Shown one piece after another: positions 1 through 35,289 of a stretch of 35,289 nucleotides of DNA (positions are counted from its first letter, which is position 1; the number at the start of each line of letters is the position of its first letter). This DNA is from a virus. The position numbers were made by a program, and so were the translations under genes. The stretch lies in UHGV virus genome UHGV-0114939. One strand, 5' to 3'. The notes beneath the pieces are model-generated. The model was not told the origin of the DNA and did no database searches. It saw only the letters and a program-made list of their open reading frames with translations.

Positions 1-2
1 GC

Positions 3-191
3 ACACTGGAAAGCATGGTTGCTGGTGGACTGCTTGAGCGGGTGACAGTGTATGAATCGCGTCAGGTACGGCGCGGCGGTGAGACTAACGCAACGGTCGT
101 GCGCTACGGTTTACCCGGTCACTGCGCTGTTATGCGCGATACTGGCGGCGCTGATAACGCAATATCAGGCGAATACATGCGGGTCAGTTAA
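3..191 (+). CDS. hypothetical protein, 3' end only (5' end lies outside the window)
   Basis: Frame open from the window edge to TAA at 189-191 (tail ...VRYGLPGHCAVMRDTGGADNAISGEYMRVS). Absent from the ORF track because it is under 60 codons from its first in-window ATG. Converges on 184..726. Confidence 0.3.
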   Translation, partial: TLESMVAGGLLERVTVYESRQVRRGGETNATVVRYGLPGHCAVMRDTGGADNAISGEYMRVS

Positions 192-726
192 GAGCCTGCA
201 ATCTGTCGTTAATGTTGTTCAGGTCGTAAACCCGGCGTTCAATATCCAGCATCAGGAAATCGTGGATCTCGGCCTGTTCAGGATTATCAGACTCTCTGGC
301 CTGTAAGAGCAATTCATTGTAACCATGCAAACCACCCGAATTTTCCGCCGGGGTAGTGCCCTTCCCGCGCAAACAGCTAACAGGCTGGATACTGGTATCA
401 TGTGTTTGCTTCTCCAGCACAACAAGGCAATCCCACCAGTCGCCAAAGTCATACGTGTAAACCAGCTTGTCACCCTCATTCTGGAGCGCCGCCCATAGTG
501 GCGTGATTGCCGCGTTACCCATGCTTTCATCCTCACCCCATACGCGATACTCGCTACCTGGATCACCTTTACGCCCTTTCTCGAACATATACAGGTGTTC
601 GTCATTCCAGCCAAAAGCTAACTGGATCACGGCATGAAGTTTACTAAAGGGGATTTGCTCTGGAACCAGCACACGCCGCCATATTGGTGGTTTGCTGTCT
701 CGGATGGTTATCTTTATCTGGTACAT
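184..726 (-). CDS. pRiA4b ORF-3-like domain protein (function unknown)
   Basis: ATG at 726. N-terminus MYQIKITIRDSKPPIWRRVLVPEQIPFSKLHAVIQLAFGWNDEHLYMF matches the hallmark of the plasmid pRiA4b ORF-3-like family (recognised from memory, no search run). Confidence 0.65.
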   Translation of the reverse strand: MYQIKITIRDSKPPIWRRVLVPEQIPFSKLHAVIQLAFGWNDEHLYMFEKGRKGDPGSEYRVWGEDESMGNAAITPLWAALQNEGDKLVYTYDFGDWWDCLVVLEKQTHDTSIQPVSCLRGKGTTPAENSGGLHGYNELLLQARESDNPEQAEIHDFLMLDIERRVYDLNNINDRLQALN

Positions 727-769
727 GCGTCGTGAACCAATAGTGTACGTTTAGGTGGGTATTTTTCTG

Positions 770-1204
770 CTACTGACCAGGATAGAGCTGATGTGCCGGG
801 TCAAGCCAGACAATATGGAATACATTACCGATGAAAAATCCATGTATGCGACCATATTCATTGCGCGATATGGCAAATTGATAAGGTGTATAACTCTGAA
901 ACTGTTCATTCAAATGCTGAAATCCCTTAGGTTCAGATGTAGTTTGCCAATCAATCGGATGTGACTTCAACGAACCACCGCGATCGGTGGTGAACTCTCG
1001 TTCAGTCATAGTGGAAAGGTCTTTGAGGCGGTCTAACACCTTGCAAAAATAAACAGGATTCTGAGCGCTGAAAGTAAATTTCTCATGCGCCGCATCGATA
1101 TACCGAAAAGAAAAGTTGATGGTCGTTATGCCTGAACCTGTTCCCCCAGGCACTATTTTTGTTTGCGAGGGTGCAATCTTCGACGCCCTGATTCTTTTCG
1201 CCAT
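770..1204 (-). CDS. hypothetical protein; putative toxin partner of the Panacea-domain gene
   Basis: ATG at 1204 lies 2 nt after the TAA of 1207..1662, with no Shine-Dalgarno, implying translational coupling. C-terminus RIHGFFIGNVFHIVWLDPAHQLYP loosely resembles the terminal beta-strands of RelE/ParE-fold toxins; N-terminus has a Gly-rich stretch (GGTGSG). Confidence 0.55.
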   Translation of the reverse strand: MAKRIRASKIAPSQTKIVPGGTGSGITTINFSFRYIDAAHEKFTFSAQNPVYFCKVLDRLKDLSTMTEREFTTDRGGSLKSHPIDWQTTSEPKGFQHLNEQFQSYTPYQFAISRNEYGRIHGFFIGNVFHIVWLDPAHQLYPGQ

Positions 1205-1206
1205 AT

Positions 1207-1662
1207 TTAGGAAGCCATCGAACGATAAAACTCAGCCGTTACACTTTTATCAATAACATTCTTGCACGGCGCATCTGATGGAACCCCTTCACGGGCCTCC
1301 AGCCACGGCTTTTCTTGGTGCGTCATCTGCTCCAGCTCATAAGCTGTATAACCGCCAAATACCTCATAGATTTCCTTTAGATGCTTTGACACATTCGCAG
1401 GTAACTCAGGGCAGGCAATCTCTTCGTCTATTGAGCGCCATTTGTAATCTGCAAATCTGGTATACAAATCTCTGGCTACAGGGCCATGTACCCATGCTTC
1501 AAACTTGTCAGCAACCAGTTCTTCGCCATCATTCAGCGCCATGAACCAAGCATCAGCATAGAACACCATTTTTTGCAGTTTCAGCGGCGTCATAACATCC
1601 CCATGCTCTTGAGCAAAGCAAAGCAGGTAATCCGCTACGCTGTTAAGGGTTGTAACTGCCAT
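1207..1662 (-). CDS. Panacea (DUF4065) domain protein, antitoxin-like
   Basis: Start moved to the internal ATG at 1662 (Met78 of track ORF 1207..1893), which is preceded by a GGAG RBS. Sequence MAVTTLNSVADYLLCFAQEHGDVMTPLKLQKMVFYADAWFMAL is typical of Panacea/SocA-like antitoxin domains. Confidence 0.65.
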   Translation of the reverse strand: MAVTTLNSVADYLLCFAQEHGDVMTPLKLQKMVFYADAWFMALNDGEELVADKFEAWVHGPVARDLYTRFADYKWRSIDEEIACPELPANVSKHLKEIYEVFGGYTAYELEQMTHQEKPWLEAREGVPSDAPCKNVIDKSVTAEFYRSMAS

Positions 1663-1983
1663 TATCCAATCTCCTGCCGTATGTTTTCGTCTATAACTGT
1701 CCACTACCGTTAATAATCGCATATAACCACGGGTATTGCCCATCGTAAAATGCCATTTAAAGATTCTGCGTGATGGCTCACCATCCACCGCGCAAGATAC
1801 CCGGTGCGTTTGGCTGATAATCCGCAATTTGGTTGAAACCGTCCTGGAAACCTCAAGTTTGGAAACCAGCGACTTGCATCGTAGCTTTGCCATTCGGCGG
1901 TCATAGTTACTGCTATATCCCTTTATTGGCGAGACCTGCGAGAGGTTTTGTTGTTCGAATATATAAAGGTGAATAAAGGTAAT

Positions 1984-2169
1984 CTACCTGCGCGGCGCAG
2001 GCTTCTTCCACTGGTAGGCGGGTGATCGCATCATTTCGCGAAATTTGTCACGCCGGGCTATATTGGCATTAACTGAGCGTTCTATCTCCCGTTGATCTGC
2101 CGGGGTTAGCTGGTGGCCTTCGTGCTCCAGTTTGGCGGTGGTCAATAAAGCTATTTCGCGTGGTGTCAT
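1984..2169 (-). CDS. hypothetical small protein
   Basis: 61-aa ORF with ATG at 2169 and a GAGGG RBS upstream; basic C-terminus; no recognisable family. Confidence 0.45.
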   Translation of the reverse strand: MTPREIALLTTAKLEHEGHQLTPADQREIERSVNANIARRDKFREMMRSPAYQWKKPAPRR

Positions 2170-2396
2170 ACGTCATACCCTCTGGAAGGATGAAACACGC
2201 CCGGATTAAATTTCATTTTTCGCGGGTATAAAAAAACGATGGGGCGGGCAGTCCCGGATAGTCAGGGCTGTAGAGATTTGACTACCCCCTCCCCACTGGA
2301 TTCAGGTTACTGCTATTCCGTTAAGCGCTGCTTACGGGGATAGCTGCGTTGTGATTTTGACCATTCAGGTCGCCGCTATTTCCTCACCGATTGGGT

Positions 2397-2430
2397 GCTA
2401 CGCGCACGCGTACTTGTCCCGAAATACCAG
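2397..2430. promoter_or_regulatory. palindrome-containing repeat motif, copy 1 (GCTACGCGCACGCGTACTTGTCCCGAAATACCAG)
   Basis: Shares core GCTACGCGC(G)CGTACTTGTC..AAATA.CAG with 3789-3820 and 4076-4102. Confidence 0.4.
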
Positions 2431-2466
2431 AAACCGCCAGCCAGAGGATGATTTCCCTCTGGTGGT

Positions 2467-2748
2467 CTACCTTTGCCTCTTGCCGCCATTTAACCGGAAG
2501 GCGTTACCGTTCGGTTGCGCTATCCCCATGCGGTGTTGCGTTTCGGTAACAGCTTTATGCAGGTCGCCAAATTCCTCAACCTTCACGGGCGGGCGCTTCA
2601 CGTTCTCCAGACACGTTTCACGGCGGCGCTTTATCCATTCCCGATCATCGTCCTCGCTGCATAACAGCATGACTTCCATCCATCGTGCGGCAGCTCTCCG
2701 GTATAGCCCTTTTGACTCCAGCTCTTCAGCTTTCCTGTCCCTTATCAT
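2467..2748 (-). CDS. PerC-family transcriptional activator-like protein
   Basis: ATG at 2748 with GAGAGG RBS. N-terminus MIRDRKAEELESKGLYRRAAARWMEVM resembles the conserved PerC/Pch N-terminal signature (from memory). 93 aa. Confidence 0.5.
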   Translation of the reverse strand: MIRDRKAEELESKGLYRRAAARWMEVMLLCSEDDDREWIKRRRETCLENVKRPPVKVEEFGDLHKAVTETQHRMGIAQPNGNAFRLNGGKRQR

Positions 2749-2780
2749 TTCTGCCTCTCAGATTATATAGATAAGCAAAA

Positions 2781-2910
2781 AGGTGTTGGTTCAGTTGGTT
2801 CAGTTGGTTCAATTTGTAAAGATCGTTGTTTTTATTATGTTTTTCCTAAAATATTGAACCAACATCAACTCATTTTGAACCAACACAGCCCAGCTCTGAA
2901 CCAACAACAC
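2781..2910. repeat. iteron cluster 1: 3 tandem GTTGGTTCA (2785-2811) plus 3 TGAACCAAC at 21-bp spacing (2855, 2876, 2897)
   Basis: Direct reading. 2781-2821 is a perfect reverse complement of 11027-11067. Confidence 0.8.
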
Positions 2911-3007
2911 AGCGATAGCTTTGTGATTGGCCCGTTATTTTCTGGCTGATATTTGAGCGTATAACAGTGTTATACAGTGATATACTGTATGGATATTACT
3001 CACTGAT

Positions 3008-3463
3008 ATGGTCTTTGCAATGAGCAAATCTAATCTGGTCGCGTTCCGCATCCCATCTGAATTGCAGGATGAGTTTAATCGGTCTGTTCTCGCTTCTGGA
3101 GGGGATAAAACCTCCTGGCTTGTTGATGCGATTCGCATGAAGCTGGGACAGCCGGAAAAGTCTATTGATTCACGAATGCTTGGGCTCGTGGAGCGCATGG
3201 AAAAAGCTGCTGCGTCGCTTATTGCCGGAAAGCCGAACATCCCACCAAAGCCATATAACGAAACGGCAGTTATAAAGATCATTGCCGATACCATCCGACA
3301 GGGATTTGATAATGGGCGTGTGATAGCTGAACGGATCAATGAAGCAGGCTATCAAACAAAAGCTGGTAAAGCGTGGGATAAAGATATTTACAGCGCGTGG
3401 AAGCGTCAGGGAAGCAATGCTGAAAAGTTAAAAGCGGTGATTGATTGTAAGGTCAGCGTATAA
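3008..3463 (+). CDS. hypothetical protein, possible ribbon-helix-helix DNA-binding N-terminus
   Basis: ATG at 3008 (alternative ATG at 3020). N-terminal SNLVAFRIPSELQDEFNRSV has a beta-strand/helix pattern like RHH regulators. Operator-like palindrome TACAGT-GATAT-ACTGTA at 2973-2989 lies just upstream. Confidence 0.5.
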   Translation: MVFAMSKSNLVAFRIPSELQDEFNRSVLASGGDKTSWLVDAIRMKLGQPEKSIDSRMLGLVERMEKAAASLIAGKPNIPPKPYNETAVIKIIADTIRQGFDNGRVIAERINEAGYQTKAGKAWDKDIYSAWKRQGSNAEKLKAVIDCKVSV

Positions 3464-3542
3464 ACATGAGTGCCCATTGGAAAGCTGCTTGGGCCAATAC
3501 CTTTATACACCAGCAGGTGGTGACGATAGGTGAGGATCAGGA

Positions 3543-3764
3543 ATGAAAGGCAGAACGCCACACATTGAACATCAAGCCAACCACTTCTCGGATGTTCGCA
3601 ATGAGATGATTGCCATTCGCGGTGATATGCACGGCTTGGAGCGTCGAATTATTGATAAGATTGATGAAAATAGAGATAAGGCCAGTGAAAATCAAAAGTG
3701 GATCATCGGCCTGTTGATTTTATCAATTCTTATCCCGCTACTTATCGCATTGGTCACAAAATGA
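3543..3764 (+). CDS. XhlA-like small membrane protein (coiled coil plus C-terminal transmembrane helix)
   Basis: ATG at 3543 with GAGGA RBS. 73 aa ending in hydrophobic WIIGLLILSILIPLLIALV; architecture like phage XhlA/holin-associated proteins. Confidence 0.5.
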   Translation: MKGRTPHIEHQANHFSDVRNEMIAIRGDMHGLERRIIDKIDENRDKASENQKWIIGLLILSILIPLLIALVTK

Positions 3765-3788
3765 ATATCCAATGTGTATGCTGTCGAT

Positions 3789-3820
3789 GCTACGCGCGCG
3801 TACTTGTCGCAAAATATCAG
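3789..3820. promoter_or_regulatory. palindrome-containing repeat motif, copy 2 (contains perfect palindrome TACGCGCGCGTA)
   Basis: GCTACGCGCGCGTACTTGTCGCAAAATATCAG; see copies at 2397 and 4076. Confidence 0.4.
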
Positions 3821-4075
3821 GCAAAGGCCAGATTCAGAACGTCGTGATAACCACCAGCACAACATGAGATGTCATGTAACGCGATTTATCACGTCAGATA
3901 CATGTGATTGGTGTACCCGCATAAAACATTGTCATAGCGCGTCCTGTGCGCATATACGCCGATAATCAACACATCACCACCACTCTGTCTCATGTAGAGA
4001 ACACTTTTATGGTATCCCCCGCCATCGTGTGCGTACTGGTCGGACGCAGTTGCAAAAAATTTTGCAACTGATACC

Positions 4076-4102
4076 CCTCGCGCGCGTACTTGTCTCGAAA
4101 TT
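4076..4102. promoter_or_regulatory. palindrome-containing repeat motif, copy 3
   Basis: CCTCGCGCGCGTACTTGTCTCGAAATT. Partial copies GCGTACTGGTC at 4031-4041 and GCGCGTACTGT at 4162-4172. Near-palindrome CAGTTGC-A6T4-GCAACTG at 4048-4070. Confidence 0.4.
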
Positions 4103-4275
4103 GGTGTTTTGCTGTGGCAGTGATATCAGAAAAATCTTCCTGTTTCACATAAAGCGGATATGCGCGTACTGTAACGGCCCCATCAACTGGGAGCGGATTT
4201 GAGCCCCGAATGTGTAGGCAATGTCACTTAACGTTTGTCGCATACCTTCCAGAAAAAGCGATTCATGAATAATAG

Positions 4276-4300
4276 GGGCATGAATGCCCGGCGTACCGGG
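4276..4300. terminator. putative bidirectional intrinsic terminator (overlapping palindromes GGGCATGAATGCCC and CCCGGCGTACCGGG)
   Basis: GC-rich palindromes immediately 3' of the lipoprotein stop (4309), with T-rich tracts on both strands. Confidence 0.4.
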
Positions 4301-4308
4301 CTTATTAG

Positions 4309-5007
4309 TTAATTTGGTGCTTTAGGGTCAACATTAAAAGTTATATCACCTTCTGTATTTTTCCCGGCATAGCTAGCGGCTATTCTCGCCAACCCTTTGT
4401 AATCAGCAATTCCATCAGACTGTTGCGAGACGACTGAGCTACCAACTTTCCATAACATATTAATCTGCCGATTATTGAGATAAGCCTTGGCATCAAACGA
4501 CTGGAGTATCACCCCTGCGCCGTAGAACGTGTCCGTCACAGTTGTGTTATACGCGCCAGTAATTCCATAAGTAGGCGTATAAACTGTTGTTGCCGTTCCA
4601 GTGGTATTAGCTGTACCGTAGCCACCACCATAACTATTGAACGTGGTGTTCGAGTTTCCGTACGTTGTTGCTGAGCTCACACCAGTTTGCCCGTATATTG
4701 GGATGGTTACATTACGAGTATTTGAAATGGCCCCGCTTCTCAAAAAGTTCAAGAGAATTACCTGGTCAGCCAATTTTTCATCTTTAACTTGTGTATATCC
4801 TTGGCTTGATAAACTGGCGGCTACTACCGTAGCTATTTGAGTGTATTCAATCTGTTTGGTGTTCCAAAGTTCTTGGCTTGCGGGGATGATCAAGAACTTC
4901 TTACCGACAGATTGCCCGGAAGATAAAGCATTGACCGTTACTAACGGTTTTTGTACGCATCCAGCCAATAATGACAGGGATAATATTAAAAGAAGATTTT
5001 TAATCAT
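4309..5007 (-). CDS. lipoprotein (Thr/Gly/Tyr/Asn-rich), function unknown
   Basis: ATG at 5007 with AGGTGAG RBS. Signal peptide with lipobox MIKNLLLILSLSLLAG|C. Mature part rich in TTYGNSNTT / YGGGYG repeats. Confidence 0.75.
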   Translation of the reverse strand: MIKNLLLILSLSLLAGCVQKPLVTVNALSSGQSVGKKFLIIPASQELWNTKQIEYTQIATVVAASLSSQGYTQVKDEKLADQVILLNFLRSGAISNTRNVTIPIYGQTGVSSATTYGNSNTTFNSYGGGYGTANTTGTATTVYTPTYGITGAYNTTVTDTFYGAGVILQSFDAKAYLNNRQINMLWKVGSSVVSQQSDGIADYKGLARIAASYAGKNTEGDITFNVDPKAPN

Positions 5008-5157
5008 GATAATCTCACCTAAGAATTGCGTGGTTATAAATTATCATCACTGTAAGCGAATGTAAGCCACAGGCTCGTAATGTGATATGGAATTTTGATA
5101 GTTGGCTCAATATCAGTATGCCGTCCTTGGCTATTATGGTTTTGTTAGTTAGAGCGT

Positions 5158-7884
5158 CTATTCCCATTCGCTAACATCTTTCATGCCACTGAGGGTAGCT
5201 ACAATCCCGGCCCTTGTCAGTTTCACGAATTCTTCAGCCCCAACGGCATCACGAATTGCTTTCATGGCAATTTTATTGGCCGAAAATCGTTTCTCTGCTG
5301 CGGCGATCGCTGCTGGTGATGCCCCTGCGCGCACTGCTTTTGTAGCTTCCTGAACGGCTTTCTCTATCGCATATCGACCACTTCTTGTCGCCCCAATCTT
5401 AGCCACAGCATTTCTTAGCGCGCCACCAGCAACCAAACCACTAATCGAACCAATTACACCACCGCCAAAGCCTCCAGCGATCGCACCTGACTGTTGAACA
5501 CCGTTCATAATCACGCCGACGATCTTTGGAAGGCCTGAATCGAGCGTTTTGAGAGCCTCAGTTGTTCTTCCCGTGCGCTCTACGTATCGCTGCGGTCTGG
5601 TACTGGCTTTAGCGAGTACACCGAACTCTTTCATCATTCTACCGAGATCTGGCGCATGACGACTGATGGCGTTTACATTCTGCTGGGTCATGAGCTTGGC
5701 AAAATACTGGATACCTGACTCTTCACCGATTCCTCCCTTCTCTCCCTGCGCCACAGCATGCTGAAGAATAGATGCTATTGCAGGTTGGCGTTCTGCTTCC
5801 GGCAGCGCGGAGATAAGACGGTGAAAAGCTCCCGTTCCAGTGTTTGCGGATGCCTTAAGCGTATCGGCACCTTTTCTTACCATAGCGTCTGATGCGAGAT
5901 CTCGACCAAAAACAGATTCGGCATTTTGTTTGGCGATAATGTAACTTTTAGAGAGATCGTTAGCTTTCTGCCATTCTGTGAGGAAGTTTCCTTTTTCAGC
6001 CATGATGCGCATGTCATCAGTGATAGCTCTGCGCATTTCTCCGGCAATCCGGGCGGCATTGGCCTTACCTGCCCGGGTGTTTGCTTGTTCAGCATCAGCA
6101 AACTTAGCACGCCATGCCTTCATCCCGTCGAAGGTTATGCCGCCACCTTGGTTGTTGGCAGCCTGAAACTGTTTCATCTCCGGGCTGAGTGGAACATTGG
6201 CTGCTTTTTCTGCTTGGACGACAGCCATCCCATTACTCATTTTCATCCTTTCGCGTGGCATCGTGCTTCGCAGTTCTGCCCATGCCATATTCTCTGCTGT
6301 TTTCATATCACTGAGGCTCGCGATGATGCGCTCTTTAATTGCTGCGCTTTTTTCTGATGCGCTTCCAGACTCAGCACCGAAATCAGACAACTGCTTATTC
6401 AACTTTGAGGATATTTCATTGAAGGCCGTAAGGTGAGCATCCTGAACATTCCCAGGAGTTGATGCCAGAACACCTTCTGCTTGGGCAATTCCACGACTAC
6501 CTGAGCGCATTCCAGGCGTCAGGGTGTTGATATTAATACCAGTGATTTTCGCCGCCTTAGCGACATCATCTCTGACGTTTGATGCCTGCGATGCGATATG
6601 CTCTCGGCCTACGGCAGAACGCGCTGCTTTCGATACATCATTGGCGGTTTCCAGAGTATTTGCTGCCCCTAACACATGGCCTGATTGATTTGTATTACTC
6701 CGCAATACATCTCGCATTACGTCACTGGCTGTCTGTCCGCTCTTTATTAAAGCGCGTGCTCCTAGCGATCCTGCTAGGCCAATACCTGTCTCTTTTGCTA
6801 GGTCTTCTGGGCTGATCTGCCCGTTCTTTTGGGCGTTCACCAATGTACCTGGCAGGTTTTCTGCCAACATACTAGCCACCTTTGTGGCCGCACGTTCAGC
6901 ACGTGGAGCGTTGGCAACTGAAGAAGCTGCGGTAGCTGCCTTTCCTGCACCTAATCCTGTAATAAGGTAAGGTGCTAGCTGCTCACCAGCCTGCGCGTAT
7001 GGATCTGTAGGTTGGTCTACTGGGCGAAAGACAGGTGATATGGGCGTGTATGTGCCATCACCCACACCAAGCTTCTGAGCTGCCCATGCTCCGGCTGATT
7101 GCGCCGCATTGACTACCCCCACGCCTGCGTCCATTACATCAAACGGTATATTAGCAATCCCTCTGGCCATCTGCTCTGGCGCAGCTTTCAGCCCTGGCGA
7201 AAGATATTCCATCTCAGGATTAAGGTTAGACTTGGCTACTTGCTGCTGCGGTTCCCCGGCATTTTCATCGGCGAGAAACTGAGCTCTTTTCTGCTCCCAT
7301 GAACTGGCTGTTGGTAGTCCTGCTTCTATGTTCTTAAATTGCTGACGTTTTGCTTCCCATGCAGAAATATCTCCCACCTGAGAGATTTCTTTATCAAGCT
7401 CTGAGTAGTCAGGCTGCTGAAGATTGCGATGTTGACTGGTTTGTGCAAACTGCAAGATTTCACTGTCATCAGGGATTATTCCGGCATCTGCAAATTTACT
7501 TACGTAATTAGCCGTTTCATCTGGCAGTGTAGATTTACCGTTTCTGACGGCATTAATACGAGCATAGCCAGAATTATACCCAGCCAATGCCATACCTATA
7601 TCACCAAATCGCTTCATTCCTTTATTGAGATGGTTTGCTGCGATATCCATTTGCTTTTCAAATGGCAGTGAGCGCGGATCTGTTCCACGATAACCAGCAT
7701 CACTCATTACTGAGGGCATCAGTTGAGCAAATCCTCTAGCTCCTTTCGGTGACTCGGCACTTCCGTTACCACTAGATTCATTGCCAACTAATGTTTCCAT
7801 CGTCCCTGATGGGAAACCATATTTTTCATCGAGATGACGGGAATAGGCTTTCTGTTTTTCTGTCAGTTGTGCCATCATTGCCAT
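5158..7884 (-). CDS. phage internal virion / DNA-ejection-like protein with N-terminal lytic transglycosylase (SLT) domain
   Basis: 908 aa. N-terminus has SLT motifs (ETLVGNESSGNG...GFAQLMPS...ALAGYNSGYARI); the rest is Ala/Gln-rich and helical. Start overlaps the upstream gene by 10 nt. Confidence 0.8.
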   Translation of the reverse strand: MAMMAQLTEKQKAYSRHLDEKYGFPSGTMETLVGNESSGNGSAESPKGARGFAQLMPSVMSDAGYRGTDPRSLPFEKQMDIAANHLNKGMKRFGDIGMALAGYNSGYARINAVRNGKSTLPDETANYVSKFADAGIIPDDSEILQFAQTSQHRNLQQPDYSELDKEISQVGDISAWEAKRQQFKNIEAGLPTASSWEQKRAQFLADENAGEPQQQVAKSNLNPEMEYLSPGLKAAPEQMARGIANIPFDVMDAGVGVVNAAQSAGAWAAQKLGVGDGTYTPISPVFRPVDQPTDPYAQAGEQLAPYLITGLGAGKAATAASSVANAPRAERAATKVASMLAENLPGTLVNAQKNGQISPEDLAKETGIGLAGSLGARALIKSGQTASDVMRDVLRSNTNQSGHVLGAANTLETANDVSKAARSAVGREHIASQASNVRDDVAKAAKITGININTLTPGMRSGSRGIAQAEGVLASTPGNVQDAHLTAFNEISSKLNKQLSDFGAESGSASEKSAAIKERIIASLSDMKTAENMAWAELRSTMPRERMKMSNGMAVVQAEKAANVPLSPEMKQFQAANNQGGGITFDGMKAWRAKFADAEQANTRAGKANAARIAGEMRRAITDDMRIMAEKGNFLTEWQKANDLSKSYIIAKQNAESVFGRDLASDAMVRKGADTLKASANTGTGAFHRLISALPEAERQPAIASILQHAVAQGEKGGIGEESGIQYFAKLMTQQNVNAISRHAPDLGRMMKEFGVLAKASTRPQRYVERTGRTTEALKTLDSGLPKIVGVIMNGVQQSGAIAGGFGGGVIGSISGLVAGGALRNAVAKIGATRSGRYAIEKAVQEATKAVRAGASPAAIAAAEKRFSANKIAMKAIRDAVGAEEFVKLTRAGIVATLSGMKDVSEWE

Positions 7885-9194
7885 CCCTTAAGTTTTGCCT
7901 GATAGTAACTTTCCGGCAGATAGCCATGTGCGGTCACATAATCCTTAACCAGTGAAGGATCCTGCAACAGCATTTTGGTATCAGTTTCTTCGTCCTTAGA
8001 TTTGGTTACAGGAATACCGAGCCCGGCAATCTGTCGTTTCTGCATTCGAATAATTACGTCCTGCGCTTTATTCAACTCTCGCAAAAATGCCTCATTGCTG
8101 GTTGCTGACTTAATGCCATTTTGAGATTGCATAAGGGCAGCCCTTTCCCCTTCGGTTGGGTTAGAGCCAAAAGTCCCTTTGAGGCTAGGCAGAATAACCT
8201 TTAGGTTGTATTCATCAGCTTTGGCGCGTAGGCTTCGTGTGTCTTCTGCTACATCAGGAAGGAATCCAAACCCCAGCGTCAGGGGGTTATAGTTCTGCGA
8301 GCGGGTAACGGCCGAAGGATGTTTCCCTACAATTCCCGCCAGTTCATGACCCACTTCAAGCGCAGAGTTCAAGGAGTCGATGTTACCTGCAACAGTATTA
8401 ATTTTATCGTTCATCTTCTCCACTTTCGCCTGCTGTATCTTGCTCAGTTCAGCATTGAGCTTGTCTCTCTCGATGTCATTTTGAGCACGTCCAAGTCGTG
8501 CTTTCAGAACCATTTCTCTCGTGCGTAGTTGGTTATCGGATAGGACTTTGAACTGCTCCATATCGAGACGTCGATTACCCTGTTCCGCATTAACCTGAGC
8601 ATTATATGCGGATGTATCTGCGTTCTGCTGTGCAATGCTCTGCCCTTGCTGCTTCTCTTGAACACTAAAGTAACTATTTGGATCAGCATGGAGGTGGATG
8701 AGGTCAGTGATTCTGTTGAATTCCTGTGGGTCATTCTGCCAAGACTGATAAACCTCTTCAGCAGGAAGACCAAATCGCTGTAATACTGGATTTGCCTGCT
8801 GAATGGCCTTCTGCATGGTCAGTGGATCTCCAGTTTGTGACGCAAGACGCAGATTCATGGCAGCGTCAGCGGTCTGTCGATTTTGCTCAGCATCAATGAA
8901 TCCCATCTGTTTTTGAGAATCAGCCATAAACTGGGGATACTGGGCCATTAACTTCTGCACGCCAACACGATCATTATTAGCTACCGCACTACCCAACCGT
9001 GCCTGATATTCTTTTAACTGCTGGGAAATTTGCGCCTGCTGATTAATCTCAGCAACGCCTCTTAGCCCCTGTAGCGCCATTAAACCTACGTTTGGCTGCT
9101 GCTGATACTGCACAGGCTGAGGAACGGAAGAACGAGGAGCATTATCATTTTGCGGTGCCATGCTAGGCAGCCCGCCAAGTTGCCATGTCGCCAT
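7875..9194 (-). CDS. phage internal virion / ejection-like protein (Gln-rich)
   Basis: 439 aa; ATG at 9194 overlaps the stop of the upstream gene. Size and position match the middle ejection protein of podovirus modules (P22 gp20 / T7 gp15-like position). Confidence 0.65.
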   Translation of the reverse strand: MATWQLGGLPSMAPQNDNAPRSSVPQPVQYQQQPNVGLMALQGLRGVAEINQQAQISQQLKEYQARLGSAVANNDRVGVQKLMAQYPQFMADSQKQMGFIDAEQNRQTADAAMNLRLASQTGDPLTMQKAIQQANPVLQRFGLPAEEVYQSWQNDPQEFNRITDLIHLHADPNSYFSVQEKQQGQSIAQQNADTSAYNAQVNAEQGNRRLDMEQFKVLSDNQLRTREMVLKARLGRAQNDIERDKLNAELSKIQQAKVEKMNDKINTVAGNIDSLNSALEVGHELAGIVGKHPSAVTRSQNYNPLTLGFGFLPDVAEDTRSLRAKADEYNLKVILPSLKGTFGSNPTEGERAALMQSQNGIKSATSNEAFLRELNKAQDVIIRMQKRQIAGLGIPVTKSKDEETDTKMLLQDPSLVKDYVTAHGYLPESYYQAKLKGWQ

Positions 9195-9871
9195 TAGAAT
9201 CCAAGCCCCCCAACAAGACCAATAAGCCCACCACCAATAGCGCCGGCCGCAGTTCCTATTCCAGGAACAACGGAACCAAGTTGCGCACCCGCTAAAGCGC
9301 CTGATGCTGCCCCACCAATACCACGCGCAAGACTGGATGGCTGCTGCGCCTGACCTGCACGAATAGCGCCAAGCCCCTGCAAGAGTTGTCCGGTATTATT
9401 GGCGTAGTTTTGCCCTGCCGTTGCCTGCCCTGATGCCGCATTCATCCCGACATTTAGCAGGTTTCCATAATTTTGCATTTGCCCACTGAGCCAATTGTTA
9501 TAAAGCATGGGCGCAATGGAAGATAACTGGTTACTGGTAGCTGTTGAGCCAAGCCCCCCGGTAGCTTCTGCTGAGACAAGGTTCTGATAACGGGCCTGAT
9601 CTGCCTGTGTTTTATATAAACCAGAACCAAAGAAATCATTCGCGGCTTTATTCTGCCCTTCCAGAGTCATCAGTCCTTGTAGTTGTTGTAAAGCAGGCAA
9701 TCCGACTTCTGCATACGGCTTGAGATTATTCATCACCGTATTCCACTGCTCGCGCTGCAAATCAATTGCCTGCTGCTGGGCCTTCGCCTGAGCTTTAGAG
9801 GCACCACCATCACCGCCTTTTTCGTATACGGCACGATTGAGATGTTTATGAGCTATGTGGGTAATTAACAT
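9194..9871 (-). CDS. phage internal virion / ejection-like protein with glycine-zipper C-terminus
   Basis: 225 aa; ATG at 9871 with AAGGAA RBS. C-terminus GAQLGSVVPGIGTAAGAIGGGLIGLVGGLGF; size similar to P22 gp7. Confidence 0.6.
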   Translation of the reverse strand: MLITHIAHKHLNRAVYEKGGDGGASKAQAKAQQQAIDLQREQWNTVMNNLKPYAEVGLPALQQLQGLMTLEGQNKAANDFFGSGLYKTQADQARYQNLVSAEATGGLGSTATSNQLSSIAPMLYNNWLSGQMQNYGNLLNVGMNAASGQATAGQNYANNTGQLLQGLGAIRAGQAQQPSSLARGIGGAASGALAGAQLGSVVPGIGTAAGAIGGGLIGLVGGLGF

Positions 9872-10326
9872 TCGCTGAATTCCTTATATTGTTGCCGAGT
9901 TAACTGATAAAGCGTTACGCCGACGGGTTTACCACATCTGATATAAGCATCATCAAGGTGACCAACACGGGTAGCGCCAAGCAAACGGATAATTGCCCGT
10001 CCGTATTTGGTGGTGTCAGGAACCATGGTAATGCTGTTAAGGAATGGTGAGTTTTCGAGAAGCCATTTGCAGAATAATCGATGCCCTTGCAGTGCATATT
10101 CACCACGGAATCCGGGGTCGTACACCGCATGGCATTCAACAACGCTATGCCAGAAGTTACGCACTTCATGAACGCCAGCCAGCACTAATCCTTCGTAGAT
10201 GCCGAGATATACCGCATCAGGCTTGATGTAGTACGTGTGCCCCGGCTCAACAATATTTTCGGTATTGCCTGGCTCGTTAAGAAAGGCCTGTAATCGCACA
10301 GGGTTATCAATAAATTTTAGTTCCAT
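9865..10326 (-). CDS. hypothetical phage protein, first large gene of the ejection-like module
   Basis: 153 aa; ATG at 10326; 7-nt overlap with the next gene. Confidence 0.6.
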   Translation of the reverse strand: MELKFIDNPVRLQAFLNEPGNTENIVEPGHTYYIKPDAVYLGIYEGLVLAGVHEVRNFWHSVVECHAVYDPGFRGEYALQGHRLFCKWLLENSPFLNSITMVPDTTKYGRAIIRLLGATRVGHLDDAYIRCGKPVGVTLYQLTRQQYKEFSEC

Positions 10327-10342
10327 GCGATGCCATCCATTT

Positions 10343-10504
10343 TCACATACAGCCTGCCAGCGCCTTATCTATTAACCCTCGTGCAATTTCATGCAGAGTT
10401 GGCGCTACTCCAATTCCTGATTTTTTACGCTGCTCTTCCTGAATTTTCTTTATCGCTTCCATTTGCTTCTCACTTATCAATACCGGCTTTACTGAAATAG
10501 CCAT
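10343..10504 (-). CDS. small (53 aa) putative ribbon-helix-helix DNA-binding protein, below the ORF-track threshold
   Basis: Hand-translated: ATG at 10504 preceded by AAGGGGG; MAISVKPVLISEKQMEAIKKIQEEQRKKSGIGVAPTLHEIARGLIDKALAGCM; stop TGA at 10343-10345, 16 nt before the 153-aa gene start. Confidence 0.5.
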   Translation of the reverse strand: MAISVKPVLISEKQMEAIKKIQEEQRKKSGIGVAPTLHEIARGLIDKALAGCM

Positions 10505-10597
10505 AACGCCCCCTTAGAACTGTATAAAACAACAGTTATTATAGTTTCACAAATCGCAATATTCATCATCGTAATTGCAAAATATGAAACAAATAGC

Positions 10598-10630
10598 ACA
10601 AAAAAATGCCACCGCTCAGTAGCTGGTGGC
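10598..10630 (-). terminator. rho-independent terminator downstream of the primase gene
   Basis: Minus strand reads GCCACCAGCTACTGAGCGGTGGC followed by a 7-nt T run (hairpin 10608-10630, A run 10600-10606 on plus). Confidence 0.55.
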
Positions 10631-10948
10631 ATCGTTCTGTGTGTCAGGTTTTGACAGGTTTTTTATGGACTCTAAAAACTATATTTATGGTGTCGCATTA
10701 CTCTTCACGGCAGGCGCTTTTCAGTTCTGCCCTTGCTTCTGGCTCCATTGGTAATTTGATTCGCGATCAGCTATGCGGATGGTTTGCTGAACAGGCATAA
10801 CAACTTCTCAGAGGCTGTTTTTTGAACTACGAAAATTTCGTAGTGCTCACTTTCAAAAACGTCACGCCCTTGTACACAGGATTTTACGAAAGTCTCGTAA
10901 AACACTCTCTGATGCCAGCCAGGTGTTGTGCGCATCAATTCAGTCACA

Positions 10949-11067
10949 TTGTGTTGGTTCAAAATACCGTGTTGTTGGTTCAGTGTTGGTTCAATAAAAA
11001 GAATAAAATCCTTATAAAACAATACTCTTTACAAATTGAACCAACTGAACCAACTGAACCAACACCT
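10949..11067. repeat. iteron cluster 2: GTTGGTTCA at 10953, 10974, 10985 and 3 tandem TGAACCAAC at 11037-11063; mirror image of cluster 1
   Basis: 11027-11067 is an exact reverse complement of 2781-2821. Sits 22 bp 3' of the primase-helicase gene, like the P4 crr/ori repeats bound by alpha. Confidence 0.8.
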
Positions 11068-11088
11068 TTTCTACGCACATGAAGAAGC

Positions 11089-13848
11089 TCATTCTTCAGA
11101 TGAGTTATAATCTCCTGGCTGGTAATTGAGTACATAAACGTTTATTTGTCGTCCCTGAATACGTGGTGATTTTCTTTGGTATCCACGACCGCTGTTTGGT
11201 GGGGTTAGCATCCCGGCTTTTTTCAACACTTCAGCAAACTGTTTTGCGTTGAAACCACATGCGATCTCCTTTTCAAATGTGGCCGGGAATGTGTAGAAAA
11301 TCATTGGGCTTTCGTCATGTTCTCCACGCTGACGGTATCCGGCTAAATCTTTGATGGGCAAATCTGCCGGGCTGTATGGAAATGGTGCAAAACGGCTAAG
11401 CCCATAGGCATTAAGAAATGCCTCCGTTTGTTCAATAATCTGCTGATGCTCTTTGTTACCTGTGCCGAACTCACGCAACCATGCGTTATAGCTGTGCTGT
11501 ATCGCATCACGGCATGTCTGAGCATCCCAGCCTGTTACAACCTCGCCTAACAACAATGCGGCCTCCAGAATGGCAAATCGCGCGGCTACACGGTGAACCT
11601 GCTCACCATAATCGGATGGGATCAGGCTTCTCCATCTGCTTTCGCAATCACGAACGGTTTTAATAGCCTGTTGCTGGTGGTCTGCCAGCCATTTAATCCA
11701 CTCACGCCCGGACGCGCCGTGGTGATGCTGGTAAGCGTCTTTCAGTGCGTCTGCGTGCTGTTTTCCGTTCTGGTAATCGTGAAAGCGTACTGCTTTACTC
11801 AACGGAATATTCAGCAGTCGCACCAGTTGCCCGGCTTTGGTTTTTCGCCCGGAAGTAGCGATAAATGTTTCTAAATCCATTTCTCCGGTGCTGATTGCCA
11901 CTGTACGCCAACGTTTTAGATCCCGGTTTCCACCATCTTTAGCGCCTTGCAGTTTCCCTACACCGTTAAATAACGCATAGGCAGACTGTGAAACGCTGAC
12001 AGGATCAGCGCCCTGACCAACTTCATCAAGCGGCATTAGTCCGTCATTGTGGGCGGCGGCCTCATTTGCCAGCCCCAGCGCGGTTCCGTACCACGTCAGC
12101 CGCAGTAAATCAGGGTTGCCGTATAAGCTGCTCGCCACGTTTGCCGTGGTGGTCTTACCTGCGCTCGACTGCTCATAGAAATGAATGCCGAACCCGTCAG
12201 CGCCCACCAGCCCAATCAATGGCGCTGCCAGTGCTGCGCCGATCCCGGTCATCATTGAATAGTTACCAAAGGCCAGACGCGCCACGTTATCACGCCAGCT
12301 TTTCGCGCTCCCTGAGACGGTATATCCGGCTGCGGCTGAGCTTCTCCCGCTGAACAGCACAGGATTTTCAGGTGTTCCGATGATTTCCCCATCAGGCATG
12401 ATGTACGCTCCGCATTGCCAGCCAGTGGCATGAGCAACACGCCACAATTCACGAGAGCCACTGCGTTGTAGCCAGTCTGCCAGTATTGCTCTGAGGCTGC
12501 TTTTGGTCGTGACATTTACCCCACCAGCTTTAAGTGTGCGCCATCCTTCACGTTCACCAATATCAGCCAGTGGAATGGCAGCGGTTGTCGGCGTTTCAGA
12601 ACCAAACGACAGCCAGCGAAGAATGAGATACTGGTCTTTATCGTCTCTGCCAGTACCGATAACGCTTAACGGAGAACATAACCAGCTTTCGTTATTGATG
12701 ATTTCTCCACTCTGGCTGTCAGCTCTCGGAGATACCCAATAAATACCATCCTCGCGGCTTTCTATTCTTGGTTTCAGTGGGTCGGTATCCATAACCTTAA
12801 AATCGCTTCCCTCAATGGTCTGTGGCTCCTGTTTCACGCCATTACCCTGTGGTTGGTACATTGACTTATTGAACGCTTCTGTGGCGCATTTAATGCCGTG
12901 TTTTTGGTGGTAATCATTCCAGTCTGCTTTGTGATCTGTCGGGGGTAATGCCACCCATCCAGAAACAGATAAAGCTGCTTTTTCTGCTGCTATTCTCCCC
13001 GTGTTTTGTCTTCCTTCGCTGTGGTCGTTATCCGCAGCAATGATGATTTGTGCTGAAGGAAATTTATCCCGCAGTACCTGGGCGACATATAACAGGTTCC
13101 CGGCATCAATCGCCGCCACTGTCAGCGCCTCTGGACGAATTAAATGGGCAGATAATGCCGTTGCCAGCCCTTCTGCGATTAAGATGCTCTGTGTTGTTTC
13201 TGGTGCGTTTATGGCGTGATATGCCCCTCGCTTTGCCGAACCTGTCAGGAGTCTTTTTTCACCATGTGAGGTAATAGTCTGTGCTGCTGTGACTGCGCCG
13301 GATTTATCCACCAGCGCCAGCAACAGAGATCCATCGGGCAACACGGGGAATGTAAAATCACCTACCCCTTTCGCAACCAGATAATCAGATTTGCCGTTTA
13401 CAGCCTTTCTGCGCATGTCATCAAACTGACGGGAAAACGTATCCCGTCTTTGTTGTTCGTCCTTCTCTGCCCTTTTCAGGCGCTCCTGTTCGCGTCGCTG
13501 GCGCTCGGTTTCCAGTTGTTCCCGTTTCTGGCTGGTGGCTTCTGGTGTTTCCGTTGTCCGGTAATCAATACCCAGAACATCAGCGGCAAGAAGCGCCGCC
13601 TCTGTTGTGTCGCAGTTATTTACGCGTTTAATTAAATCCAGCCCATCACCAGCGCCGCACTGATTACAGATGAAGCTACCGCGCCCGTTGTCGTCGAACC
13701 GGAATCGATCTTTGCCCCCACATGCAGGGCAGGGAGCATGACGGCGCGGAGAGTCAGGGACATTTATGTTCAGGCAGCCCAGCACATGAGGCCAGTTGTT
13801 TTCAGACGCACTGATAACCTGACGGATAAGATCAATGTTTCGCATCAC
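11089..13848 (-). CDS. P4-alpha-like primase-helicase (zinc ribbon + Toprim + DUF927-type NTPase)
   Basis: Zinc ribbon CPACGG...FICNQCG; Toprim acidic motif IIAADNDH; Walker A YEQSSAGKTTT. Track start at 13848 is a GTG; an ATG follows at 13845. Confidence 0.85.
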   Translation of the reverse strand: MMRNIDLIRQVISASENNWPHVLGCLNINVPDSPRRHAPCPACGGKDRFRFDDNGRGSFICNQCGAGDGLDLIKRVNNCDTTEAALLAADVLGIDYRTTETPEATSQKREQLETERQRREQERLKRAEKDEQQRRDTFSRQFDDMRRKAVNGKSDYLVAKGVGDFTFPVLPDGSLLLALVDKSGAVTAAQTITSHGEKRLLTGSAKRGAYHAINAPETTQSILIAEGLATALSAHLIRPEALTVAAIDAGNLLYVAQVLRDKFPSAQIIIAADNDHSEGRQNTGRIAAEKAALSVSGWVALPPTDHKADWNDYHQKHGIKCATEAFNKSMYQPQGNGVKQEPQTIEGSDFKVMDTDPLKPRIESREDGIYWVSPRADSQSGEIINNESWLCSPLSVIGTGRDDKDQYLILRWLSFGSETPTTAAIPLADIGEREGWRTLKAGGVNVTTKSSLRAILADWLQRSGSRELWRVAHATGWQCGAYIMPDGEIIGTPENPVLFSGRSSAAAGYTVSGSAKSWRDNVARLAFGNYSMMTGIGAALAAPLIGLVGADGFGIHFYEQSSAGKTTTANVASSLYGNPDLLRLTWYGTALGLANEAAAHNDGLMPLDEVGQGADPVSVSQSAYALFNGVGKLQGAKDGGNRDLKRWRTVAISTGEMDLETFIATSGRKTKAGQLVRLLNIPLSKAVRFHDYQNGKQHADALKDAYQHHHGASGREWIKWLADHQQQAIKTVRDCESRWRSLIPSDYGEQVHRVAARFAILEAALLLGEVVTGWDAQTCRDAIQHSYNAWLREFGTGNKEHQQIIEQTEAFLNAYGLSRFAPFPYSPADLPIKDLAGYRQRGEHDESPMIFYTFPATFEKEIACGFNAKQFAEVLKKAGMLTPPNSGRGYQRKSPRIQGRQINVYVLNYQPGDYNSSEE

Positions 13849-14203
13849 CGTACCCCACGTGGTCTATAGCGTTTGCGATATGGCTAACCAGCATCTGCCA
13901 CTTGGTTATTCCGTAATCAGTCAGCATGCCATCATTGTTTAGCCACATATCAAATTCAGCGGTTGTCGCAAGTTTCCACTTATCGCCGTGGGCAGTCCTC
14001 ATTGCTGGGTACATGAATGCGCAAATCAGATCACAAACATCTGACGGCTTCAGAGATGTAGTAATGATGCGTCCCTCTGGCGTCTGAATTGCCATTTTCT
14101 CTTCACCAGTAGAATGAAGGTTATGAATCCACACAGCACCAGCAATCTTTGCCACCTGCTCTCCGATTGCGGAGCTAAGCGCCATTTCTGCATTTTCACG
14201 CAT
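13832..14203 (-). CDS. hypothetical protein
   Basis: ATG at 14203 with GGGAGG RBS; overlaps neighbours by 8 and 17 nt (translational coupling). Confidence 0.6.
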   Translation of the reverse strand: MRENAEMALSSAIGEQVAKIAGAVWIHNLHSTGEEKMAIQTPEGRIITTSLKPSDVCDLICAFMYPAMRTAHGDKWKLATTAEFDMWLNNDGMLTDYGITKWQMLVSHIANAIDHVGYGDAKH

Positions 14204-14537
14204 GAGAACCTCCCGCTACAGTTGCGCCCATGTCATTAACCATGCTTTGCCATATCTCACGCCCGACGTCAGTCAATCCGTCCTTAGTGACGCAACGATC
14301 AAGAAGCTCGATCCCCACGGTTTCCCACTGCGGGTAGAACACTTTCATGGCTGCCAGTGTGTAGCTATCGATCAGGCTGCGAACGCCTTTTACTCCATTG
14401 ACGATTTCCACGCGGACGGCCTCGCCGTCCGCATCAACCATGAAATAGTCCCCGCCGCTGGTGGAGGTAATGTGGTTATACAGTGCCGACGCATACTTAT
14501 TTGCCAGCGCATTCAGTCGGAAATTTTTAGTAATCAT
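14196..14537 (-). CDS. hypothetical protein
   Basis: ATG at 14537 with GAGGA RBS; 113 aa. Confidence 0.6.
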   Translation of the reverse strand: MITKNFRLNALANKYASALYNHITSTSGGDYFMVDADGEAVRVEIVNGVKGVRSLIDSYTLAAMKVFYPQWETVGIELLDRCVTKDGLTDVGREIWQSMVNDMGATVAGGSHA

Positions 14538-14547
14538 GGTTCCATCC

Positions 14548-15150
14548 TCAGTGCGTCACTGGTTCCGCTGGCATGCCGTTTTCATTCAGTTCAGCTATAA
14601 AGCTGTTGTGAAGTTCAGCAAGCGTTTCACGACCAAATGGAGTCAGTGCTCCTTGTTCCACATCCATCATGGCTCTGTAGAAAATGATGGCGCGTTCTGT
14701 GCCAGACTCGATGCCAAAACGTTCTATCATCGCGCCCTCAATGTTGTTTGCCATAGCGAGGCGCTCTGCTACTGGATACAGCGGCATGGCGACGATGCCG
14801 TTGGAATAAACAGCCACTTCGGAAGGGTTGCCAGTATCATCAATGATGCTGACAGTGCCGTTTTCCTCTCTCATTTCCAGCATGAATACTGTTGCGATCA
14901 GCCATCTCCACATAATGACGTTATGCTGTGATGTGTAATCGAAATATCCCTGGTTGCCGCCATCGGCTATAGCGAGATGTATTGACATACCTTCATCTGG
15001 TTTATCGTCATAATCCCCGGCATCCAGACGATTTACGGCATCAATATATGAGACGGCCTCAACGCGTTCTGTCATGCCATCGTTGCTGCGGTACATGATG
15101 TTTACGCCGTCAGGCGTTGCTTCTGTATGGAAAGTTAAGAAATTATTCAT
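14548..15150 (-). CDS. hypothetical protein
   Basis: Start moved to the internal ATG at 15150 (Met36 of the track ORF), giving an 8-nt overlap with the upstream gene instead of a 113-nt overlap. Confidence 0.55.
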   Translation of the reverse strand: MNNFLTFHTEATPDGVNIMYRSNDGMTERVEAVSYIDAVNRLDAGDYDDKPDEGMSIHLAIADGGNQGYFDYTSQHNVIMWRWLIATVFMLEMREENGTVSIIDDTGNPSEVAVYSNGIVAMPLYPVAERLAMANNIEGAMIERFGIESGTERAIIFYRAMMDVEQGALTPFGRETLAELHNSFIAELNENGMPAEPVTH

Positions 15151-15364
15151 GTTTCGCCTCGCCTGAATGATTCTGTAACTCATATTTGCCCAACAATTCG
15201 TCTGCTTCCTGAATAGCTTCTGGTACGCCATTGAGCAGTGACATAACCGCGCCAATCATTAACTTGTCTCTGTTGCTGGGGCTGGCCCCTTCAAGCCAGA
15301 ACCCTAAAACAGTCTGAACCTGTTCGATGCGACATTGTGCTTCAATGAGCTGGATGTTGGTCAT
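15143..15364 (-). CDS. hypothetical small protein
   Basis: ATG at 15364 with GGAGAG RBS; ATGA overlap with the upstream gene. Confidence 0.55.
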   Translation of the reverse strand: MTNIQLIEAQCRIEQVQTVLGFWLEGASPSNRDKLMIGAVMSLLNGVPEAIQEADELLGKYELQNHSGEAKHE

Positions 15365-15624
15365 TTCGCACTCTCCGCATCGATTAAACTGATATCTATC
15401 AGAGAGGTAACTTTTTGTAGCCAGCTAGTGATTACTGTCGCCTGTTCCCCTCCCACCGATGGAAGAATCTCATTCATCACATGAACCAGACCTGTGCGCG
15501 CCCTGGTAAGCCGTTCAGTCGTGCGATCTGCAAGAGTGAATGTGTCTGGATATGGCTCTTCACGGCTCAGCAATGATTCAATTTCCAGCTCACACGGATG
15601 ACGATAAATTAAGTTGATATTCAT
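15361..15624 (-). CDS. hypothetical small protein
   Basis: ATG at 15624; ATGA overlap with the upstream gene. Confidence 0.55.
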   Translation of the reverse strand: MNINLIYRHPCELEIESLLSREEPYPDTFTLADRTTERLTRARTGLVHVMNEILPSVGGEQATVITSWLQKVTSLIDISLIDAESAK

Positions 15625-15815
15625 TTTTCACCACCAAGAATTACCAGCTCTGCACGAGCATCGTTAACCAAAGATGAGCACGCTTTAATCGCATCCACGA
15701 CATCAGCAGCGTCCATTTCTTCAGCCGAAAGACTGACAGCAACCAGGACAGCCGCTGCTTGCTCGATTAATTGAAGTGCGGACGTAAGTCGAGGGGCATT
15801 AATTGAGTTATTCAT
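15621..15815 (-). CDS. hypothetical small protein
   Basis: Internal ATG at 15815 (Met20 of the track ORF) preceded by a GGGGG-type RBS. Confidence 0.45.
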   Translation of the reverse strand: MNNSINAPRLTSALQLIEQAAAVLVAVSLSAEEMDAADVVDAIKACSSLVNDARAELVILGGEK

Positions 15816-16836
15816 TGGTTGCCCCCGTTTTTCCTGGCATTTCGCCACCTTCCAGCAGGAAATGAACGTCACGAACGGCGAGATCCAATATCGCGAGTAA
15901 CGCCTTCAGTCTTTCGTCTCGTGAGGGAGAGTTGCTCACCAGAATGTCGTTAATCACTTCTGTCAGTGTGATGATCTGGCTTGTGCGTTCGAGGGGATCC
16001 ATATGCACATCGTAGGTTTTAATCATGTGCCACCTCCATGCGGATACGACCAGCAAAAAAGCAGACGTGATCGCGCACCAGAGAACGGCGAGCATCGCGT
16101 TCAGACTCGGCAGCAATATGATGAATTTTGGCGGTAATTGTCGGGCAATCGCGGCGAACTGCGGCGATAATCCAGATAAATTGCGGTTTTTGGGTAGGGG
16201 TAGTAGCCAGCATGTGGCAGCCTCCTTGATTGATGGTTTATAGCCACCGCCGGAGGTCCTAAGCTCGCTGGCGGTGGACTGTACAGGGTTAGGACTACTG
16301 GCAATCAAGGAAACCAGCCTGACCGAAGTCAGCCCCATACAGCCCACCATTGATAAGGTGTGCGTGTGCGCCGATACAAAAAAAGACGCTGGCGCGTCAT
16401 GTATCGCCTCGATTGCCTGCGGGGTCCTAATCCCGGCACCCGTTTTATGAGGTGCCTTATAACCATAAACCGTGTTGCCGCATAACGGCAAGCTCTTTTT
16501 TATGGACTCCGAAAACTCAGTATTGGAAGCACCAGATGCACAGTACATCGCGCTCATTTCGTTAACGTCACGCACGTGGACGAATGTTTTTGTGGAGTCA
16601 CTACACGAGCGGAAGACATCATCTACGACCAGAAATTTTCTGGCGCAGCCGCTGACCTTCTCAATGCTAATATCATCGCCCGAGATTTCTGGTATGGTTA
16701 AGGCATCCGTTCCGGCCACCAGCAAATGATAAACTTTGCTTGTATCTGCTGTATTAATGCCTGACTTTGCCGTCATATTTCTGGATTTTGGCGACATACC
16801 AGCCAGTGAAAATGTCTTCTTCTGGATGGGTATCAT
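15808..16836 (-). CDS. hypothetical protein (342-codon open frame; may be composite)
   Basis: ATG at 16836 with GGAGGT RBS and ATGA overlap with the upstream gene, so the start is credible. Internal ORFs with strong RBS at 16213 and 16026, and GC-rich hairpins at 16245-16277, leave the true extent uncertain. Confidence 0.4.
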
Positions 16837-17012
16837 TGGTTAACCTCCGCGAACTCCTTCATGAAACGCGCCAGCGGTTGTACGCATGGCGATTGATACC
16901 CGTCGCGATAAAACGTCACTCGGTTGTGAGACACGCTTTCGACAGTAACGAGTGCTCCGTGGGCATCTTTGTAGCGTTTTTGAGGTTGTGGTGTTCCTGT
17001 CGGCTTAAACAT
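16833..17012 (-). CDS. small conserved prophage protein (DUF4222-like?)
   Basis: Internal ATG at 17012 (Met30 of the track ORF) with GGAGG RBS; 8-nt overlap with the upstream gene; MFKPTGTPQPQKRYKDAHGALVTVESV... Confidence 0.45.
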   Translation of the reverse strand: MFKPTGTPQPQKRYKDAHGALVTVESVSHNRVTFYRDGYQSPCVQPLARFMKEFAEVNQ

Positions 17013-17838
17013 GGACCGCCTCCAGACGCTTGGCGAGCCAGCGTTGCGACAGGCGGGTGAGTTCTCCTTTACGCTGCTCATATTCCATGCCCATATCAAT
17101 TAACGTGATATTGGTGCTTTCGAGATATGAGAGGTGCTCAAGCTGTTCTGCGTTCATATGGTCGCGAGGTTCGCCAGAATAGCCATTTATCCGCGCCCAC
17201 TGTTTAGCAGTTAGCCCACCAAGAACGATACGAGAAATCATATTGCTCTCGTTTGTGTAGTGGTGTTGCTGCGTCGTTTTACCCATCTCGGCACGGGCCA
17301 TATTCAGCGCATCGCACATTGGCTTAAAGTTGTTTGCGGCACTGATACGGGCTTTTAGCTGGCGACGATAGCGGGCGGCGATTTCAGGCACGCTACGCTG
17401 TAATTCTTCCTCGCACTGGATGAAATAACGGCGGATAGCGCGCCCCTGATCATTGCGTTCGATCATTGCCAGTTCTTTCGCCATTCCGACACTTAACAGA
17501 TAGTCTTTGCCGGGTCTGCCAGACTGCTTAATCTTGCTGTAAGCCGCGTCATTCGGGCTTTTCCCCAAATTTGGGGAAATTGTTTTATGGACTGAGTAAT
17601 CGTGCCCAATGGTGAAGTCATATTCAGAGATGCGATCAGTGATCCATGTAGAGAAGTCTTTTCCCACGCCCAACGCTTTGTGTAACGCTTTTGCGCTAAC
17701 AATATTGGTTTCACGCCCACCGATATGACCAGGAATAACCGGGACAATTGCGGCAAATTCATTACCGTTAATTGTGCCCAGAGAGGCGTTCAGATGAGGG
17801 GCGGCCTCAGAAATTAATCTGCTTTTTTCGATGTTCAT
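17005..17838 (-). CDS. phage antirepressor-like protein (AntA/Rha-type N-terminus with KilAC-like C-terminus)
   Basis: ATG at 17838 with GGAGA RBS. Motifs VSAKALHKALGVGKDFSTWITDRI and DYLLSVGMAKELAMI are typical of antirepressor families. Confidence 0.6.
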   Translation of the reverse strand: MNIEKSRLISEAAPHLNASLGTINGNEFAAIVPVIPGHIGGRETNIVSAKALHKALGVGKDFSTWITDRISEYDFTIGHDYSVHKTISPNLGKSPNDAAYSKIKQSGRPGKDYLLSVGMAKELAMIERNDQGRAIRRYFIQCEEELQRSVPEIAARYRRQLKARISAANNFKPMCDALNMARAEMGKTTQQHHYTNESNMISRIVLGGLTAKQWARINGYSGEPRDHMNAEQLEHLSYLESTNITLIDMGMEYEQRKGELTRLSQRWLAKRLEAVHV

Positions 17839-17850
17839 TTTCAGTCTCCG

Positions 17851-18282
17851 TTAGGCGGCGTTAAACGCGTTCGGGTAGAGTTTCAGAATGTCGGCAATTT
17901 CCTGCTGAGAAAGTCCGTTGTGATCATTTATGTTCGCAAGATGGTTAACATGAGTGATCACTTTCAGAACATCACCACGGCAGGAGAAACGGTAGCGAAG
18001 GTGTGTTCCGATACCATCAGGATTCTTTTCGTCGATACGCTCCAGAGTGATTCCAAGCTGGCGTTCTAACTCTGTTGCATAGTTACGACCAGAAGACAGA
18101 CGGCAGTAGCGAAGAATGTCATTTTCTGTCCATCCCTCTATACCAGTACGCAGCATATAGACTCTGGCACGATGCTTTTTCGGTGTGCGCTTTGGTGCTT
18201 GAAGGGATTTTGTCAGGGGCGTAACATCAGATACGCGAATATCTGAATTAGCCGCCTGTAATGGGCGGTTTTTCTTTTCCAT
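17851..18282 (-). CDS. hypothetical protein (P4-like island regulatory region)
   Basis: ATG at 18282 with GAGGTGG RBS; overlaps the AlpA stop. Confidence 0.55.
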   Translation of the reverse strand: MEKKNRPLQAANSDIRVSDVTPLTKSLQAPKRTPKKHRARVYMLRTGIEGWTENDILRYCRLSSGRNYATELERQLGITLERIDEKNPDGIGTHLRYRFSCRGDVLKVITHVNHLANINDHNGLSQQEIADILKLYPNAFNAA

Positions 18283-18485
18283 CAGGCCACCTCGTCTCTA
18301 GATTCTAATATACACTTCTCAATCCATTCATCTATTTCAGACTCAACAAAAGCAATTGCCCGACTTCCAATTTTTACCTGTTTAGGGAACCTCCCCTGAC
18401 TAATAAGACGATAAATCCATGCTTTGCTATAACCAGTTCGCCTTTGAACTTCAGAGAGACGAATTAATGAATTGTAATTAGCCAT
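18282..18485 (-). CDS. alpA: AlpA-family phage transcriptional regulator / excisionase-like HTH protein
   Basis: 67 aa: MANYNSLIRLSEVQRRTGYSKAWIYRLISQGRFPKQVKIGSRAIAFVESEIDEWI, the typical AlpA signature. Confidence 0.8.
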   Translation of the reverse strand: MANYNSLIRLSEVQRRTGYSKAWIYRLISQGRFPKQVKIGSRAIAFVESEIDEWIEKCILESRDEVA

Positions 18486-18912
18486 TTATTAATATCCTGT
18501 ACTAATGACGCAATAACCCCCTCCTGCAACGAATGGCGAGAGTTTTATTTGCGTCAAATGTCGAATACGCCAAAGACCACAATATGAAAAACATATTGCG
18601 GTCTTTTATAAAAGATAGTCAGATTGTTTTGGTTTGTTTGCTCCACAAGGGTAGAGCTACCCTGCATTTCGGCAGGATCACGCTATTAGGCGTGACATCC
18701 AGTAGTTTTAAAGAACAATTGCGCTTTGTCAGCGCCAAAGCCTGTTAAAGAACATTCCGCTTTTCAGCAGCGTAGAAGGCTCAATACACCTTCGTTTATA
18801 AAAGAGCGATTGCCCTTCTCCAGGGCTAACTGTTAAATAGCAATCCTCTGTGAGTTTTTATCAATCTACTCCCCTATACTTTAGTAAACCTCTGTATACT
18901 TGTCCAGTTGTT

Positions 18913-20127
18913 TCATGCGTGTTTTTCAAACACCATATGCACCACATTTCCGCCATGCTCGAGAGAATCCATATAGTCGGCATACCATTGAAGCATCTCC
19001 CGCCGTCCATCCAGATATTGCGCATGGTTGTATGTGCCACGAATTGAGTTCTTATCAACGTGAGCGAGCTGCGTTTCTATCCACGCGGTGTTATAGCCCT
19101 GCTCATGCAAAATCGTGCTCATAGTGTGTCGGAACCCATGACCAGTTACACGTCCAGCGTAGCCAATGCGCTTAAACACTTGGTTTATGCTGGCCTCACT
19201 CATTGTTTTCCTTGGATCATTGCGCCCGGGAAACATAAGAGGGTAATTGCCTGTTATTTCTCTAATCTTCCCAATAAGCGAAAGAGCCTGCTCAGACAAT
19301 GGCACAATATGAGGCCGCCGCATTTTCATACGTGAAGCGGGTATCTCCCATATAGCCTTGTTGAAATCAATTTCATCCCATAATGCGCCACGTAGTTCGC
19401 CAGTTCGCAAGCCGGTGATAATCAGTAGACGAGCCGCCATAACAACCAATGCGCTTCCTGAGTAACTGGACAATGCCTTGAAAAAATCAGGTAATTCTTT
19501 GGTCGTAAGGAAAGGGTAATGATTAGATTCATGGCCTTGCATCGCGCTAGTAAGGTCTGGTGCAGGGTTATACTCTGCGCGACCAGTGACTATTGCATAA
19601 CGGAAAACTTCCCCGCACCGCTGCCTCACTTTTTTGGCTTTTTCTGTCGCACCGCGCCCCTCGATGCGCCGCAGCACATTCAGAAGTTCAAGTGGTTTGA
19701 TTTCGGCGATTGGTTTTTTGCCAATGTAAGGGAACACATCTTTGTTGAAGGCTTCGAGGATGTCTGAAGCATAACCAGCAGACCATTTTTTTAATTTGCT
19801 GCTGTGCCACTCAAGGGCAATATCTTTGAAGGTGTTGTTTAACTGCGTTTCCCGGGCAATCTTTTCCTCTCGTTTCGCTTCCATCGGATCGATACCACCA
19901 GCGATACCTCTTTTCGCATCTTCTCGTTTTGCCCGAGCATCGGCTAGAGTAACCTCAGGATACACACCTAGTGCCAATAGCTTCTCTTTACCAGCTACAC
20001 GATATTTAAGTCGCCAGTATTTACCTCCATTAGGTTTTACCAAGAGATACAAACCGCCACCATCGGCCAGCTTGTAAGCCTTCTCTTTTGGCTTGGCTGT
20101 GTCTATTTGACGGGCATTGAGTTTCAC
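18913..20127 (-). CDS. P4-type tyrosine integrase
   Basis: GTG start at 20127 with GGAGGT RBS. N-terminal arm-binding signature LADGGGLYLLVKPNGGKYWRLKYR; C-terminal catalytic HGFRHT and Tyr region RGTYNHAQY. Lies next to the tRNA-derived att core. Confidence 0.9.
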   Translation of the reverse strand: MKLNARQIDTAKPKEKAYKLADGGGLYLLVKPNGGKYWRLKYRVAGKEKLLALGVYPEVTLADARAKREDAKRGIAGGIDPMEAKREEKIARETQLNNTFKDIALEWHSSKLKKWSAGYASDILEAFNKDVFPYIGKKPIAEIKPLELLNVLRRIEGRGATEKAKKVRQRCGEVFRYAIVTGRAEYNPAPDLTSAMQGHESNHYPFLTTKELPDFFKALSSYSGSALVVMAARLLIITGLRTGELRGALWDEIDFNKAIWEIPASRMKMRRPHIVPLSEQALSLIGKIREITGNYPLMFPGRNDPRKTMSEASINQVFKRIGYAGRVTGHGFRHTMSTILHEQGYNTAWIETQLAHVDKNSIRGTYNHAQYLDGRREMLQWYADYMDSLEHGGNVVHMVFEKHA

Positions 20128-20199
20128 TTGGGGGTACCTCCACTAAACCGAACAGCAAATACCCCCATAAGTACCCCCATCTGACCGTAGATTTTGAGG

Positions 20200-20275
20200 G
20201 ACTTTAGTAGACGTCAAAAGACGAACGGGGCTTTAATACGTGGATTATAAGGGGTTTTGAAAGACTTTAGTAGAC
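20200..20275. repeat. 13-bp direct repeat GACTTTAGTAGAC x2 (20200-20212, 20263-20275), candidate integrase arm-type sites
   Basis: Exact direct repeats between the integrase start and the att core. Confidence 0.35.
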
Positions 20276-20292
20276 TTGGGGAGATGTTTGAA

Positions 20293-20328
20293 TGGTGCCG
20301 ATAATAGGAGTCGAACCTACGACCTTCG
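20293..20328 (-). other. att core, copy 1: identical to the 3' end of tRNA-Thr(CGU), including CCA
   Basis: Minus strand reads CGAAGGTCGTAGGTTCGACTCCTATTATCGGCACCA. A 14-nt tRNA 5' fragment GAGCAGCGCATTCG lies at 20372-20385, separated by a 41-nt hairpin-containing insert; no intact acceptor stem, so not a functional tRNA. Confidence 0.6.
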
Positions 20329-20443
20329 ATTCCAATGACGTGTTTCACAAGTCATTGATTCTTCGAACCGAATGCGCTGCTCCTGAAAGGCAAAACTGAC
20401 ACAACTGATCACGGTTGCCCCTGAATATTAGATCGGGGGAAAG

Positions 20444-21646
20444 ATGAAATACAAGCCTAATGCGTACCTTGTTAAAGAAAACTCGTCGGTATACTCCGTC
20501 AAGGTCACTATTCCGCCTTATATGCGTTCCCTTTTTGGGAATCGAACAGCATTCATGCGTACAACAGGCACGGCAGATATCAGGGAAGCCCGAATCATTC
20601 GTGACAAAGTCATGCACGAGTTTTTTGCTATCAGAGACAGACTCAAGCCAAAACCACAACGTAACAGTGTTGATCGCGTCCTGGTGGAACTGCGCTCTAT
20701 CAACCAGCATGTAAGCCAAAATGATGGGATAGACTTCGCCACGGCTCGTGTGTGTCCCTCCCTTGTCCAACTGCGGGATGAATTTATTGTCCAACACAAT
20801 GACAGGCGCAAGCTGTCTACCTTGAGCAAGTACATTAAGGCGGTGGAGGTCTTCACGGCTCATTTCCGGCGTAAGGATTTCCAGTTGCAGGAAATCAACA
20901 GGACTATGGTCACCGATTGGTTAGACAGCGCCAAGCAGGAGAAAGCCAGCCAGACACTGGCGAATTATCTTGGCTGTCTGTCCCAACTAGTGGCACTGGC
21001 TCAGAACCGTTATCACGATGCGCCGAAAGAGAATGTATTCGCGGGCCACAAACTGGACGTGCGCCATGATCGAGAAAGCTACGAACCCTTTAGCGGGGAT
21101 GAACTAGCTAAGGTGTATGCGGTGCTTGATGAAGAGATGAAAGCCGTTGCGATGGTGGGAATGTATAGCGGTATGCGCCTTAACGAAATCTGCTCTCTGC
21201 AAATCAGCAATATCAAAACCGTTGAGGGGGTATGGTGTTTCGAGGTGACGGAGGGTAAGACACGCAATGCGGCTCGCCTGGTTCCAATTCATAGCCGATT
21301 GACGACACTCGTTAAAGACCTCATCCAGAACAACCACAATGGCTTCTTATTCTACCATGCCAGCATCACAGAACGTGCAGACGGCAAGCGCTCAACGTGG
21401 CATACACAGCGATTTACACGGGCTAAACGTAAAGCGTTGGCTGAGAAAGGCACTGAGCGGAAGGTGTTTCATAGTCTGCGGGGAATGTTCATCAGCCAGC
21501 TTGATCGTGGTGGAGTCCCAGAGGACAGGATCGCATTGATTGTGGGTCATGAGCGCGGGAAAACCGAATCATTCCGCACCTATAGCCAAGGGGCTAGCAT
21601 GAAGGAGTTGGCGGATTATGTAGACATTGTCTCACATAGCATATAA
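20444..21646 (+). CDS. tyrosine integrase (site-specific recombinase)
   Basis: ATG at 20444 with GGGGGA RBS. Catalytic-region motifs HSLRGMF and RTYSQG. Diverges from the att core, opposite the element A integrase. Confidence 0.85.
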   Translation: MKYKPNAYLVKENSSVYSVKVTIPPYMRSLFGNRTAFMRTTGTADIREARIIRDKVMHEFFAIRDRLKPKPQRNSVDRVLVELRSINQHVSQNDGIDFATARVCPSLVQLRDEFIVQHNDRRKLSTLSKYIKAVEVFTAHFRRKDFQLQEINRTMVTDWLDSAKQEKASQTLANYLGCLSQLVALAQNRYHDAPKENVFAGHKLDVRHDRESYEPFSGDELAKVYAVLDEEMKAVAMVGMYSGMRLNEICSLQISNIKTVEGVWCFEVTEGKTRNAARLVPIHSRLTTLVKDLIQNNHNGFLFYHASITERADGKRSTWHTQRFTRAKRKALAEKGTERKVFHSLRGMFISQLDRGGVPEDRIALIVGHERGKTESFRTYSQGASMKELADYVDIVSHSI

Positions 21647-21792
21647 AAGTAAAACACACCATAAAAACAGCCAAAAAAAAACAATAGTTATAACTTAATA
21701 AAATTTAATGCTAATTAATTCAAATCATTATCATCTCGCTTCATTTTTTATTTATTTGGAAATATATTGATACAAAAAAGGACGGATTGACT

Positions 21793-22434
21793 ATGACTCA
21801 GCGAATTCAGCAGATCCAACGTATCGTGGAACAGCAAGGAATCACTCAACTGGTACATTTCACTAAGGCCGAAAATCTTCCAAGTATAATGGAACATGGG
21901 ATAGTCCCGATTTCTCGGATTGGAGAGTTTGGTATCACGCCTGCCACTAATGATCAACTTCGCCTTGATGGTCATTTAGATGGTACGTCTCTTTCTATCA
22001 CCTTTCCTAATCACAGAATGTTCTACAAATATAGGCTGGAAAATCAAGGGGTTGATTGGGTGGTGTTAGGTATAAAACCATCTATTCTATGGACAAAGGA
22101 TTGCGCGTTTTGTCGCCACAATGCTGCGGATGCTCGAATAAGCGTCAAGGCATTGGATGATTTGAGGCTTCCTGAATCACTTGCGGGAATGTTTAGCGAG
22201 ATAGACGGGTATGAAACACGAGATGGTCAAAAACTTTTAACATCCGATCCAACAGACGAACAAGCAGAAGTGTTAGTTTTTGATGTAATTGAACCTGAAC
22301 TGATCTTAGGGGCGGCCTTCAATAGCAGAACCGCAAACACACTTTACCAAAATCTCTTCGGAGAAAAAAAGATTATACTTAATGACAAAACCAATGGTTT
22401 ATTTGGTTCTCGTTCATTTAAGCGTAAGTGGTAA
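21793..22434 (+). CDS. DarT-like (DUF4433) DNA ADP-ribosyltransferase toxin candidate
   Basis: Track start at 21787 is TTG; ATG at 21793. N-terminal LVHFTKAENLPSIMEHG and C-terminal DEQAEVLVFD match the DarT hallmarks H-F-T...NL.SI..G and QAE-hLV (from memory). Lower GC than flanks. Confidence 0.65.
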   Translation: MTQRIQQIQRIVEQQGITQLVHFTKAENLPSIMEHGIVPISRIGEFGITPATNDQLRLDGHLDGTSLSITFPNHRMFYKYRLENQGVDWVVLGIKPSILWTKDCAFCRHNAADARISVKALDDLRLPESLAGMFSEIDGYETRDGQKLLTSDPTDEQAEVLVFDVIEPELILGAAFNSRTANTLYQNLFGEKKIILNDKTNGLFGSRSFKRKW

Positions 22435-22438
22435 AACA

Positions 22439-23146
22439 ATGGCACAAAGGCCCGTATATATACCTGTTAAAGAAAAATCACTCTTCGTAAAAACTGAGCT
22501 TGTAGATTTTACGTGGTTCCCGGGAATGTCAGTCTCACAAAAGCAGAAATCAATTGACTCGCTCCATGAAGCAGCAAAGACAAGCCTGCCTAATGTGGAC
22601 AAAATCCTTGAGATTTCCAGCAAGTCCCGTGAAACCCTCGGTGTTGCACTGAGTGCTTTCAACCTTTCTTTCACGACCCTGAAACAGCAACGTACATTAA
22701 CTATCGAAAGTGCGTTTCAAGGTAGCAAAGTGTTCCAACGTGGGGGTCCATATACCGACATGTTCGACATGACTCCTCGCGAAGCCAAAAAGGACAAGCG
22801 TTTATTGACCTCTGGCAGACTGACCGGATTCAAATTTTTTGGTAAAGAATGGGAACTGGAGCCACGTACTGCATTTTATGATTGGCTGTATATAAGTGCA
22901 TTGAAAAAAAGTACCGAGCTAGCAGAGCAACTAATTGAATATTCAGCATTTACTGACATAGAGTTCAATCCTGAGCGCTCGATAAATTGCCAAGCATATT
23001 CTGCGGCATTATATGTTTCATTATACAAACAAGGCATTCTTGATGATGCCATTGCATCTAAAGAGAGTTTCCTAGAAACGATCAAAAGTGCATCAATAAG
23101 TAATGCTCTTCAAGATGAAACAACTCAATCGGGCTTTGGGTTTTGA
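22439..23146 (+). CDS. hypothetical protein, cognate partner of the DarT-like gene (no macrodomain or NADAR signature seen)
   Basis: ATG at 22439, 4 nt after the DarT-like stop. 235 aa lacking the Gly-rich loops of macrodomains and the NADAR motifs. Confidence 0.6.
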   Translation: MAQRPVYIPVKEKSLFVKTELVDFTWFPGMSVSQKQKSIDSLHEAAKTSLPNVDKILEISSKSRETLGVALSAFNLSFTTLKQQRTLTIESAFQGSKVFQRGGPYTDMFDMTPREAKKDKRLLTSGRLTGFKFFGKEWELEPRTAFYDWLYISALKKSTELAEQLIEYSAFTDIEFNPERSINCQAYSAALYVSLYKQGILDDAIASKESFLETIKSASISNALQDETTQSGFGF

Positions 23147-23148
23147 AA

Positions 23149-23165
23149 GCCGGGATTAACCCGGC
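23149..23165. terminator. hairpin GCCGGG-ATTAA-CCCGGC between convergent genes (putative bidirectional terminator)
   Basis: Perfect 6-bp stem directly after the stops of 22439..23146 (+) and 23167..23373 (-). Confidence 0.4.
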
Positions 23166-23166
23166 C

Positions 23167-23373
23167 TCAATGTTTCAGTTTAATCTTTCGATGCTGCTCA
23201 TAATGAGCAAGTGCTGATTCCCAACCGTAATCATTCACCCGCTGCAAAAAAGTGCTGCGTGGAACGTCGAAATATCTCGCAATGGCTGACAGATTCAACC
23301 AGTTATCGGATTGATTATCAAGACTCATTGCCAGAAGTGGCAGACCTTTAGAATTGAACAGTTTCATGTGCAT
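23167..23373 (-). CDS. small helix-turn-helix protein
   Basis: ATG at 23373 preceded by AAGGAAAGGAGAT. HTH-like LSAIARYFDVPRSTFLQRV. Confidence 0.5.
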   Translation of the reverse strand: MHMKLFNSKGLPLLAMSLDNQSDNWLNLSAIARYFDVPRSTFLQRVNDYGWESALAHYEQHRKIKLKH

Positions 23374-23437
23374 GTGTGTATCTCCTTTCCTTTGCCTCGC
23401 CTGGCAGCGGGAGCAATGCGCTCCCGCAAACCGCTTT

Positions 23438-24478
23438 TTATGCTGTTGGTAATAGCGTCATCTTACAGACCAGATCCGGCCTGAAGTTGTATGCCATGAG
23501 GCTGTATTCACTATATAAATTCCGATTTCGTAACTCGTCGAAAGCTCTGTATGCGTACCAATCTTCAACATCACCAGAAGCGGAGATTTCAAGATGGCGA
23601 GCACATGGACCAATGAAGCGTCCCATAGGCAAACTCTGCTCAACCGGAGCATTTCCAAAGACCGGAACAAGGAAAGCCTCGTTTGACTTGATACCGCTGA
23701 ATGCTGAATCGCTGACTTCGATCAGACGCACAGAACCCAGCATAAACGAACTAAAGCCTGGCAGAACATCAGACGGGAACAGCACATCAGAACCAACCAG
23801 CCCGTTTGAATAAACTAGCAATTCACGAATCTGAGGAGAATATCTCACAGCACGGTAGGCATCAGATCCGCACAGCAGAACCCAACCACGCAGATATTGA
23901 GTTAGTCCACCCATCAGCGCTTTAGTGGCGCTAACCTGATCGTCAATGTCGCGCATCGGGTCATCATTCACACCTTGGTGCAAATCAGCGGTTCGCTGGT
24001 TCAGGGAGAATTCTACAGCCCAATCGATCTCATTTTGCTGAGTACCCCAAGCGTTAACTTTATTGAAAATCAAAGCCTGCCAATAGGCATATTCACGTGA
24101 GCGCTCAAACTTGGCACGCATCTGAATAAACTTGTTGGCCTCAATCTCATCAAGAGACTGCTCCATAGTGCTGCCAGGTTTACGGTAACCTTTGAGATCT
24201 GCCGAAGTCACACGGTCAGTCACACCAGACCAAGGCAATTCGTATAAATACGAGCCTGCTGTCGGCTTCTCGATAGTCCCCCACTCCGAACTGAAACGCA
24301 TCAATGGCGCATCCACACCAATAGATGCCTCTTGGATACGATCCATACTAACTTTGTGGGAATCTGCGATCTGACGGTCTGCAAATACATCAAGGTGAGT
24401 CAGCAGTAAATTGCTCTGCGGAACCTGAGTACGGAAGACCTTGCTGTAATTAACATAATCGAATGATTTAATAGCCAT
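23438..24478 (-). CDS. major capsid protein, lambda gpE-like
   Basis: 346 aa (lambda gpE is 341) directly downstream of a gpD-like gene; C-terminal architecture loosely parallels gpE. Distant similarity judged by eye only. Confidence 0.55.
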   Translation of the reverse strand: MAIKSFDYVNYSKVFRTQVPQSNLLLTHLDVFADRQIADSHKVSMDRIQEASIGVDAPLMRFSSEWGTIEKPTAGSYLYELPWSGVTDRVTSADLKGYRKPGSTMEQSLDEIEANKFIQMRAKFERSREYAYWQALIFNKVNAWGTQQNEIDWAVEFSLNQRTADLHQGVNDDPMRDIDDQVSATKALMGGLTQYLRGWVLLCGSDAYRAVRYSPQIRELLVYSNGLVGSDVLFPSDVLPGFSSFMLGSVRLIEVSDSAFSGIKSNEAFLVPVFGNAPVEQSLPMGRFIGPCARHLEISASGDVEDWYAYRAFDELRNRNLYSEYSLMAYNFRPDLVCKMTLLPTA

Positions 24479-24501
24479 TTTTGAAGTCCTTTTCTTGTTT
24501 G

Positions 24502-24852
24502 TTATTCTGCGATGACAGCATCGTCAGAGGTCAGGCGAATGTTTCCGTTGGCGGTCAATGCTGCTAGTGCTGCATTTGTTGCTGAACCCATTACGGCGCG
24601 GATTGCTTCTGGGTACACATAAATTAGGCGGTCAGCCACGATGACAGGAACATCAGAACCTGCCTCAGCGTAGGAGAGGCACAGAAGCGCATCAGTCCCA
24701 GAGGTGTAAAGCGTTCCGGTAGAGGTCACCACGGAACCTGGTTCCACAGCCTGTACGAGTGTCGCGAATACAATCGTTCTGCGGTCAAAATTGGCATATG
24801 CCGAATTTTTCACCACGTTGTTATACGTTTTTGGATAATCTTCCAGTTTCAT
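24502..24852 (-). CDS. head decoration protein, lambda gpD-like
   Basis: 116 aa; ATG at 24852 with GGAGAT RBS. LIYVYPEAIRAV resembles the gpD region EDVLWPEAAS. Precedes the capsid gene as D precedes E in lambda. Confidence 0.55.
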   Translation of the reverse strand: MKLEDYPKTYNNVVKNSAYANFDRRTIVFATLVQAVEPGSVVTSTGTLYTSGTDALLCLSYAEAGSDVPVIVADRLIYVYPEAIRAVMGSATNAALAALTANGNIRLTSDDAVIAE

Positions 24853-25494
24853 AGTCTTGAATCTCCATTCAGGTCATCGCCAATGATGGCGTTATTATTT
24901 CTCTGGCAAATTTGCCATTGAGGGGCGAAAAGAAAGCCGCTATCAGCGACTTCGTTCACTTCGTTTTCCATACAGAAAAAGACCAAGGCGAGAATATCCC
25001 GCCTGGTGTAGGTCAGTAGTTTTCTGATGGAGAGATTTGGAAAGCATGAGTGTGTTCACGCTTCAGGAATAAGGAGGCGGCAACGCTCCAAAGAATGGGT
25101 AAGGAGACCCAAAAACGTTGCCACCTGATGCCGTTAGTGTCCGGCTGACAGCCTTCCGAGGATGAAAGGGCTTTGGCAAATCTCCGATCCAAGGTCGGAG
25201 AAAATTCTTTTCTGATACAGCCAGCGGCTATGGCTTCACCTTCCCGTGAGAGAGTGCGGATTATTGGCTGTATGAGAAAAGGCCCGCACGGTATTCACAC
25301 AGGCACTTTATATTTCGTAAGAGAAGGAATGACAACGGCTGTTGTACGCACATACAATTTAAATCATCACCCTATGCAATTATTTTAACACGAATGATTA
25401 TCATTTGCAACAACAAAAACAATAACATGGCGAATTTAACGGCCCTCTCTCGTGTGGGCCAATTTACTACGTCATTTTTGACGGAACGATGATT

Positions 25495-27636
25495 TTAGTC
25501 CGCAATCCCAAGGATGAGGTTATTCTGCGCCTGGTTGTTTTCCCTTATCTTGGTATCAACCAGCCCTGCGATCTTATCGTCATGGACAAACACATCCATC
25601 TGCTGATTAATGTTCGCTTGCCCGGTAACACTGACAGGAATCGGCTGTCGCTGCGTCATGCTATCAATTGTCGGAACCGTGAACGTTGGTTGCTGGGGTG
25701 TTAGATAGTTCAGGCCAGGAACATTCAACGCTAGCGCTGGAACGTTATACGCCGTGCCTGAGCCGATACTGCTCGAAGCGGAACTATTCAGCCACGGGTA
25801 AATCTGTTTCAGAGTCTGACCGATGCTACGTGGATCAAAGCCGGTCTTTTCCTTAATCCAATCGGCAGCACCGTTTGCGGAGTCATCTACCACGCTCGTA
25901 TAAACCGCATCCGGCAATGTCGCGCCTTTCTTGAGTTCTTCACCAACTCGACCAGCGAAGGAGAGAATGTTGGTGGTTAGCTCACCAAGGGCAACGCCGA
26001 GGGAATCGGAAATTGGGATCAGTCCAGTCATATTCTGACGTAGAGTGTCAGTATTGGCAGCGTACTGCCCCAGGCCTTCAACAAACGAGGCTGAGAAGTG
26101 ATCCGCAAGGCTGGTTTGTACTCGGTTGTACTCAGCCCCCAAAGCTGCCAGCTTATCAAGGTTGGCCTGCTGTGCATCAGATAGCGTCCATCCTTCAGAA
26201 GCGAGTTGATGCATACGCTGGATAAGTCCCTGCCCCTCATCATTGAACACTTCGAGGAAGACCGAACCATCATTTACAGCCTCAGCCAAGTGCCGGGTCT
26301 GGTTGTTCGTCCATTTGAAAGTTTTCTGCAACTGTTTCAGGTAAGTGATGAAGGTCGGAAAATCCAGCTTTTGCAGTTCTCCGATCACCTTCTGTGCTAC
26401 CTTCTGGTTGCCGTTGGTGGAGGTCAGCACGTTGTTGATGATATCTGCGAACTCGCCACCGCCGCTGAAATTCACCTGTCCAGTTTTCTTGTTACGTTTG
26501 AAAGAGCCGGTGTTCAGCAATTCCCCGGCCTTTTCGGTTGTGTCCTTGTTGAGGTCAGCCAGCTTGTCAGCACTCAGTGAGTAACCAACACGGCTCATTG
26601 ATAGATCCTGAAGTGCTGCAAACTCAAGGTTGCTGATCCCATACTGCTGGAGTTTTTTCACATCGCGAGAACGCTCAAGGCTTCCCTGAAGGGTCTGACC
26701 AACACGAGAAACGCCCATACTACCTACTAACGCCGCACCACCAATAACACCAGCGGCAGCAAGACCTACACTCCCACCACGGCTTTCTGTGCGTACACGA
26801 CCAGCACGAACACCTGCGGTTTTCTGCTCACGGGTAGTACGTTGTTGCAAACGAGCCTGCTTGCGTAATTCTGTGGTGATACGAGCCATTTCGAAGCGGG
26901 TCTCTTCGACCGTATAGCGCTCTTCTTTCTGGGCTTTGAGTGCCTCTTTTGCTGCACTGATCGCTTTATAACGGGTTGCAACGCCAGCGCCGTTCACGTT
27001 TGCCAGAGTCAGAGCGCTACGGCGCAAACTGTTGTAATAAGTCACATCGCGCTTAAGGCCTGCCTCTTTCTCACGCTGACGCTTTTCCTCCAGGGCCATC
27101 GCCTTTTTGGTGGCTGCGATGTCAGCAGCAACAGCGCCGTGACCACGGTTCATTGCTTCAGTCTGGCGAGAAACAAGACCGGGATCGTAATGTTGACCGC
27201 CCATGTTGGGGTTGTAGGTCATCGCGCGGGAGCGACTCGCCTGTCTCACCTTTTCAGATATTGCTGCTAAACGGGCATTCTGACGTGCTGCCTGTTCCTG
27301 TTGGGATAACTGGCGAGCCTGTAATGAGGTCATTTTATTGGCGTGGGCGATTGCGTCCCGCTCCATTTTGGCTTGTATCTGAGCTTGTTTCTGTTGCTGT
27401 TTTGACAATTGTTCAGCCTGTCGAAGTTTCGCAGTCTGGGCTTTCGCTGCTGCTAGTGCTGCTTTGCCTTCACTCTGGGCGGTACGCTTCTGTGCCTTCT
27501 CAAGCGCTTTAGCGGGTTTCTCGTGAGCAGCCTTAAGCGAAATTATCTTCTTTTTGGCTTTTTGATATGAGGCATCGTCTGTGATCCACGAGATTTCATT
27601 AACGGTGCTGGTAACAATCTTATTGGTCCCACTCAT
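25495..27636 (-). CDS. tape-measure-like protein (coiled coil, Ala/Gln-rich, internal hydrophobic Gly-rich segment)
   Basis: 713 aa; ATG at 27636 overlaps the upstream stop (TAATG). Segment GSVGLAAAGVIGGAALVGSMGV and long A/Q/K-rich helices are typical of tape-measure proteins. Confidence 0.5.
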   Translation of the reverse strand: MSGTNKIVTSTVNEISWITDDASYQKAKKKIISLKAAHEKPAKALEKAQKRTAQSEGKAALAAAKAQTAKLRQAEQLSKQQQKQAQIQAKMERDAIAHANKMTSLQARQLSQQEQAARQNARLAAISEKVRQASRSRAMTYNPNMGGQHYDPGLVSRQTEAMNRGHGAVAADIAATKKAMALEEKRQREKEAGLKRDVTYYNSLRRSALTLANVNGAGVATRYKAISAAKEALKAQKEERYTVEETRFEMARITTELRKQARLQQRTTREQKTAGVRAGRVRTESRGGSVGLAAAGVIGGAALVGSMGVSRVGQTLQGSLERSRDVKKLQQYGISNLEFAALQDLSMSRVGYSLSADKLADLNKDTTEKAGELLNTGSFKRNKKTGQVNFSGGGEFADIINNVLTSTNGNQKVAQKVIGELQKLDFPTFITYLKQLQKTFKWTNNQTRHLAEAVNDGSVFLEVFNDEGQGLIQRMHQLASEGWTLSDAQQANLDKLAALGAEYNRVQTSLADHFSASFVEGLGQYAANTDTLRQNMTGLIPISDSLGVALGELTTNILSFAGRVGEELKKGATLPDAVYTSVVDDSANGAADWIKEKTGFDPRSIGQTLKQIYPWLNSSASSSIGSGTAYNVPALALNVPGLNYLTPQQPTFTVPTIDSMTQRQPIPVSVTGQANINQQMDVFVHDDKIAGLVDTKIRENNQAQNNLILGIAD

Positions 27637-27959
27637 TACACCCCCTGCTGCTTGATGATATTGCCGTATCGATCAGGATCGGATTTTGCGAGAGCAGCAG
27701 CCGCTGCTTTAGCCTTCGCCAGTATTTCAGGATCGATATGGTCAGCGGTATGTGAGACAACCGAACGACTATCAGCACCCAACGATTTTTTAATCCGTTT
27801 GGTGGGGGTGTCAGACGAGGCTGATTTGAGCAACTCCGGATGTTGATCTAGAAAGTTATCGGTGACGCTCTTCAGATTGTCCCGCGCTTTTTGGAGTTCG
27901 TATTCCTCCGGTGTCATGCCATGCATGGCGGCGAAAATCCGGTCTTTTATTGTGGTCAT
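27636..27959 (-). CDS. hypothetical protein (possible tail assembly chaperone by position)
   Basis: 107 aa; ATG at 27959; immediately precedes the tape-measure-like gene. Confidence 0.45.
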   Translation of the reverse strand: MTTIKDRIFAAMHGMTPEEYELQKARDNLKSVTDNFLDQHPELLKSASSDTPTKRIKKSLGADSRSVVSHTADHIDPEILAKAKAAAAALAKSDPDRYGNIIKQQGV

Positions 27960-28073
27960 TTTTATAGTATCTCCAGAGAAGGATGCTCCCGCCGATCAGG
28001 ACGTGACGAAGCGCCACCCAGATCCAAAGCAGGAAAAAGATGTAATCAAAGTTCATTGGCTCCCGATGTGGGA

Positions 28074-28547
28074 TTATTTGGATTTACGTTTAGTGCGCTT
28101 CTTCTTCACTGTCGGCAGCTTGCAGATATTCGCGAACACGTCTGGGTAGTAACCCAACATTTCAGCGTCAGTGATCCCGGCGTTATGCAGGTAATATCGA
28201 AGGCTGACGTATGACAGACCATCGCAACGCTTGCGGATCTGTTCCGGGTGCATCCGATGTGACCACATTTCACGGACAAATTCTGTCCGGGCTCTCGGTG
28301 TCATCATCGCCCAGGTCACCGCTTGTTTTTGACGTGCGAGCCGCCAGACTTCAGCGAACGGCAGATCTAGGGTATTAGCGACAATATGCGGTGAAAATCC
28401 ACGATTAAGCAATAAACGGGCTTTGCGTTGTGTTTCCGGATCGGAAGGTTTGGATCGGGATTTATATGTCGGTTTCTCCAGAATGGAGAACAGGCGGGAT
28501 AGCTGGATTTCTTCTTCGGCGCTCAGGCCGTTGGCAACATCACACAA
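28074..28547 (-). CDS. hypothetical protein with HTH-like region
   Basis: TTG start at 28547 with strong GGAGGA RBS 5 nt upstream; basic C-terminus KKKRTKRKSK. Confidence 0.5.
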   Translation of the reverse strand: MCDVANGLSAEEEIQLSRLFSILEKPTYKSRSKPSDPETQRKARLLLNRGFSPHIVANTLDLPFAEVWRLARQKQAVTWAMMTPRARTEFVREMWSHRMHPEQIRKRCDGLSYVSLRYYLHNAGITDAEMLGYYPDVFANICKLPTVKKKRTKRKSK

Positions 28548-28562
28548 TTATTCCTCCAATTG

Positions 28563-29474
28563 CTAAAACGGTTCGTCATCATTAAATTCAAGCTGCTCAT
28601 CCTCTTGCTGCTGCGGGGTATTAGTAGCCTGTTTCGCTTCGGTTGCTCTTCGCGCCTGCTGCTGTTTGTAATAAGCATCAGGACCGGATGAAGTATCGTT
28701 AGCGGCAGACCTCGATCCTTTGTATCCATCGCTCTGGATGATTCTGATATGGCTCTTTATCAGATCTGTTATCGCACCAGGTTTTTCTATCCCCCACATC
28801 GCACCATAGGCCATAAATCCTTCATCGTCGTAGCCTTCTACCCAGTTGTTGAGGGTATCGATATCTGCCATCTGGGGCTGGTCTGGGCTTTTGACTGTTG
28901 GGAATTGGATTGCATTTCCACCATTCACCGCATCATCACCACCGGATAGATCAGCATCGACAGGAACACCCACAGGAGGTACGCCGTCTCGCTTTCCAGC
29001 ACCGCCCTGATCAGATTCGCCATCACCTTTTTTCTCCTCGTTTTTTGGCTGTTGACTAGATTTTCCTAAGCGTTTCTCATGGTCATACATTGGTTCTCCA
29101 GCCCACTCTGGGTAGGAAAACTCCAGATTTCCAGCGACCTTATCAACATCGATCACTTTATAAATATTGCAACGCCCGACCTTTCCAGTGATTTCAACTA
29201 GACCAAGAGCGATCAGCTTATCGATCTGAGGCTTTGTTTTCTTCTTGGCGTCACCGATTCGAGCAACGGTCCCTAGACGCTCCTGCGACTCAGCAAATGG
29301 CTGTTTCAAGCCTTTCCGATAACGGTACTGATTAAGCATATAAGCGTATAATTTTTCTAGTGAATTGCTAATCTCAACCACTTCACCAGTGGATTTATTT
29401 GTAACCGTGTCTGCATGGAAAAGGCGATTCTCGCTCTTGTAAAAACGCTCATTGGTGTTTCCGTTCTGGCTCAT
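28563..29474 (-). CDS. hypothetical protein, possible winged-helix replication initiator-like N-terminus, acidic C-terminus
   Basis: ATG at 29474 with GGGAGAA RBS. N-terminal LEKLYAYMLNQYRYRKGLKQPFAESQERLGTVARIGDAKKKTKPQIDKLIALGLVEI resembles the lambda O N-domain style wHTH (weak, by eye). Confidence 0.45.
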   Translation of the reverse strand: MSQNGNTNERFYKSENRLFHADTVTNKSTGEVVEISNSLEKLYAYMLNQYRYRKGLKQPFAESQERLGTVARIGDAKKKTKPQIDKLIALGLVEITGKVGRCNIYKVIDVDKVAGNLEFSYPEWAGEPMYDHEKRLGKSSQQPKNEEKKGDGESDQGGAGKRDGVPPVGVPVDADLSGGDDAVNGGNAIQFPTVKSPDQPQMADIDTLNNWVEGYDDEGFMAYGAMWGIEKPGAITDLIKSHIRIIQSDGYKGSRSAANDTSSGPDAYYKQQQARRATEAKQATNTPQQQEDEQLEFNDDEPF

Positions 29475-29637
29475 GTTGTTCTCCCTGTGGGTTCGTCAGT
29501 GGTTGTTCATTGCGTTTCTGAATGTGTTTCGCCAGGTTCTGGCACATGTTCCGGATCATCCTGGGAACCGGCATCCCGAGGCGGTCAGATTCCTCGCGTA
29601 AAATTGCATATGTTTCATCGTCTAAAGATAGTTTCAT
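29449..29637 (-). CDS. putative ribbon-helix-helix DNA-binding protein
   Basis: ATG at 29637 with GGGGGGAA RBS. MKLSLDDETYAILREESDRLGMPVPRMIRNM has an RHH-like strand-helix pattern. Overlaps the start of 28563..29474 by 26 nt. Confidence 0.4.
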   Translation of the reverse strand: MKLSLDDETYAILREESDRLGMPVPRMIRNMCQNLAKHIQKRNEQPLTNPQGEQHEPERKHQ

Positions 29638-29765
29638 CTCAAGTTCCCCCCGAATGCATAAAGGTTATCGCCCCTGCGATCACGGTGGCGATCAGGGGTA
29701 AGGAGTCGTGTTTGCGGCGATTTCGTTTGGTGGCGTTGCTGCCAACGGAGTAATGCAGAGAATGG

Positions 29766-30194
29766 TTATTCGGTTGTGGTCAGTTCGGGAATGGCTTTTC
29801 CGATAATGCCTTCGAGTTCACCGCCAGACTCAATCATCTTAAGCAGAAGGATCTGCTCATTCATCAGACCGATGCCATGAGAGGCGTAATAGACACGCCA
29901 GGCAGACAGCACTGGTTCAATGATTTCCATAACATCACGGCCTTTTGCCAACTCTGCTGAGTACGGTTTAAGAATATCCCGGATGATTTTTGCGTCTTTC
30001 GCTTGCTGACGCAGGCGTTTAATGATGTTCAGTGCTTCGCGAGTAGCTGGATAGAGCTTATCGGCTTTCTTGGCACCACCCATACGAGTACGGAAGGCGT
30101 GAAGGTTTTGAGCTGTGGTAATTTTTGCATCGATTGCAGCGACAATCTCTGAGGCAGTGGCGTTCGAGAAATCGAACAGAACAGGTTTCCCCAT
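29766..30194 (-). CDS. hypothetical protein, first gene of the leftward operon
   Basis: ATG at 30194 with AGGAGAG RBS; 142 aa. Confidence 0.55.
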   Translation of the reverse strand: MGKPVLFDFSNATASEIVAAIDAKITTAQNLHAFRTRMGGAKKADKLYPATREALNIIKRLRQQAKDAKIIRDILKPYSAELAKGRDVMEIIEPVLSAWRVYYASHGIGLMNEQILLLKMIESGGELEGIIGKAIPELTTTE

Positions 30195-30825
30195 GTATCT
30201 CTCCTATTTAAGTTATTGTTTAGTCATAAAATCATCTCAGTTGATAATATATATTTTATAGTAAATTAGTTTATTTGTCAACCGATTTCTCATTTAATTG
30301 ATGAAGTAATTGATGTGTTTTTTGTCAATACCCCGCAACTTTATACACAGACCTTTTCTTTGTCAAGCCCCCTAACCACAAAGCGCTCTCAGACGCTTAA
30401 GATTCAACGCTGTAAGCGAAGCGGTACAAAGTCACCAGCAATAGGAGAAAGACGCTCTGAAGGAGACAGGGAGCGTTACAGGGCCGCTTGCATCATGGCA
30501 TCGCCACCGAGAATCACAGGGCCGTTATAGCCTTGTGAGATTGAGGGGGGACCGCCGCCCCCAGGGGGGGAGTGTACGTCGCGTTGCAAGCTCCTCTGCG
30601 CCGTGCTCGATCCACATTGACTGACGCGCCTCGCGGCTTGTCTTCCACACATATCTGAAGTGGCAGAGCCATTCAGAGCAGAGCGATACAGAAGCATCAC
30701 TCCTTAACACCAACAATTGAACGCATGTTCAACCAGTCTTTGACCCGTCTTTAGATCTTGACCTTAAGTCTTACATGGCTTTAAAAGTCTTTATGGGTTT
30801 TATAATCTTATTAAAAAAGTCTTTT

Positions 30826-30947
30826 TAGTGGGGTGTTTTTACCCCCATTACTGGCACTCTATAGGGGTATATTTACCCACATACCAAAATTCAATAGGGG
30901 TGTATTTACCTACATTCAAATTCCTATAGGGGTATTTTTACCCCCAT
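30826..30947. repeat. four 23-bp iterons (GGGGT-N6-ACCCC type) at 32-34 bp spacing; putative replication origin of element B
   Basis: TAGTGGGGTGTTTTTACCCCCAT (30826), TATAGGGGTATATTTACCCACAT (30860), AATAGGGGTGTATTTACCTACAT (30893), TATAGGGGTATTTTTACCCCCAT (30925). Confidence 0.55.
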
Positions 30948-31937
30948 GCGAGAGCATCTCACCACTTACCTTTCTTCAGTGGTCTGCTTCTCAATGGCCC
31001 ACAGCACCTAGGGATATTAAATGGTGCTTAAATCGAATTAAGTGTCCCTTAAGTCGCCATTTCTACCACCTATTGTGGGGTTGTAGTCACTTGCTCGCCT
31101 GTGGGATGTGGTGATCGTTATATCGAGATGTACACGACGAAGCCGCGCCAGTGCTGAATGCGTTAAATCCGTCAACCAAATGTGTGTCAAACCAGTTTAC
31201 CGATCCGCCCTTCAATACCGAAAAAATAAATTTTCTTCGAAAAAACAACTGAAAACCCTCTATTCCTAGGCCTATGGGAGCTTCTCAGCGGGCGCTGTGC
31301 TATCGGTGGGTCAGTTCACGATTGTGTGGAGATAACGCCGCTACGGGCTTCTGGTGGAGAATACGGGACTATTGGTGGGACTGCTTGCGCTGGTGTGGGA
31401 AAAGGTACGTATCCGTGACCTGTTAGGGCGGGAGAATTTCGCCTGTTGGGGGCTGACGTAGTGGCCTGCTGGCAGGTATAAGAACTCACCTCTAACTTAC
31501 ACAATGTACATGTGTAAGTTATCAAATCATTGATTCTTATGAGATGTGTTGTGGATGAACATCTAAGAGGCTGTCTTATGCAGAATTTATGCAGAATCAG
31601 GCAAGGTTTATTCATTACTAGAGCCAGCATATGTGGTGTGCAAAGGACTACCCTTCGATATTTTAAAATGATGTTTCATTTTCATTGAACCATCATGGAG
31701 GGGGGTTCAGCACATCAGCCCATGCGCAGGGAGTCCGTAACCGGATGAAGCCACGCTTCACAGCCAAAGGCTGCTAGGGATATTTTCCGACAATGATATC
31801 TGAAGAGTGGCCCCCACTTTCGTTTCCCACCGCGCGGGAGCGGGTGCAATAGCATATAAAAAACCCTTTACAATGATCATATTATGATCAATATTTGCTT
31901 TGTAACTTACTTAATGAGATAGCAATGGGGGAATTGT

Positions 31938-32498
31938 ATGAAGAAGGTCGAACCAGTCAGAGACAAAGAGAAGATCGCAGAGGTTGAAAGACTGCTGCGT
32001 CAGAATAACAGCAGCGCTATCTACGGTGATTTGTGGGTGTTCCTGAATCAGACAGCGGCGCGTATTGGTGACGCTCTCAGGTTGCGTTATACCGACTTTA
32101 ATCACATCGAAGGGAACGTGTTGAATCTGAAGGAACAGAAGACAGGGAAAATCCGCTCGATCATGCTGACTGCCAAAGCGCTTGAACTGGTAGCACAACG
32201 CCGTGCTGATAATCCCGGTCATGAATACCTGTTCGAAGTGGACAGCAACCGGGCCAAAGGAAAACCGATCAGCCGGGTGACGGTCTCAGCCAAATTCAAA
32301 GAAGCCGGAGATATGCTCAATTTGCACATTGCGGCGCACAGTCCACGCAAGAACCTTGGCTATCACGCTATAAAACGTGGGGTAAGTCTGCCGACGCTCA
32401 CGAAGCTGTACGGGCATTCATCGCAGGCGGTCACGCTGGCGTATTGTGGGATCATGGATAAGGATGTCGAAGACGTTTTCCAGACTATAGATTATTGA
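31938..32498 (+). CDS. small tyrosine recombinase, FimB/FimE-like (catalytic domain only)
   Basis: 186 aa; ATG at 31938 with GGGGGAA RBS. Catalytic-region motifs HSPRKNLGYHAIKRG...LYGHSS...LAYCG (H-x-x-R ... H ... Y). Confidence 0.75.
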   Translation: MKKVEPVRDKEKIAEVERLLRQNNSSAIYGDLWVFLNQTAARIGDALRLRYTDFNHIEGNVLNLKEQKTGKIRSIMLTAKALELVAQRRADNPGHEYLFEVDSNRAKGKPISRVTVSAKFKEAGDMLNLHIAAHSPRKNLGYHAIKRGVSLPTLTKLYGHSSQAVTLAYCGIMDKDVEDVFQTIDY

Positions 32499-32589
32499 GT
32501 GAAAATAATACTGAGTTGAATTATGTTGTGGTTAATTAATGCAAAATGAAGGCAGGAATAAGTTCCCACCTTCACAATAAGTAGTCGTA

Positions 32590-32799
32590 TTATTCAAGTC
32601 GAGATTTATTTTTATTGACATATGGATGGAATTCGCCATGAGTCAGTCTTGCTTTTCCAAGAGATGACTTGAGCTCTGTCCCCATAGTTCTTAAGGTACT
32701 TCTATTGGAAGCAGTTTCTCTTTTATTTACTTTCTTAGCGTGATAGTTCATTTCATGATCTTCAGAAAAATTCACATACTCATGATCACTGATTGCCAT
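32590..32799 (-). CDS. hypothetical small basic protein
   Basis: ATG at 32799 with GAGGAG RBS; 69 aa, Lys/His/Asn-rich; low-GC region. Confidence 0.5.
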   Translation of the reverse strand: MAISDHEYVNFSEDHEMNYHAKKVNKRETASNRSTLRTMGTELKSSLGKARLTHGEFHPYVNKNKSRLE

Positions 32800-33130
32800 T
32801 GCTTAGCTCCTCGCTAGTCCAATTAGACAGAAACAGAACTTCTATAAGAAACATCTTAAACATACTGTAACAACGTTTAGAAGTATGCAATTGCAATAGT
32901 TATTAATGCACGCTATAAACTTATTTGATCGCAAAAATGTGATCTTACGCAAATTTCACTGCGTCTCTTATCCTTTCCTTTTATTCCCTATCTTGCGGAT
33001 GATGCTCATGCTGCAACCATCGTTGCAACGAGCTTCCTCGTAATGCCAACAGCTGTATCAATAATTCTTACAGTCGCCACTGTGCTGACTAATATTCCAG
33101 ATATACATTAATCCTATTAATCACGGAAGT

Positions 33131-33766
33131 TTATTTTATAAATGCCAAAGTTTTAAGAATTTTTCTCAGTTTCGTGAGTTGTTCTGTTTTTTCGAGATCA
33201 GCCAAATTATCATCAATACTTTCTAAACAGAGGGTTATTCTTGACATAACCTCACTATGAATCTGTTTCAACCCCTCTCCATACTTGGTTGCAATATGGA
33301 AGGTCTGCTCAAAGTTGAATCGATGAATATCCTTCTGGGTATCATGATATATTGTTTGGAGTTTAGATAAATCCTCCAATATTTGATTATTCATTCTGAA
33401 AGTATCCACAAGACTTCTTGCTGAACCATAGCAAATAACAATTGATTTCATCGTGTTTTCATTGATGGACGTTAAGGCAAAAGAATTACTTTCATAGAAA
33501 GAGAAGTAATTTTGTGTTAGCGGAAATATATTTTCAAATGGTTTTCCACCTTCATACTCTTCGAGAGAGTCATATATTCTTTTTTTATAAAGCTCGAGTA
33601 ACGTTTCTATTTCTGCTTTAATACCTACCAACACACTTTTTTGTTTATCTTTTGCTTCATGATCCAAGGCTCTTTCTTGTCTGCGCCCATCGATGAGCGT
33701 CCCCCATAAGGTGAAAAGACCACCAATGAGAGCACCAATTAAACCAGATGCCAGTTCGCTACTCAT
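33131..33766 (-). CDS. hypothetical membrane-anchored protein (N-terminal transmembrane helix)
   Basis: ATG at 33766; N-terminus MSSELASGLIGALIGGLFTLWGTLI then a charged helical region; low-GC gene. Confidence 0.6.
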   Translation of the reverse strand: MSSELASGLIGALIGGLFTLWGTLIDGRRQERALDHEAKDKQKSVLVGIKAEIETLLELYKKRIYDSLEEYEGGKPFENIFPLTQNYFSFYESNSFALTSINENTMKSIVICYGSARSLVDTFRMNNQILEDLSKLQTIYHDTQKDIHRFNFEQTFHIATKYGEGLKQIHSEVMSRITLCLESIDDNLADLEKTEQLTKLRKILKTLAFIK

Positions 33767-34289
33767 ATCATCTACCTGTGGTTATTTTATATCCACGATG
33801 TTACCGCAACCTTTTGGACAATAGAAGCCATAAAGCCCCGTTAGTGGTACAGGCAACAAGCGGAGCGTAGCGACTTCATCAGATTGTAAGATAGATCACA
33901 CCTTATCAGGGTGCTCGTGTACCGTCAGGAGCGTGAGCGAAGCGCTGGCAGAGCCGGATCTGTAGCTACCGGGGCATTACCACTAGTACCTGTTTACGTG
34001 GCTCATAGGGCCACACATCGGGCTTAAATGCGTGTAATCAATCTGTTTCGGGATGGTTTAGAGACGTTGGCGGCGTCATCAGCTTCGAGTTGATAGCGAT
34101 TCGTGTGGACTGTTCACGCCTTGTACCTGTTCGAGCTTTACAACTACAGGCCGCTACGTGCTAACATCCCTGAATAGCCACTGTTAACCATAGCGGCAAC
34201 TGTTGGTCATAGAATCCCTTAAAAAAAGATTGTACCTTGAGAACGAAAATCGTCTTAAGCTATTGTTTTTAAAGGATTTTGTTGTGTGA

Positions 34290-34333
34290 GTGCCGATAAT
34301 AGGAGTCGAACCTACGACCTTCGCATTACGAAT
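34290..34333 (-). other. att core, copy 2: 44 bp identical to tRNA-Thr from the anticodon loop to the acceptor stem (no CCA)
   Basis: Minus strand reads ATTCGTAATGCGAAGGTCGTAGGTTCGACTCCTATTATCGGCAC. Shares 34 bp with copy 1; flanks are not tRNA sequence. Confidence 0.6.
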
Positions 34334-34513
34334 TAGTAGAATCACATTTAACTAACTGTTTTATATGTACATCTCCGCATTCACATTGCACAACTCGATG
34401 GCACATGAGGCAAGAAAGGGAATGACGTTTTACGGCGTGTGACACAAAAATGACACACGATAAGAATACATCCACAGCACGTATGGCATATCGCGCACTG
34501 TGGACATTTAGCA

Positions 34514-35065
34514 TTACTCTAAAGCAGGGAATCTTTTATACAGCGTAGAGATCTCTACATTAAACTGAATTGAAATTTCCTGCCGAGATTCACCGTCCAT
34601 GATGAGCCTTCCCATCTCTTTCCACTGTTCATCAGTAAACTTCGGCCTACGTCCACCGACTCGCCCTTTTGCTCTGGCGACGGCCAGACCAGCTAAAGTT
34701 CTCTCACTGTTAAGGTCTGACTCGTACTGTGCCGCAGAAAGAATATTGCGGAAATTGTAGCGCCCGCTGGCGGTTTTCAGATCTACACCATCGGTAATAC
34801 TGCGGAAGTTGATACCCTTTTCCTGCAACTGCTGGAACATCAGCAACGCATGCAGGACGTTGCGCCCGATCCTGTCCAGCTTCCAGACCACCAGTTCATC
34901 CCCAGCCTGCATAGTGGTGATCAGCCGCTTCAGTACCGGACGATTAGATTTTCTCCCGCTTGCATGCTCTTCAAAAATGTGATCACATCCTGATAACTCA
35001 AGGGCAGAGCGCTGAAGTTCAGTATCCTGATGGTTTGTAGATACTCGGGCATAGCCGTAAATCAT
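34514..35065 (-). CDS. serine recombinase, DNA invertase family (Pin/Hin/Gin-like)
   Basis: ATG at 35065 with AGGAGA RBS. N-terminal catalytic motif GYARVSTNHQD, VVWKLDRIGR, and C-terminal HTH (ISTLYKR). Confidence 0.9.
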   Translation of the reverse strand: MIYGYARVSTNHQDTELQRSALELSGCDHIFEEHASGRKSNRPVLKRLITTMQAGDELVVWKLDRIGRNVLHALLMFQQLQEKGINFRSITDGVDLKTASGRYNFRNILSAAQYESDLNSERTLAGLAVARAKGRVGGRRPKFTDEQWKEMGRLIMDGESRQEISIQFNVEISTLYKRFPALE

Positions 35066-35140
35066 GGGAATTTCTCCTGTTATGAAAACAGGAGAAACGG
35101 CGAAATATCGCCAGGTTATCAGGGGTTATAAAAAAGGTTC

Positions 35141-35289
35141 CTATTCCGGTTTATCAGGCCATTCAATATCCGGCGCTTTCGACGTTTCCACTTCCCGCAC
35201 AGCTTTGATGTAGTTCATCCAGGCTATCAGACTGGCTTTATCTTCATCGCTGATAATGCCTAACTTTAGCTCAGCCTGCCAGAAGCTAA
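35141..35289 (-). CDS. tail fibre assembly protein, C-terminal end (5' part outside the window)
   Basis: Hand-translated minus frame ends ...ISDEDKASLIAWMNYIKAVREVETSKAPDIEWPDKPE with stop at 35141-35143, matching the conserved Tfa C-terminus (compare ...[25 protein letters not shown]). Confidence 0.7.
   Translation of the reverse strand, partial: SFWQAELKLGIISDEDKASLIAWMNYIKAVREVETSKAPDIEWPDKPE

Follow-up and report, generated by a model that had tools for sequence, protein, structure and literature searches.

The window analysed here (the whole 35,289-nt stretch of DNA, virus genome UHGV-0114939) contains two iteron clusters, named modules A and B, that lie 8.2 kb apart and are inverted copies of one another. 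They are probably replication origin modules of the kind found in phage-inducible chromosomal islands (PICIs), used by the element's own primase-helicase (Pri-Rep), with the origin split, or duplicated, around an operon for phage ejection proteins. The anatomy of the clusters, the family-wide layout, the covariation of the iteron word with the Pri-Rep C-terminal domain, and the fixed orientation of the intervening segment were all observed directly. The features discussed are collected in Table 1.

Table 1. Features of the window; positions are numbered from its first nucleotide
Feature	Position	Strand	Remarks
PerC-family regulator	2467..2748	-	Directly outside module B
Putative origin module B (cluster 1)	2778..2910		Three tandem GTTGGTTCA, 43-bp spacer (2812-2854), three phased GTTGGTTCA
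orf151	3008..3463	+	Borders the inner side of module B
orf73	3543..3764	+	Small ORF, no Pfam match
orf232	4309..5007	-	No family match
gp16-like DNA transfer protein	5158..7884	-	N-terminal SLT lytic transglycosylase domain
P22 gp20-like ejection protein	7875..9194	-	Inj_translocase; 26% identity to Kapi1_057
P22 gp7-like ejection protein	9194..9871	-	PF25688, E 7e-73; 58% identity to Kapi1_056
P22 gp14-like protein	9865..10326	-	DUF2824; 84% amino acid identity to Kapi1_055
orf53	10343..10504	-	Small conserved ORF, first in the ejection operon
CTGGCTGGC motif	10914..10922	-	Marks the centre of compact origins in relatives
Putative origin module A (cluster 2)	10950..11070		Three phased GTTGGTTCA, 43-bp spacer (10994-11036), three tandem GTTGGTTCA
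Pri-Rep, 919 aa	11089..13848	-	Zn-ribbon, Toprim_3, DUF927 helicase, C-terminal domain (~815-919)
AlpA-family regulator	18282..18485	-	PICI master activator in EcCIMP1
Tyrosine integrase	18913..20127	-	Island integrase
att core TCCTATTATC	20300-20309	reverse	Inside a tRNA-Thr 3′ fragment (20296-20330)

The island and its two iteron modules

On sequence grounds, the first 20.3 kb of the window is a PICI of the EcCIMP1 type, a kind of phage satellite that P22-like podoviruses mobilise, located at thrW. Over 12.5 kb its identity to EcCIMP1 of E. coli strain MP1 was 98.9%, and features of this type found in it included a thrW integrase, the att core TCCTATTATC, alpA, pri-rep and PerC; capsid and terminase genes were absent. 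No complete tRNA was detected in the window with ARAGORN, only the tRNA-Thr 3′ fragment at the island end. According to Pick, Stadel and Raivio (ISME J 2025; PMC11773190), the P22-like phage Kapi1 is the helper without which EcCIMP1 is neither excised nor transduced, and the gene EcCIMP1_025 codes for the PerC regulator. The two elements have the thrW site, att core, gene order and both modules in common, with 95–99% nucleotide identity; they differ in the orf151 region and, outside PerC, in an accessory region with Panacea and other genes. The EcCIMP1 modules contain a 48-nt exact inverted repeat, and the inner iterons of its module A are spaced 21/21, as against 21/11 in the window. A degraded P22-like prophage was considered and rejected: the phage database gave short matches only, and the element corresponds to a conserved, experimentally mobile PICI. 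The two-module layout was found again at a different chromosomal site in E. coli 042.

The iteron GTTGGTTCA occurs in 12 exact copies in the window, all within the two modules (120–133 bp) and none elsewhere; shuffled sequence contained a mean of 0.37 copies (maximum 2), with none of 100 shuffles reaching 12. A generic repeat was rejected, since the iteron is confined to the two clusters and absent from the helper-type phage Kapi1, while module matches in E. coli genomes were restricted to these islands, beside the PerC or primase gene. The inverted-repeat arms (2778-2832 and 11016-11070) span 55 nt with 95% complementarity. The longest exact inverted stretch, 45 nt (2778-2822 versus 11026-11070), contains the 41-nt repeat reported in the initial annotation, whose inverted iteron clusters bracketing an 8.2-kb segment are therefore real.

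Each cluster is also internally inverted, three tandem iterons on one strand facing three phased iterons on the other. In module B the tandem copies are on the plus strand at 2785, 2794 and 2803 (span 2785-2811) and the phased copies on the minus strand at 2855, 2876 and 2897, spaced 21/21. In module A the phased copies are on the plus strand at 10953, 10974 and 10985 and the tandem copies on the minus strand at 11037, 11046 and 11055 (span 11037-11063). The initial annotation had three tandem copies plus three phased at about 21 bp in both clusters, which is accurate for module B, but the phasing in module A is 21/11. The spacers between tandem and phased sets are 43 bp long in both modules, with a GC content of 19% in B and 16% in A, and are alike only in their first 11 bases. 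A partial copy of the CTGGCTGGC motif, TTTTCTGGCTG, lies beside module B at 2938-2948. Module A was correctly placed 3′ of the primase-helicase gene, although the distance from the pri-rep stop codon (11089-11091) is 18 nt rather than 22. Module B, 8.2 kb away, is not directly 3′ of pri-rep.

The segment between the modules had been regarded as a complete cargo cassette enclosed by inverted iteron sets. The inverted sets stand, but the cargo is no arbitrary one: it consists of a P22-type gp14-gp7-gp20-gp16 ejection operon and some small genes, and takes the place that interference and packaging genes have in published PICI layouts (PMC6092414). Scans against Pfam, PHROG and NCBIfam returned nothing usable for orf151, orf73, orf232 or orf53, although the N-terminus of orf151, judged by its sequence, looks like a ribbon-helix-helix fold. 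The direct repeats TATAACAGTG and TTATACAGTG are found upstream of orf151 (2960-2979), and a single terminator-like hairpin follows module A (10608-10623, minus strand), upstream of orf53. Promoter scans gave no promoter around either module. A conserved TATAAT-like box beside module B (2762-2767) makes a poor -10 candidate, since only 13 nt separate it from the PerC start codon and it extends into the ribosome-binding region.

Pri-Rep and the related loci

The helicase of Pri-Rep is of the SaPI-Rep type (match to 8tch, E 1e-11), and the predicted structure of its C-terminal domain is similar to SaPI Rep and to TcpK, a winged-helix DNA-binding protein. The protein had been called alpha-like, after the P4 primase-helicase; the likeness is confined to residues 8-362, its Zn-ribbon and Toprim primase at the N-terminus (33% identity), and does not extend to the helicase, which is DUF927 rather than D5/DUF5906. 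The C-terminal domain (about residues 815-919) is predicted to bind the iterons. The iteron word changed together with this domain in a comparison of about 55 related loci, and the alignment columns tracking the word lay almost only within residues 821-911, bearing out the proposed tie between the iterons and the adjacent primase-helicase. Other words found in relatives include GTTGTCTCA, ACGGGTTAY, GTCGGTTCA, GTCGGGTA and more, always in the same layout.

A second, inverted iteron set was present in ~40 of the 55 loci, across differing iteron words. In ~28 of these the origin was compact and in 12 it was split, with gaps of 0.06–9 kb; at the lower extreme (locus L035) the modules lie back to back. 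All distal copies had a spacer of 43–52 bp with 12–28% GC. When 12 distal modules were aligned (the window plus 11 loci, including Lonsdalea, Rosenbergiella, Chimaeribacter, Pantoea, Serratia, Leclercia and Cedecea), all iterons and the spacer length were seen to be kept; the iterons, ATTTGTAAA and TGTTTT were conserved at 90% or more while the remaining spacer diverged. This conservation despite spacer divergence suggests that module B is under selection. In about 11 relatives no module besides the proximal one was seen in the 10-kb flank; there the second set may not be essential, or may lie beyond that flank. The second spacer of most compact origins has a high GC content (56–74%), and judging from this composition the second set there would be an additional array for binding rather than another site of melting. 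The notion of two origins may therefore apply only to the AT-rich type seen in the window.

In the window the slot between the modules is filled by genes for P22-type ejection proteins; its counterparts code for tape-measure proteins (Leclercia, Chimaeribacter) or for Dit, hub and spike proteins (Serratia). The series of gaps suggests that accessory or helper-exploitation genes can gather inside the origin without destroying it. The ejection, tape-measure and hub proteins hint that these satellites bring DNA-delivery proteins of their own, an idea not discussed in the satellite papers cited here.

Possible roles of module B

The most likely reading of these observations is that each cluster is a complete PICI-type origin module, in which opposed Pri-Rep iterons would flank a 43-bp AT-rich meltable region. 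Module A would be the canonical origin directly after pri-rep, and module B a second, inverted copy. The origin of this primase family normally has a pair of inverted iteron sets lying next to each other; one sublineage appears to have gained genes between them, in the window the ejection operon, so that the origin became split, or duplicated, around a helper-exploitation module. After helper induction Pri-Rep would probably bind both modules, with B either firing as a second origin or acting, via DNA looping, as a distant cis partner similar to P4 crr. Since B fills the divergent intergenic region of PerC and orf151, Pri-Rep binding there probably also affects their promoters.

That last effect could be the main one. 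Module B takes up 133 of the 259 bp separating the PerC and orf151 start codons, and might serve mainly as a regulatory site, an iteron array coupling expression of these genes to replication through Pri-Rep or another protein, much as Rep proteins autoregulate at plasmid iterons. In other genera, too, the distal module adjoins, on its inner side, an orf151 homologue (loci L012, L019, L020, L025, L059 and L060) with operator-like direct repeats, and these distal modules have a TATATA box in common on the outer side; module B also persists in elements with a swapped replicon. Yet the full origin anatomy is kept, down to the AT-rich 43-bp spacer and the phased iterons on the inner side, features that a simple operator could do without; a consensus scan of positions 2400-3200 found no sigma-70-like promoter, and the TATAAT box is a poor substitute. 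A mainly regulatory role thus appears rather unlikely, and it would in any case be compatible with, and not exclude, origin function.

The modules also mark places of exchange. About 150 E. coli genomes retain module B but carry a DUF5906-type replicon, whose iterons differ, in place of module A, the helicase and the C-terminal domain. The presumed binder is thus not needed for B to persist, although these elements are only 3–5% diverged, so decay may have lacked time so far. Homology between the window and one such element (L079) breaks at 2885 and at 10906, the latter 8 nt before the CTGGCTGGC motif. More than 150 genomes matched the module B query only up to position 146, and others only from position 133 on. 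Homology breakpoints between the E. coli elements thus fall at or inside the modules, which gives partial support to the initial suggestion that the cassette was acquired by recombination at iterons. The breakpoints show the origin modules to be seams for module exchange among satellites, one instance being the joint transfer of a helicase with its C-terminal domain and origin. A bolder proposal, which we consider unlikely, is that in this satellite family the origin has opened into two Rep-bound halves delimiting an exchangeable slot for virion genome-delivery genes matched to the helper morphotype. The two copies would serve as conserved recombination anchors at which the contents of the slot are swapped, and as cis elements coupling the slot to Pri-Rep in both replication and expression.

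The same breakpoints, the orphan copies of B and the ~11 relatives with no second module within 10 kb would also be expected if module B were a functionless by-product, a duplicate of the origin that remained after related satellites recombined at conserved origin sequences and that marks a module boundary. This was judged quite improbable: the window and 11 further loci retain iterons and spacer length while the spacer sequence diverges, and the second inverted set recurs in most of the loci surveyed with different iteron words.

The initial annotation had further proposed an invertible segment. The 45-nt perfect inverted repeats bracketing it are long enough for rare RecA-dependent inversion. 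However, when a synthetic inverted junction was compared with 5,426 complete E. coli genomes no full-length match was found (656 genomes matched parts of it, none covering at least 80%), and the proposal was therefore rejected as far as assembled consensus sequences can show. The orientation of the flanking genes was identical in 12 of 12 split relatives (one, L048, being a MAG of uncertain genus). Pfam, PHROG and NCBIfam identified no invertase or recombinase among the interior ORFs, and none recognisable by Pfam lies next to the segment. The island is transcribed in a single direction, and an inverted ejection operon would run counter to it. A switch flipping by recombination between the 45–55-bp arms is thus very improbable. 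Less probable still is a transposon-like or IS-bounded mobile cassette, which the terminal inverted repeats might suggest: no transposase is encoded, the outer flanks (...GATAAGCA and CTACGCAC...) show no target-site duplication, E. coli matches to the repeat modules are confined to these islands, and the iteron arrays that form its 'ends' covary with the primase.

Comparison with known origins

The origins of PICIs and SaPIs lie just 3′ of rep and consist of 6–12 iterons around an AT-rich centre, at least two on each side and in opposite directions; the C-terminal winged helix of Rep binds them (PMC6092414; PMC9371898); the EcCICFT073 pri-ori drives autonomous replication (PMC6092414). Opposed iteron sets (3 + 3) around an AT-rich region were found in both modules of the window, and the position directly 3′ of pri-rep in module A only. 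The likeness to the origins of EcCICFT073, SaPIbov1 and SaPI5 extends to a self-loading helicase related to SaPI Rep (8tch) and a C-terminal winged-helix domain (modelled). The difference lies in the two complete inverted modules of the window, 8.2 kb apart with helper-exploitation genes between them. Published accounts of PICIs describe one origin beside rep (PMC6092414), and the EcCIMP1 paper makes no mention of iterons or of an origin (PMC11773190); a second full origin copy such as module B is not described in the PICI and SaPI papers cited here.

The analogy with P4 ori/crr drawn in the initial annotation is apt in layout. In the P4 GenBank record crr is found 45 bp beyond the 3′ end of alpha, with ori 4.7 kb away, so that both systems have two sets of the same iteron several kb apart, one of them immediately 3′ of a primase-helicase gene with a homologous N-terminal Zn-ribbon and Toprim primase. 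However, the P4 helicase belongs to D5_N, DUF5906 and Pox_D5, its DNA-binding C-terminus has no detectable relationship to that of Pri-Rep, and comparison with the P4 type I repeats revealed a different word (all annotated P4 repeats are TGTTCACC-like, versus GTTGGTTCA in the window). On these three counts (helicase, C-terminal domain and iteron word) membership of the P4 ori/crr class was rejected. Further, in P4, where both sets are needed in cis, the alpha-adjacent set is auxiliary and the distant set is the origin, the alpha gene lies between the sets, and the two are not mirror copies. Cooperation of distant sites in cis is also known from the gamma, alpha and beta origins of plasmid R6K, in which the pi protein loops iteron sets located kilobases apart; the distant R6K sites consist, however, of one iteron or half of one, not of a full origin copy, and the initiator family is unrelated to Pri-Rep.

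A split or duplicated PICI origin would thus represent a novel form of a known origin type, with the second copy, module B, as a candidate origin. EcCIMP1 and Kapi1 offer a tractable system in which module B is a concrete cis element, and a conserved second origin kilobases away would add a P4 crr-like or dual-origin layer to the control of PICI replication.

Two iteron modules in a thrW island

The window matched E. coli chromosomes, and its first part is an island that occupies thrW, a tRNA-Thr site adjoining proA (coordinates are collected in the table). Its - strand encodes first a tyrosine integrase, then AlpA, an AntA-type antirepressor, an Ash-family protein and a primase-helicase (Pri-Rep), with PerC and a Panacea-domain protein further along. 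It is a phage-inducible chromosomal island (PICI) of the EcCIMP1 type. EcCIMP1 (19,963 bp, at thrW) was shown to depend on the P22-like podovirus Kapi1 for its excision, circularisation and transduction (PMC11773190). Over 12.5 kb the window and the EcCIMP1 of strain MP1 were 98.9% identical, and EcCIMP1 shares both modules, having 12 iterons and an exact inverted repeat of 48 nt; the EcCIMP1 paper leaves iterons, origin of replication and ejection proteins unmentioned (PMC11773190). Behind it, also at thrW, lay a tandem second element of ~14 kb, which may be a capsid-forming PICI: it has an integrase of its own and, according to the annotation of matching E. coli genomes, a major capsid protein. 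The tRNA-Thr was present only as a 3' fragment, and ARAGORN found no tRNA in the window.

The initial annotation had described an 8.2-kb segment bracketed by inverted iteron clusters with perfect 41-bp ends. A repeat finder recovered this inverted repeat, with 8,183 nt between its arms, and the 41 nt were contained in a longer exact stretch. The iteron word, GTTGGTTCA, occurred 12 times in the 35-kb window, all 12 copies lying in the two clusters; dinucleotide-preserving shuffles gave a mean of 0.37 copies and a maximum of two. Both clusters were internally inverted: three tandem copies were followed by a 43-bp spacer (16–19% GC) and by three phased copies on the opposite strand. The phasing of ~21 bp initially proposed for both held in cluster 1 (21/21 bp) and not in cluster 2 (21/11 bp). 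Outside the iterons and the 11-nt box ATTTGTAAAGA, the spacers of the clusters were unlike in sequence, and the two copies are thus not a fresh duplication. The central motif CTGGCTGGC was kept next to cluster 2 (module A, which follows pri-rep), with a partial copy next to cluster 1 (module B, between PerC and orf151). A region of 50 nt upstream of orf151, which spans TTTTCTGGCTG and the TATAACAGTG/TTATACAGTG repeats, was 98% identical to a Salmonella phage SEN22 site annotated under 'DNA transfer protein'; this match hints that the regulatory region may have been exchanged with P22-like phages.

Coordinates of the features discussed (positions in the window unless preceded by an L-number, which denotes a comparative locus with a relative of the primase)
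Feature	Position	Remarks
thrW island	1 to ~20,300	
TATATA(A/T)A box	2762-2776	outside module B
Module B (cluster 1)	2778-2910	
Inverted repeat, arms	2778-2832 / 11016-11070	55 nt, 95% complementary
Inverted repeat, longest exact stretch	2778-2822 / 11026-11070	45 nt
Region matching phage SEN22	2934-2983	
CTGGCTGGC, partial copy	2938-2948	adjoins module B
CTGGCTGGC	10914-10922	adjoins module A
Module A (cluster 2)	10950-11070	
pri-rep	11089-13848 (-)	919 aa; Zn-ribbon, Toprim, DUF927
tRNA-Thr 3' fragment	20296-20330	
att core TCCTATTATC	20300	second copy at 34295
Second thrW element	20330-34300	
Part replaced in CE0032f	10907-12838	helicase, C-terminal domain, module A
Replacement in CE0032f	L079:13899-17499	
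Slot, E. coli	5158-10504	P22-type ejection proteins
Slot, Leclercia L031		P22-type ejection proteins
Slot, L054 and L020	L054:12947-18912, L020:14632-18042	tape-measure proteins, 892 / 1136 aa
Slot, Serratia loci	L034:13173-15021, L037:12976-16108	Dit-like protein, weak baseplate-hub (gp41-like) match, gpV spike
Slot, L059	L059:13629-18012	SLT protein, P4 Beta-family protein
Bipartite-origin copies, Yersinia pekkanenii (L033)	8154-8421, 12736-13003, 13917-14214	three within 6 kb
Tandem iterons, uncultured Erwinia MAG	L061:3988-4050	seven instead of three

Iteron word and second iteron set among primase relatives

Relatives of the primase were gathered from 77 loci (one genome per species, flanks of up to 10 kb). 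Arrays of GTTGGTTCA lay directly after the gene in ~45 of these, and other words in the same layout were found in other loci (GTTGTCTCA, ACGGGTTAY, GTCGGTTCA, GTCGGGTA, GTGGGTTA, TTATCCCA and GGTCGGTT). In the protein alignment, only six of the 919 columns distinguished the 24 sequences with GTTGGTTCA from the five with GTTGTCTCA; five of these six columns were at residues 892–911 (GYQRKS-PRI versus GYQGRV--RE), while all 20 columns setting apart the ACGGGTTAY group fell within residues 821–904. The word thus tracks the C-terminal domain of the primase (residues ~815–919) across loci. This covariation appears to tie the iterons to the adjacent primase, as initially supposed, and provides strong indirect evidence for the C-terminal domain of Pri-Rep as the predicted iteron reader.

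Members of this primase family normally have a second iteron set, inverted relative to the first. In ~28 loci a compact origin of 260–315 bp lay directly after the gene. It runs from tandem iterons through an AT-rich spacer of 43 bp and opposite-strand phased iterons to a conserved centre, CTGGCTGGCAG, and from there through further phased iterons and a second spacer to tandem iterons in inverted orientation. The second spacer was 34 bp long and GC-rich (56–74% GC) in most compact origins; in a minority it was AT-rich (42–45 bp), which makes these two full modules back to back. The second module was displaced in 12 loci, by 0.16, 0.4, 0.95, 2.1, 4.6, 5.8, 6.1, 6.7, 7.1, 8.3, 8.7 and 8.9 kb; the smallest spacing, 0.06 kb, was that of the back-to-back pair of L035. 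To this split series also belong the window, with a distance of 8.2 kb, and E. coli 042, with 7.4 kb at another chromosomal site. All displaced modules had an AT-rich spacer (12–28% GC), 43 bp long except in L037 (52 bp). Twelve displaced modules were aligned, 11 from loci in named genera and one from a MAG whose genus is uncertain (L048). Conservation was at least 90% in the iterons, in ATTTGTAAA and in TGTTTT, the rest of the spacer having diverged. The simplest reading is a double-module origin drawn apart by insertions between its halves.

Other features were seen in these loci. Distal modules, but not proximal ones, all had a conserved TATATA(A/T)A box on their outer side, 8–12 bp from the tandem iterons; that of the window lies too near the PerC start codon for an ordinary -10 element. 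The primase match of Y. pekkanenii L033 spanned 3.9 kb instead of 2.8 kb, and the HNH endonuclease domain of a homologous protein from this species suggests that something has inserted within the primase gene or close to it.

Contents and exchange of the segment between the modules

The segment had initially been taken for a cargo cassette. Its main genes are not arbitrary: they encode homologues of P22 gp14 (DUF2824), gp7, gp20 and gp16, and the gp16 homologue is fused to an SLT lytic transglycosylase. Each of these genes is intact and shares its strand with pri-rep. Identities to the Kapi1 counterparts were 84% (gp14), 58% (gp7), 26% (gp20) and 25% (gp16). A conserved 53-codon ORF precedes these ejection genes and a 232-aa ORF follows them, and then come two small ORFs in the opposite direction. 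In published PICI layouts the same position, downstream of pri-rep and ori, holds interference and packaging genes (PMC6092414). Across relatives, the slot between the origin modules contained virion genome-delivery or tail-tip genes that varied by lineage; satellites of this family may bring along delivery proteins for their DNA that suit the morphotype of the helper.

Recombination at the iterons, another initial proposal, received partial support from homology breakpoints located at or inside the modules. E. coli CE0032f (L079) has the backbone of the window, with a stretch that includes module A replaced by a DUF5906-type helicase and its own iterons, GGTGGTACAGGT, in two inverted clusters flanking two small ORFs. 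The swap took place within one gene, of which the N-terminal part, the Toprim primase, is kept (88% nucleotide identity). On the A side, the homology with the window stops 8 nt short of the central motif; on the B side it stops within the inner iterons of module B (position 2885), and many other genomes have B-query matches that end or begin there. The helicase is thus inherited together with the C-terminal domain and module A as one unit, which supports cognate recognition. In E. coli 042 (L082), pri-rep, origin A, the ejection operon, origin B and PerC are found at another site, near dinD/yicG, with gp20 and gp16 alleles different from those of the window; the same layout at this site indicates that the block moves between integration modules.

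Proposed roles of the modules and relation to known origins

A helper would set off alpA-driven transcription, leading to production of Pri-Rep, whose C-terminal domain would bind the iterons of module A. By homology with the SaPI model, Pri-Rep would then melt the 43-bp AT-rich spacer and load helicase hexamers. Since the anatomy of module B is the same, it should also bind Pri-Rep, and could either fire as a second origin or pair with module A through Rep–Rep contacts, by analogy with P4 crr and P4 ori. Both modules probably function as Pri-Rep sites within an origin that is split or duplicated.

Module B fills half of the 259-bp divergent region between PerC and orf151, so Rep occupancy should also affect their promoters; that its role is mainly regulatory is rather unlikely. 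The main evidence against an obligatory replication role of module B is that it can persist without its presumed binder. The full-length module-A query was found in 365 E. coli genomes and the module-B query matched 552; in ~150 genomes the A query matched only through the arm common to both, so that, as derived from BLAST coverage classes, ~150 genomes have B without A. The swapped elements differ from the window by 3–5%, and neutral decay of B would therefore not yet be visible. That module B is a relic is less probable still, since the iterons of the 12 aligned displaced modules have been kept while the spacer diverged.

Inversion or transposition is very improbable. When a synthetic inverted junction (left flank, reversed cluster 2, reversed interior) was searched in 5,426 complete E. 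coli genomes, 656 matched parts of it and none covered at least 80% in one place, although assemblies reflect the majority orientation and inversion might occur rarely. Moreover, in all split relatives the distal module has the orf151 homologue as its inner neighbour, read in the direction of the primase, and the genes adjoining module A read away from the primase. No recombinase or transposase was recognisable within the segment, and its outer flanks are not duplicated. Both an invertible segment and a transposon were rejected, the former as far as assembled sequences show.

The resemblance to P4 ori/crr noted initially is one of layout: in the GenBank record, crr lies 45 bp after alpha and the ori repeats 4.7 kb away. 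Pri-Rep is alpha-like only in its N-terminal primase (33% identity, residues 8–362, E 2e-41), whereas its helicase family differs, and the iteron word differs from the P4 repeats. On these sequence differences, the island is not a member of the P4 ori/crr system; it belongs to the EcCIMP1 PICI group. The published PICI/SaPI origin lies directly 3' of rep and has 6–12 iterons, at least two on each side in opposite directions, around an AT-rich centre; Rep, a self-loading helicase, reads it through a winged-helix domain at the C-terminus (PMC6092414, PMC9371898). Cluster 2 fits this definition in position and anatomy, and cluster 1 in anatomy only; module A is a member of this origin class. The island, its helper and the general design of PICI origins are already known. 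Three features are absent from the published PICI/SaPI and EcCIMP1 descriptions compared: the second, inverted full copy of the origin, the series of split origins seen across the family, and the relation of the C-terminal domain to the iteron word.

Follow-up and report, generated by a model that had tools for sequence, protein, structure and literature searches.

What does a lipoprotein gene do when it directly follows the DNA-ejection genes of a phage-type element? The question is raised by a gene in the virus genome UHGV-0114939, of which we analyzed a stretch of 35,289 nucleotides (the window). The gene occupies positions 4309..5007 and stands in the open reading frame list as a minus-strand coding sequence of 232 aa. 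A preliminary description, which named no strand for this interval, had taken the product for a Thr/Gly/Tyr-rich prophage lipoprotein of a kind that often serves superinfection exclusion. To our knowledge, very few blocks to phage DNA delivery at the level of the outer membrane are understood; Llp and Cor mask FhuA, and SieA acts at the inner membrane.

The carrier turned out not to be a prophage but a satellite-like island of ~20 kb with an integrase, ash, and a primase, in which no capsid, tail, or lysis genes were recognizable or annotated. It does carry P22-type genes 14 (DUF2824, 9865-10326, Pfam E value 1.5e-61), 7 (P22_gp7, 9194-9871, 6.6e-73), and 20 (Inj_translocase, 7875-9194, 3.7e-22), all on the minus strand and assigned with Pfam and PHROGs, together with an SLT-fused gene 16. 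The latter (5158..7884, minus strand) encodes an ejection (DNA transfer) protein of 908 aa (phrog_770, E value 5e-121) with an N-terminal SLT lytic transglycosylase domain (Pfam, 1.1e-12), and lies immediately upstream of the lipoprotein gene, so that the adjacency to an ejection module claimed earlier holds. Among the carriers of the island are APEC O78, NC101, in which it adjoins the vat toxin gene, and a blood isolate.

The lipoprotein gene and its family

The open reading frame is real and strongly conserved. Homologues were found with E values from 1e-142 to 1e-4, and those between 1e-142 and 1e-41, taken with a dN/dS of 0.039 against copies 80% identical at the nucleotide level, argue against a chance reading frame. 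In E. coli, 76 of 76 copies are at least 99% identical, and an identical protein is already annotated as the hypothetical protein WP_000594596.1.

The N-terminus, MIKNLLLILSLSLLAG followed by Cys17 (codon at 4957-4959), displays the features of a bacterial lipoprotein: a positive n-region (K3), a hydrophobic core of 11 residues, and a lipobox of the type [LVI][ASTVI][GAS]C, here L-A-G-C with Cys17. The lipobox of the preliminary description, LLAG before the cysteine, was thus found as claimed; Cys17 is at least 90% conserved across the 28 homologues of alignment A1, and nearly all of 36 distant genomic homologues have a lipobox. Cleavage of the signal peptide (residues 1-16) would leave a mature protein of 216 aa with a computed pI of about 8.9. 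Residue +2 is Val, not Asp, and according to the Lol rule of E. coli lipoproteins without Asp at +2 are sorted to the outer membrane, which predicts Lol-dependent outer-membrane targeting. A Sec-exported lipoprotein cannot enter a tailed virion, which is assembled in the cytoplasm, and a role as virion component was hence rejected. A spanin or lysis role was rejected as well: there is no annotated lysis cassette, Rz partner, or C-terminal TM segment, and the mature protein is globular.

The gene appears to bring its own expression signals. A Shine-Dalgarno sequence, AGGTGAG (5014..5020, minus strand), was read from the sequence 6 nt before the ATG and is conserved in homologous loci. Directly 5' of the gene, a promoter-like element (5038..5066, minus strand) consists of a -35 box CTTACA (5066..5061), a spacer of 17 nt, and a TG-extended -10 box TAATTT (5043..5038); it scores 8/12 plus TG, under the threshold of the promoter scan, and falls inside a duplicated GCTTACA motif. 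In alignment A3, E. coli, other Enterobacteriaceae, and one IMG/VR contig share the conserved block GCTTACATTyGCTTACAGTGATGATAAATTT, and its part ATGATAAATTT is kept also in a Serratia P22-like prophage. From the likeness to the consensus and from this conservation we infer a promoter role for the element. A second, weaker promoter-like site, TAGACG-16-CATAAT (5133..5160, minus strand), lies at the end of gene 16; the number of such sites in the consensus scan is not above shuffle expectation.

At the 3' side, a GC-rich palindrome (4276..4301) with terminator-like hairpins on both strands, one scan site on each, separates the gene from convergent plus-strand genes. Its stem, GCCCGG-uacg-CCGGGC (4286-4301), begins 8 nt past the stop codon, in agreement with the palindromic terminator noted previously, and is also seen in the minus-strand RNA fold of an 81-nt stretch (z -1.5). 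Since the U-tract is better on the plus strand, the hairpin looks like a bidirectional terminator shared by the convergent units. The GC content of the gene is 42.5% versus 49.6% in gene 16, and the locus is best explained as a self-contained moron comprising a promoter-like element, the gene, and a terminator hairpin.

At normal thresholds, the protein itself matched no family of Pfam, PHROGs, NCBIfam, or PADLOC, and 0 families of PADLOC-DB anti-phage defense models matched at an E value of 0.01. When three family members were searched with tblastn against 50,697 phage genomes, no match was obtained, nor did 72,556 plasmids contain a match to the family. A profile search of PDB sequences was negative too, and the BFVD viral structure search returned just one LptE-like viral protein (E value 7.7e-4) plus noise. 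Literature searches on DUF4136, on satellites with ejection proteins, and on exclusion lipoproteins of P22-like phages turned up no account of the gene or the island.

Judged by its relatives, the protein belongs to a large (3,888 clusters), uncharacterized, DUF4136-related family. Its own match to DUF4136 (PF13590) falls short of significance (E value 0.062, no match at 0.01; 14.2 bits, cutoff 32.8), but DUF4136 is matched by 20 of the 28 aligned relatives, the best at 1e-17, so that membership follows by transitive homology. The predicted fold is also that of a solved DUF4136 family member (related structures are BT2437, PDB 4f54, and BDI_1242, PDB 4l8n). Unlike DUF4136 at large, however, the present family is defined by an invariant GQTGVSS...PTYGITG hairpin, and because DUF4136 has no known function, membership says nothing about mechanism. 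Distant members occur in many diderm phyla in unrelated and non-conserved gene contexts, which makes it probable that the family did not originally have a phage-specific function. No recurrent partner family emerged from a Pfam tally of 123 flanking proteins around 36 genomic homologues, and without conserved neighbors operon-based inference is impossible for this family.

The charge-free segment and the predicted fold

Residues 103-158 (4534..4701, minus strand) form a charge-free segment rich in Thr, Gly, and Tyr, with the motifs P-x-[YWF]-GQTGVSSATTYG and TTxYxPTYGITG. The richness reported earlier is real (28% T, 19% G, and 12.5% Y in residues 103-166), but it is local, the mature protein outside these residues being of ordinary composition. 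"Repetitive" likewise stands in part: the segment contains five [ST]-x-Y-G-like motifs, whereas no tandem repeat was found at the DNA level. Within the family, no part is better conserved than this segment, which harbors 15 of the 15 invariant columns, and across the 28 homologues positions 101-153 are essentially without charged residues. With no DNA repeat and such conservation, an origin by low complexity or slippage was ruled out.

In the AF2 model (pLDDT 85.6), residues 94-124 and 132-172 are strands, and a homologue of 27% identity that was modeled independently shows the same hairpin (pLDDT 88.7). The models predict one very long β-hairpin, protruding from between the strands of an LptE/PelC/TraT/CsgG/DUF4136-like core, with a length of about 56 residues or about 25 per strand. 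Signal peptide aside, the only helices are those packing on the core sheet. The outward face of the hairpin is mostly Thr, Gly, and Tyr and not classically lipid-facing, which makes membrane insertion uncertain.

The model resembles TraT (PDB 9fs5, 9fsm, and 9e2v), the surface-exclusion and complement-resistance lipoprotein of IncF plasmids, in its LptE-like core and projecting hairpin. TraT, an exclusion lipoprotein with such a core and a long β-hairpin, has been reported to protect against some phages, and its chromosomal homologues were repeatedly co-opted by mobile elements (PMC11733297, PMC12658005). The predicted hairpin is, however, about twice as long as that of TraT, with about 56 charge-free residues compared to 26; the amphipathic transmembrane helices by which the TraT ring is anchored in the outer membrane are missing from our models; and TraT is carried by a conjugative element, the lipoprotein by a phage-type one. 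Sequence homology between the two is not established: the Pfam TraT family (PF05818) matches without significance (E value 0.091; 12.9 bits, cutoff 31), and the hhalign probability of 66% applies to no more than the N-terminal 76 columns, signal peptide included. If the weak Pfam alignment is followed, the hairpin would lie roughly where TraT has its transmembrane helices. CsgG and PelC, ring-forming outer-membrane lipoproteins, have a core fold that the model shares, but its single hairpin is much longer than theirs, and where they have partners (csgEF, pelB), the lipoprotein gene has ejection genes as neighbors and no conserved family among the 123 flanking proteins.

The slot after gene 16

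In P22, sieA directly follows gene 16, in the same slot as the lipoprotein gene. Homologues of sieA are always found between genes 16 and 9, and SieA blocks DNA injection, with escape mutations in gp16 and gp20 (PMC10883804). The island of the window lacks gene 9, and its lipoprotein gene immediately follows gene 16. In a sister E. coli island (L018), the lipoprotein's slot is held by a SieA homologue, which shares 29% identity with P22 SieA over 108 aa (pairwise E value 8e-8) with the RYPGEA motif aligned; the gp16 of that island has no Pfam-detectable SLT domain. Another sister island (L017) has a small multi-TM protein after gene 16. The notion of an exclusion slot is thereby supported. For the claim that prophage lipoproteins placed here often act in exclusion there is no documented precedent, since SieA, the known occupant, is a multi-pass inner-membrane protein.

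SieA and the lipoprotein differ in several respects. They have no sequence similarity; the SieA motif FxRYPxEAxxFNK, present in the sister-island protein, is absent from the lipoprotein, which is exported and has no TM helix beyond its signal peptide; and sieA is convergent to gene 16, while the lipoprotein gene is co-oriented with it. Both appear to be expressed on their own account, P22 sieA having an annotated promoter and the lipoprotein gene its promoter-like element. Co-occurrence of the two genes in the Enterobacteriaceae islands L002 and L004 was considered and rejected, as the downstream ORFs tested there are not SieA-like.

The placement of the gene recurs elsewhere. In Serratia, a full P22-like prophage has a homologue of 62% identity flanked by gene 16 and arc/tailspike, and the gp16 of this prophage is 44% identical to that of the island. 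More generally, in independent phage lineages, comprising Serratia P22-like, another podovirus-like, and T7-type prophages, homologues have ejection or internal-virion genes before them and a tailspike or fiber gene behind; one homologue sits among the tail-tip genes of a lambda-like prophage, and others are cargo of integrase/AlpA/primase islands. In two loci (L023/L025), the gene begins 12 bp past the preceding late gene, and in a third (L012) its start overlaps the stop of that gene. Such tight spacing suggests late co-transcription in some phages, and not only expression from the resident element.

In a Vibrio island, the homologue adjoins a reverse transcriptase gene, and a retron/DRT effector role for the lipoprotein was weighed on this account. 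The enzyme proved to be DRT2; as this system is described as consisting of a single gene, the lipoprotein gene is probably just its neighbor and not its partner, and we dropped the idea.

Proposed exclusion from the outer membrane and competing explanations

The explanation that we favor, tentatively and with a confidence just short of even, is that the lipoprotein is a superinfection- or surface-exclusion factor acting from the outer membrane as a TraT-like ring. The proposed exclusion draws on the position of the gene, the alternative cargo in its slot, and fold analogy; oligomerization, membrane topology, exclusion activity, and target are all inferred. By analogy with the TraT decamer, the PelC dodecamer, and the CsgG nonamer, the protein would oligomerize, and the hairpins of the ring would join into a β-barrel in or at the outer membrane. 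There, it could hinder incoming phages in adsorption, in the use of a secondary receptor, or in assembling their trans-envelope ejection conduit. At the outer membrane, the lipoprotein would thus stand to SieA of the inner membrane as TraT of the F plasmids stands to TraS.

A lipoprotein route to phage exclusion is established for Llp of phage T5 and Cor of phi80, N15, and HK022, which reside in the outer membrane, block the receptor FhuA, and are encoded beside tail, receptor-binding, or entry genes. These proteins are, however, small (about 60-80 aa) and unrelated in sequence, and the lipoprotein has no PHROG or phage-genome match. Counting against exclusion, a dN/dS of 0.04 and a nearly uniform hairpin tip, which varies little among close Enterobacteriaceae homologues, amount to the absence of an arms-race signature. 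By excluding P22-like phages, moreover, a resident satellite might shut out its own helper.

Even so, the lipoprotein is a good candidate for a new surface-level phage-exclusion factor: a gene of 700 bp with an apparent promoter of its own, in a slot alternatively held by SieA, whose predicted TraT/CsgG-like architecture hints at how it could act. If the proposal is correct, a function could be assigned within a family of ~3,900 clusters that has none at present, at least for the members borne by phages and islands; the TraS/TraT logic of inner-membrane entry exclusion plus outer-membrane surface exclusion would reach phages and satellites; and the joint exchange of an exclusion gene with a gene 16 allele would become easier to explain. 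If the protein has no effect on phages, it would be another conserved lipoprotein moron with no role assigned.

A bolder proposal, unlikely in our judgment, makes the protein the founder of a new class of exclusion factor at the outer membrane. Its invariant, charge-free Thr/Gly/Tyr hairpins would form a long CsgG- or aerolysin-like β-barrel. Podoviruses build their trans-envelope ejection conduit from gp7/gp20/gp16-type proteins, and the barrel would plug this conduit in an incoming phage, act as a decoy for it, or trigger it wrongly. On repeated occasions, prophages, satellites, and defense islands in many diderm phyla would have acquired members of the family, and the lipoprotein gene and a gene 16 allele that matches it would move together as a cassette.

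Alternatively, the gene may be a moron for host fitness, making the envelope of the carrier stiffer, or the carrier itself more tolerant of stress or more resistant to serum or complement, with no effect on phage entry; TraT and the lambda proteins Bor and Lom are reported to have effects of this kind. The TraT-like core and hairpin fit this explanation, TraT giving complement resistance and having been proposed to stiffen the outer membrane (PMC12658005), as do the APEC O78, blood-isolate, and NC101 carriers (the last with the island beside vat), the strong purifying selection without arms-race signature, and the spread of the family in non-phage contexts. Serum resistance would be irrelevant, however, for the close homologues in Serratia, Rouxiella, and environmental viral contigs, and the repeated placement after ejection genes, the sieA swap in the sister island, and the DRT2 defense gene beside the Vibrio homologue do not agree with it, the first two pointing to phage entry. 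We hold a pure fitness role to be unlikely.

It is improbable that the protein is instead an oligomeric outer-membrane channel, CsgG-like or akin to a β-pore, serving export or, during the lytic cycle of the carrier or a helper phage, permeabilization of the envelope, and not exclusion. Its long, charge-free Gly/Thr/Tyr hairpin does recall the CsgG fold and the stems that toxins form in their pore state, and in some phages the gene is tightly coupled to late genes. Yet it has no csgE/F- or pelB-like partners or indeed any conserved neighbors, strand 1 of its hairpin shows no clear alternating hydrophobic face, the gene lies outside any lysis cassette in an island without annotated lysis genes, and the protein has neither a C-terminal TM domain nor an Rz-like partner.

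A periplasm-facing inhibitor of virion peptidoglycan hydrolases, which would disable the SLT domain carried by incoming gp16-type ejection proteins and so exclude phages at wall penetration, is highly improbable, although it has the genomic linkage in its favor. Among E. coli genomes, the 3' end of the island's gene 16 is found only together with the lipoprotein gene; elsewhere, the gene next to it on the upstream side likewise encodes a muralytic domain, for example SLT-gp16 in Serratia, NlpC/P60 gpK of the lambda-like prophage, and, in T7-type prophages, an endolysin domain within an internal virion protein; and the sister island whose gp16 lacks a Pfam-detectable SLT domain carries sieA instead. 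This linkage may be simple adjacency, however, as ejection and tail modules usually hold such domains; there is no family match to the known inhibitors Ivy and MliC/PliC; and the invariant long hairpin and the many stand-alone, non-phage family members would go unexplained.

Barely credible, finally, is the idea that the gene is a conserved passenger that, under laboratory conditions, contributes to neither phage biology nor host fitness; this would suit the lack of annotation and of matches in defense or phage family libraries but is at odds with the dN/dS of 0.039, the 15 residues that are invariant across very distant relatives, and the conserved promoter-like block upstream.

The lipoprotein and its predicted structure

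The open reading frame at 4309–5007, whose coordinates in the preliminary description hold, although the strand had been left unstated, is a minus-strand gene for a protein of 232 residues. A Shine-Dalgarno sequence (AGGTGAG) is found on this strand six nucleotides 5′ of the ATG. Database entries with 272 aa begin farther upstream; the 5′ extension of these versions is unconserved, and the signal peptide begins at the internal Met. The N-terminus, MIKNLLLILSLSLLAG|C, has a basic n-region, a hydrophobic core of 11 residues and a canonical lipobox, L-A-G-C, as had been noticed earlier; the lipid-site Cys17 is kept in at least 90% of the aligned homologues (n = 28). Outer-membrane sorting is expected for the mature protein, since its +2 residue is Val, not Asp, and under the Lol rule of E. 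coli a residue other than Asp at this position directs lipoproteins there.

The mature region had been described as repetitive and rich in Thr, Gly and Tyr. This richness is real but local, being confined to residues ~103–166 (28% T, 19% G, 12.5% Y); elsewhere the composition is ordinary, and no DNA-level tandem repeat was found in the gene. The impression of a sloppy low-complexity stretch is overturned by the 28-sequence alignment, in which all 15 invariant columns (P103, G106, Q107, T108, G109, T115, G117, G127, T141, P145, T146, Y147, G148, T150 and G151) fall within it. Charged residues are essentially absent at positions 101–153 in every one of the 28 sequences.

An AlphaFold2 model built with this alignment is confident (mean pLDDT 85.6). 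The predicted core is a two-layer α/β structure, and strands E94-124 and E132-172 pair as a single very long hairpin (pLDDT 62–84, with the minimum at the tip), which recurs when a family member with 27% identity is modelled (pLDDT 88.7). Structural relatives of the model, with their scores, are BDI_1242 (4l8n; 12.9), PelC (10.6), decameric TraT (9e2v; 9.4), the DUF4136 protein 4f54 (8.9), CsgG (8.6) and LptE (about 7.5). Going by these models, the protein very probably has a core of the LptE/TraT/CsgG type, from which a long hairpin free of charged residues extends.

The protein gave no match at normal thresholds to Pfam, PHROG, NCBIfam or PADLOC models, its matches to DUF4136 (E 0.062) and TraT (E 0.091) being sub-threshold. 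A homology search yielded 37 proteins. Near relatives occur in Enterobacterales (Kluyvera, Pluralibacter, Serratia, Rouxiella), and remote ones (28–35% identity) bear PF13590 (DUF4136), which was matched by 20 of the 28 aligned members when scanned one by one (best E 1e-17). By transitive homology and fold, the protein belongs to DUF4136. Searching 1.84 billion representatives with a profile gave 3,888 clusters at E ≤ 1e-3 (671 at E ≤ 1e-30), and the family is therefore large. In a scan of GTDB species genomes it was present across very diverse diderm lineages, including Desulfobulbus, Pirellulales, Akkermansia, Nitrospirae, Kiritimatiellia, Leptospira, Waddliaceae and Sulfurovaceae. Nearly all genomic copies have a lipobox, and no neighbour is conserved at 36 genomic loci in other phyla. 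No members were found among 50,697 sequenced phage genomes or 72,556 plasmids.

The position after gene 16

The ejection-like module reported before the lipoprotein gene is indeed present and is P22-type: genes 14, 7, 20 and 16 at 5158–10326 encode DUF2824/gp14, gp7, gp20 and a gp16-type DNA transfer protein. The gene 16 homologue (5158–7884, minus strand) encodes 908 aa with an extra N-terminal SLT lytic transglycosylase domain, whereas P22 gp16 has 609 aa and is very divergent from it bar a conserved patch of 76 residues; identity to gp16 of a Serratia P22-like prophage is 44%. In P22, the position directly 3′ of gene 16 holds sieA. All sieA homologues examined lie between genes 16 and 9, and mutations that escape SieA map to gp16 and gp20 (PMC10883804).

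Sister islands carry other genes at this position. In E. coli 97_3250, a different gene 16, in whose product no SLT domain is detectable by Pfam, is followed by a convergent gene for a 204-aa membrane protein (L018:9502–10116, plus strand), a homologue of P22 SieA (29% identity over 108 residues, pairwise E 8e-8, RYPGEA aligned). E. coli UTME-9 has a 129-aa multi-TM protein there (L017:9750–10139, plus strand). Similarity among the islands stops at ~4202. The non-coding segment at 3784–4202, just downstream of the lipoprotein gene, is common to 548 of 5,426 E. coli genomes, so at least this flanking segment of the island is present in about 10% of them, and the lipoprotein gene itself is in just 76, every copy being at least 99% identical, single-copy and chromosomal. 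At megablast sensitivity, the 3′ end of the window's gene 16 was found only in those E. coli genomes that also carry the lipoprotein gene. From these comparisons, the gene in the slot seems to be swapped with its gene 16 allele as one cassette, whose left breakpoint is at about 4202.

Elsewhere, homologues occur in several contexts. One that is 62% identical lies in a complete Serratia P22-like prophage, where it is flanked by an SLT-gene 16 with 44% identity to that of the window and by arc/tailspike; in another podovirus-like prophage, of Serratia nevei, a 39%-identical copy directly follows the gene for a 921-aa protein, with start/stop overlap, and precedes the tailspike. On IMG/VR contigs the gene is found 12 bp 3′ of T7-type internal virion proteins, or 3′ of other large virion proteins, in both cases 5′ of a tail fibre gene, and in a Rouxiella lambda-like prophage between gpK (NlpC/P60) and gpI/J. 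A metagenomic copy sits at the cargo end of an integrase/AlpA/primase island. A distant Vibrio fluvialis member lies 185 bp 3′ of a DRT2 reverse transcriptase (E 3.5e-207; both within L009:8536–10708) in an integrative island that also has an integrase, KilA-N, RNase H and a resolvase.

The 150-bp spacer upstream of the lipoprotein gene contains a block, GCTTACATTyGCTTACAGTGATGATAAATTT, that recurs in E. coli, in other Enterobacteriaceae and on a viral contig; the Serratia prophage has part of it. The block can be read as a putative promoter (5066–5038, minus strand; −35 CTTACA, 17-nt spacer, TG-extended −10 TAATTT); the element scores below the scan tool's threshold. The overlapping direct duplication of GCTTACA (5051–5067, minus strand), conserved across Enterobacteriaceae homologues, could be a regulator binding site. 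As the preliminary description had it, a palindromic, terminator-like hairpin follows: GC-rich GCCCGG-uacg-CCGGGC starts 8 nt past the stop codon. Because the other strand has the better T-run, the hairpin looks like a terminator shared with two convergent plus-strand genes (3008–3764). These encode a 151-aa protein of no family and one of 73 aa, coiled-coil-like at its N-terminus and hydrophobic in its C-terminal tail, which matches phrog_6324 (E 3e-11) and, weakly, a holin (E 0.0037). With this promoter-like block, the hairpin and a GC content of 42.5% versus 49.6% for gene 16, the lipoprotein gene has the look of a moron.

Proposed exclusion role and alternatives

TraT is described as having a core like that of LptE, to which a long β-hairpin and two or three transmembrane helices are added, and the hairpins of ten subunits unite in a ring-shaped sheet (PMC11733297, PMC12658005). 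The window protein shares the core, but its hairpin is about twice as long and it has no transmembrane helices. In hhalign, the match to TraT has 66% probability over the N-terminal part only, and homology at the sequence level is not established. The protein has neither the topology nor the motif of SieA, and known phage exclusion lipoproteins gave no match. On the F plasmid (L071:5426–9552), traG is followed by traS (inner-membrane entry exclusion) and traT (outer-membrane surface exclusion), an order that parallels gene 16-sieA and gene 16-lipoprotein in P22-type modules.

We tentatively propose a superinfection- or surface-exclusion factor. The protein would form rings, as its structural relatives do, whose hairpins would come together as a barrel in or at the outer membrane; this complex would disturb early infection by phages that need a conduit across the envelope. 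SieA would then correspond to TraS as the window protein does to TraT. In function it would resemble TraT and the exclusion proteins Llp and Cor, although it lies outside all these families. Several points weigh against exclusion: an arms-race signature is absent, the ancestral family is probably not phage-specific, and in some phage lineages a promoter would find no space, so that the gene must be transcribed there together with late genes. Moreover, a satellite blocking P22-like phages may block its own helper too. The structural idea and the logic of the slot allow a concrete experiment on the lipoprotein, and the conclusion is inferential.

A moron that serves host fitness in the manner of TraT or Bor is unlikely. 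The hairpin gives weak Foldseek matches to the pore-state stems of lysenin, epsilon toxin, aerolysin, CDTb and anthrax PA; that the protein is an outer-membrane channel is still less probable. Inhibition of virion-borne muralytic domains would agree with the linkage to the SLT-gene 16 and with the muralytic domains of upstream genes in other lineages, and we consider it slightly more doubtful again. Judging by a dN/dS of 0.039 (versus homologues just 80% identical at the nucleotide level), the gene is under strong purifying selection, and that the protein has no detectable role is very improbable.

The carrier island and its neighbour

The carrier had been taken for a prophage, which was not borne out. 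Its annotation includes no gene for capsid, portal, terminase, tail or lysis; besides the ejection genes it has a TOPRIM/DUF927 primase (11089–13848), a tyrosine integrase (18913–20127), an ash-family gene, an antirepressor and a small HTH regulator. Since ejection genes thus occur without head or tail genes and with primase, ash and integrase, the carrier is an integrative island of about 20 kb (~1–20337) that resembles a satellite or P4. This may be more surprising than the lipoprotein, as a satellite-like element with its own ejection proteins would be unusual; no published account of such islands was found in the searchable literature. Complete E. coli genomes have this island inserted at tRNA-Thr (thrW), adjoining proA; in NC101 it is in the same region, adjoining the vat toxin gene, and in another strain between yicC and dinD.

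The cargo end, on the minus strand, encodes a PRiA4_ORF3-family protein (184–726), an unannotated 144-aa ORF (770–1204), a SocA/Panacea-domain protein (1207–1893; possibly a toxin-antitoxin or defence module) and a PerC-family regulator (2467–2748), none of which matched PADLOC. A 53-aa ORF just 5′ of gene 14 (10343–10504, minus strand) is without a family match; all related islands have it, with a hypothetical protein as its annotation.

Directly next to the island, 20337–35289 is taken up by a second mobile element. It contains an integrase of its own (20444–21646), a DarTG-type defence system of DarT1 and NADAR antitoxin (21787–23146), a capsid-E-like protein (23438–24478), a further integrase-domain ORF (31938–32498) and a resolvase (34514–35065). 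No tRNA was detected in the window, and in related genomes tRNA-Thr lies at the island junction, which suggests that the two elements are a tandem insertion at the same site.

Follow-up and report, generated by a model that had tools for sequence, protein, structure and literature searches.

A P22-type DNA-injection operon carried by an EcCIMP1-type satellite at tRNA-Thr

The window analyzed here is the whole 35,289-nucleotide stretch of the virus genome UHGV-0114939. It contains most of a 20.7-kb satellite, termed element A, whose left attachment site lies approximately 380 bp before the window start. The following features were located on this element.

4289-4276, minus strand: terminator-like hairpin, 3′ of the lipoprotein gene
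4309-5007, minus strand: predicted lipoprotein of 232 aa having a signal peptide with lipobox LLAGC, directly 3′ of gp16
5158-7884, minus strand: P22 gp16 homologue with N-terminal SLT fusion, 908 aa (Pfam SLT 1.1e-12; phrog_770 5e-121)
7875-9194, minus strand: P22 gp20 homologue, 439 aa (Pfam Inj_translocase 3.7e-22; phrog_917/2534)
9194-9871, minus strand: P22 gp7 homologue, 225 aa (Pfam P22_gp7 6.6e-73; phrog_598)
9865-10326, minus strand: P22 gene 14 homologue (DUF2824, "head morphogenesis"), 153 aa (Pfam 1.5e-61; phrog_651 1e-66)
10343-10504, minus strand: satellite-specific 53-aa leader ORF with a strong Shine-Dalgarno sequence, AAGGGGG
10538-10623, minus strand: control region conserved across genera, from an alignment of six satellites from at least three genera
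10543-10538, minus strand: perfect -10 TATAAT with a weak -35, within the control region
10580-10574 / 10560-10554, minus strand: inverted repeat TTGCAAT / ATTGCGA, within the control region
10623-10608 and T-run, minus strand: intrinsic terminator ending the primase operon, within the control region
10950-11062, minus strand: iteron cluster, GGTTCAGTT three times and then GAACCAAC three times, just 3′ of the primase gene
11089-13848, minus strand: satellite primase/replicase with Zn-ribbon, TOPRIM, and DUF927 (Pfam; phrog_1139 2.4e-178)
15808-16836, minus strand: Ash (Pfam)
17005-17838, minus strand: AntA antirepressor (Pfam)
18282-18485, minus strand: AlpA (Pfam)
18913-20127, minus strand: P4-family tyrosine integrase (Pfam)
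20295-20328, no strand assigned: right attachment site of element A, the 3′ portion of tRNA-Thr, in which the published att core (PMC11773190), GATAATAGGA, occupies 20300-20309

The initial annotation had described four co-directional, overlapping genes of 153, 225, 439, and 908 aa preceded by a small one, and minus-strand ORFs were present at all five coordinate pairs. Neighbouring genes overlap by 7, 1, and 10 nt in the order 9865-10326/9194-9871/7875-9194/5158-7884. The Pfam and PHROG matches, which lie well above chance level, together with a gene order (14-7-20-16) identical to P22, bear out the podovirus ejection module proposed at that time and specify it as P22-type. Of the two models then suggested, T7 gp13-16 and P22 gp7/gp20/gp16, the P22 set applies; the first gene is a homologue of P22 gene 14, and its candidacy as a T7 gp13-like internal-virion protein was rejected. 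As judged from these matches, the four genes constitute a complete P22-type DNA-injection set. By analogy, gp7 is predicted to be the outer-membrane component (T7 gp14 analogue), which retains the Gly-rich, hydrophobic stretch at its C-terminus (residues 205-223), gp20 the periplasmic-tunnel protein (T7 gp15 analogue), and gp16 the inner-membrane ejection protein. The lytic transglycosylase domain noted earlier at the N-terminus of the last protein was located at aa 17-119 (nt 7528-7836), as in T7 gp16, and this region also matches phrog_342, an "internal virion protein with endolysin domain". Its catalytic motifs ESS, GFAQLM, and AGYNSG are intact and invariant across the satellite and phage clades. 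The phrog_770 "DNA transfer protein" match spans residues 189-864 of gp16, whose homologues carry PF26808 (Phage_P22_gp16) in the precomputed Pfam annotation.

The leader ORF had been read as a sub-threshold RHH gene; the gene is real and conserved, but the RHH assignment found no support. It gave no Pfam match even at E ≤ 10, a 1% hhalign probability against Arc/Mnt, and no Foldseek match in the PDB, while its AF2 model (pLDDT 78), an extended N-terminus followed by two helices, is RHH-compatible without being diagnostic. In satellites, the gene that immediately follows it is always gp14 or gp20. It shows 85-91% aa identity in Leclercia, Citrobacter, and Logan satellites and a dN/dS of 0.03, and no homologue was found in 50,697 phage records. 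The terminator, inverted repeat, and perfect -10 are conserved across genera in the six-satellite alignment, from which we infer that the control region is the operon's own promoter.

This is almost certainly the late operon of an EcCIMP1-type phage-inducible chromosomal island (PICI), a satellite of P22-like (Lederbergvirus) phages residing at tRNA-Thr, and there is hardly any doubt about its layout: a conserved promoter, the 53-aa leader, gp14, gp7, gp20, SLT-gp16, and the lipoprotein gene. EcCIMP1 is the PICI of E. coli MP1 described by Pick, Stadel & Raivio (ISME J 2025; GenBank OR778291), for which excision, circularisation, and transduction occur only with the P22-like phage Kapi1 and require int and alpA, and whose DNA is packed into Kapi1-built capsids (PMC11773190). 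Element A is 98.9% identical to EcCIMP1 over the common part, and at the nucleotide level it matches EcCIMP1-type elements at thrW with 98.9-99.7% identity. Both use the same site, tRNA-Thr next to proA with att core TCCTATTATC, and a complete-genome copy of the window element (L001) shares its integrase and AlpA accessions with MP1. The four ejection proteins have 98-99.7% aa identity, and the two elements have the same leader ORF and lipoprotein. At the accessory end, the window element carries two genes absent from MP1, one with a Panacea domain and one of 144 aa; furthermore, its Ash gene is intact, whereas that of MP1 is truncated, it measures 20.7 kb against 19,963 bp, and a second, inserted island separates it from the tRNA in the window. 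The object is already known, because it is a near-copy of the characterised EcCIMP1, whose authors drew the injection genes in passing as "DNA transfer" (PMC11773190). Our analysis adds the cross-genus conservation and selection, the leader gene, the promoter region, the E. coli prevalence, the cassette exchange, and the two-gene form. The iteron cluster is probably the satellite replication origin, in view of the usual position of the ori next to pri-rep in PICIs.

No other ORF of element A matched head, tail, terminase, or lysis families, and no Rpp-like or capsid-size gene was detected there. The original description as an integrase/primase element devoid of capsid or tail genes therefore stands for this int/AlpA/primase satellite. 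Matching head or tail genes in the adjacent genome had been named as grounds against it, and the neighbourhood supplies none, as seen around its complete-genome copy (L001). The P4-type backbone assigned to it did not hold, since the backbone is that of a PICI (int-alpA-antirepressor-Ash-primase), with psu, sid, and delta undetected. The EcCIMP1 authors guessed that the operon helps to pack satellite DNA into Kapi1 capsids. Its position downstream of the primase is that of the packaging module in other E. coli PICIs, and P22 gene 14 bears the label "head morphogenesis"; however, particles without gp7, gp20, or gp16 do assemble and fail in DNA delivery (PMC10883804), and the packaging-type genes just mentioned are missing from the detected set. 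We regard a packaging function as very unlikely.

The operon is under strong purifying selection in Escherichia, Citrobacter, and Leclercia satellites. Comparison of the E. coli and Leclercia copies gave dN/dS values of 0.03-0.08 across it (gp14 0.07, gp7 0.06, gp20 0.065, and gp16 0.08), with synonymous sites near saturation. Citrobacter, Leclercia, and a Logan assembly have the same leader-gp14-gp7-gp20-SLT-gp16 arrangement following a DUF927 primase, and the reading frames were intact in the satellite copies inspected. These data effectively refute an inert remnant, left by recombination of a P22-like prophage with the satellite, which was an option in the initial annotation and now seems exceedingly improbable. 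True gp14-gp7-gp20 fragment remnants do exist in E. coli, e.g., at argW in EDL933, and one satellite variant (L008) has an in-frame gp20-gp16 fusion, but the operon has a dedicated promoter and leader gene, is kept by satellites across several genera, and has no needle, gp10, or tailspike fragments in its flanks. Among complete E. coli genomes, about 9% have a satellite operon of this kind; the four-gene junction occurs in 258/5426 of the genomes, and a two-gene form, leader-gp20-gp16 lacking gp14 and gp7, in 215/5426.

The gp20 and gp16 genes, with a downstream gene (in the window, the lipoprotein gene), are exchanged as one cassette between conserved flanks, with a breakpoint at approximately 9034, inside the 5′ end of the gp20 gene. 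Identity to Kapi1 is 84% for gp14 (Kapi1_055) and 58% for gp7 (56% to P22), as against 26% for the divergent gp20 allele and 25% for gp16. Among gp16 alleles, the window type makes up a satellite-only group (no less than 78% identity) in every context checked, and in the three contexts examined for its next relatives (≤61%), these were true P22-like prophages. One allele type is common to a satellite and a Kapi1-like prophage (L029) with 95% aa identity, so satellite and helper alleles need not always differ.

What was suggested earlier, an effect of the module on DNA delivery or exclusion, is in our assessment still the best hypothesis. We propose, at slightly better than even confidence, that the satellite proteins are loaded into helper capsids and give the particles their own injection channel, with a benefit in exclusion or helper range. 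Upon induction of a P22-like helper, the satellite would excise, replicate, and be packed into helper-built capsids, as demonstrated for EcCIMP1 with Kapi1, and would meanwhile produce its own ejection proteins that co-assemble into the helper procapsids. After adsorption, these may form a trans-envelope channel composed of gp7 in the outer membrane, a gp20 periplasmic tube, and gp16 in the inner membrane, with the SLT domain cutting peptidoglycan during its building. Such an apparatus would replace reliance on that of the helper, and its key cargo would be the co-adapted gp20/gp16 pair. The likely benefit would be entry of satellite DNA into cells that exclude the helper ejection type, e.g., helper lysogens; the satellite would also become independent of which P22-like helper is met. 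In P22, the gp16/gp20 pair determines how sensitive the phage is to SieA, an inner-membrane exclusion protein, and escape maps there; foreign ejection-protein sets enter P22 virions and function, the HK620 set escapes SieA, and gp16 and gp20 must share a source while gp7 is interchangeable (PMC10883804). Intact ORFs, low dN/dS, invariant SLT motifs, the recurrence of the operon in other genera, and the satellite-only gp16 group count for a functional operon, the conserved control elements and a leader absent from phage records for its own regulation, and the divergence from Kapi1, cassette swapping, and two-gene form for a role of gp20/gp16. Weighing against the proposal, no SieA homologue was recognisable in Kapi1 by tblastn, so that exclusion escape with the sole known helper is conjectural. 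EcCIMP1 leaves the Kapi1 titres of induced lysogens unaltered, and its transduction is low at 4.8e3 particles/ml (PMC11773190), indicating no obvious large advantage there. The allele shared with prophage L029 and the existence of deletion/fusion variants such as L008 also speak against an own channel.

A further argument against an own channel is that procapsids cannot tell satellite and helper ejection proteins apart. Particles would then carry mixtures, and mismatched gp16/gp20 is non-functional in P22 (PMC10883804), so that co-expression could poison rather than help. The satellite pair might instead serve to spoil the virion channels of an incompatible helper and lower its spread. Capsid or packaging interference by other satellites is a precedent, P22 virions with only foreign gp16 or gp20 are non-infectious though foreign gp16 assembles (PMC10883804), the satellite pair shares no more than about 25% identity with that of Kapi1, and the common two-gene form holds exactly the must-match pair. 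Such interference is nevertheless unlikely: the Kapi1 titres are unaffected, satellite-carrying particles would suffer equal poisoning, and the four-gene form keeps gp14 and gp7, which interference does not need.

The lipoprotein, the product of a candidate superinfection-exclusion or moron gene, matched no family in Pfam, PHROGs, NCBIfam, or PADLOC, and no homologue was found in phages. Its homologue in another satellite (L026) occupies the same position with 93% identity over 218 aligned residues, and the accession WP_000594596.1 is common to L001 and EcCIMP1 of MP1. It is conceivable that either this protein or the ejection proteins block the channels of incoming P22-like phages in the resident cell, which would explain why Kapi1 lysogens resist Kapi1 superinfection better when they carry EcCIMP1 (PMC11773190). 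The gene is conserved after gp16, possibly with its own promoter; most genes of the horizontally acquired MP1 elements show transcription even when uninduced, and in Kapi1 lysogens some EcCIMP1 genes, none named, are up-regulated (PMC12922286). We consider resident-cell exclusion improbable as the function of the operon, because a decoy needs neither conserved SLT catalytic residues nor four full-length, strongly constrained proteins, ejection proteins have no precedent as exclusion factors in the literature searched, and the lipoprotein by itself might suffice to explain the immunity phenotype.

The satellite-encoded injection module can be compared with several known systems. P22-like phages (P22, Kapi1, HK620, CUS-3, Sf6, and Dewey/Huey) have the same four families, order, and translational coupling, and real phages have the SLT-gp16 fusion as well: it is present, with 47% full-length identity, in Escherichia phages Dewey and Huey, and in prophages of Serratia and E. 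coli. In these phages, gp10 and needle genes precede the module and sieA/immI and tailspike follow it, whereas the satellite has the primase, terminator, and leader gene in front and the lipoprotein gene behind; the window-type alleles, except for gp14, share 25-58% identity with those of any phage found. T7 gp14-gp15-gp16 form an outer-membrane pore, a periplasmic tunnel, and an inner-membrane protein with an N-terminal transglycosylase (PMC8954989), and would be functional analogues of satellite gp7, gp20, and gp16, although sequence-level homology is confined to the SLT domain and the first satellite gene corresponds to P22 gene 14 and not to T7 gp13. P22-like ejection proteins also form no core stack, unlike T7 (PMC8954989). 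EcCICFT073, EcCIEDL933, and the capsid-forming PICIs share the int-alpA-primase logic, the helper-dependent induction, and a virion-related module downstream of the primase; two large satellite surveys make no mention of ejection or injection proteins. Those PICIs encode capsid-morphogenesis/Rpp packaging redirection or whole capsids, while the EcCIMP1 family encodes ejection proteins. P4-like satellites resemble element A in the P4-family integrase, AlpA, and zinc-ribbon/TOPRIM primase, but differ in the psu, sid, delta, and epsilon genes, none of which was detected in element A, and in the helper, which is a P2-like myovirus for them and a P22-like podovirus for the EcCIMP1-type element.

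The five minus-strand open reading frames (ORFs) of the initial annotation, a 53-aa leader ORF (10343–10504) and four genes at 5158–10326, were present at exactly these positions. The 153-aa protein was assigned by Pfam to DUF2824, the family of P22 gene 14 (1.5e-61), the 225-aa protein to P22_gp7 (6.6e-73), and the 439-aa protein to Inj_translocase, or P22 gp20 (3.7e-22). In the 908-aa protein, an SLT lytic transglycosylase domain (residues 17–119, 1.1e-12) precedes a "DNA transfer protein" region (phrog_770, 5e-121), whose counterpart in homologues is PF26808, now Phage_P22_gp16 in Pfam. The SLT catalytic motifs ESS, GFAQLM, and AGYNSG are intact and invariant among relatives, which bears out the N-terminal transglycosylase proposed for the last gene. 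Comparison of the ORF coordinates with the P22 record showed that the co-directional, tightly coupled order 14-7-20-16 is that of the P22 late operon. None of the four proteins matched a PDB chain at the sequence level. With gp7, gp20, and gp16 homologues all recognized by Pfam or PHROGs and arranged in P22 order, the proposed ejection module was verified; the four-gene arrangement is far beyond chance and, as judged from sequence, is a bona fide P22-type ejection-protein set.

Upstream of this operon, on the same strand, lie genes for a Zn-ribbon/TOPRIM/DUF927 primase, an Ash protein, an AntA antirepressor, AlpA, and a P4-family tyrosine integrase. The integrase stands beside the att site, followed by AlpA and primase/replicase in the canonical PICI order (Pfam). 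The att of this satellite (element A) is the tRNA-Thr 3′ repeat, and its att-to-att length, 20.7 kb in an identical complete-genome copy (L001), falls within the PICI size. No head, tail, capsid, terminase, or lysis family was detected in the other ORFs of element A by Pfam and PHROGs, the ejection proteins being the one virion-related exception, and no family match was obtained in the element for a packaging-redirection/capsid-morphogenesis module (Rpp, capsid morphogenesis gene). Element A is hence a member of the PICI class and works like one, since the int, alpA, primase, att, and size features all agree and helper dependence has been demonstrated for its near-twin EcCIMP1. The P4-type backbone initially ascribed to it had to be abandoned, and a P4-like satellite was rejected, because psu, sid, delta, and epsilon, which are expected besides int, alpA, and alpha, had no Pfam or PHROGs match among the element's ORFs. 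Window positions 1–16319 and 16376–20337 are 99.7% and 98.9% identical, respectively, to a region of E. coli 24A16CRGN010, where the copy occupies the tRNA-Thr site beside proA with ordinary chromosomal genes on its flanks. No matching head or tail genes adjoin it in this complete genome, so their absence extends beyond the window and the ordinary prophage named as a refuting case in the initial annotation does not apply.

The accessory end of element A (184–1893, minus strand) holds a pRiA4b ORF-3 family gene, a 144-aa MAG6450-like gene, and a Panacea (SocA-like antitoxin) domain gene, and the latter two are missing from EcCIMP1 of strain MP1. This composition suggests a variable slot for toxin-antitoxin or defence cargo; PADLOC assigned no known defence family to the accessory genes. 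A PerC-family regulator gene (phrog_994; annotated as PerC in L001) lies at 2467–2748 on the minus strand, and in Citrobacter rodentium its orthologue from MP1 reportedly silences the expression of LEE1 (PMC11773190).

Element A is a variant of EcCIMP1, the PICI of E. coli MP1 (PMC11773190), and the MP1 locus has an identical architecture. The integrase, AlpA, leader-ORF, and lipoprotein accessions are common to L001 and MP1, the MP1 ejection proteins are 98–99.7% identical to those of the window, and EcCIMP1 shares 98.9% nucleotide identity with window positions 3784–16319. EcCIMP1 has a size of 19,963 bp and the att core TCCTATTATC, and it was excised and circularized only in the presence of the P22-like phage Kapi1, which transduces it in a manner requiring its own integrase and alpA (PMC11773190). 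It was classed as SatelliteFinder "Type C #var01" because it has no packaging-redirection/capsid-morphogenesis module (PMC11773190). The element and its ejection genes are in print and are thus already known. Ejection or injection proteins are nowhere mentioned in two large satellite surveys, and our literature search found no work besides the EcCIMP1 paper that treats satellite ejection proteins. Its authors drew the genes as "DNA transfer" and proposed, as a guess, a possible packaging role (PMC11773190). We regard that role as quite improbable. When the satellite was compared with Kapi1 for a mimic of the pac site or a similar late promoter, the similarity was confined to the coding regions of gp14/gp7 and a short integrase stretch.

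The features surrounding the ejection genes are as follows.
10950–11062: iterons directly 3′ of the primase stop codon, GGTTCAGTT three times and then GAACCAAC three times, direct and inverted
10623–10608: hairpin terminator downstream of the iterons
After the terminator: conserved stretch with the inverted repeat TTGCAAT/ATTGCGA, a perfect TATAAT, and a poor −35, in satellites of at least three genera
4309–5007, minus strand: lipoprotein gene (232 aa) just downstream of gp16, with a textbook signal and the lipobox LLAGC

The iteron cluster is probably the replication origin of the satellite, and the motifs of the conserved stretch suggest a separately regulated, activator-dependent promoter, from which the operon would be expressed on induction. 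The leader ORF is conserved and heads the satellite operon in every case, and no homologue was found among 50,697 phage records. Its assignment as a ribbon-helix-helix (RHH) regulator was not upheld: no match was obtained against Pfam at E ≤ 10, hhalign gave a probability of 1% against Arc/Mnt, and Foldseek against PDB gave E ≥ 4.9. The order of extended segment, helix, and helix in its secondary structure is the only RHH-compatible trait. In the Leclercia (L010, 6719–9106) and Citrobacter (L024, 4374–7197) copies, extra genes for SSB, a ProQ/FinO-domain protein, and a 329–331-aa HTH protein (phrog_6204) are located between the primase and the leader ORF; PerC is also among them in the Citrobacter copy, and E. 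coli copies are devoid of these genes.

Whether the operon is a remnant of a P22-like prophage, as the initial annotation considered, was examined from its conservation and flanks. The DUF927 primase is followed by the same operon in Leclercia (L010), Citrobacter (L024, L025), and an unassigned Logan assembly (L026), and no capsid or tail genes were found near the operon in any of these four. Between the E. coli and Leclercia copies, dN/dS was 0.03 for the leader, 0.07 for gp14, 0.06 for gp7, 0.065 for gp20, and 0.08 for gp16, values which are approximate since synonymous sites are near saturation (pS 0.56–0.72). These ratios point to clear purifying selection on the operon genes. Homologues of the 908-aa protein form two groups: those with at least 78% identity were satellite-borne in every context examined, and those with at most 61% belonged to ordinary P22-like prophages in all three contexts examined, with gp4, gp10, and needle genes upstream and Arc/Mnt and tailspike genes downstream. 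The window operon has intact frames and is flanked by the primase and putative origin upstream and the lipoprotein gene downstream, and no fragments of the neighbouring P22 late genes (gp10/needle upstream, immI/tailspike downstream) were found beside it. A true remnant, by comparison, occurs at argW in EDL933, where a gp14-gp7-gp20 fragment adjoins a truncated needle gene. A defective P22-like prophage was therefore rejected on the basis of the intact frames, dN/dS of at most 0.08, and the flanks, and an inert remnant is extremely unlikely.

The whole window-type module was present in 72 of 5426 complete E. coli genomes, the leader-gp14 junction in 258, and a junction of the leader directly with gp20 in 215; both junctions together represent approximately 9% of these genomes if the two sets overlap little. 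A scan of genome contigs with gp7 gave at least 14 loci, with one satellite among the matches listed, and the distribution outside E. coli is drawn from a few sampled contexts. In strain N12 (L006), a satellite at a different site and with a different integrase encodes gp14 and gp7 that are 100% identical to those of the window together with a different pair of gp20 (473 aa) and gp16 (701 aa, no SLT). Homology to the window breaks off within the 5′ end of gp20 (position 9034) and restarts at 4202, so that gp20, gp16, and the downstream gene are, by this alignment, an exchangeable cassette between conserved flanks. Over 604 of its 701 residues, the L006-type gp16 shows 95% identity to its counterpart in a Kapi1-like prophage of strain SF-468, which carries a frameshift according to its annotation; satellites and potential helpers therefore have this allele in common. 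A two-gene form in strain E67 (L028) consists of the leader and intact gp20 (488 aa) and gp16 (701 aa), with gp14 and gp7 absent, and L008 is a derivative in which gp20 and gp16 are fused in frame into a 1026-aa ORF. PGAP annotates this fusion as a pseudogene plus an "injection protein". The leader-gp20-gp16-only subfamily (L028, 6001–9750; L008, 7903–11149) carries a different replicase (DUF5906).

Element A is directly adjoined by a second island of approximately 14 kb (element B, 20338–34330), which lies between two 34-bp direct copies of the 3′ half of tRNA-Thr (20295–20328 and 34290–34323) and has the following genes.
20444–21646, plus strand: tyrosine integrase
21787–23146: DarT/NADAR-antitoxin pair
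23438–24478: homologue of the lambda-E-like major head protein

A 713-aa protein with a tape-measure-like N-terminus and a DUF6945 protein are also encoded. The two elements appear to be satellites or islands inserted in tandem at a single tRNA. An intact tRNA was not found in the window, and the contiguous A-B arrangement was not found in any complete RefSeq E. coli genome. Just past the second repeat lies a serine resolvase/invertase gene (Resolvase and HTH_7; 34514–35065, minus strand), which raises the possibility of a third mobile segment beyond element B.

All three ejection proteins of P22 are required for DNA delivery, and foreign sets from Sf6, L, CUS-3, and HK620 enter P22 virions and function there (PMC10883804). 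We somewhat favour the view that the satellite ejection proteins are loaded into helper procapsids and thereby give the particles that carry satellite DNA a channel of the satellite's own. Entry would then not depend on which allele the helper has and might also evade exclusion aimed at that allele. In P22, gp16 and gp20 are the determinants of escape from SieA, an exclusion protein of the inner membrane, which the HK620 set evades (PMC10883804). No homologue of P22 SieA was found in the window. The element, at 19,963–20,719 bp, is about half the size of the Kapi1 genome (39,436 bp); a headful would therefore hold approximately two satellite copies, and no capsid remodelling would be needed. 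Several points count against an own channel: there is no way to direct the two protein sets to different particles, no homologue of P22 SieA was found in Kapi1, and the effect of EcCIMP1 on Kapi1 titre and on its own transfer rate is modest (PMC11773190). Mixed incompatible pairs could also poison particles, and interference with the helper through such pairs is an explanation to which we give a low probability; satellite and Kapi1 proteins are 84% identical for gp14, 58% for gp7, 26% for gp20, and 25% for gp16.

EcCIMP1 adds to the superinfection immunity of a Kapi1 lysogen and leaves Kapi1 titres unaltered (PMC11773190). Exclusion exerted in the resident cell, by the ejection proteins or by the lipoprotein, is similarly improbable as the function of the operon. 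The predicted 232-aa lipoprotein is a candidate for this unexplained immunity; its homologue in L026 has the same position and 93% identity over 218 aligned residues, no homologue was found in phage records or any family library, and an AF2 model built without an alignment was unusable (pLDDT 32).

Satellites take over the capsids, tails, and packaging specificity of their helpers. Supply of the injection machinery by a satellite would, if true, add another type of piracy, one that operates not at assembly but when the next host is entered. A broader form of the own-channel proposal, which we hold tentatively and consider rather doubtful, is that a widespread enterobacterial satellite lineage swaps the ejection channel of its P22-like helper for its own, with gp20/gp16 as an exchangeable specificity cassette, and so gains entry where the helper's type is excluded, e.g., by SieA-like inner-membrane exclusion in helper lysogens. 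Such piracy would proceed without capsid remodelling or packaging redirection, a mode undescribed for any satellite. Why a whole satellite lineage keeps its own ejection channel is a worthwhile question, and it is directly testable with existing strains because a tractable helper pair exists (MP1, Kapi1, and EcCIMP1) and P22 genetics already ties gp20 and gp16 to exclusion sensitivity.

Compared with known systems, the module is only a functional analogue of T7 gp14-16, with the SLT domain as the sole shared part, and element A differs from classical E. coli PICIs, which have a packaging-redirection module. In P22, gp16 and gp20 have to be matched in origin, and gp7 can be exchanged between sources (PMC10883804). 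The satellite data fit this genetics closely: the minimal cargo that is conserved is exactly the gp20/gp16 pair, which is exchanged together and has diverged the most from the helper.

What the first reader, a model, noticed from the sequence alone, without database searches (positions are those of the whole stretch)
10343..10504. Unlisted 53-aa RHH-like gene between the iterons and the ejection module
Shorter than the ORF-track cutoff, but it has a strong AAGGGGG RBS and a strand-helix-helix pattern. It is the first gene after the long non-coding iteron/promoter region, so it is a likely regulator of the cassette.
Basis: seen in the sequence. Interest (0 to 1): 0.4.

Follow-up and report, generated by a model that had tools for sequence, protein, structure and literature searches.

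The report
Small RHH gene heading satellite late operon
The 53-codon reading frame is a real, conserved gene for a small ribbon-helix-helix protein; with its own operator-bearing promoter it starts the phage-derived "late" operon of a phage satellite integrated in E. coli, so it is probably that operon's regulator, though no experiment has tested this.

Summary

The element is a Gram-negative PICI-type satellite: int, AlpA, Bro zone with C4/isrK RNAs, DUF927 primase, iteron ori, late zone. The gene belongs to the satellite backbone, not to the P22-type ejection module. It always follows the replication zone and is followed by whatever late cargo was captured.

It travels with a conserved cis module: a terminator, two 17-bp palindromes exactly 30 bp apart, a perfect TATAAT and a Shine-Dalgarno sequence. 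In the E. coli lineage there is also a canonical LexA box (18.7 bits).

Most likely it is an autoregulatory RHH regulator of the late-zone promoter (confidence about 0.5). DNA binding is untested. This is a new, unannotated member of a known kind, of moderate interest.

The parts
10343..10504 (-). orf53: 53-aa RHH-fold protein (RefSeq WP_001018524.1, hypothetical protein)
10509..10515 (-). Shine-Dalgarno sequence AAGGGGG, 4 nt before the ATG
   Evidence: Read. An AGGGGG or AGGAGG is conserved at this position in 60 distinct relatives.
10518..10537 (-). LexA-type SOS box AACTGTTGTTTTATACAGTT (core CTGT-N8-ACAG at 10520-10535), between the -10 hexamer and the SD, over the expected transcription start
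   Evidence: It scores 18.7 bits with a weight matrix built from 18 E. coli LexA boxes recalled from the literature; those boxes score 12.8-26.5. It is the best site in the window. Expected 0.017 per shuffled window. The box is canonical in only about 20 of 61 distinct relatives.
10538..10543 (-). -10 hexamer TATAAT of the late-zone promoter; the -35 is weak (ATGAAT, 3 of 6)
   Evidence: Read. The columns are at least 90% conserved in the 60-sequence alignment. The consensus scan missed the promoter because the -35 is poor.
10544..10560 (.). Proximal 17-bp palindromic operator (minus strand ATTGCGATTTGTGAAAC; half-site ATT(G/T)CA). It fills the 17-bp spacer between -35 and -10.
   Evidence: Inverted repeat I3. 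Only two matches to the pattern occur in the window, against 0.17 expected, and both are here. Half-sites are conserved and the centre is variable across 60 relatives.
10574..10590 (.). Distal 17-bp palindromic operator (minus strand GTTTCATATTTTGCAAT), starting exactly 30 bp from the proximal one
   Evidence: The two sites lie exactly 30 bp apart in all 11 loci where the strict search pattern caught both; the full alignment of 60 distinct upstream regions shows both sites conserved.
10598..10630 (-). Intrinsic-terminator-like hairpin (GCCACC...GGTGGC) plus a T run. It insulates the late promoter from the upstream replication operon.
   Evidence: Terminator scan. Similar hairpin and T run in L004, L005, L023 and L034.
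10951..11065 (.). Iterons (TGAACCAAC-type: three direct and three in the opposite orientation). Presumed satellite replication origin, just after the primase gene.
   Evidence: Repeat families D1 and D2 and inverted repeats I7-I13. The placement matches the PICI plan of pri/rep followed by ori (PMC6092414).
11089..13848 (-). Primase-helicase (Zn ribbon, Toprim, DUF927): the replication zone of the satellite
   Evidence: Pfam hits. It lies upstream of orf53 on the same strand in nearly all relatives.
5158..10326 (-). Late-zone cargo co-transcribed with orf53: gp14-like DUF2824 (9865-10326), P22 gp7-like (9194-9871), gp20-like (7875-9194), gp16-like with SLT domain (5158-7884)
   Evidence: Pfam hits; PHROG hit. 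Only 16 nt separate the orf53 stop from the gp14-like ATG. About 90% nucleotide identity to phages Kapi1 and Louie begins inside the gp14-like gene and does not reach orf53.

Best explanation
orf53 encodes a small basic (9 K/R against 6 D/E) ribbon-helix-helix protein. It is the promoter-proximal gene of the late zone of a Gram-negative PICI-type phage satellite integrated at tRNA-Thr (thrW) in E. coli.

Proposed mechanism (inferred, not shown). Dimers of the protein bind the two 17-bp palindromes. Their half-sites (ATT(G/T)CA) are 11 bp apart, and the two sites lie 30 bp apart. The sites cover the -35/-10 spacer and the region around -51 of the gene's own promoter. Binding there would autoregulate, most likely repress, transcription of orf53 and of the captured virion genes behind it, here the P22-type ejection genes 14, 7, 20 and 16.

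An upstream terminator isolates this unit from the replication operon. In the E. coli lineage a canonical LexA box over the transcription start adds SOS dependence. The operon would then fire when a helper prophage is induced.

Shown: the gene is real; the fold is RHH; the gene and the cis module are inherited as one unit in front of changing cargos.
Inferred: DNA binding, the operator assignment, the sign of regulation, and LexA control.
For: - Real gene: pS is saturated while pN is 0.07-0.37. The frame is intact in about 75 loci.
- Conserved unit: terminator or upstream motif, two palindromes 30 bp apart, TATAAT, SD and orf53 are conserved in 60 distinct upstream sequences, with an operator-like footprint of conserved half-sites and variable centres.
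- Operator specificity: the palindromes occur only at this promoter in the 35-kb window (2 found, 0.17 expected). A 45%-identical relative keeps the TTGCA dyads (L077).
- Changing flanks: accessory genes upstream and cargo downstream differ between relatives. The gene stays at the head of the late zone even with a different replicase (D5/Pox_D5 type; L025 and L026).
- Satellite origin: absent from 50,697 phage records, and the match to phage DNA stops inside the gp14-like gene.
- LexA box: 18.7 bits, expected 0.017 per shuffled window.
- Precedent: SaPI operon I, the corresponding post-ori operon, is LexA-controlled (Ubeda 2007, as cited in PMC6092414).
Against: - No experimental data exist on expression or DNA binding.
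- No RHH sequence family matches any of 38 family members. hhalign against TraM, CopG and Arc is not significant.
- If S11 caps helix A, the ribbon residues that should read DNA are V5, P7 and L9. Only K6 is a conserved basic residue. That is atypical for DNA-reading RHH proteins.
- The operators could equally be bound by another backbone protein (AlpA, PerC, Bro-zone proteins) or by a helper protein.
- One relative (L078) sits inside a podophage-like structural cluster without the dyads.
- The LexA box is canonical in only about a third of relatives. Most carry a 15-bp version that is 1 bp too short.
Confidence: 0.5

Rival explanations
1. A TraM-like DNA-processing accessory protein rather than a transcription factor. 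The RHH protein would bind satellite DNA next to the origin and mark it for a machine, such as the helper terminase for packaging or the replication initiator, much as TraM marks oriT for the coupling protein.
For: - The closest solved structure by a clear margin is the TraM N-terminal domain.
- The only full-length, gapless hhalign alignment is also to TraM (47 columns, P = 0.012).
- The gene lies about 450 bp from the iteron origin.
- PICIs must redirect helper packaging, and some relatives carry DUF5681 (terminase-small-like) genes further downstream.
Against: - The protein is 53 aa and has no C-terminal partner-binding domain like that of TraM.
- The TraM Pfam model (PF05261) does not match any of the 38 members.
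- The conserved palindromes sit exactly on a promoter, between -35 and -10, not at the iterons.
Confidence: 0.15
2. A protein-binding RHH-fold factor, not a DNA-binding one. It could act as an assembly or stability helper for the envelope-penetrating cargo proteins, or as an inhibitor of a helper-phage protein. The promoter palindromes would then be read by another regulator, such as AlpA, PerC, a Bro-zone protein or a helper factor.
For: - The N-terminal strand is hydrophobic on both faces (VLL).
- The gene is always immediately next to DNA-delivery proteins.
- In L078 a homolog lies between a gp14-like and an SLT internal virion protein, with no dyads.
Against: - One 53-aa protein, 60-85% conserved, is unlikely to chaperone cargos as unrelated as P22 gp14/7/20/16, tape measure proteins and baseplate hubs.
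- It is retained in a 12-kb episomal copy whose cargo is largely deleted.
- It is basic, and the conserved P-(S/T) at the start of helix B and the invariant R42 fit DNA-binding RHH proteins.
Confidence: 0.15
3. An RHH-type antitoxin of a toxin-antitoxin pair.
For: Many RHH structural neighbours are antitoxins: ParD, MazE7 and VapB12 appear. The size and the first-gene position are also typical.
Against: No conserved downstream partner exists; the next gene differs completely between relatives. None of the neighbouring genes is a toxin family.
Confidence: 0.03
4. Not a gene: a chance ORF in the 5' leader of the ejection operon.
For: It is short, it has no family hit, and many chance ORFs of this size surround it.
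Against: - Strong purifying selection with saturated synonymous sites.
- A conserved SD and start codon.
- A confident fold prediction from co-evolving homologs.
- About 60 representative clusters in a 1.84-billion-protein library.
Confidence: 0.02

Closest known systems
TraM N-terminal RHH domain of F-like conjugative plasmids (PDB 3omy, 3on0)
   Same: - The same long helix A ending in a basic stretch.
- Gapless alignment over 47 columns.
- From my own knowledge: TraM binds repeated sites that overlap its own promoter and autoregulates.
   Different: - No significant sequence similarity: PF05261 does not match, and hhalign gives 3.6% probability.
- No C-terminal tetramerisation and TraD-binding domain.
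- The context is a phage satellite, not a relaxosome.
Small RHH repressors of phages and plasmids (P22 Arc and Mnt, pMV158 CopG, Omega, AmrZ, PutA and NikR N-terminal domains)
   Same: - The same fold and size.
- First-gene position behind a promoter that carries dyad operators.
- Operator half-sites 11 bp apart, as recalled for Arc.
   Different: - No Pfam RHH family matches.
- A longer helix A and a longer A-B loop (S-x-x-G-x-A-P-S/T).
- A hydrophobic ribbon.
- hhalign aligns only the strand and helix A with CopG and Arc.
Late zone of Gram-negative PICIs (Tommasini, Mageeney and Williams 2023, PMC10111431; Fillol-Salom 2018, PMC6092414)
   Same: The element has the four published zones in order: Int and AlpA; a Bro zone (AntA/B, Ash) with C4/isrK immunity RNAs; primase and ori; then a late zone of captured helper late genes.
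   Different: In the parts of those papers that I read or searched, no conserved small gene or promoter/operator module at the head of the late zone is described. The main text says capsid genes are the commonest capture. Behind orf53 the captures I could classify are all DNA-delivery parts.
LexA-controlled operon I of SaPIs (Ubeda et al. 2007, cited in PMC6092414)
   Same: It is the operon directly after the satellite's ori, it encodes functions that act on helper virions, and it is preceded by an SOS box.
   Different: - A different phylum, with unrelated genes.
- LexA binding is untested here, and the box is canonical in only about a third of relatives.
- As far as I recall, SaPI operon I has no RHH first gene.

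Membership tests
Ribbon-helix-helix (MetJ/Arc) superfamily | beta-alpha-alpha topology in about 45-55 residues | tested here: met
   AF2 with 38 sequences: extended 1-11, helix 12-28, helix 37-52, mean pLDDT 91.7.
Ribbon-helix-helix (MetJ/Arc) superfamily | Structural superposition on solved RHH domains | tested here: met
   [not shown]
Ribbon-helix-helix (MetJ/Arc) superfamily | Match to a curated RHH sequence family (Pfam RHH_1, CopG, Arc and similar; NCBIfam) | tested here: not met
   No RHH family hit for the query or for any of 38 members at E up to 10. NCBIfam gave none. A profile search of PDB sequences gave none. hhalign is not significant.
Ribbon-helix-helix (MetJ/Arc) superfamily | Obligate dimer with an intertwined two-stranded antiparallel ribbon | not testable with these tools
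   Only monomer prediction was available. The N-terminal segment is extended but unpaired in the model.
Ribbon-helix-helix (MetJ/Arc) superfamily | Polar or basic ribbon side chains that read the major groove, and a phosphate-anchoring N-terminus of helix B | tested here: inconclusive
   K6 is conserved, but V5, P7 and L9 are hydrophobic. The P-(S/T) at the start of helix B and the invariant R42 fit the pattern.
Autoregulatory operator-binding repressor | Repeated or dyad operator overlapping its own promoter | tested here: met
   Two 17-bp palindromes 30 bp apart lie over the -35/-10 spacer and around -51. They are unique in the window (2 found, 0.17 expected) and conserved in 60 relatives. 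Which protein binds them was not tested.
TraM family (PF05261) | N-terminal RHH plus C-terminal tetramerisation and TraD-binding domain; the gene lies next to oriT | tested here: not met
   The protein has only 53 aa. PF05261 does not match. The context is a satellite late zone.
Gram-negative PICI (the host element) | Co-oriented int and AlpA; Bro zone; primase and ori; late zone of phage late genes; integration at a conserved site | tested here: met
   int (18913-20127), AlpA-like gene (18282-18485), AntA/B and Ash, C4/isrK RNAs (16267-16455), DUF927 primase, iterons, and P22-type genes 14, 7, 20 and 16. Near-identical copies lie at tRNA-Thr beside proA in E. coli chromosomes.
Gram-negative PICI (the host element) | Induction, replication and packaging that depend on a helper phage | not testable with these tools
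   The only hint is a 12.2-kb circular 'plasmid' record with the same backbone (NZ_CP148430.1).
SOS (LexA) regulon | CTGT-N8-ACAG box of native strength overlapping a promoter | tested here: met
   18.7 bits, within the 12.8-26.5 range of 18 recalled E. coli boxes. It lies between the -10 and the SD.
SOS (LexA) regulon | The box is conserved in orthologous promoters; LexA binding and DNA-damage induction | tested here: inconclusive
   Canonical in about 20 of 61 distinct relatives. The rest carry a 15-bp form that is 1 bp short. Binding cannot be tested here.
Type II toxin-antitoxin (RHH antitoxin) | A conserved adjacent toxin gene | tested here: not met
   The downstream gene differs between relatives and is a virion protein.

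The most novel reading that the evidence does not exclude
The orf53/operator module may be the dedicated switch of the late zone in a large family of enterobacterial PICI satellites. It would combine an RHH autorepressor with LexA, or in other lineages an unknown factor that binds the 15-bp CTGTATAAATATCAG.

The late zones it controls may be specialised for one purpose. The satellite would supply its own envelope-penetration and DNA-delivery proteins (P22 E-proteins, T7-like internal virion proteins, tape measure proteins, baseplate hub and spike, fibres). Satellite-filled helper particles could then inject into cells whose resident helper prophage blocks injection by superinfection exclusion.
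Probability: 0.15. Interest if true: 0.75.

Novelty: new member of a known kind. Interest (0 to 1): 0.42.

Why it matters
How Gram-negative PICIs time the expression of their captured phage late genes is not known. A conserved unit of terminator, two operators, promoter and RHH gene at the head of the late zone gives a concrete, testable candidate for that control point. The unit is portable between satellites with different replicases and different cargos.

In E. coli a strong LexA box at the same promoter suggests a direct link to the SOS signal that also induces helper prophages, as in SaPI operon I. The family has no entry in Pfam, NCBIfam or PHROGs, so defining it would improve the annotation of hundreds of E. 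coli genomes: 924 of 5426 complete genomes match this region.

Tried and rejected
- Sequence-family searches for orf53 found nothing: Pfam, PHROGs, NCBIfam, PDB sequences with two profiles.
- hhalign against F TraM, CopG and Arc (sequences recalled from memory) was not significant.
- A search to build a diverse TraM profile listed only proteins at least 84% identical among its best 120 hits, so I did not use it.
- tblastn of orf53 and of the divergent homolog P0055 against 50,697 phage records gave no match.
- The promoter scan missed the promoter because the -35 is weak.
- Rfam found no known RNA in 10200-11200, only chance microRNA hits on the iterons.
- I looked for covariation between ribbon residues and operator half-sites in distant relatives. 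Both are too conserved, or the AT-rich sites too ambiguous, to decide.
- An Ogr/Delta-type TGT-N12-ACA late-promoter element is absent on inspection.
- Literature searches found no paper on this protein or on satellites that carry ejection proteins.
- The antitoxin and 'not a gene' readings are rejected; see the rival explanations.

Full report
**1. The observation.**
The window has a 53-codon ORF at 10343..10504 on the minus strand. Its product is MAISVKPVLISEKQMEAIKKIQEEQRKKSGIGVAPTLHEIARGLIDKALAGCM. AAGGGGG lies at 10509-10515, 4 nt before the ATG.

An ORF of this size is common by chance: 43 ORFs of at least 30 aa overlap the surrounding 4 kb. The case therefore rests on conservation.

- The region is present in 924 of 5426 complete E. 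coli genomes, and RefSeq annotates the ORF as WP_001018524.1, 'hypothetical protein'. 'Unlisted' reflects only the first stage's length cut-off.
- Homologs with an intact frame occur in 18 species of Enterobacterales, in 50 IMG/VR contigs and in metagenomes. A profile search of 1.84 billion representatives found 60 clusters.
- Against 17 relatives the proportion of synonymous differences is 0.70-1.0, which is saturated. The non-synonymous proportion is 0.07-0.37. The median dN/dS over the pairs that could be computed is 0.18.

It is a real protein-coding gene.

**2. The fold.**
No Pfam, PHROG or NCBIfam family and no PDB sequence matches.

AlphaFold2 with 13 close homologs gave a mediocre model (pLDDT 77.7). 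With 38 diverse homologs it gave pLDDT 91.7: an extended N-terminus (1-11), helix 12-28, a loop, and helix 37-52.

- PutA, NikR, HP0222, ParD, CopG-family StnY, AmrZ, CdbA and MazE7.

Profile-sequence comparison with F TraM gives a gapless 47-column alignment in the right register, but it is not significant (P = 0.012). CopG and Arc align only over the strand and helix A.

So the RHH fold is supported by structure prediction, while membership of any existing RHH sequence family is not.

One caveat. If S11 caps helix A, the ribbon positions that normally read the DNA are V5, P7 and L9, and only K6 is a conserved basic residue. The P-(S/T) at the start of helix B and the invariant R42 do fit DNA-binding RHH proteins. 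The protein is basic, with 9 K/R against 6 D/E.

**3. The element.**
Near-identical copies lie at tRNA-Thr (thrW) beside proA in E. coli chromosomes. All genes are co-oriented, in this order:
- integrase;
- an AlpA-like HTH gene (18282-18485);
- AntA/B, DUF4222 and Ash, with a C4 antisense RNA and an isrK RNA inside the ash gene (16267-16455);
- small hypothetical genes;
- a Zn-ribbon/Toprim/DUF927 primase (11089-13848);
- a 584-bp non-coding region with iterons;
- orf53;
- then P22-type genes 14 (DUF2824), 7, 20 and 16, the last with an SLT domain.

This is the four-zone plan published for Gram-negative PICIs: integration, Bro, replication and late zones, the late zone holding captured helper late genes (PMC10111431; PMC6092414). 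A 12.2-kb circular record called a plasmid has the same backbone.

**4. Where the small gene belongs.**
orf53 lies downstream of the primase on the same strand in nearly every locus where the flank reaches that far. What follows it changes:
- P22-type E-proteins in E. coli, Leclercia and others;
- T7 gp14-like plus SLT internal virion proteins (L005, L008 and similar loci);
- a lytic tail protein (L006);
- tape measure proteins with a 108-aa partner (L010, L013, L016 and similar loci);
- a Dit-like protein, plug, baseplate hub and gpV-type spike (L011, L063-L070);
- tail fibres (L024).

These identifications come from Pfam and PHROG scans and precomputed Pfam annotations. More distant homologs head a P22-type ejection module in satellites with a different, D5/Pox_D5-type replicase (L025 and L026).

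The gap to the next gene is usually 15-20 nt, and it is 16 nt in the window. The C-terminal tail after K-A-L varies, so recombination joints lie at the 3' end of the gene.

Similarity to real phages (Kapi1, Louie, about 90%) starts inside the gp14-like gene and does not include orf53. tblastn finds no homolog in 50,697 phage records. The gene is therefore a satellite backbone gene, the constant head of a variable late operon, and not part of the ejection module.

**5. The cis module.**
Reading the minus strand upstream of the ATG, the elements are:
- an intrinsic-terminator-like hairpin with a T run (10630-10598);
- a distal 17-bp palindrome, GTTTCATATTTTGCAAT (10590-10574);
- 13 nt that contain a weak -35 (ATGAAT);
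- a proximal palindrome, ATTGCGATTTGTGAAAC (10560-10544), which fills the 17-bp spacer;
- a perfect TATAAT (10543-10538);
- 2 nt;
- CTGTTGTTTTATACAG (10535-10520);
- TTCT, then AAGGGGG, then CGTT, then ATG.

The palindrome pattern occurs twice in the 35-kb window, both times here, against 0.17 expected. In every one of the 11 relatives where the strict pattern caught both sites, they start exactly 30 bp apart.

In an alignment of 60 distinct upstream regions, the half-sites, the TATAAT and the SD are 80-99% conserved, while the palindrome centres and the inter-site spacer vary. That is an operator-like footprint. A 45%-identical homolog (L077) keeps two TTGCA/TGCAA dyads about 31 bp apart.

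Half-sites 11 bp apart would suit two RHH dimers per palindrome, as recalled for Arc. They would also suit an HTH dimer.

**6. The SOS box.**
I built a weight matrix from 18 E. coli LexA boxes recalled from the literature. With it, AACTGTTGTTTTATACAGTT (10518-10537) scores 18.7 bits.
- The training boxes score 12.8-26.5.
- It is the best site in the window.
- The expectation is 0.017 per shuffled window and 0.00025 per shuffled intergenic region.
- It sits over the expected transcription start.

All E. coli, Leclercia and Citrobacter P22-cargo relatives except one, plus L013, L014, L018 and L074, have a canonical box of 13.7-20.9 bits. About 40 of 61 distinct relatives carry an almost invariant CTGTATAAATATCAG that is 1 bp too short. 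SOS control is therefore plausible for this lineage but is not a family-wide feature. The SaPI precedent is LexA control of operon I, the operon after the ori (Ubeda 2007, cited in PMC6092414).

**7. The mechanism I commit to.**
orf53 is most likely an RHH DNA-binding protein that binds the two palindromes and autoregulates the late-zone promoter, probably by repression given that the sites lie at -21 and -51. This would keep the membrane-active, SLT-bearing cargo silent in the integrated state.

The upstream terminator uncouples this unit from the P4-like early and replication operon, which the C4 RNA controls. In E. coli, LexA adds SOS gating.

I put confidence at about 0.5. The rivals are:
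- a TraM-like DNA-marking role in packaging or replication (0.15);
- a protein-binding role, with another factor reading the operators (0.15);
- an antitoxin (0.03);
- not a gene (0.02).

The main caveats are four:
- no sequence-family membership;
- a hydrophobic ribbon;
- no evidence on which protein binds the operators;
- one homolog (L078) lies within a podophage-like structural cluster without dyads.

**8. Novelty and score.**
The RHH fold, autoregulated small repressors, PICI late zones and LexA-controlled satellite operons are all known. What is new is an unannotated RHH family specific to these satellites, tied to a conserved operator and promoter at the head of the late zone. In the papers I read or searched I found no description of it.

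I rate it a new member of a known kind, with interest 0.42. The wider pattern, that the late zones behind this gene hold only DNA-delivery components, is the more intriguing lead. It lies outside this finding and is untested.

Noticed in passing
Loci L003-L076, downstream of the orf53 homolog (window 5158-10326): In every relative I could classify, the late zone behind orf53 encodes only envelope-penetration or DNA-delivery virion parts. These are P22 E-proteins, T7-like internal virion proteins with SLT domains, tape measure proteins, a Dit-like protein with plug, hub and gpV spike, or tail fibres. None has capsid genes there. One possible reason is that the satellite brings its own injection proteins to evade helper superinfection exclusion (SieA acts on DNA injection, PMC10461980).
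   Followed up: partly
window 16267-16455 (minus strand): A C4 antisense RNA (80 bits) and an isrK RNA (63 bits) lie inside the ash-family gene (15808-16836). This is the P4-type RNA immunity system placed in the Bro zone, as described for Gram-negative PICIs (PMC10111431).
   Followed up: partly
window 20338-35289: The match to thrW-island genomes ends at 20337, and the window holds no tRNA. The rest is a second integrative element. It has an integrase (20444-21646), a DarT plus NADAR (DarTG-type) pair (21787-23146), a capsid-E-like gene (23438-24478), a DUF6945 gene and a resolvase (34514-35065). It looks like a tandem island, possibly another capsid-bearing PICI.
   Followed up: partly
L021 = NZ_CP148430.1 (12,152-bp circular 'plasmid', E. 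coli); also NZ_CP146545.1 and Klebsiella records of 19-23 kb: The same satellite backbone is deposited as small non-mobilizable circular plasmids. These may be episomal or excised satellite copies. In L021 the late zone is reduced to a 202-aa gp20-like remnant starting just before the orf53 stop codon (a few nt of overlap).
   Followed up: partly
Promoters of about 40 relatives, e.g. L007 at 5962-5976: An almost invariant 15-bp CTGTATAAATATCAG lies between the -10 and the SD. It is 1 bp shorter than a LexA box and scores only 4-10 bits. Its binding factor or function is unknown.
   Followed up: partly
L078 5001-5201: A 66-aa homolog (P0055) lies inside a T7-like structural cluster: Bbp16, tail tubular proteins A and B, a gp14-like internal virion protein, the homolog, then an SLT internal virion protein. 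It has no TTGCA dyads, and a hairpin covers its SD. The contig may be a phage or a very large captured late zone.
   Followed up: partly
window 18890-18909: A second, weaker LexA-like site (CTCTGTATACTTGTCCAGTT, 13.7 bits; 0.26 expected per shuffled window) lies just after the integrase stop, in the 427-bp int-alpA intergenic region.
   Followed up: no
window 10828-10842 and 10885-10899: Two copies of a 15-bp palindrome (TACGAAAATTTCGTA and TACGAAAGTCTCGTA) lie 57 bp apart in the ori region, between the iterons and the terminator. Klebsiella-type relatives instead have a conserved AACGATCGAA motif upstream of the distal operator.
   Followed up: no
window 184-1893 and about 2450-2750: The distal end of the island carries a pRiA4b ORF-3-like gene (184-726), a SocA/Panacea-domain gene (1207-1893) and a PerC-family regulator. 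In relatives PerC homologs lie next to orf53 on either side.
   Followed up: no

Follow-up and report, generated by a model that had tools for sequence, protein, structure and literature searches.

A putative RNA-switched, translationally coupled early operon in a P4-related phage satellite of Escherichia coli

The window analyzed here, the whole stretch of 35,289 nucleotides of the virus genome UHGV-0114939, features an operon region in which every gene is located on the minus strand (Table 1). The gene order of the island, i.e., int, alpA, an AntA-like gene, DUF4222, an RNA cassette, small genes, a TOPRIM/DUF927 primase and, directly past the primase gene, ori-like iterons, agrees with the P4-like satellite setting assumed in a preliminary description of the locus. 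By its gene content, the host island is a phage-satellite island of E. coli related to P4 and of the PICI type. Of 5426 complete E. coli genomes, 249 contain at least 80% of the block, with 94-98% identity among the matches listed. The upstream genes (16833..18485), comprising the alpA-like gene, orf143, the AntA-family gene and DUF4222, appear to feed the long open frame downstream, the ATG of which overlaps the DUF4222 stop (ATGA). Antirepressors had been expected within the gene chain of the interval 13832-16836, but the sole antirepressor-like gene is the AntA-family gene upstream of it. The primase shows 33% identity to the N-terminus of P4 alpha, and 12 of 12 substitutions relative to L001 affect third codon positions.

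Table 1. Features of the operon region, given as positions in the window.
Feature	Position	Strand	Characteristics
alpA-like HTH gene	18282-18485	-	upstream of the long open frame
orf143	17851-18282	-	junction with alpA-like gene -1 nt
AntA-family gene	17005-17838	-	junction with orf143 +12 nt
DUF4222	16833-17012	-	junction with AntA-family gene -8 nt; shares 4 nt with 342-aa ORF
342-aa ORF (RefSeq 'ash family protein')	15808..16836	-	open through isrK, C4 and icd; ends at orf72 stop
isrK / P4 seqA-like RNA	16379..16455	-	Rfam RF01394, 63.0 bits (gathering score 50)
a1, upstream target copy in isrK	16424-16430	-	TTAGGAC
b1, upstream target copy in isrK	16407-16415	-	CAATCGAGG
C4 / P4 CI-like antisense RNA	16267..16354	-	Rfam RF01695, 80.2 bits (gathering score 45)
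b', C4 recognition sequence	16302-16313	-	TTTCCTTGATTG; hairpin-2 loop
a', C4 recognition sequence	16289-16295	-	GTCCTAA
a2, downstream C4 target	16256-16262	-	TTAGGAC, read directly from the sequence
b2, downstream C4 target	16221-16232	-	CAATCAAGGAGG; contains icd Shine-Dalgarno AAGGAGG
icd-like first cistron	16019-16213	-	64 aa; NCBIfam NF033153, 71.7 bits (cutoff 25)
orf72	15808-16026	-	start ATGATTAA shares 8 nt with icd stop; nested in-frame in 342-aa ORF
orf64	15621-15815	-	8-nt overlap with preceding gene (ATGAATAA)
orf87	15361-15624	-	4-nt overlap with preceding gene (ATGA); present in 14 related loci
orf73	15143-15364	-	4-nt overlap with preceding gene; phrog_20558, E 2.9e-9, unknown function
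orf200	14548-15150	-	8-nt overlap with preceding gene; phrog_1515, E 7.5e-47
orf113	14196-14537	-	10-nt gap after orf200; small alpha/beta protein
orf123	13832-14203	-	8-nt overlap with orf113; 14-nt overlap with primase ATG
Primase-helicase	11089-13845	-	final gene of coupled chain; Pfam Zn_Ribbon_Prim, Toprim_3, DUF927

The small genes are preceded by two RNA genes, of which C4 matches the full Rfam model with zero non-canonical pairs, and isrK has an intrinsic terminator at its end (stem 16385-16398 and a T-run). The b' loop of C4 is complementary to the Shine-Dalgarno (SD) sequence of icd, and a' to the TTAGGAC on either side of C4. Among 19 related islands, nine distinct b' and four distinct a' sequences occur, each of them complementary to its own targets (nine specificities), and the upstream copies a1 and b1 co-vary with a' and b'. 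For all four pairs, the duplex energies of cognate versus non-cognate partners differ widely, with -15.3 vs. -6.3 (b'-b2), -10.1 vs. -3.3 (a'-a2), -11.6 vs. -4.8 (a'-a1) and -11.7 vs. -5.4 kcal/mol (b'-b1). Variation in the isrK-C4 region consists of compensatory stem changes and loop-target co-variation, with segregating sites (counted per codon position 1/2/3 across eight E. coli variants) of 11/6/8. The first cistron, icd, with two polymorphic sites out of 195 and out of frame with the 342-aa ORF, shares 43% identity over 58 aa with the C-terminus of the P4 'cI 137 aa' ORF and is a homolog of the Kil portion of P4 Eta/Kil; its RefSeq name agrees with the Icd-like call. This isrK/C4/icd antisense-RNA switch is the main functional element missed in the preliminary description, and the absence of any recognisable domain reported there does not hold for the upstream kilobase, where NF033153 (icd), Phage_ASH and the Rfam families C4 and isrK were matched.

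Downstream of the RNA genes, eight small ORFs (64-200 aa) follow one another between 16213 and 13832 and lead into the primase gene, as had been described in outline. From icd to the primase, the junctions are -8, -8, -4, -4, -8, +10, -8, and -14 nt. Thus, the reported overlap applies to seven of the eight junctions (4, 8 or 14 nt, the last becoming 17 nt if the GTG start of the primase is taken) and fails for orf200/orf113 with their 10-nt gap. An SD sequence is present at all nine starts, with SD:anti-SD duplex energies of -6.1 to -11.4 kcal/mol versus a regional background of -2.2 ± 2.7 kcal/mol, in which -5 is reached at 15.5% of the positions. Between 13832 and 16019, the minus strand showed no terminator-like site. 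Likewise, nearly every junction in about 50 related islands is -1, -4 or -8 nt. Segregating sites are biased towards the third position in orf200 (19/16/48), orf72 (2/2/7), orf73 (0/0/4), and orf113 (0/2/6), weakly in orf87 (5/4/7) and slightly in orf123, both on small counts, and purifying selection is clear on orf200, orf73, orf113, and the primase. Each protein of the chain exactly matches widely seen Enterobacteriaceae proteins, most of them with identical copies on more than 1000 contigs, and other genera contain intact homologs.

What lies between icd and the primase is variable, exchangeable cargo. Related islands having the same primase contain zero to eight of them, and the families are shuffled, duplicated, and only 30-60% identical, compared to 70-80% for the primase. 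None of the seven proteins downstream of icd matched a Pfam or NCBIfam family, and three match PHROG families of unknown function. The gene orf72, with an SD of GGAGG (-10.6 kcal/mol), is annotated as a gene of its own in some RefSeq genomes and has homologs of 39-45% identity in three other genera (five related loci). For orf64, which belongs to no family found in Pfam, NCBIfam or PHROGs, one homolog is present outside Escherichia (62% identity, L006, Enterobacter; three related loci in total). By eye, the orf72 and orf64 proteins look helical. The NCBI name 'nicotinic acetylcholine receptor subunit beta' on orf87 is spurious. The orf73 family, with the conserved motif C-x-I/V-E-Q-A-Q...W...L-x-G-V-P-E, occurs in 20 related loci, twice in some of them.

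The largest cargo protein, orf200, has family members in 36 related loci, and its family is found, like those of orf113 and orf73, in early-left accessory operons of temperate phages. In hhalign, a profile of 68 representatives aligned to the P4 copy-number regulator Cnr over 90 columns (probability 91.9%, E 7e-7) with a score of 40.1 versus 11.0 ± 2.0 for shuffles; a smaller profile reached a probability of just 57%, and the Cnr match in Pfam is sub-threshold (16-19 bits, cutoff 30). Moreover, the sequences P0253, P0254, and P0260 bridge both families by matching both profiles, and P-x-x-H forms their common C-terminal end. Profile evidence thus argues for a distant homology of the C-terminal domain (residues ~75-186) to Cnr (DUF5375), whereas the N-terminal ~75 aa lie outside of the Cnr-like domain. 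Probably, orf200 modulates the primase/initiator; relatives in temperate phages without this primase count against a function tied strictly to it. The other relationship within the cargo concerns orf113, which is located directly upstream of the primase in most related islands, and orf123, which is rare (three related loci). Their families align with a probability of 83.6% (hhalign, E 8e-6, 89 columns); orf123 is a paralog of orf113, and both form a duplicated pair; in the E. coli variants L166 and L167 both are absent. The structure prediction and fold search proposed in the preliminary description gave a confident fold for orf113 and orf123 but no known structural match, no PDB relative for orf73, and an unusable model for orf200 (pLDDT 44.5).

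Taken together, the interval 13832-16836 is likely the early operon (immunity and replication) of a P4/PICI-type phage satellite of Enterobacterales, RNA-switched at its head and coupled as a chain. Homologs of the switch are immI of P1, the immunity region of P4 with its CI/seqA/kil cassette, and the isrK locus of Gifsy-1. According to this model, transcription would yield a short IsrK/seqA-like RNA stopping at its own terminator, and read-through transcripts would include the C4/CI-like antisense RNA, of which a' and b' would bind the nearby downstream targets a2 and b2. Since b2 includes the SD of icd, this pairing would block ribosome entry, and masking of the icd ribosome-binding site by C4 is the best explanation of the complementarities; a1 and b1 in the IsrK portion are predicted decoy copies of the C4 targets. 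The genes from icd to the primase are tied by ATGA/ATGnnTAA overlaps without an internal terminator, so that loss of icd translation would leave the whole chain untranslated and exposed to Rho-dependent termination, and the primase would be silent during quiescence of the island. A second entry may be offered by the 342-aa frame, the counterpart of P4 Eta, through its coupling to alpA-antA-DUF4222 upstream: once a promoter there is activated, arriving ribosomes could translate across the RNA cassette and thereby override the switch, as P4 Eta does. Since icd and the long ORF are in different frames here, which is not the case for P4 Eta/Kil, this override route is an analogy. The pair orf113 and orf123 is duplicated cargo with its usual place directly ahead of the primase, and any activity of cargo proteins is likewise a prediction. 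In most related islands, a 38/39-nt insert with a TATAAT box separates isrK from C4, and the window lacks it; C4 would therefore have to arise by read-through of the isrK terminator, and the sole promoter-like site found upstream (16664-16635) is weak. In three related islands, alpA directly adjoins the primase and both cassette and chain are absent; thus, primases of this family can do without the switch.

Of the known systems, the P4 left operon (seqA - CI RNA - eta/kil - epsilon - orf151 - cnr - alpha) resembles the locus by the order isrK(seqA)-C4(CI)-icd(kil) inside a long Eta-like frame after an AlpA/Vis-type gene, by small genes ahead of a Zn-ribbon/TOPRIM primase, by a DUF4222-like sequence (in P4 the N-terminus of orf151) and by a Cnr-like domain upstream of the primase. 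In contrast to P4, the window has neither epsilon (PF25738) nor sid/delta/psu, the helicase part of its primase is DUF927 with identity to P4 alpha detected at the N-terminus only, icd and the long ORF are read in different frames, and the isrK-C4 gap is 24 nt without the promoter-bearing insert, compared to 107 nt in P4. Furthermore, eight instead of four cargo cistrons are present, and the Cnr-like domain has an additional N-terminal domain attached, with two more genes after it. With immI of P1/P7 (c4 - icd - ant1/2), the locus shares a C4 RNA followed by icd as the first cistron, copies of both targets upstream and downstream of C4, and, as predicted here, the dependence of downstream genes on icd translation. 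Reportedly, b2 covers the icd ribosome-binding site in immI as well. Differences are the small genes and primase past icd in place of the Ant antirepressor, with an AntA-family gene upstream instead, and that no C1-type repressor or operator was identified in this island.

In P1, C4 represses icd-ant (PMC8198154), and transcription of the P4 replication operon is controlled by CI/seqA and Eta/Kil (PMC10111431, PMC4825925). Copy number of P4 is controlled by Cnr, and in 90% of P4-like elements its gene has epsilon on one side and alpha on the other (PMC8628076). In the Gifsy-1 isrK - orf45 - anrP locus of Salmonella, isrK likewise features its own terminator and a translationally inactive read-through mRNA, a stable RNA past isrK (STnc1160) is complementary to it, and IsrK works with orf45-anrP translational coupling, i.e., translation of a small first ORF is coupled to the next gene (PMC4825925). 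The Rfam isrK match of 63 bits fits this likeness, and from its position and the comparison with CI in PMC4825925, STnc1160 may be equivalent to C4. There, however, the short IsrK activates a prophage antirepressor/antiterminator cascade (PMC4825925), whereas the predicted output here is a satellite replication operon, for which IsrK may be an activator or just titrate C4. According to PMC10111431, Gram-negative PICIs are divided into Integration, Bro, Replication, and Late zones; they share with this island the order int, alpA, Bro-network/AntA gene, Ash-type ORF matching C4 and isrK, primase with ori, and captured phage late genes, the latter being P22-type ejection proteins here instead of capsid/packaging genes. 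C4/isrK matches in several such islands were noted there before, and mechanisms of the homologous cassettes have been published for P1, P4, and Gifsy-1; the small-gene chain between Bro zone and primase does not appear in the gene-content section of that source.

One alternative takes 15808-16836 as a genuine 342-aa regulator of the 'Ash family', with the Rfam matches secondary and the chain beginning after it. Upstream of orf72 (16027-16836, 270 codons), its frame contains zero stops versus nine and 18 in the other two frames, none of 20000 shuffles remain open, and all eight E. coli variants keep it open, even with the RNA cassette swapped and 39 nt inserted in frame. The ORF is coupled to DUF4222 by translation, matches Phage_ASH (E 2.6e-14, aa 124-219) and PHROG 'transcriptional regulator' families, and is annotated by RefSeq as ash family protein of 342/355 aa in several genomes. 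Nevertheless, this Phage_ASH match falls over both RNA genes, as it does on the isrK/C4 genes of P4, the variation tracks RNA pairing instead of codon structure, and a sibling island contains a 24% divergent cassette amid near-identical flanks. The N-terminal 122 codons show segregating sites of 18/11/19 without codon-position bias and no homolog outside E. coli among the related loci, and the conserved coding unit is icd, in another frame. A regulatory Ash protein is therefore improbable; selection most likely acts on the Eta-like translation of the frame, not on its product. Of the interval first described as a gene chain, 13832-16213 stands, while the first 366 nt (16471-16836) are without coding signature.

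It is very hard to believe that the small ORFs currently lack a function and are what a defective island has left behind in its decay, a reading to which the few homologs (orf64, orf123, orf72) and the slight third-position bias of orf87 and orf123 could point. Reading frames, overlaps, and SD sites are all intact, and the identical copies, the frequency of the block in complete genomes, the purifying selection and the homologs conserved among genera speak against it. Less remote, though still doubtful, is the reading in which the proteins past icd are early-expressed helper-manipulation or anti-defence effectors and the primase is merely the next gene. The variable number, shuffling, and fast divergence of the cargo, the presence/absence of orf113 and orf123 within E. 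coli, the three families in early-left phage operons, and the confident orf113 fold without a known match, which is common for such effectors, are in line with it. The preliminary description had placed helper-manipulation genes at this position, and P4 indeed has epsilon at the equivalent one, but neither PF25738 nor PADLOC models gave a match of meaningful score among the chain proteins. Besides, orf200, the only protein of the cargo for which a relative was detected, leads to the replication regulator Cnr instead. This effector reading covers the cargo alone and is compatible with the RNA-gated operon model.

The chain of small genes upstream of the primase, transcribed from high to low coordinates with every feature of the interval on the minus strand, is real and comprises eight cistrons, one more than the preliminary description had counted. 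From icd to orf123 the junctions measure -8, -8, -4, -4, -8, +10 and -8 nt, followed by -14 nt between orf123 and the primase ATG; the 8-nt overlap of icd with the next gene reads ATGATTAA, and overlaps continue down the whole chain. Shine-Dalgarno sites were found at all chain starts, with duplex energies ranging from -6.1 to -11.4 kcal/mol where the background is -2.2 +/- 2.7, and no terminator-like sites were detected on the minus strand in 13832-16019. By this geometry, translation of icd is predicted to be coupled to the downstream genes. The best-supported mechanism for the interval is that of a translationally coupled early operon gated by antisense RNA, by which the satellite primase is kept silent.

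Features of the island and its surroundings, in order of transcription of the chain
Feature	Coordinates	Strand	Remarks
Second element	20444-24478		adjoins island integrase end
Phage_cap_E capsid gene	23438-24478	-	second element
DarT toxin and NADAR antitoxin pair	21787-23146		second element
Integrase of second element	20444-21646		opposite orientation
Island integrase	18913-20127		upstream of chain
alpA	18282-18485	-	AlpA-like HTH gene, upstream of chain
orf143		-	143-aa ORF between alpA and AntA-family gene
AntA-family gene	17005-17838	-	upstream of chain
DUF4222 gene		-	last gene before the interval
Long frame	15808-16836	-	342 aa, 'ash family protein'
isrK	16379-16455	-	Rfam, 63.0 bits (gathering score 50); intrinsic terminator at end
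a1/b1	16407-16430	-	upstream C4 targets in isrK
C4 antisense RNA	16267-16354	-	Rfam RF01695, 80.2 bits (gathering score 45)
a2/b2	16221-16262	-	downstream C4 targets
icd	16019-16213	-	small cistron 1
orf72	15808-16026	-	small cistron 2
orf64	15621-15815	-	small cistron 3
orf87	15361-15624	-	small cistron 4
orf73	15143-15364	-	small cistron 5
orf200	14548-15150	-	small cistron 6
orf113	14196-14537	-	small cistron 7
orf123	13832-14203	-	small cistron 8
Primase	11089-13845	-	Zn-ribbon, Toprim_3, DUF927 domains; after chain
Direct repeats	11031-11063		3 copies of TGAACCAAC, 9-nt spacing, directly after primase stop
Inverted repeats	10951-10994		3 inverted copies, GTTGGTTCA
Late genes	5158-10326	-	DUF2824, P22 gp7, gp20-type Inj_translocase, 908-aa SLT-domain protein
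SocA/Panacea-domain gene	1207-1893	-	beyond late genes
PRiA4_ORF3 gene	184-726	-	beyond late genes

The chain, including the 342-aa ORF at its head, had been taken as domain-less, which does not hold, as two Rfam RNA genes lie inside this ORF and the next ORF is Icd-like. The C4 RNA matches RF01695 over its full length with zero non-canonical pairs, and CI of P4 reaches 74.9 bits with the same model. The icd gene, read in another frame than the long ORF, encodes an Icd-like protein (NF033153, 71.7 bits) that is 43% identical to the Kil region of P4, which forms the C-terminus of the P4 Eta ORF. The targets were read from the sequence: the downstream target b2 contains AAGGAGG, the Shine-Dalgarno site of icd, and the recognition sequence b' forms the loop of C4 hairpin 2, UUUCCUUGAUUG, whose complement CAAUCAAGGAGG holds this same site. 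The second recognition sequence, a' (GUCCUAA), is single-stranded, and its complement UUAGGAC occurs immediately 3' of C4 and in the loop of isrK hairpin 2, where an imperfect second copy of the b-target follows the a-target copy. With RNA, targets and first cistron all present, the interval is a putative C4/CI immunity cassette of the P1 immI or P4 type, for which repression of downstream expression by the RNA is predicted, through a block of translation, Rho-dependent termination or both.

This assignment is strengthened by natural co-variation, which is new, if modest. Among 77 loci with primase relatives from Enterobacterales and beyond, C4 was found by nhmmer in 19, featuring nine types of b' loops and four types of a' sequences, and the targets match in every case. 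Cognate duplexes were more stable than non-cognate ones by 6-9 kcal/mol, namely -15.3 versus -6.3 kcal/mol for b'-b2, -10.1 versus -3.3 for a'-a2, -11.6 versus -4.8 for a'-a1 and -11.7 versus -5.4 for b'-b1. The nine co-varying loop/target pairs offer ready orthogonal antisense specificities and allow a direct test of how satellites silence replication. In phage P1, immI is laid out as a1b1-C4-a2b2-icd, the same order as in the window, and icd is coupled to ant. Repression of icd-ant by C4 has been described for P1 (PMC8198154), and the seqA-CI-seqC layout of P4 is matched by the cassette as well (PMC10111431, PMC4825925). For Gifsy-1, experiments have shown a short IsrK and a small first ORF whose translation is coupled to that of the gene after it (PMC4825925). 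Besides, in most related islands and in four of eight E. coli variants, 38/39 nt containing a TATAAT box are inserted after the isrK terminator and ahead of C4; this insert is absent from the window (16355-16378), from Stx2a phages and from a few loci.

The long frame itself shows an unusual combination of properties. Upstream of orf72 it runs through 270 codons free of stops (other frames: 9 and 18), none of 20000 shuffles remained open, and it is open in all eight E. coli variants, including the four with a divergent cassette and the 39-nt insert; as the 38/39-nt insert is a multiple of three, the frame is kept. Nevertheless, third-position bias is absent, with 18/11/19 segregating sites at codon positions 1/2/3 in the first 122 codons and 11/6/8 in the RNA part, and for the N-terminal part no homologs were found outside Escherichia. 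Since the frame is thus kept open without such bias or homologs, selection is read as acting on the translation of this region and not on the protein product of the frame. The Pfam Phage_ASH match, which might speak for an ordinary protein gene, covers amino acids 124-219 and falls exactly on isrK and C4, and in P4 this family likewise hits the translated CI RNA region; the reading as an ordinary protein gene was rejected. The arrangement is the same in P4, with isrK (8615-8692) and C4 (8420-8507) inside the 214-aa Eta ORF. Selection on translation agrees with what is described for Eta, where translation driven by a promoter further upstream keeps termination from occurring (PMC10111431). As the long frame overlaps the DUF4222 gene at its start (ATGA) and orf64 at its end (ATGAATAA), it could provide a second route for ribosomes into the chain, bypassing C4. 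PGAP annotation of this stretch is uneven among E. coli RefSeq genomes (L164-L168 and L001), some of which feature a single 342/355-aa ash family protein; in others of this set an ash pseudogene and an Icd-like protein are annotated, with or without the 72-aa ORF. About 5% of complete E. coli genomes carry the block whose annotation is changed by the present results: the 'ash family protein' stretch becomes an RNA switch and icd, and the downstream 'hypothetical proteins' become a single translationally chained operon with the primase as its last gene. The current understanding is not overturned by this, similar cassettes being already known from P4 and PICIs.

Among the chain proteins, orf200 offers the clearest hint at a function. 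Its profile search against 1.84 billion representatives yielded a compact family of 145 matches, including the short members P0253, P0254 and P0260 (E about 5e-5 to 2e-4), which also match DUF5375 (PF17345), the Pfam family to which P4 Cnr belongs, below threshold (16-19 bits, cutoff 30). Compared with P4 Cnr, the profile of 68 representatives gave a hhalign probability of 91.9% (E 7e-7, 90 columns) over Cnr residues 8-101 of 106; the score of 40.1 compares with 11.0 +/- 2.0 and a maximum of 20.6 for 150 shuffled Cnr sequences, and both families end in P-x-x-H. A precomputed PF17345.9 match exists on three orf200 homologs. With PF17345.7, orf200 and three homologs gave no match even at E <= 10; orf200 thus falls short of the Pfam gathering score and cannot be counted in DUF5375 under the rule of Pfam. 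Taken together, orf200 carries a Cnr-like C-terminal domain by distant homology, from which primase binding and copy-number control are predicted. In P4, Cnr controls copy number, and in 90% of P4-like elements its gene is found between epsilon and alpha (PMC8628076). The orf200 protein, a distant relative of Cnr with an additional domain fused to it, is a further modest novelty, and the link provides a first testable function for phrog_1515, common to satellites and temperate phages. An AlphaFold2 model of orf200, built with 35 close homologs, reached a pLDDT of 44.5 and was left out of the fold search, and scanning viral contigs with P4 Cnr returned near-identical copies only, unfit for a profile.

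The proteins of orf113 and orf123 are paralogs (hhalign 83.6%, E 8e-6), and for orf113 AlphaFold2 gave a confident model (pLDDT 93.2) of a four-helix and beta-hairpin fold, which found no match in PDB and BFVD. This duplicated small protein, unmatched among the structures searched, is likewise new to a modest extent and defines a domain with a confidently predicted fold. A link between orf113 and Cnr (hhalign 48%, E 2e-4) was too weak and is not claimed. HMM searches of PDB sequences with the profiles of orf113/123, orf73 and orf200 gave nothing, and family scans and profile comparison revealed no informative relatives of orf72, orf64, orf87 and orf73, whose mutual kinship was too weak to claim as well (hhalign <= 50%). 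Apart from Icd, Phage_ASH, DUF4222 and PHROG families without an assigned function, scans of all chain proteins against Pfam, NCBIfam, PHROGs and PADLOC were uninformative; weak PADLOC, PTPS and TY-Chap1 matches (E 0.01-0.1) were dismissed as noise. The name 'nicotinic acetylcholine receptor subunit beta', given to orf87 in many NCBI records, is spurious.

Around 54 related islands share the gene order alpA, orf143, AntA, (DUF4222), Ash/Icd ORF, small ORFs and primase, with zero to eight small ORFs per island whose families are shuffled and in some cases duplicated, and with nearly all junctions at -1, -4 or -8 nt; in three islands, alpA adjoins the primase directly. Among 81 loci (the 77 related ones, L001, P4 and two phage loci), orf200 occurs in 36, icd in 29, orf113 in 23, orf73 in 20, orf87 in 14, orf72 in five, and orf64 and orf123 in three each. 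Between islands whose primases share 70-80% identity, the small proteins share 30-60%. In E. coli, the pair orf113 and orf123 is either present or absent as a whole, and relatives of orf200 and orf113 are found in early-left operons of temperate phages (phiP27 L06, Stx phages, EKP1). Two E. coli genomes (L165, L166) carry the same small-gene chain with a DUF5906 replication protein instead of the TOPRIM/DUF927 one downstream of orf123 or orf200, so that chain and replicase recombine independently.

[quoted passage not shown] In ORFs of at least 100 aa at 184-726, 770-1204, 1207-1893, 4309-5007 and 5158-10326, no Psu, Sid or Delta/Ogr was detected, an absence which is not absolute, since the island's far end coincides with the window's edge or falls beyond it; the scan gave DUF2824, P22 gp7, Inj_translocase, SLT, SocA_Panacea and PRiA4_ORF3. 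The chain proteins do not match PF25738, the P4 epsilon family, and in BLASTP comparisons with epsilon, orf151 and cnr of P4 only the icd/kil match and a weak DUF4222/orf151 match appeared, and nothing for epsilon. The earlier interpretation, which placed helper-manipulating and anti-defence genes such as epsilon here, is borne out in its P4-like setting and position; epsilon is absent, no sign of anti-defence activity was found, and the RNA switch had been missed. PF10554 (Phage_ASH) has been used as the 'epsilon' profile (PMC8628076). It aligns to the translated isrK/C4 region in the window (16180-16467) and in P4 (8333-8524). As P4 epsilon belongs to PF25738, epsilon calls made by PF10554 have probably detected the immunity-RNA region instead. 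In its succession of integrase, alpA, AntA, primase, repeats and late genes, the island fits the zones of Gram-negative PICIs (about 10-20 kb; PMC10111431), which predicts helper-driven induction, packaging and transfer.

Sequence comparison further connects the cassette to Shiga toxin phages. Over 260 nt it shares about 90% identity with the cassettes of many Stx2a-converting phages, and compared with the Oslovirus phages P13771, GER2 and the O104:H4 prophage, a', a1, a2, b1 and b2 are identical and b' has a single-base difference; the phage cassettes stand ahead of a Rha-family regulator, upstream of N. In a sibling island (L005), the primase protein is 100% identical and the flanks are near-identical, with a cassette that is 24% divergent and of another specificity; cassettes are thus exchanged as modules. 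On this basis the RNA cassette might be a helper-matching device, by which satellite and helper signal through shared antisense-RNA immunity. If RNAs with matching specificity cross-reacted, IsrK or target transcripts of a phage that infects or is induced could titrate island C4 and thereby switch on chain and primase, and conversely island C4 could silence the phage regulator; cassette swapping would then be a means of changing partner, and the Cnr-like orf200 and the orf113/orf123 pair of unmatched fold would be early effectors freed by the signal. Island and same-cassette prophage were not seen together in one genome, the median being one copy per genome, and since most genomes hold a single copy there is no sign of co-residence. 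The helper-matching role is considered unlikely, and RNA cross-talk between island and phage is speculation; silencing of the satellite's own primase by the gated operon is the preferred reading.

Further observations concern the parts of the island beyond the primase. The repeats following the primase stop look like an iteron-type replication origin. The late zone holds a P22-type DNA-ejection set, carried in a satellite, and not capsid or packaging genes; the same late-zone genes are present in a near-identical island of strain AREA_486, which is located at tRNA-Thr, while no tRNA gene was found anywhere in the window. The SocA/Panacea and PRiA4_ORF3 genes may be cargo of the far island end, with accessory or defence roles. 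At the integrase end, the island is adjoined by a second element with its own integrase in opposite orientation, a DarT toxin and NADAR antitoxin pair and a Phage_cap_E capsid gene.

Follow-up and report, generated by a model that had tools for sequence, protein, structure and literature searches.

Introduction

Comparable loci have been described in P1 and P7, in P4, in Gifsy-1 and Stx phages, and in Gram-negative and helper-embedded phage-inducible chromosomal islands (PICIs). The ant gene of P1 comes after icd and is the final target of control. Nonsense mutations in eta of P4 reportedly cause termination. According to Mageeney 2023 (PMC10111431), P4 eta holds a constitutive promoter and Kil is translated upon occasional read-through; full-length eta is translated only from the upstream late promoter, and its translation prevents termination. 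The same paper places Phage_ASH among the domains of the Bro network and reports that the Rfam C4 and isrK models match several Gram-negative PICIs. In the isrK-orf45-anrP system of Gifsy-1 and Stx phages, IsrK is a structural homologue of P4 SeqA, and the nucleotides of orf45 are conserved but its amino acids are variable (Hershko-Shalev 2016, PMC4825925).

When P4 itself (NC_001609) was scanned, the isrK and C4 models matched 8692–8615 and 8507–8420, which are the positions of seqA and CI. Both RNAs lie inside a 214-codon ORF (8812–8168), of which residues 37–161 match Phage_ASH and residues 161–208 are Icd-like. This ORF is eta with kil nested in it.

The locus described here was found in UHGV virus genome UHGV-0114939, a DNA stretch of 35,289 nt that is referred to throughout as the window. 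The interpretation given here, with a probability of about 0.85, is that it governs immunity and early control in a P4-like satellite island of the PICI type, in which an eta-like read-through frame passes over a C4-type RNA switch.

Genomic context and the long open frame

The genes of the island are arranged in the order integrase (20127–18913), AlpA (18485–18282), orf143, AntA (17838–17005), DUF4222, the long-frame locus, six small ORFs and the primase. The features of the locus, the primase and the late zone are listed in Table 1. At least 80 % of a 1.5 kb query was present in about 480 of 5,426 complete E. coli genomes. The RefSeq labelling of the locus is inconsistent, a 342-aa 'ash family protein' being annotated in some genomes and a pseudo-ash fragment together with Icd in others; in a 98 %-identical genome PGAP calls the ash ORF a pseudogene.

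Table 1. Features of the locus and of the downstream part of the island, in order along the minus strand
Feature	Position	Strand	Basis or remark
Shine–Dalgarno GGAGGT of long ORF	16843..16848	(-)	6 nt upstream of ATG
Long eta-like 'ash family' open frame, 342 codons	15808..16836	(-)	ORF list and Pfam
Promoter-like hexamers, at the position of P4 PLE	16462..16491	(-)	-35 TTGCCG 16491-16486, 18-nt spacer, -10 TATGGT 16467-16462
isrK RNA (P4 seqA / P1 a1b1 equivalent)	16379..16455	(-)	Rfam RF01394, 63 bits vs gathering score 50
Target a1 UUAGGAC	16430-16424	(-)	Second isrK hairpin loop
Target b1 CAAUCGAGG	16415-16407	(-)	Inside isrK
isrK intrinsic terminator	16398-16378	(-)	Found independently of Rfam match
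C4 antisense RNA (P4 CI / P1 c4 equivalent)	16267..16354	(-)	Rfam RF01695, 80.2 bits vs gathering score 45
C4 loop b' UCCUUGAUUG	16311-16302	(-)	C4
C4 single-stranded junction segment a' GUCCUAA	16295-16289	(-)	C4
Hairpin CCACCGCC...GGCGGTGG	16244..16277	(-)	P4 seqC-like; a2 in its loop
Target a2 UUAGGAC	16262-16256	(-)	Loop of the strong hairpin
Target b2 CAAUCAAGGA	16232-16223	(-)	10-nt perfect complement of C4 b' loop
icd/kil-like gene, 64 aa	16019..16213	(-)	NCBIfam NF033153 host cell division inhibitor Icd-like
orf72, nested in-frame 72-aa gene	15808..16026	(-)	Shine–Dalgarno GGAGGTG 16037-16031
DUF927/Toprim primase	13848-11089		Pfam; downstream of six small ORFs
Late zone: DUF2824, P22 gp7-like, gp20-like/Inj_translocase and SLT/gp16-like ejection proteins	10326-5158		Pfam

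The start of the long frame had been regarded as well supported in the first-pass annotation, and both of its elements were found again: the GGAGGT motif and the overlap of the ATG at 16836 with the stop codon of the DUF4222 gene (ATGA). From this ATG to the isrK 5' end the distance is 381 nt, and the frame stays open as far as 15808. The 342 codons are composite, consisting of a lineage-specific N-terminus, a read-through of isrK, C4 and the a2/b2 leader, a stretch that passes over icd in the +1 frame, and orf72, which is in frame. Pfam family PF10554 (Phage_ASH) matched residues 124–219 with 54 bits against a gathering score of 26. These residues correspond to nt 16467–16180, that is, to isrK, the spacer, C4 and the a2/b2 leader as far as the start of icd.

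The N-terminal 110–150 codons were wholly different among sister elements, with the exception of the last 15–20 codons, which overlie the promoter. No direct repeats were found in the N-terminal extension of the window's long ORF. A gp20-like domain in the N-terminal 120 residues was ruled out, as these had no similarity to the window's own gp20-like protein; the match to protein P0085 stems from a deletion fusion. Positions 16582–16688 of the window matched genes annotated as 'DNA-packaging protein' in other E. coli genomes.

RNA genes, target sites and predicted internal promoter

An Rfam scan of the whole window, one of the checks named in the first-pass annotation, gave exactly two matches above the gathering score, isrK and C4, both within the long ORF and on the same strand. 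The C4 match covered positions 1–87 of the 87 positions of the model. The related model RF03163 (c4-a1b1) did not reach its threshold in the window and did so only in locus L002 of the comparative sample described below. The first-pass annotation had proposed, among other possibilities, an antisense RNA of the P4 CI or P1 c4 type, and this proposal was borne out by the two matches.

The a' segment of C4 is complementary to a1 and to a2 over 7 nt each, and b' is complementary to b1 over 9 nt only if one G–U pair is allowed. The b2 site overlaps the icd Shine–Dalgarno sequence AAGGAGG (16227–16221). The strong hairpin noticed previously was recovered and extends one base past the 16245 given for it then; this hairpin presents a2 in its loop, and its 5' arm doubles as the 3' strand of the closing helix of C4. 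The repeated motif of the first-pass annotation was identified as GGTCCTAA, whose two copies are the target sites for a C4 segment. Within the window the motif is confined to 16255 and 16423 on the plus strand, and it reads UUAGGACC in the RNA. Its count alone was not significant (two observed against 0.55 expected, with 11 of 100 shuffles reaching two). The repeat is nevertheless not due to chance, since its reverse complement is present in the C4 loop (16295–16289) and the three sites co-vary across 70 related loci.

The leader from 16455 to 16205 (251 nt) folded at z = -3.95 relative to shuffled sequences. In its minimum-energy fold the a1/b1 region was paired in cis with the a'/b' region.

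The predicted +1 of the internal promoter coincides with the isrK 5' G at 16455. A generic sigma-70 promoter scan did not call this promoter, which was found by conservation instead: the pattern TTGC..(18 nt)..TA.(A/G)GT stands at a constant spacing from the isrK 5' end in the majority of 67 unique upstream sequences, that of P4 included. The TTGC -35 element was absent from upstream sequences of the Pantoea type and of the L002/L011 type.

Comparative sample and covariation of the RNAs

Seventy loci were collected from species-representative genomes with a three-sequence Icd alignment alone, and the sample is therefore independent of the presence of the long ORF. In 69 of the 70 loci icd was preceded by C4, and 68 of these also had isrK. 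Locus L010 had C4 but gave no isrK match, and the remaining locus is cut off at its end.

The three-helix fold of C4 was supported by compensatory changes. Its 28 pairs were formed in 99.5 % of cells, and 16 pairs had changed on both sides; slid controls gave 29–49 % paired cells and 3–8 compensatory pairs, and none of 500 shuffles reached the observed values. Compensatory changes were also found in eight of the 15 pairs of isrK, and the a2 hairpin was conserved, with five of its eight pairs compensatory (66 sequences).

Over 70 modules, 13 a' and 26 b' variants were distinguished, each matched by its own a1/a2 and b1/b2 sites. The mean length of perfect complementarity was 7.0, 7.0, 7.4 and 8.6 nt for cognate pairs, compared with 4.4–4.8 nt for non-cognate pairs. 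Alignment of homologous loci, which the first-pass annotation had put forward as a check, thus gave strong RNA covariation; it also revealed a conserved frame.

Conservation of the reading frame

From the isrK 5' end to the icd ATG, the same frame was free of stops in 70 of 72 unique modules (the exceptions being L035 and L062), whereas the other two frames always contained at least one stop. The isrK-to-C4 spacing took nine values (98, 101, 125, 128, 140, 143, 146, 176 and 185 nt), all of which are 2 modulo 3; the only exceptions were L062 (139 nt) and L003, a locus without icd (100 nt). Single-base indels within the modules were compensated nearby. Over 5,033 nt of variable spacers, the long frame had no stops compared with 83 and 25 in the other frames. 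The corresponding counts were one compared with 20 and 138 in the stretch from C4 to icd, and two compared with 100 and 73 in the 75 nt upstream of isrK. As in P4, the long ORF and icd share one frame and one stop codon in 66 of the 72 modules.

When column entropy was split by codon position, it was flat over isrK (0.49/0.58/0.49) and over C4 (0.55/0.59/0.57), in contrast to icd, where it was strongly biased to the third position (0.42/0.41/1.04). The Phage_ASH segment therefore lacked the third-position excess that would be expected of selection on a protein. Taken together, the open frame and the flat entropy indicate that the frame is conserved and that the peptide encoded over the RNA part is free of protein-type selection. 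Similarity within Phage_ASH can be explained at the RNA level. The pattern fits a role of translation as an act, as has been proposed for P4 eta, and speaks against an 'Ash' protein domain. The simple form of the idea that the ORF is merely spurious, with Phage_ASH being only translated RNA, was dropped in view of the full-length homologues in other genera and of the frame being kept open.

icd, orf72 and the missing base

The 64-aa alternative-frame ORF that the first-pass annotation had pointed out downstream of AAGGAGG matched NF033153 with 71.7 bits against a cut-off of 25 (E = 3.7e-20), and the product shared 39 % identity with P4 Kil (the last 65 residues of the P4 214-codon ORF). By its sequence, this ORF encodes a putative Icd/Kil-like cell-division inhibitor. 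The icd frame differs from that of the long ORF, and over icd the substitutions follow the icd frame, with the third position the most variable. The earlier suggestion of overlapping genes was therefore upheld.

The ATG of orf72 is the in-frame Met at 16026 to which attention had already been drawn, and its GGAGGTG sequence was confirmed. It overlaps the icd stop by 8 nt. Conservation of the gene at the protein level extends to Klebsiella, Pluralibacter and Symbiopectobacterium, the substitution pattern being of the coding type, and its product gave no family match in Pfam, NCBIfam or PHROG. Homology of orf72 to P4 epsilon was rejected, as the two did not align despite their equivalent position.

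The distance from the start of C4 to the icd ATG is 141 nt in the window, compared with 142, 139 or 145 nt in the 66 in-frame modules. The difference lies in the spacer between the Shine–Dalgarno sequence and the ATG of icd, which is one base short in the window (GGAGGCTGCCACATG compared with GGAGGCTGCCGCTATG or GGAGGCTGCCATCATG). Because of this missing base, icd is out of frame and the long ORF is extended into the next gene. The possibility of a frameshifted gene, also raised in the first-pass annotation, thus holds only in the narrow sense that one base is lacking before the icd ATG relative to the P4-type arrangement.

The 141 nt arrangement was also found in L001, in L006 (Escherichia sp.), in L014 (Symbiopectobacterium) and in the Klebsiella loci L080 and L082. 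In the 141 nt loci the long frame passes icd in +1, joins the frame of the next gene and ends 208–211 nt beyond icd. At the protein level, a fusion to orf72 was seen in the Pluralibacter protein P0109. The +1 frame over icd was stop-free in about two-thirds of all modules, the in-frame (P4-type) ones included, and only about six out-of-frame lineages were available for comparison.

Proposed mechanism

We infer by analogy with P4 and P1 that the promoter is used, that the RNAs are processed, that termination depends on Rho and that the long frame is translated. As in P4, a constitutive promoter within the long ORF would start transcripts at the isrK 5' end. Most of these would end at the isrK terminator, and those that read through would be processed to a stable RNA of the C4/CI type. 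Complements of the single-stranded a' and b' segments of C4 are found in isrK (a1/b1) and immediately before icd (a2/b2), where b2 covers the icd Shine–Dalgarno sequence. On the model of P4 and P1, pairing between C4 and its targets would block translation of icd and let transcription terminate before the replication genes, and the island would remain quiescent. The genes predicted on this analogy to be controlled are the downstream icd, the small ORFs and the primase, and not antA. No antirepressor gene was found downstream of icd: antA lies upstream, and orf72, the small ORFs and the primase lie downstream. The first-pass annotation had placed the RNA in an ant-containing operon; antA is indeed present, but it is upstream of C4 and hence, unlike ant in P1, is not the gene controlled by the RNA.

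As the 342-codon frame begins before the internal promoter and is coupled to the alpA–antA–DUF4222 operon, it can be translated only from transcripts with a start further upstream. On such transcripts, ribosomes crossing isrK, C4 and the a2/b2 leader may, as proposed for P4 eta, protect against termination, and induced transcription would in this way escape immunity. On this reading, selection acts on the openness of the frame and not on the peptide encoded over the RNA genes.

Alternative explanations

It is very improbable that the 342-aa ORF encodes one ordinary functional protein, such as an 'ash family' or Bro-network regulator, in which the RNA motifs are incidental. Such a protein would agree with the Pfam match, with the good Shine–Dalgarno sequence and the start coupled to the upstream gene, with the 342-aa annotation in some RefSeq genomes and with the many full-length homologues (328–355 aa, including those of Klebsiella at 43–52 % identity), but these 'ash family' ORFs occur together with strong RNA covariation and show no conservation of codons over the RNAs. 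The Ash segment is the same stretch as isrK plus C4 and lacks the codon-position signal that is seen in icd; over icd itself, substitutions track the icd frame rather than the long frame. Moreover, the N-terminal 110–150 residues are unrelated among sister elements and the C-terminal 72 residues have a Shine–Dalgarno sequence and an ATG of their own. The conservation of nucleotides and not amino acids that has been described for orf45 (Hershko-Shalev 2016, PMC4825925) is of the same kind and likewise argues against an ordinary protein.

If, on the other hand, the long frame were a chance ORF that is never translated, with only the RNAs, icd and orf72 being real, then the lack of amino acid conservation over the RNA part and the PGAP pseudogene call would be accounted for; extension past icd would need no selection either, as the +1 frame over icd is stop-free in about two-thirds of P4-type loci as well. 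A chance ORF is made very improbable by the distribution of stops in the variable spacers and in the 75 nt upstream of isrK, by the nine isrK-to-C4 spacing classes that are equal modulo 3, by the nearby compensation of single-base indels and by the termination that eta nonsense mutations are said to cause in P4. There is least to be said for the copy in the window being a decaying, frameshifted pseudogene of a P4-type eta–kil gene, an idea that can be given hardly any credence. It is true that, relative to the closest in-frame relative (L002, with the same antA–DUF4222 context), the sole relevant change is one base (GCTGCCACATG compared with GCTGCCGCTATG), but the one-base-shorter form, with icd, Shine–Dalgarno sequence and orf72 intact, is also found in L006, L014, L080 and L082, and these copies differ in a'/b' specificity and in spacer length. 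Its occurrence across genera and with differing specificities indicates a stable, long-lived architecture rather than recent decay.

Within the preferred reading, that of an eta-like read-through frame over a C4-type switch, a further suggestion is possible but rather doubtful: that the out-of-frame icd is a functional variant of P4 eta/kil and not a neutral slip, and that Phage_ASH represents a frame kept open only for the transit of ribosomes through two RNA genes. If this were so, induced read-through would give an Ash–Orf72 fusion rather than an Ash–Kil fusion, separating the escape from immunity from production of a toxic division inhibitor, and Phage_ASH, as a protein family, would be no more than a shadow cast by RNA genes, with a peptide that is not under selection.

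Significance and comparison with known systems

The locus is a member of the known P4/P1 C4-type immunity systems. It has one small peculiarity of architecture and, as a whole, is well accounted for and not novel. New are the placement of icd out of frame and the evidence, from comparison of loci, for conservation of the frame and not of the peptide; the kind of system is unchanged by either. Neither was described in the available sections of Mageeney 2023 (PMC10111431). The frame statistics generalize a genetic result from P4 to about 70 enterobacterial elements, in which the frame is preserved through two structured RNA genes and the peptide is not. There is also a gain for annotation: the label '342-aa ash family protein' hides icd and both RNAs, and neither RefSeq version shows the RNA genes that set immunity. 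Membership of the Phage_ASH family, or the PHROG label 'transcriptional repressor', should accordingly not be read as pointing to a protein regulator. The 13 a' and 26 b' variants map immunity specificities and could be used to predict cross-repression between satellites.

The closest likeness is to P4. The two have their elements in the same order on one strand. After an alpA/vis-like gene comes a long ORF, the start of which precedes the internal promoter; then follow an isrK-type RNA, which holds the upstream targets and a terminator, and the C4/CI-type RNA. A further target lies over the Shine–Dalgarno sequence of the Icd/Kil-like gene, whose stop is overlapped by 8 nt by the following gene, and the primase is located further on. 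The two differ in that kil is the in-frame end of eta, whereas icd in the window is out of frame and the long ORF continues for another 211 nt, ending in an unrelated 72-aa gene. Because of this difference, the P4 model can be applied to the locus only partially. The isrK-to-C4 spacing is 185 nt in P4 compared with 101 nt in the window, the a'/b' specificities differ, and in the window alpA is separated from the long ORF by the additional genes orf143, antA and DUF4222. Among the proteins scanned there was no sid, psu or delta, the late zone having P22-like ejection genes instead.

Like the immI region of P1/P7, the locus combines an Icd-like protein with a C4 RNA that has two recognition segments and matched targets on both of its sides; the downstream target covers the icd ribosome-binding site. 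The P1-like phages RCS47 and D6 were about 70 % identical to the 291 nt module over 94–97 % of its length. In contrast to ant of P1 immI, antA in the window comes before the RNA, and the genes that follow the RNA are small ORFs and the primase.

The isrK-orf45-anrP system of Gifsy-1 and Stx phages likewise has isrK with a terminator, followed by a C4-like processed RNA (STnc1160) inside an ORF (PMC4825925). The window's 264 nt module was 87–91 % identical to Stx-phage copies, and this RNA module alone also precedes Rha/Ant genes in Stx and other prophages. It differs in Gifsy-1 and the Stx phages in standing ahead of an antirepressor of the Rha/Ant type, without icd, and IsrK in that system activates translation in trans (PMC4825925). 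With the Gram-negative and helper-embedded PICIs (PMC10111431) the island shares, by its gene content and order, co-oriented Integration, Bro, Replication and Late zones.

Annotation of the long ORF and its RNA genes

RefSeq annotation of the locus was inconsistent between two related genomes that are 98 % identical: in L079 it is a single 342-aa 'ash family protein' with icd, the gene for the Icd-like cell division inhibitor, left unannotated, whereas in L001 it is a pseudo 'ash' fragment together with a 'host cell division inhibitor Icd-like protein'. Both records leave C4 and isrK unannotated. The PHROG families for the long-ORF region carry the label 'transcriptional repressor', which probably goes back to the time when P4 cI was annotated as protein-coding.

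Coordinates of the features described in this section
Feature	Sequence	Position	Strand
342-aa 'ash family protein'	L079	765-1793	
Pseudo 'ash' fragment and Icd-like protein	L001	3553-4082	
Match to 'DNA-packaging protein' genes	window	16582-16688	
Direct repeats	L012	2058-2188	
Direct repeats	L013	1870-2205	
Second C4 copy	L004	3080-3167	
Second Ash-Icd-like ORF	L004	2925-3389	
Fusion protein P0085	L076	6001-7551	
Counterpart of P0085 part 1	window	16836-16477	
Counterpart of P0085 part 2	window	9080-7875	
int-alpA RNA	L076	4160-4226	
Second tyrosine-recombinase gene	window	20444-21646	+
Ejection genes	window	5158-10326	-

Variation of the locus in related elements

In the long ORF, a segment of 107 nt within the N-terminal region was approximately 90 % identical to part of 'DNA-packaging protein' genes of other Escherichia coli genomes, including DH5alpha; this match hints that the N-terminal extension may be a mosaic built from phage gene fragments. 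The same extension in two sister elements (L012 and L013) contained two to three copies of a direct repeat with a unit of 22-42 nt (TTTCGAGACCAGTACGCGCACGCG...), located directly 5' of the internal promoter and translated as a recurrent 'TSTR..EGEF' motif. These repeats, of a type absent from the window, may be regulator-binding sites.

One E. coli element (L004, NZ_CP075697) carried a second, diverged copy of C4 (73.8 bits) within a second Ash-Icd-like ORF, straight after the first isrK-C4-icd module; in this element the immunity cassette is duplicated in tandem.

A related island, present in 15 contigs that include L076, L077 and L078, encodes P0085, a fusion protein of 516 aa. In P0085, residues 1-120 of the long ORF are followed by residues 39-439 of the gp20-like ejection protein. 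In the window the two fused parts are separated by the RNA module, icd, the primase, DUF2824 and gp7, all of which were missing from these loci; neither C4 nor isrK was found in L076. These loci are consistent with an internal deletion that joined the two parts.

Integrase side and late zone of the island

Directly after its integrase gene, the related island L076 possessed an int-alpA RNA (Rfam RF02996, 60.6 bits); the matching place in the window gave no Rfam match above the gathering score. The island's own integrase gene in the window is adjoined by a second, divergently oriented tyrosine-recombinase gene (Phage_integrase with DUF6538), an arrangement suggestive of either an adjacent mobile element or a tandem island site.

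Immediately 3' of the satellite primase, the window encoded DUF2824, P22 gp7-like, Inj_translocase (gp20-like) and SLT-domain gp16-like proteins, and the late zone of the island therefore appears to be a set of P22-type DNA-ejection proteins.

Follow-up and report, generated by a model that had tools for sequence, protein, structure and literature searches.

Two integrase genes read away from each other across a fragment of a threonine tRNA gene, thrW, in the window, which is the whole stretch of viral DNA analysed here (UHGV virus genome UHGV-0114939, 35,289 nucleotides). The question that this locus raises is whether the fragment is the wreck of a host gene or a part of one of the elements beside it. 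Our reading is that three integrative elements stand in tandem at thrW and that region 20130–20444 is a composite junction of this array, an explanation to which, taken as a whole, we give a probability of roughly 0.75; for the part concerning the junction and the element-borne arm our confidence is very high. Within 20130–20444, two element arms are joined through a single shared thrW core. The features that define the array are as follows.

18913–20127, minus strand: integrase of the left element, P4 type (Pfam Arm-DNA-bind_3, Phage_int_M and Phage_integrase)
20293–20328, minus strand: core copy 1, CGAAGGTCGTAGGTTCGACTCCTATTATCGGCACCA, an exact match to thrW nt 41–76 including CCA; junction of the left element and the 14-kb element
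20444–21646, plus strand: integrase of the 14-kb element (Pfam Phage_integrase, PHROG integrase), a tyrosine recombinase with a weak DUF6538-type N-terminus
34290–34333, minus strand: core copy 2, thrW nt 31–74; junction of the 14-kb element (CCA side) and the third prophage (5′ side)
34514–35065, minus strand: serine invertase of the resolvase family (Pfam Resolvase and HTH_7), at the end of the third element

Core copy 1 has the true CCA end that an earlier note on this DNA had ascribed to it, and none of 100 shuffles matched it. The second core is also where that note had placed it; it lacks the CCA, with GGCAC followed by TC (CCA to CTC). A repeat search reveals a perfect 34-bp direct repeat (20295–20328 and 34290–34323), identical to thrW nt 41–74, which bounds the 14-kb element (20295–34323). 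Direct repeats of the 3′ part of a tRNA gene thus bound an element, and a tyrosine integrase adjoins one of them, as expected of an attachment junction at a tRNA gene.

The earlier note had proposed a tRNA scan. ARAGORN finds no tRNA genes in the window, and Rfam identifies neither a tRNA nor any other family there, nor in 20200–20480 (281 nt) scanned at E ≤ 10. The remnant is not a functional tRNA gene, as neither program finds a cloverleaf and thrW nt 1–21, including the acceptor 5′ strand whose absence had been recorded earlier, are missing. An intron-containing tRNA gene (group I or bulge-helix-bulge) was considered and rejected, since the 5′ acceptor and D arm are missing and the 37–41-nt insert has no Rfam intron match. 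At an analogous junction PGAP annotates a spurious 112-nt tRNA-Ser.

The order in the window is the element with the P4-type integrase, core 1, the 14-kb element, core 2 and the end of the third prophage. The earlier proposal of successive integrations at thrW is borne out, in that the cores are junctions and the left flank, the 14-kb element and the right flank belong to separate elements; both flanking ORFs (18913–20127, minus; 20444–21646, plus) are tyrosine integrases by Pfam and read outward, as had been described. The left integrase gene lies downstream of the CCA end in the same orientation as the tRNA, and has 98.4% DNA identity to the integrase region of E. coli YJ6. In YJ6 the identical left-element flank lies beside a different neighbour; the left flank of copy 1 belongs to a separate element with a P4-type integrase. 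Its arm contains one repeated sequence.

20192–20212 and 20255–20275, no strand assigned: two 21-nt direct repeats, TTTTGAGGGACTTTAGTAGAC, located by repeat search in the left element arm, in flank also present in YJ6

These repeats are candidate arm-type integrase sites, and motifs of the AGTCTACT type recur in other P4-type flanks. The left arm abuts the CCA end of the element-borne core, an arrangement that recurs at many other loci; the left element would have integrated into this element-borne core, rather than into the real thrW. At the other end of the array, the third element is a myovirus-like prophage whose relatives have an invertible tail-fibre region; those in E. coli have an annotated recombinase beside tail-fibre genes. 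Its arm sequence tctactaATTCGTAATGCG abuts the thrW core in E. coli ET791, and its identity with thrW, arm and core, runs from nt 31 onward, giving 46 bp where the CCA is kept (E. coli ET791), which we take to be the core length of P22-type elements. From this three-element order, an intact thrW should therefore lie outside the window, beyond its right end, and a further core to its left.

The 14-kb element also occurs alone, as in E. coli 2016C-3878, where the order is proA, thrW, element, int, pseudo-tRNA and yagU side. Single integrants read thrW, far arm, element, int, hairpin, CCA and chromosome; an intact thrW coexists approximately 13.6 kb from the pseudo-thrW, and in this integrated state the regenerated thrW loses its encoded CCA. 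Joining the E. coli single-integrant junctions recreates an empty site, which 1,641 of 5,426 E. coli genomes contain uninterrupted (best matches with 100% coverage and 98.8% identity), a result that applies to the E. coli relative and not to the window's own host. The element encodes a capsid protein of the lambda-E type and a Rep-like protein with iterons, and it has a defence slot whose contents can be swapped.

21787–23146, plus strand: cargo slot with DarT toxin and NADAR antitoxin (Pfam DarT 5.9e-19, NADAR-DarT1 7.6e-94)

In relatives the same slot contains GNAT or AbiTii. Homologues of the integrase are found in Enterobacterales, with one locus, in Raoultella, returned from species-representative genomes; searches of phage databases revealed no close relative of either element. 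The 14-kb element may represent an uncharacterised satellite-like family.

The tRNA fragment itself lies between core copy 1 and the integrase of the 14-kb element, and is made up of the following parts.

20333–20357, minus strand: conserved 25-nt hairpin with an 11-position stem, one T·C mismatch and a GAA triloop, at the anticodon of the pseudo-thrW
20369–20382, minus strand: thrW nt 22–35, GAGCAGCGCATTCG, i.e. the D-stem 3′ strand, the anticodon-stem 5′ strand and the first two anticodon bases (compared with native thrW)
20383–20390, minus strand: thrW leader remnant CCTTTCAG, 8 nt, fused directly to nt 22, with mature nt 1–21 deleted
20391–20443, plus strand: conserved arm from the pseudo-tRNA to the integrase start, kept in relatives with integrases 66–70% identical

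The 14-nt tRNA fragment of the earlier note is real, although it lies at 20369–20382 and not, as given there, at 20372–20385 (3 nt off). A 41-nt gap of the kind reported there is also recovered, but the best thrW alignment has a 37-nt insert inside the anticodon, after G35, with G40 lost, rather than an insert replacing the anticodon region. The native E. coli thrW leader ends with tgtCCTTTCAGG followed by GCCGATA, and pseudo-thrW arms keep 8–9 nt of it; alignment of the whole leader beats 5000 of 5000 shuffles, and beyond those last 9 nt homology of the arm to the native leader is not significant (p ~0.08, shuffle test). Nor is the far arm significantly homologous to the downstream flank of native thrW. 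Judged by alignment, this collinearity shows that the arm descends from a complete thrW gene: leader, nt 1–21 (deleted), nt 22–35, a hairpin in the anticodon, and nt 37–76. The Raoultella-type arm has an apparent remnant of the acceptor 5′ strand (ACCGATTAT), which was dropped as evidence because more distant lineages have the CCTTTCAG form instead.

The arm is linked to one and the same integrase family across E. coli, Raoultella, viral contigs and metagenomes (40 metagenome loci carry arm and integrase), whilst the sequence past the CCA differs at least 15 times; an element 98.7% identical to the 14-kb element was found with a different post-CCA flank. Because the arm accompanies the integrase while the post-CCA flank varies, these comparisons show the pseudo-tRNA (leader, 14-nt fragment and hairpin) to be the integrase-side (P) arm of the 14-kb element's own attachment site. 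The 'disrupted tRNA' of the earlier note, understood as a host gene wrecked at the locus, is accordingly replaced by the attachment site of the right-hand element, conserved upstream of its integrase. Closer to the integrase, fold prediction pairs CCCC (20418–20421) with GGGGG (20435–20439), overlapping the ribosome-binding site of the gene, and this pairing may have a regulatory role at the integrase start.

What, then, is the insert in the anticodon position? The inverted repeat CAATGAC/GTCATTG seen earlier is present (20333–20339 and 20351–20357) and forms the outer part of the longer hairpin at 20333–20357. The hairpin varies from 21 to 25 nt and folds in 15 of 15 variants, its helix being 92.6% paired with double changes in 3 of 11 pairs; in controls with partners slid by 1–3 columns, pairing was 23–45%, a figure for the whole tested structure. 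In three variants (L008, L009 and L059) the arms differ in sequence and pairing is retained. An outer stem around the hairpin (TTCGA/TCGAA) was rejected, as it shows disruptions only and no compensation. All 5 of 5 independent wobble pairs are T·G on the tRNA-sense strand, with none A·C, and the tRNA-sense fold is the more stable in L008, L009, L015 and L041. Such T·G wobbles fit single-stranded nucleic acid better than duplex protein recognition. Pairing kept by compensatory changes is equally compatible with RNA, a DNA hairpin or a symmetric protein site; the covarying 3′ arm would reflect either a symmetric protein site or pairing within one strand, be it in RNA, in single-stranded DNA or in a cruciform. 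The insert is single-copy per genome and among E. coli is confined to 22 genomes having the 14-kb element integrase, and CAATGAC is not enriched in the window. A dispersed palindromic repeat (MITE, REP or BIME) was rejected, given one copy per genome, found solely with this integrase.

The 5′ arm of the hairpin has a further property, which is mirrored on the other side of the core.

20348–20360, minus strand: IHF consensus WATCAANNNNTTR (AATCAATGACTTG), a perfect match and putative binding site spanning the hairpin 5′ arm and flank, 42 bp from the T-loop centre
33960–34289, minus strand: far (P′) arm of the 14-kb element, with an IHF-like site, a promoter-like site and a conserved structured stretch
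34256–34268, minus strand: far-arm IHF-like site, at +45 in five of six far arms and at +34 in the sixth
34258–34229, minus strand: far-arm promoter-like site, from a promoter scan

On the P arm all 13 of 13 variants have the IHF consensus, at −42 or −43; it is perfect in 10 and has one mismatch in three, the background being 0.016 perfect sites per 110 nt. Most variants were retrieved by a pattern fixing AATCA and TGGAAT, and conservation of the site is independent only in the window and in loci reached by protein or BLAST searches (L003, L007, L008, L009 and L059). The far arm has a fold z of −3.5, and RNAalifold finds 13 pairs with compensatory changes in it. At the level of sequence consensus, putative lambda-type IHF sites flank the core on both arms. 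IHF would bend the DNA at the hairpin 5′ arm, 42 bp from the T-loop, and the far-arm site, at approximately 45 bp, would be its mirror image. This layout resembles lambda attP (H2 and H′) in having two same-orientation IHF-consensus sites, ~42 and ~45 bp around the presumed crossover, and candidate repeated arm sites further out; it differs in that the P-arm site lies in a perfect-stem palindrome with a covarying other arm, whereas lambda IHF sites are not palindromic. The IHF site alone leaves the covariation of the hairpin 3′ arm unexplained. The hairpin would, on this evidence, be a selected part of the attachment-site architecture, with an IHF or other architectural role, a tentative assignment that we hold at somewhat short of even odds.

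The recombination crossover of the 14-kb element must lie inside the thrW nt 41–74 block, and would fall at the T-loop, the symmetric site of this identity block. In single integrants the hairpin remains on the integrase side and the regenerated thrW is hairpin-free; a crossover in the 14-nt block or the hairpin was rejected, since the regenerated thrW would then contain the hairpin, contrary to observation. In one metagenome contig (L024) hairpin arm, core and far arm are joined as in attP, although a tandem copy would look identical; an attP-type junction would read hairpin-CGAAGG..GGCAC-TCACACAAC. Folded hairpins serve as recombination sites in integron attC and in the attP of CTX phage. 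A strand-specific covarying hairpin adjoining a tyrosine-recombinase site may be likened to these by analogy, although here strand exchange would take place beyond the hairpin, within normal duplex sequence identical to the tRNA gene. Relatives with 56–58% identical integrases sit at a tRNA-Leu gene, presumably leuX, and at least one of them has uninterrupted identity from D-loop to CCA, without a hairpin. Integrase families prefer particular sublocations of tRNA genes, namely the anticodon loop, T-loop and 3′ end (bioRxiv 10.1101/2020.11.02.365908); in keeping with this, identity block nt 41–74 holds the symmetric T stem-loop, but the thrW clade differs in having an insert exactly at the anticodon-loop sublocation.

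Other explanations of the hairpin were considered. It is possible, if doubtful, that it acts as RNA, in a tRNA-sense transcript that starts near a TAATAT −10-like box overlapping the integrase start region, passes through pseudo-tRNA, hairpin and core and then, in the excised circle, through the structured far arm and the leftward genes, and that could either regulate the integrase leader in antisense or form the leader of the leftward operon. The compensatory substitutions that maintain the stem, the one-sided T·G wobbles and the stabler tRNA-sense fold of the four variants named above are consistent with such a role, as are the structure of the far arm on the same strand (13 compensated pairs, z = −3.5), the derivation of the arm from a transcribed gene with its leader kept, and TA..AT boxes at the same place in distant relatives. 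However, a promoter scan of 20000–20600 finds none, the whole pseudo-tRNA folded as RNA is unremarkable (z = −1.05) and has no Rfam match, and the wobble strand asymmetry reaches only p ~0.03–0.05 and could be caused by constraint on the IHF-like 5′ arm. The more elaborate proposal that pseudo-thrW hairpin and structured far arm together make up a regulatory RNA module of tRNA origin, which in the excised circle of a family of ~12–15-kb satellite-like elements would be read through the attachment site, appears improbable.

We consider it very unlikely that the hairpin is a neutral quasi-palindrome, left behind by a small MITE- or REP-like insertion or by a former integration that scarred the anticodon loop, and kept palindromic by template-switch correction between the arms rather than by selection. 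Template-switch mutagenesis can indeed correct quasi-palindromes in a way that mimics compensatory change, the insert falls precisely on the anticodon loop, which integrases classically target, and there are short flank duplications (TTCG, GAAT and CGAAG). Against this, the hairpin is single-copy and present solely with this integrase, lineages with integrases only 66–70% identical retain it in the same position, and some lineages have entirely different arm sequences; moreover, the IHF-consensus positions of the 5′ arm are preserved while changes fall at free positions, and decay of the outer stem indicates that the region is not simply slow-evolving. An intrinsic terminator shielding the integrase gene from outside read-through, as the int-sense hairpin followed by ATTCTT or ATTTT might suggest, is highly improbable: the terminator scan of 20000–20600 is negative on both strands, the stem is AT-rich with a weak U-tract, and several variants have C·A mismatches on the int-sense strand. 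Had a 41-nt insertion disrupted the host thrW where it stood, leaving the remnant as chromosomal debris between two islands, the collinearity with thrW including 8–9 nt of native leader would be accounted for. Such a disruption is scarcely credible, given that several genera and metagenomes have this arm upstream of one integrase family with at least 15 different downstream flanks, and given the intact thrW ~13.6 kb away in single integrants, and the attP-type junction of L024 joining the arm to the element's other end.

The composite junction of three elements at thrW has close parallels. In thrW tandem prophage integration (Shigella phages SfI and SfX; P22-like), successive elements have the att core between them and at both ends (PMC3306764). 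The target gene and the one-after-another integration are the same here, although three unrelated integrase types share the site and one element lies beside an element-borne core copy and not thrW itself. In Islander tDNA islands a tyrosine integrase lies by a tRNA-derived repeat, and the bounds are a regenerated gene and a displaced fragment (PMC4383910), features that are all present here; the 14-kb element differs in that its arm keeps more of the tRNA than the identity block needs (leader and nt 22–35), interrupted by a hairpin, and in that the regenerated thrW is without an encoded CCA after integration. The attachment biology is ordinary, whereas in the collections searched neither the hairpin nor the element family appears to have been described, and literature searches found no account of the hairpin or of the 14-kb element.

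For annotation, the locus is relevant through the spurious tRNA-Ser call at the analogous junction and the loss of CCA from thrW upon integration. It provides a worked example in which a pseudo-tRNA at an island junction may be the attachment-site arm of a mobile element, not host debris. The covarying hairpin with its IHF consensus offers an experimental handle on assembly of the recombination complex by this integrase family. Were the RNA module real, its hosts would be an undescribed ~12–15-kb family, phage-satellite-like and with a capsid protein and defence genes, in which the real thrW replaces the module on integration and expression of the integrase or leftward operon would be coupled to integration state. 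The element-borne core copy would constitute a second landing pad, which would explain the build-up of tandem arrays at thrW.

The minus strand of 20293–20328, CGAAGGTCGTAGGTTCGACTCCTATTATCGGCACCA, is identical to nt 41–76 of E. coli thrW (tRNA-Thr, anticodon CGT), and so retains the true CCA end that an earlier note had ascribed to this first core copy. A second match to nt 41–76, at 34288–34323, departs from it at two positions in the CCA end; relative to native thrW, this second copy (34290–34333, minus strand), also present as described, comprises nt 31–74 and then GGCAC followed by TC in place of CCA. The copies have a perfect 34-bp direct repeat in common, and shuffling the window gave no thrW-core match in any shuffle. 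Read in the tRNA sense, the sequence 5′ of copy 1 is ...GCCTTTCAG-GAGCAGCGCATTCG-GTTCGAAGAAT-CAATGACTTGTGAAACACGTCATTG-GAAT-CGAAGG..., and the site contains the following features.

18913–20127, minus strand: left integrase, tyrosine type, with Arm-DNA-bind_3, Phage_int_M and Phage_integrase domains
20333–20339 and 20351–20357: arms of the inverted repeat
20369–20382: thrW fragment, nt 22–35
20444–21646, plus strand: right integrase, tyrosine type, with a Phage_integrase domain and a weak DUF6538 N-terminus

Both integrase reading frames point outward from the site and the inverted repeat lies within the insert, as originally noticed; the 14-nt tRNA fragment is likewise real, at coordinates 3 nt from those first assigned. 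Neither ARAGORN nor Rfam, taken down to E ≤ 10, found a tRNA, including an intact tRNA-Thr over copy 1, and both a tRNA and an intron-containing tRNA were rejected as the identity of the feature.

Homology to E. coli genomes changes exactly at the core. E. coli YJ6 is 98.4% identical to the window from the left integrase through the CCA inclusive, and beyond the core continues with unbroken thrW identity (GCATTCGTAATGCG...) into another element. E. coli 2016C-3878 has the same insert, together with the leader, the right integrase and, apart from one substitution, the 14-nt fragment; 3′ of its CCA lies chromosomal DNA of the yagU side. The same arm lies 5′ of homologous integrases in Raoultella terrigena (integrase 84% identical), in three viral contigs and in about 30 metagenome contigs, and was also recovered at loci reached through integrase proteins just 66–82% identical. 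The post-CCA sequence exists in at least 15 differing versions among the arm-bearing loci, and differs again in a metagenome contig whose element is 98.7% identical to that of the window over 9.9 kb. The constancy of the arm with the right integrase, combined with the variable flank, indicates that leader, fragment and insert are part of the right-hand element, and are neither the host's nor the left element's. The observation in the earlier note is correct and its interpretation mostly so, the exception being the disrupted tRNA, which is part of the element and no damaged host gene.

The native E. coli thrW leader ends ...ATGTCCTTTCAGG before GCCGATA..., and its counterpart in the element ends ...TTGCCTTTCAG before GAGCAGCGCATTCG; from this comparison the arm retains 8–9 nt of leader joined to nt 22, with nt 1–21 cleanly deleted. 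The calculated chance probability of an exact 9-nt leader match at the predicted position is ~4e-6, and leader similarity farther upstream was not significant (p ~0.08). The CCTTTCAGGAGCAGCG form is common to distant lineages (L008, L009, L054 and L059) and so is old. These alignments indicate that the arm is the descendant of a whole thrW gene oriented away from the integrase. Relatives with 56–62% identical integrases are located at a tRNA-Leu gene, presumably leuX; identity is unbroken from D-loop to CCA in at least one of them (L010) and partly decayed in others, and none of these tRNA-Leu-site relatives has the thrW-type hairpin.

The 2016C-3878 locus runs proA, thrW (annotated as 73 nt, ending GGCAC followed by TCACACAAC), an element of ~13.6 kb, integrase, hairpin pseudo-tRNA with CCA, and chromosomal flank; complete element copies in metagenome contigs L038, L044 and L051 have the same layout. 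When the two E. coli junctions are joined, the rebuilt empty site is present uninterrupted in 1,641 of 5,426 complete E. coli genomes, and in contig L024 the hairpin arm, core and far arm are joined in attP-like fashion, representing a circle or a tandem copy. The hairpin is invariably on the integrase side and never in the regenerated thrW; strand exchange therefore occurs 3′ of the hairpin, in nt 41–74. The symmetric T stem-loop, a classical tRNA sublocation (bioRxiv 10.1101/2020.11.02.365908), falls inside this block, and we infer the T-loop to be the crossover position. With repeats, integrases and empty site all found, this is a tRNA-gene att junction of the ordinary kind, set in a tandem array.

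Left of core 1 lies a separate element (A), whose P4-type integrase comes immediately after the CCA when read along the tRNA; tRNA followed by integrase is the canonical order. Its arm contains two 21-nt direct repeats, and it encodes an AntA antirepressor, an Ash-family protein, C4 and isrK RNAs, a P4-alpha-like primase and P22-type ejection proteins. The C4 antisense RNA (Rfam, 80 bits) adjoins isrK (63 bits) at 16267–16455 (minus strand), next to the Ash-family and AntA genes, forming an RNA immunity region of the P1/P4 style. Tandem GTTGGTTCA repeats form two inverted clusters (2778–2910; 10950–11070) 8.2 kb apart, with 55-nt arms that are 95% complementary; these flank the ejection protein genes, one lying just beyond the end of the primase gene (11089–13848), and look like iterons, which we take to be comparable to P4 ori/crr. 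Right of core 2, thrW identity reaches nt 31 and is followed by an arm, tctactaATTCG..., which in E. coli ET791 abuts a thrW core beside invertase and tail-fibre genes. Elements A and B (14 kb) and the end of an element C thus follow one another, separated by single cores, in agreement with the successive integrations at thrW proposed beforehand; an intact thrW should lie beyond C and one further core beyond A. P4-type or other integrase elements recur at many loci next to the CCA end of the core that carries the hairpin; this core therefore appears to be a regularly used secondary landing site. Phages SfI and SfX provide a documented case of tandem thrW integration (PMC3306764). In YJ6 (L001 3394–3505), PGAP annotates a 112-nt "tRNA-Ser" across a comparable thrW-core junction with an integrase on either side; ARAGORN finds no tRNA there, so the call is apparently spurious, an error prompted by composite att junctions.

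All 15 distinct versions of the insert fold as a hairpin of 21–25 nt, the usual form being a stem of 11 positions closed by a GAA or GCA triloop. Among 11 same-length variants, used as the covariation set, the helix is 92.6% paired and 3 of 11 pairs have two-sided changes (G-C/A-U, A-U/G-C and U-A/C-G/U.G). The covariation score for the whole tested structure was above 500/500 shuffles, and sliding the partners by 1–3 columns gave pairing of only 23–45%. Pairing is retained with different arms in three lineages (CAACAAGA/TCTTGTTG, CAGTAAGT/ACTTGCTG and CAACAAGAT/ATCTTGTTG), retrieved via the integrase protein independently of the search pattern. A proposed outer stem around the hairpin was unsupported by the covariation test. 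The insert occurs once per genome and, within E. coli, solely in the 22 genomes carrying the right-hand integrase; it is therefore no dispersed repeat, and a MITE was rejected on the same grounds. Nor is it like an intrinsic terminator, and Rfam gave no family match.

The hairpin 5′ arm and flank, AATCAATGACTTG (20348–20360), match the IHF consensus WATCAANNNNTTR perfectly. A match lies 42–43 bp from the T-loop centre in 13/13 variants (10 perfect), and a second, in the same orientation, lies on the far arms (+45 in five of six, +34 in the sixth), against a background of 0.016 perfect sites per 110 nt. Substitutions in the 5′ arm occur at free consensus positions, and the 3′ arm changes along with them. 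A symmetric pair of bending sites around the crossover is a hallmark of lambda-type attP, which is resembled here by predicted IHF-consensus sites on both sides of the presumed crossover. The best reading (probability about 0.4) is that the hairpin is architectural, a putative IHF bending site: the insert would supply the P-arm bend at the correct distance, which the tRNA's own sequence would be unable to offer. IHF bending leaves the covarying 3′ arm unaccounted for; to explain that arm, either a symmetric protein site or pairing within one strand (cruciform, single-stranded DNA or RNA) is needed.

Action of the hairpin as RNA is a somewhat less likely alternative. It is favoured to a degree by the derivation of the arm from a transcribed gene, the conserved same-strand structure of the far arm (fold z = −3.5; 47 RNAalifold pairs, 13 with compensatory changes) and the strand bias of independent wobble pairs, which is suggestive only (5/5 T.G on the tRNA-sense strand, 0 A.C; estimated p ~0.03–0.05), but a promoter scan of 20000–20600 returned no call. 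That the hairpin is a neutral quasi-palindrome is improbable.

Beyond its integrase, the 14-kb element carries the following.

21787–23146, plus strand: DarT (ssDNA ADP-ribosyltransferase toxin) and NADAR antitoxin, directly 3′ of the integrase
23438–24478: lambda-E-type major capsid protein
25495–27636: coiled-coil protein, 713 aa, tape-measure-like
28563–29474: DUF6945 Rep-like protein
30825–30947: four 24-nt iterons

Neither terminase nor portal was recognised in the 23438–31114 region. Homologous integrases occur on many ~14–15-kb assembly contigs, and the element, absent from the phage database, may represent an uncharacterised satellite-like family. In relatives the DarT/NADAR position holds a GNAT acetyltransferase or AbiTii, so 21787–23146 is apparently a slot for interchangeable anti-phage defence genes. 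A 186-aa reading frame within the element, with a Phage_integrase catalytic domain (31938–32498, plus strand), has a similar 185-aa gene in one relative (L059). The far arm (33960–34290, minus strand) is non-coding and strongly conserved in divergent relatives, with a promoter-like TTAAGA-18-TACAAT (34258 to 34229) just upstream, and may serve as a leader or act as a regulatory RNA. Within 20413–20443 (plus strand), CCCC (20418–20421) is complementary to GGGGG (20435–20439) over the integrase ribosome-binding site; this pairing, kept in distant relatives including those at tRNA-Leu, may provide translational control of the integrase.

Biologically the site is unexceptional apart from a single detail of modest novelty; literature searches returned no description of such an element or hairpin. 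Three features are unusual: retention in the element arm of a leader-bearing, 5′-deleted tRNA copy, an anticodon broken by an apparently selected hairpin with an IHF consensus, and loss of the encoded CCA from the regenerated thrW. Once the 14-kb element has integrated, the end of thrW reads GGCAC followed by TCACAC (L007 5975–6050, from 2016C-3878; 34288–34290 in the window), and the encoded CCA is replaced. PGAP calls this gene in 2016C-3878 a 73-nt tRNA-Thr, and for function the regenerated thrW would need CCA addition.
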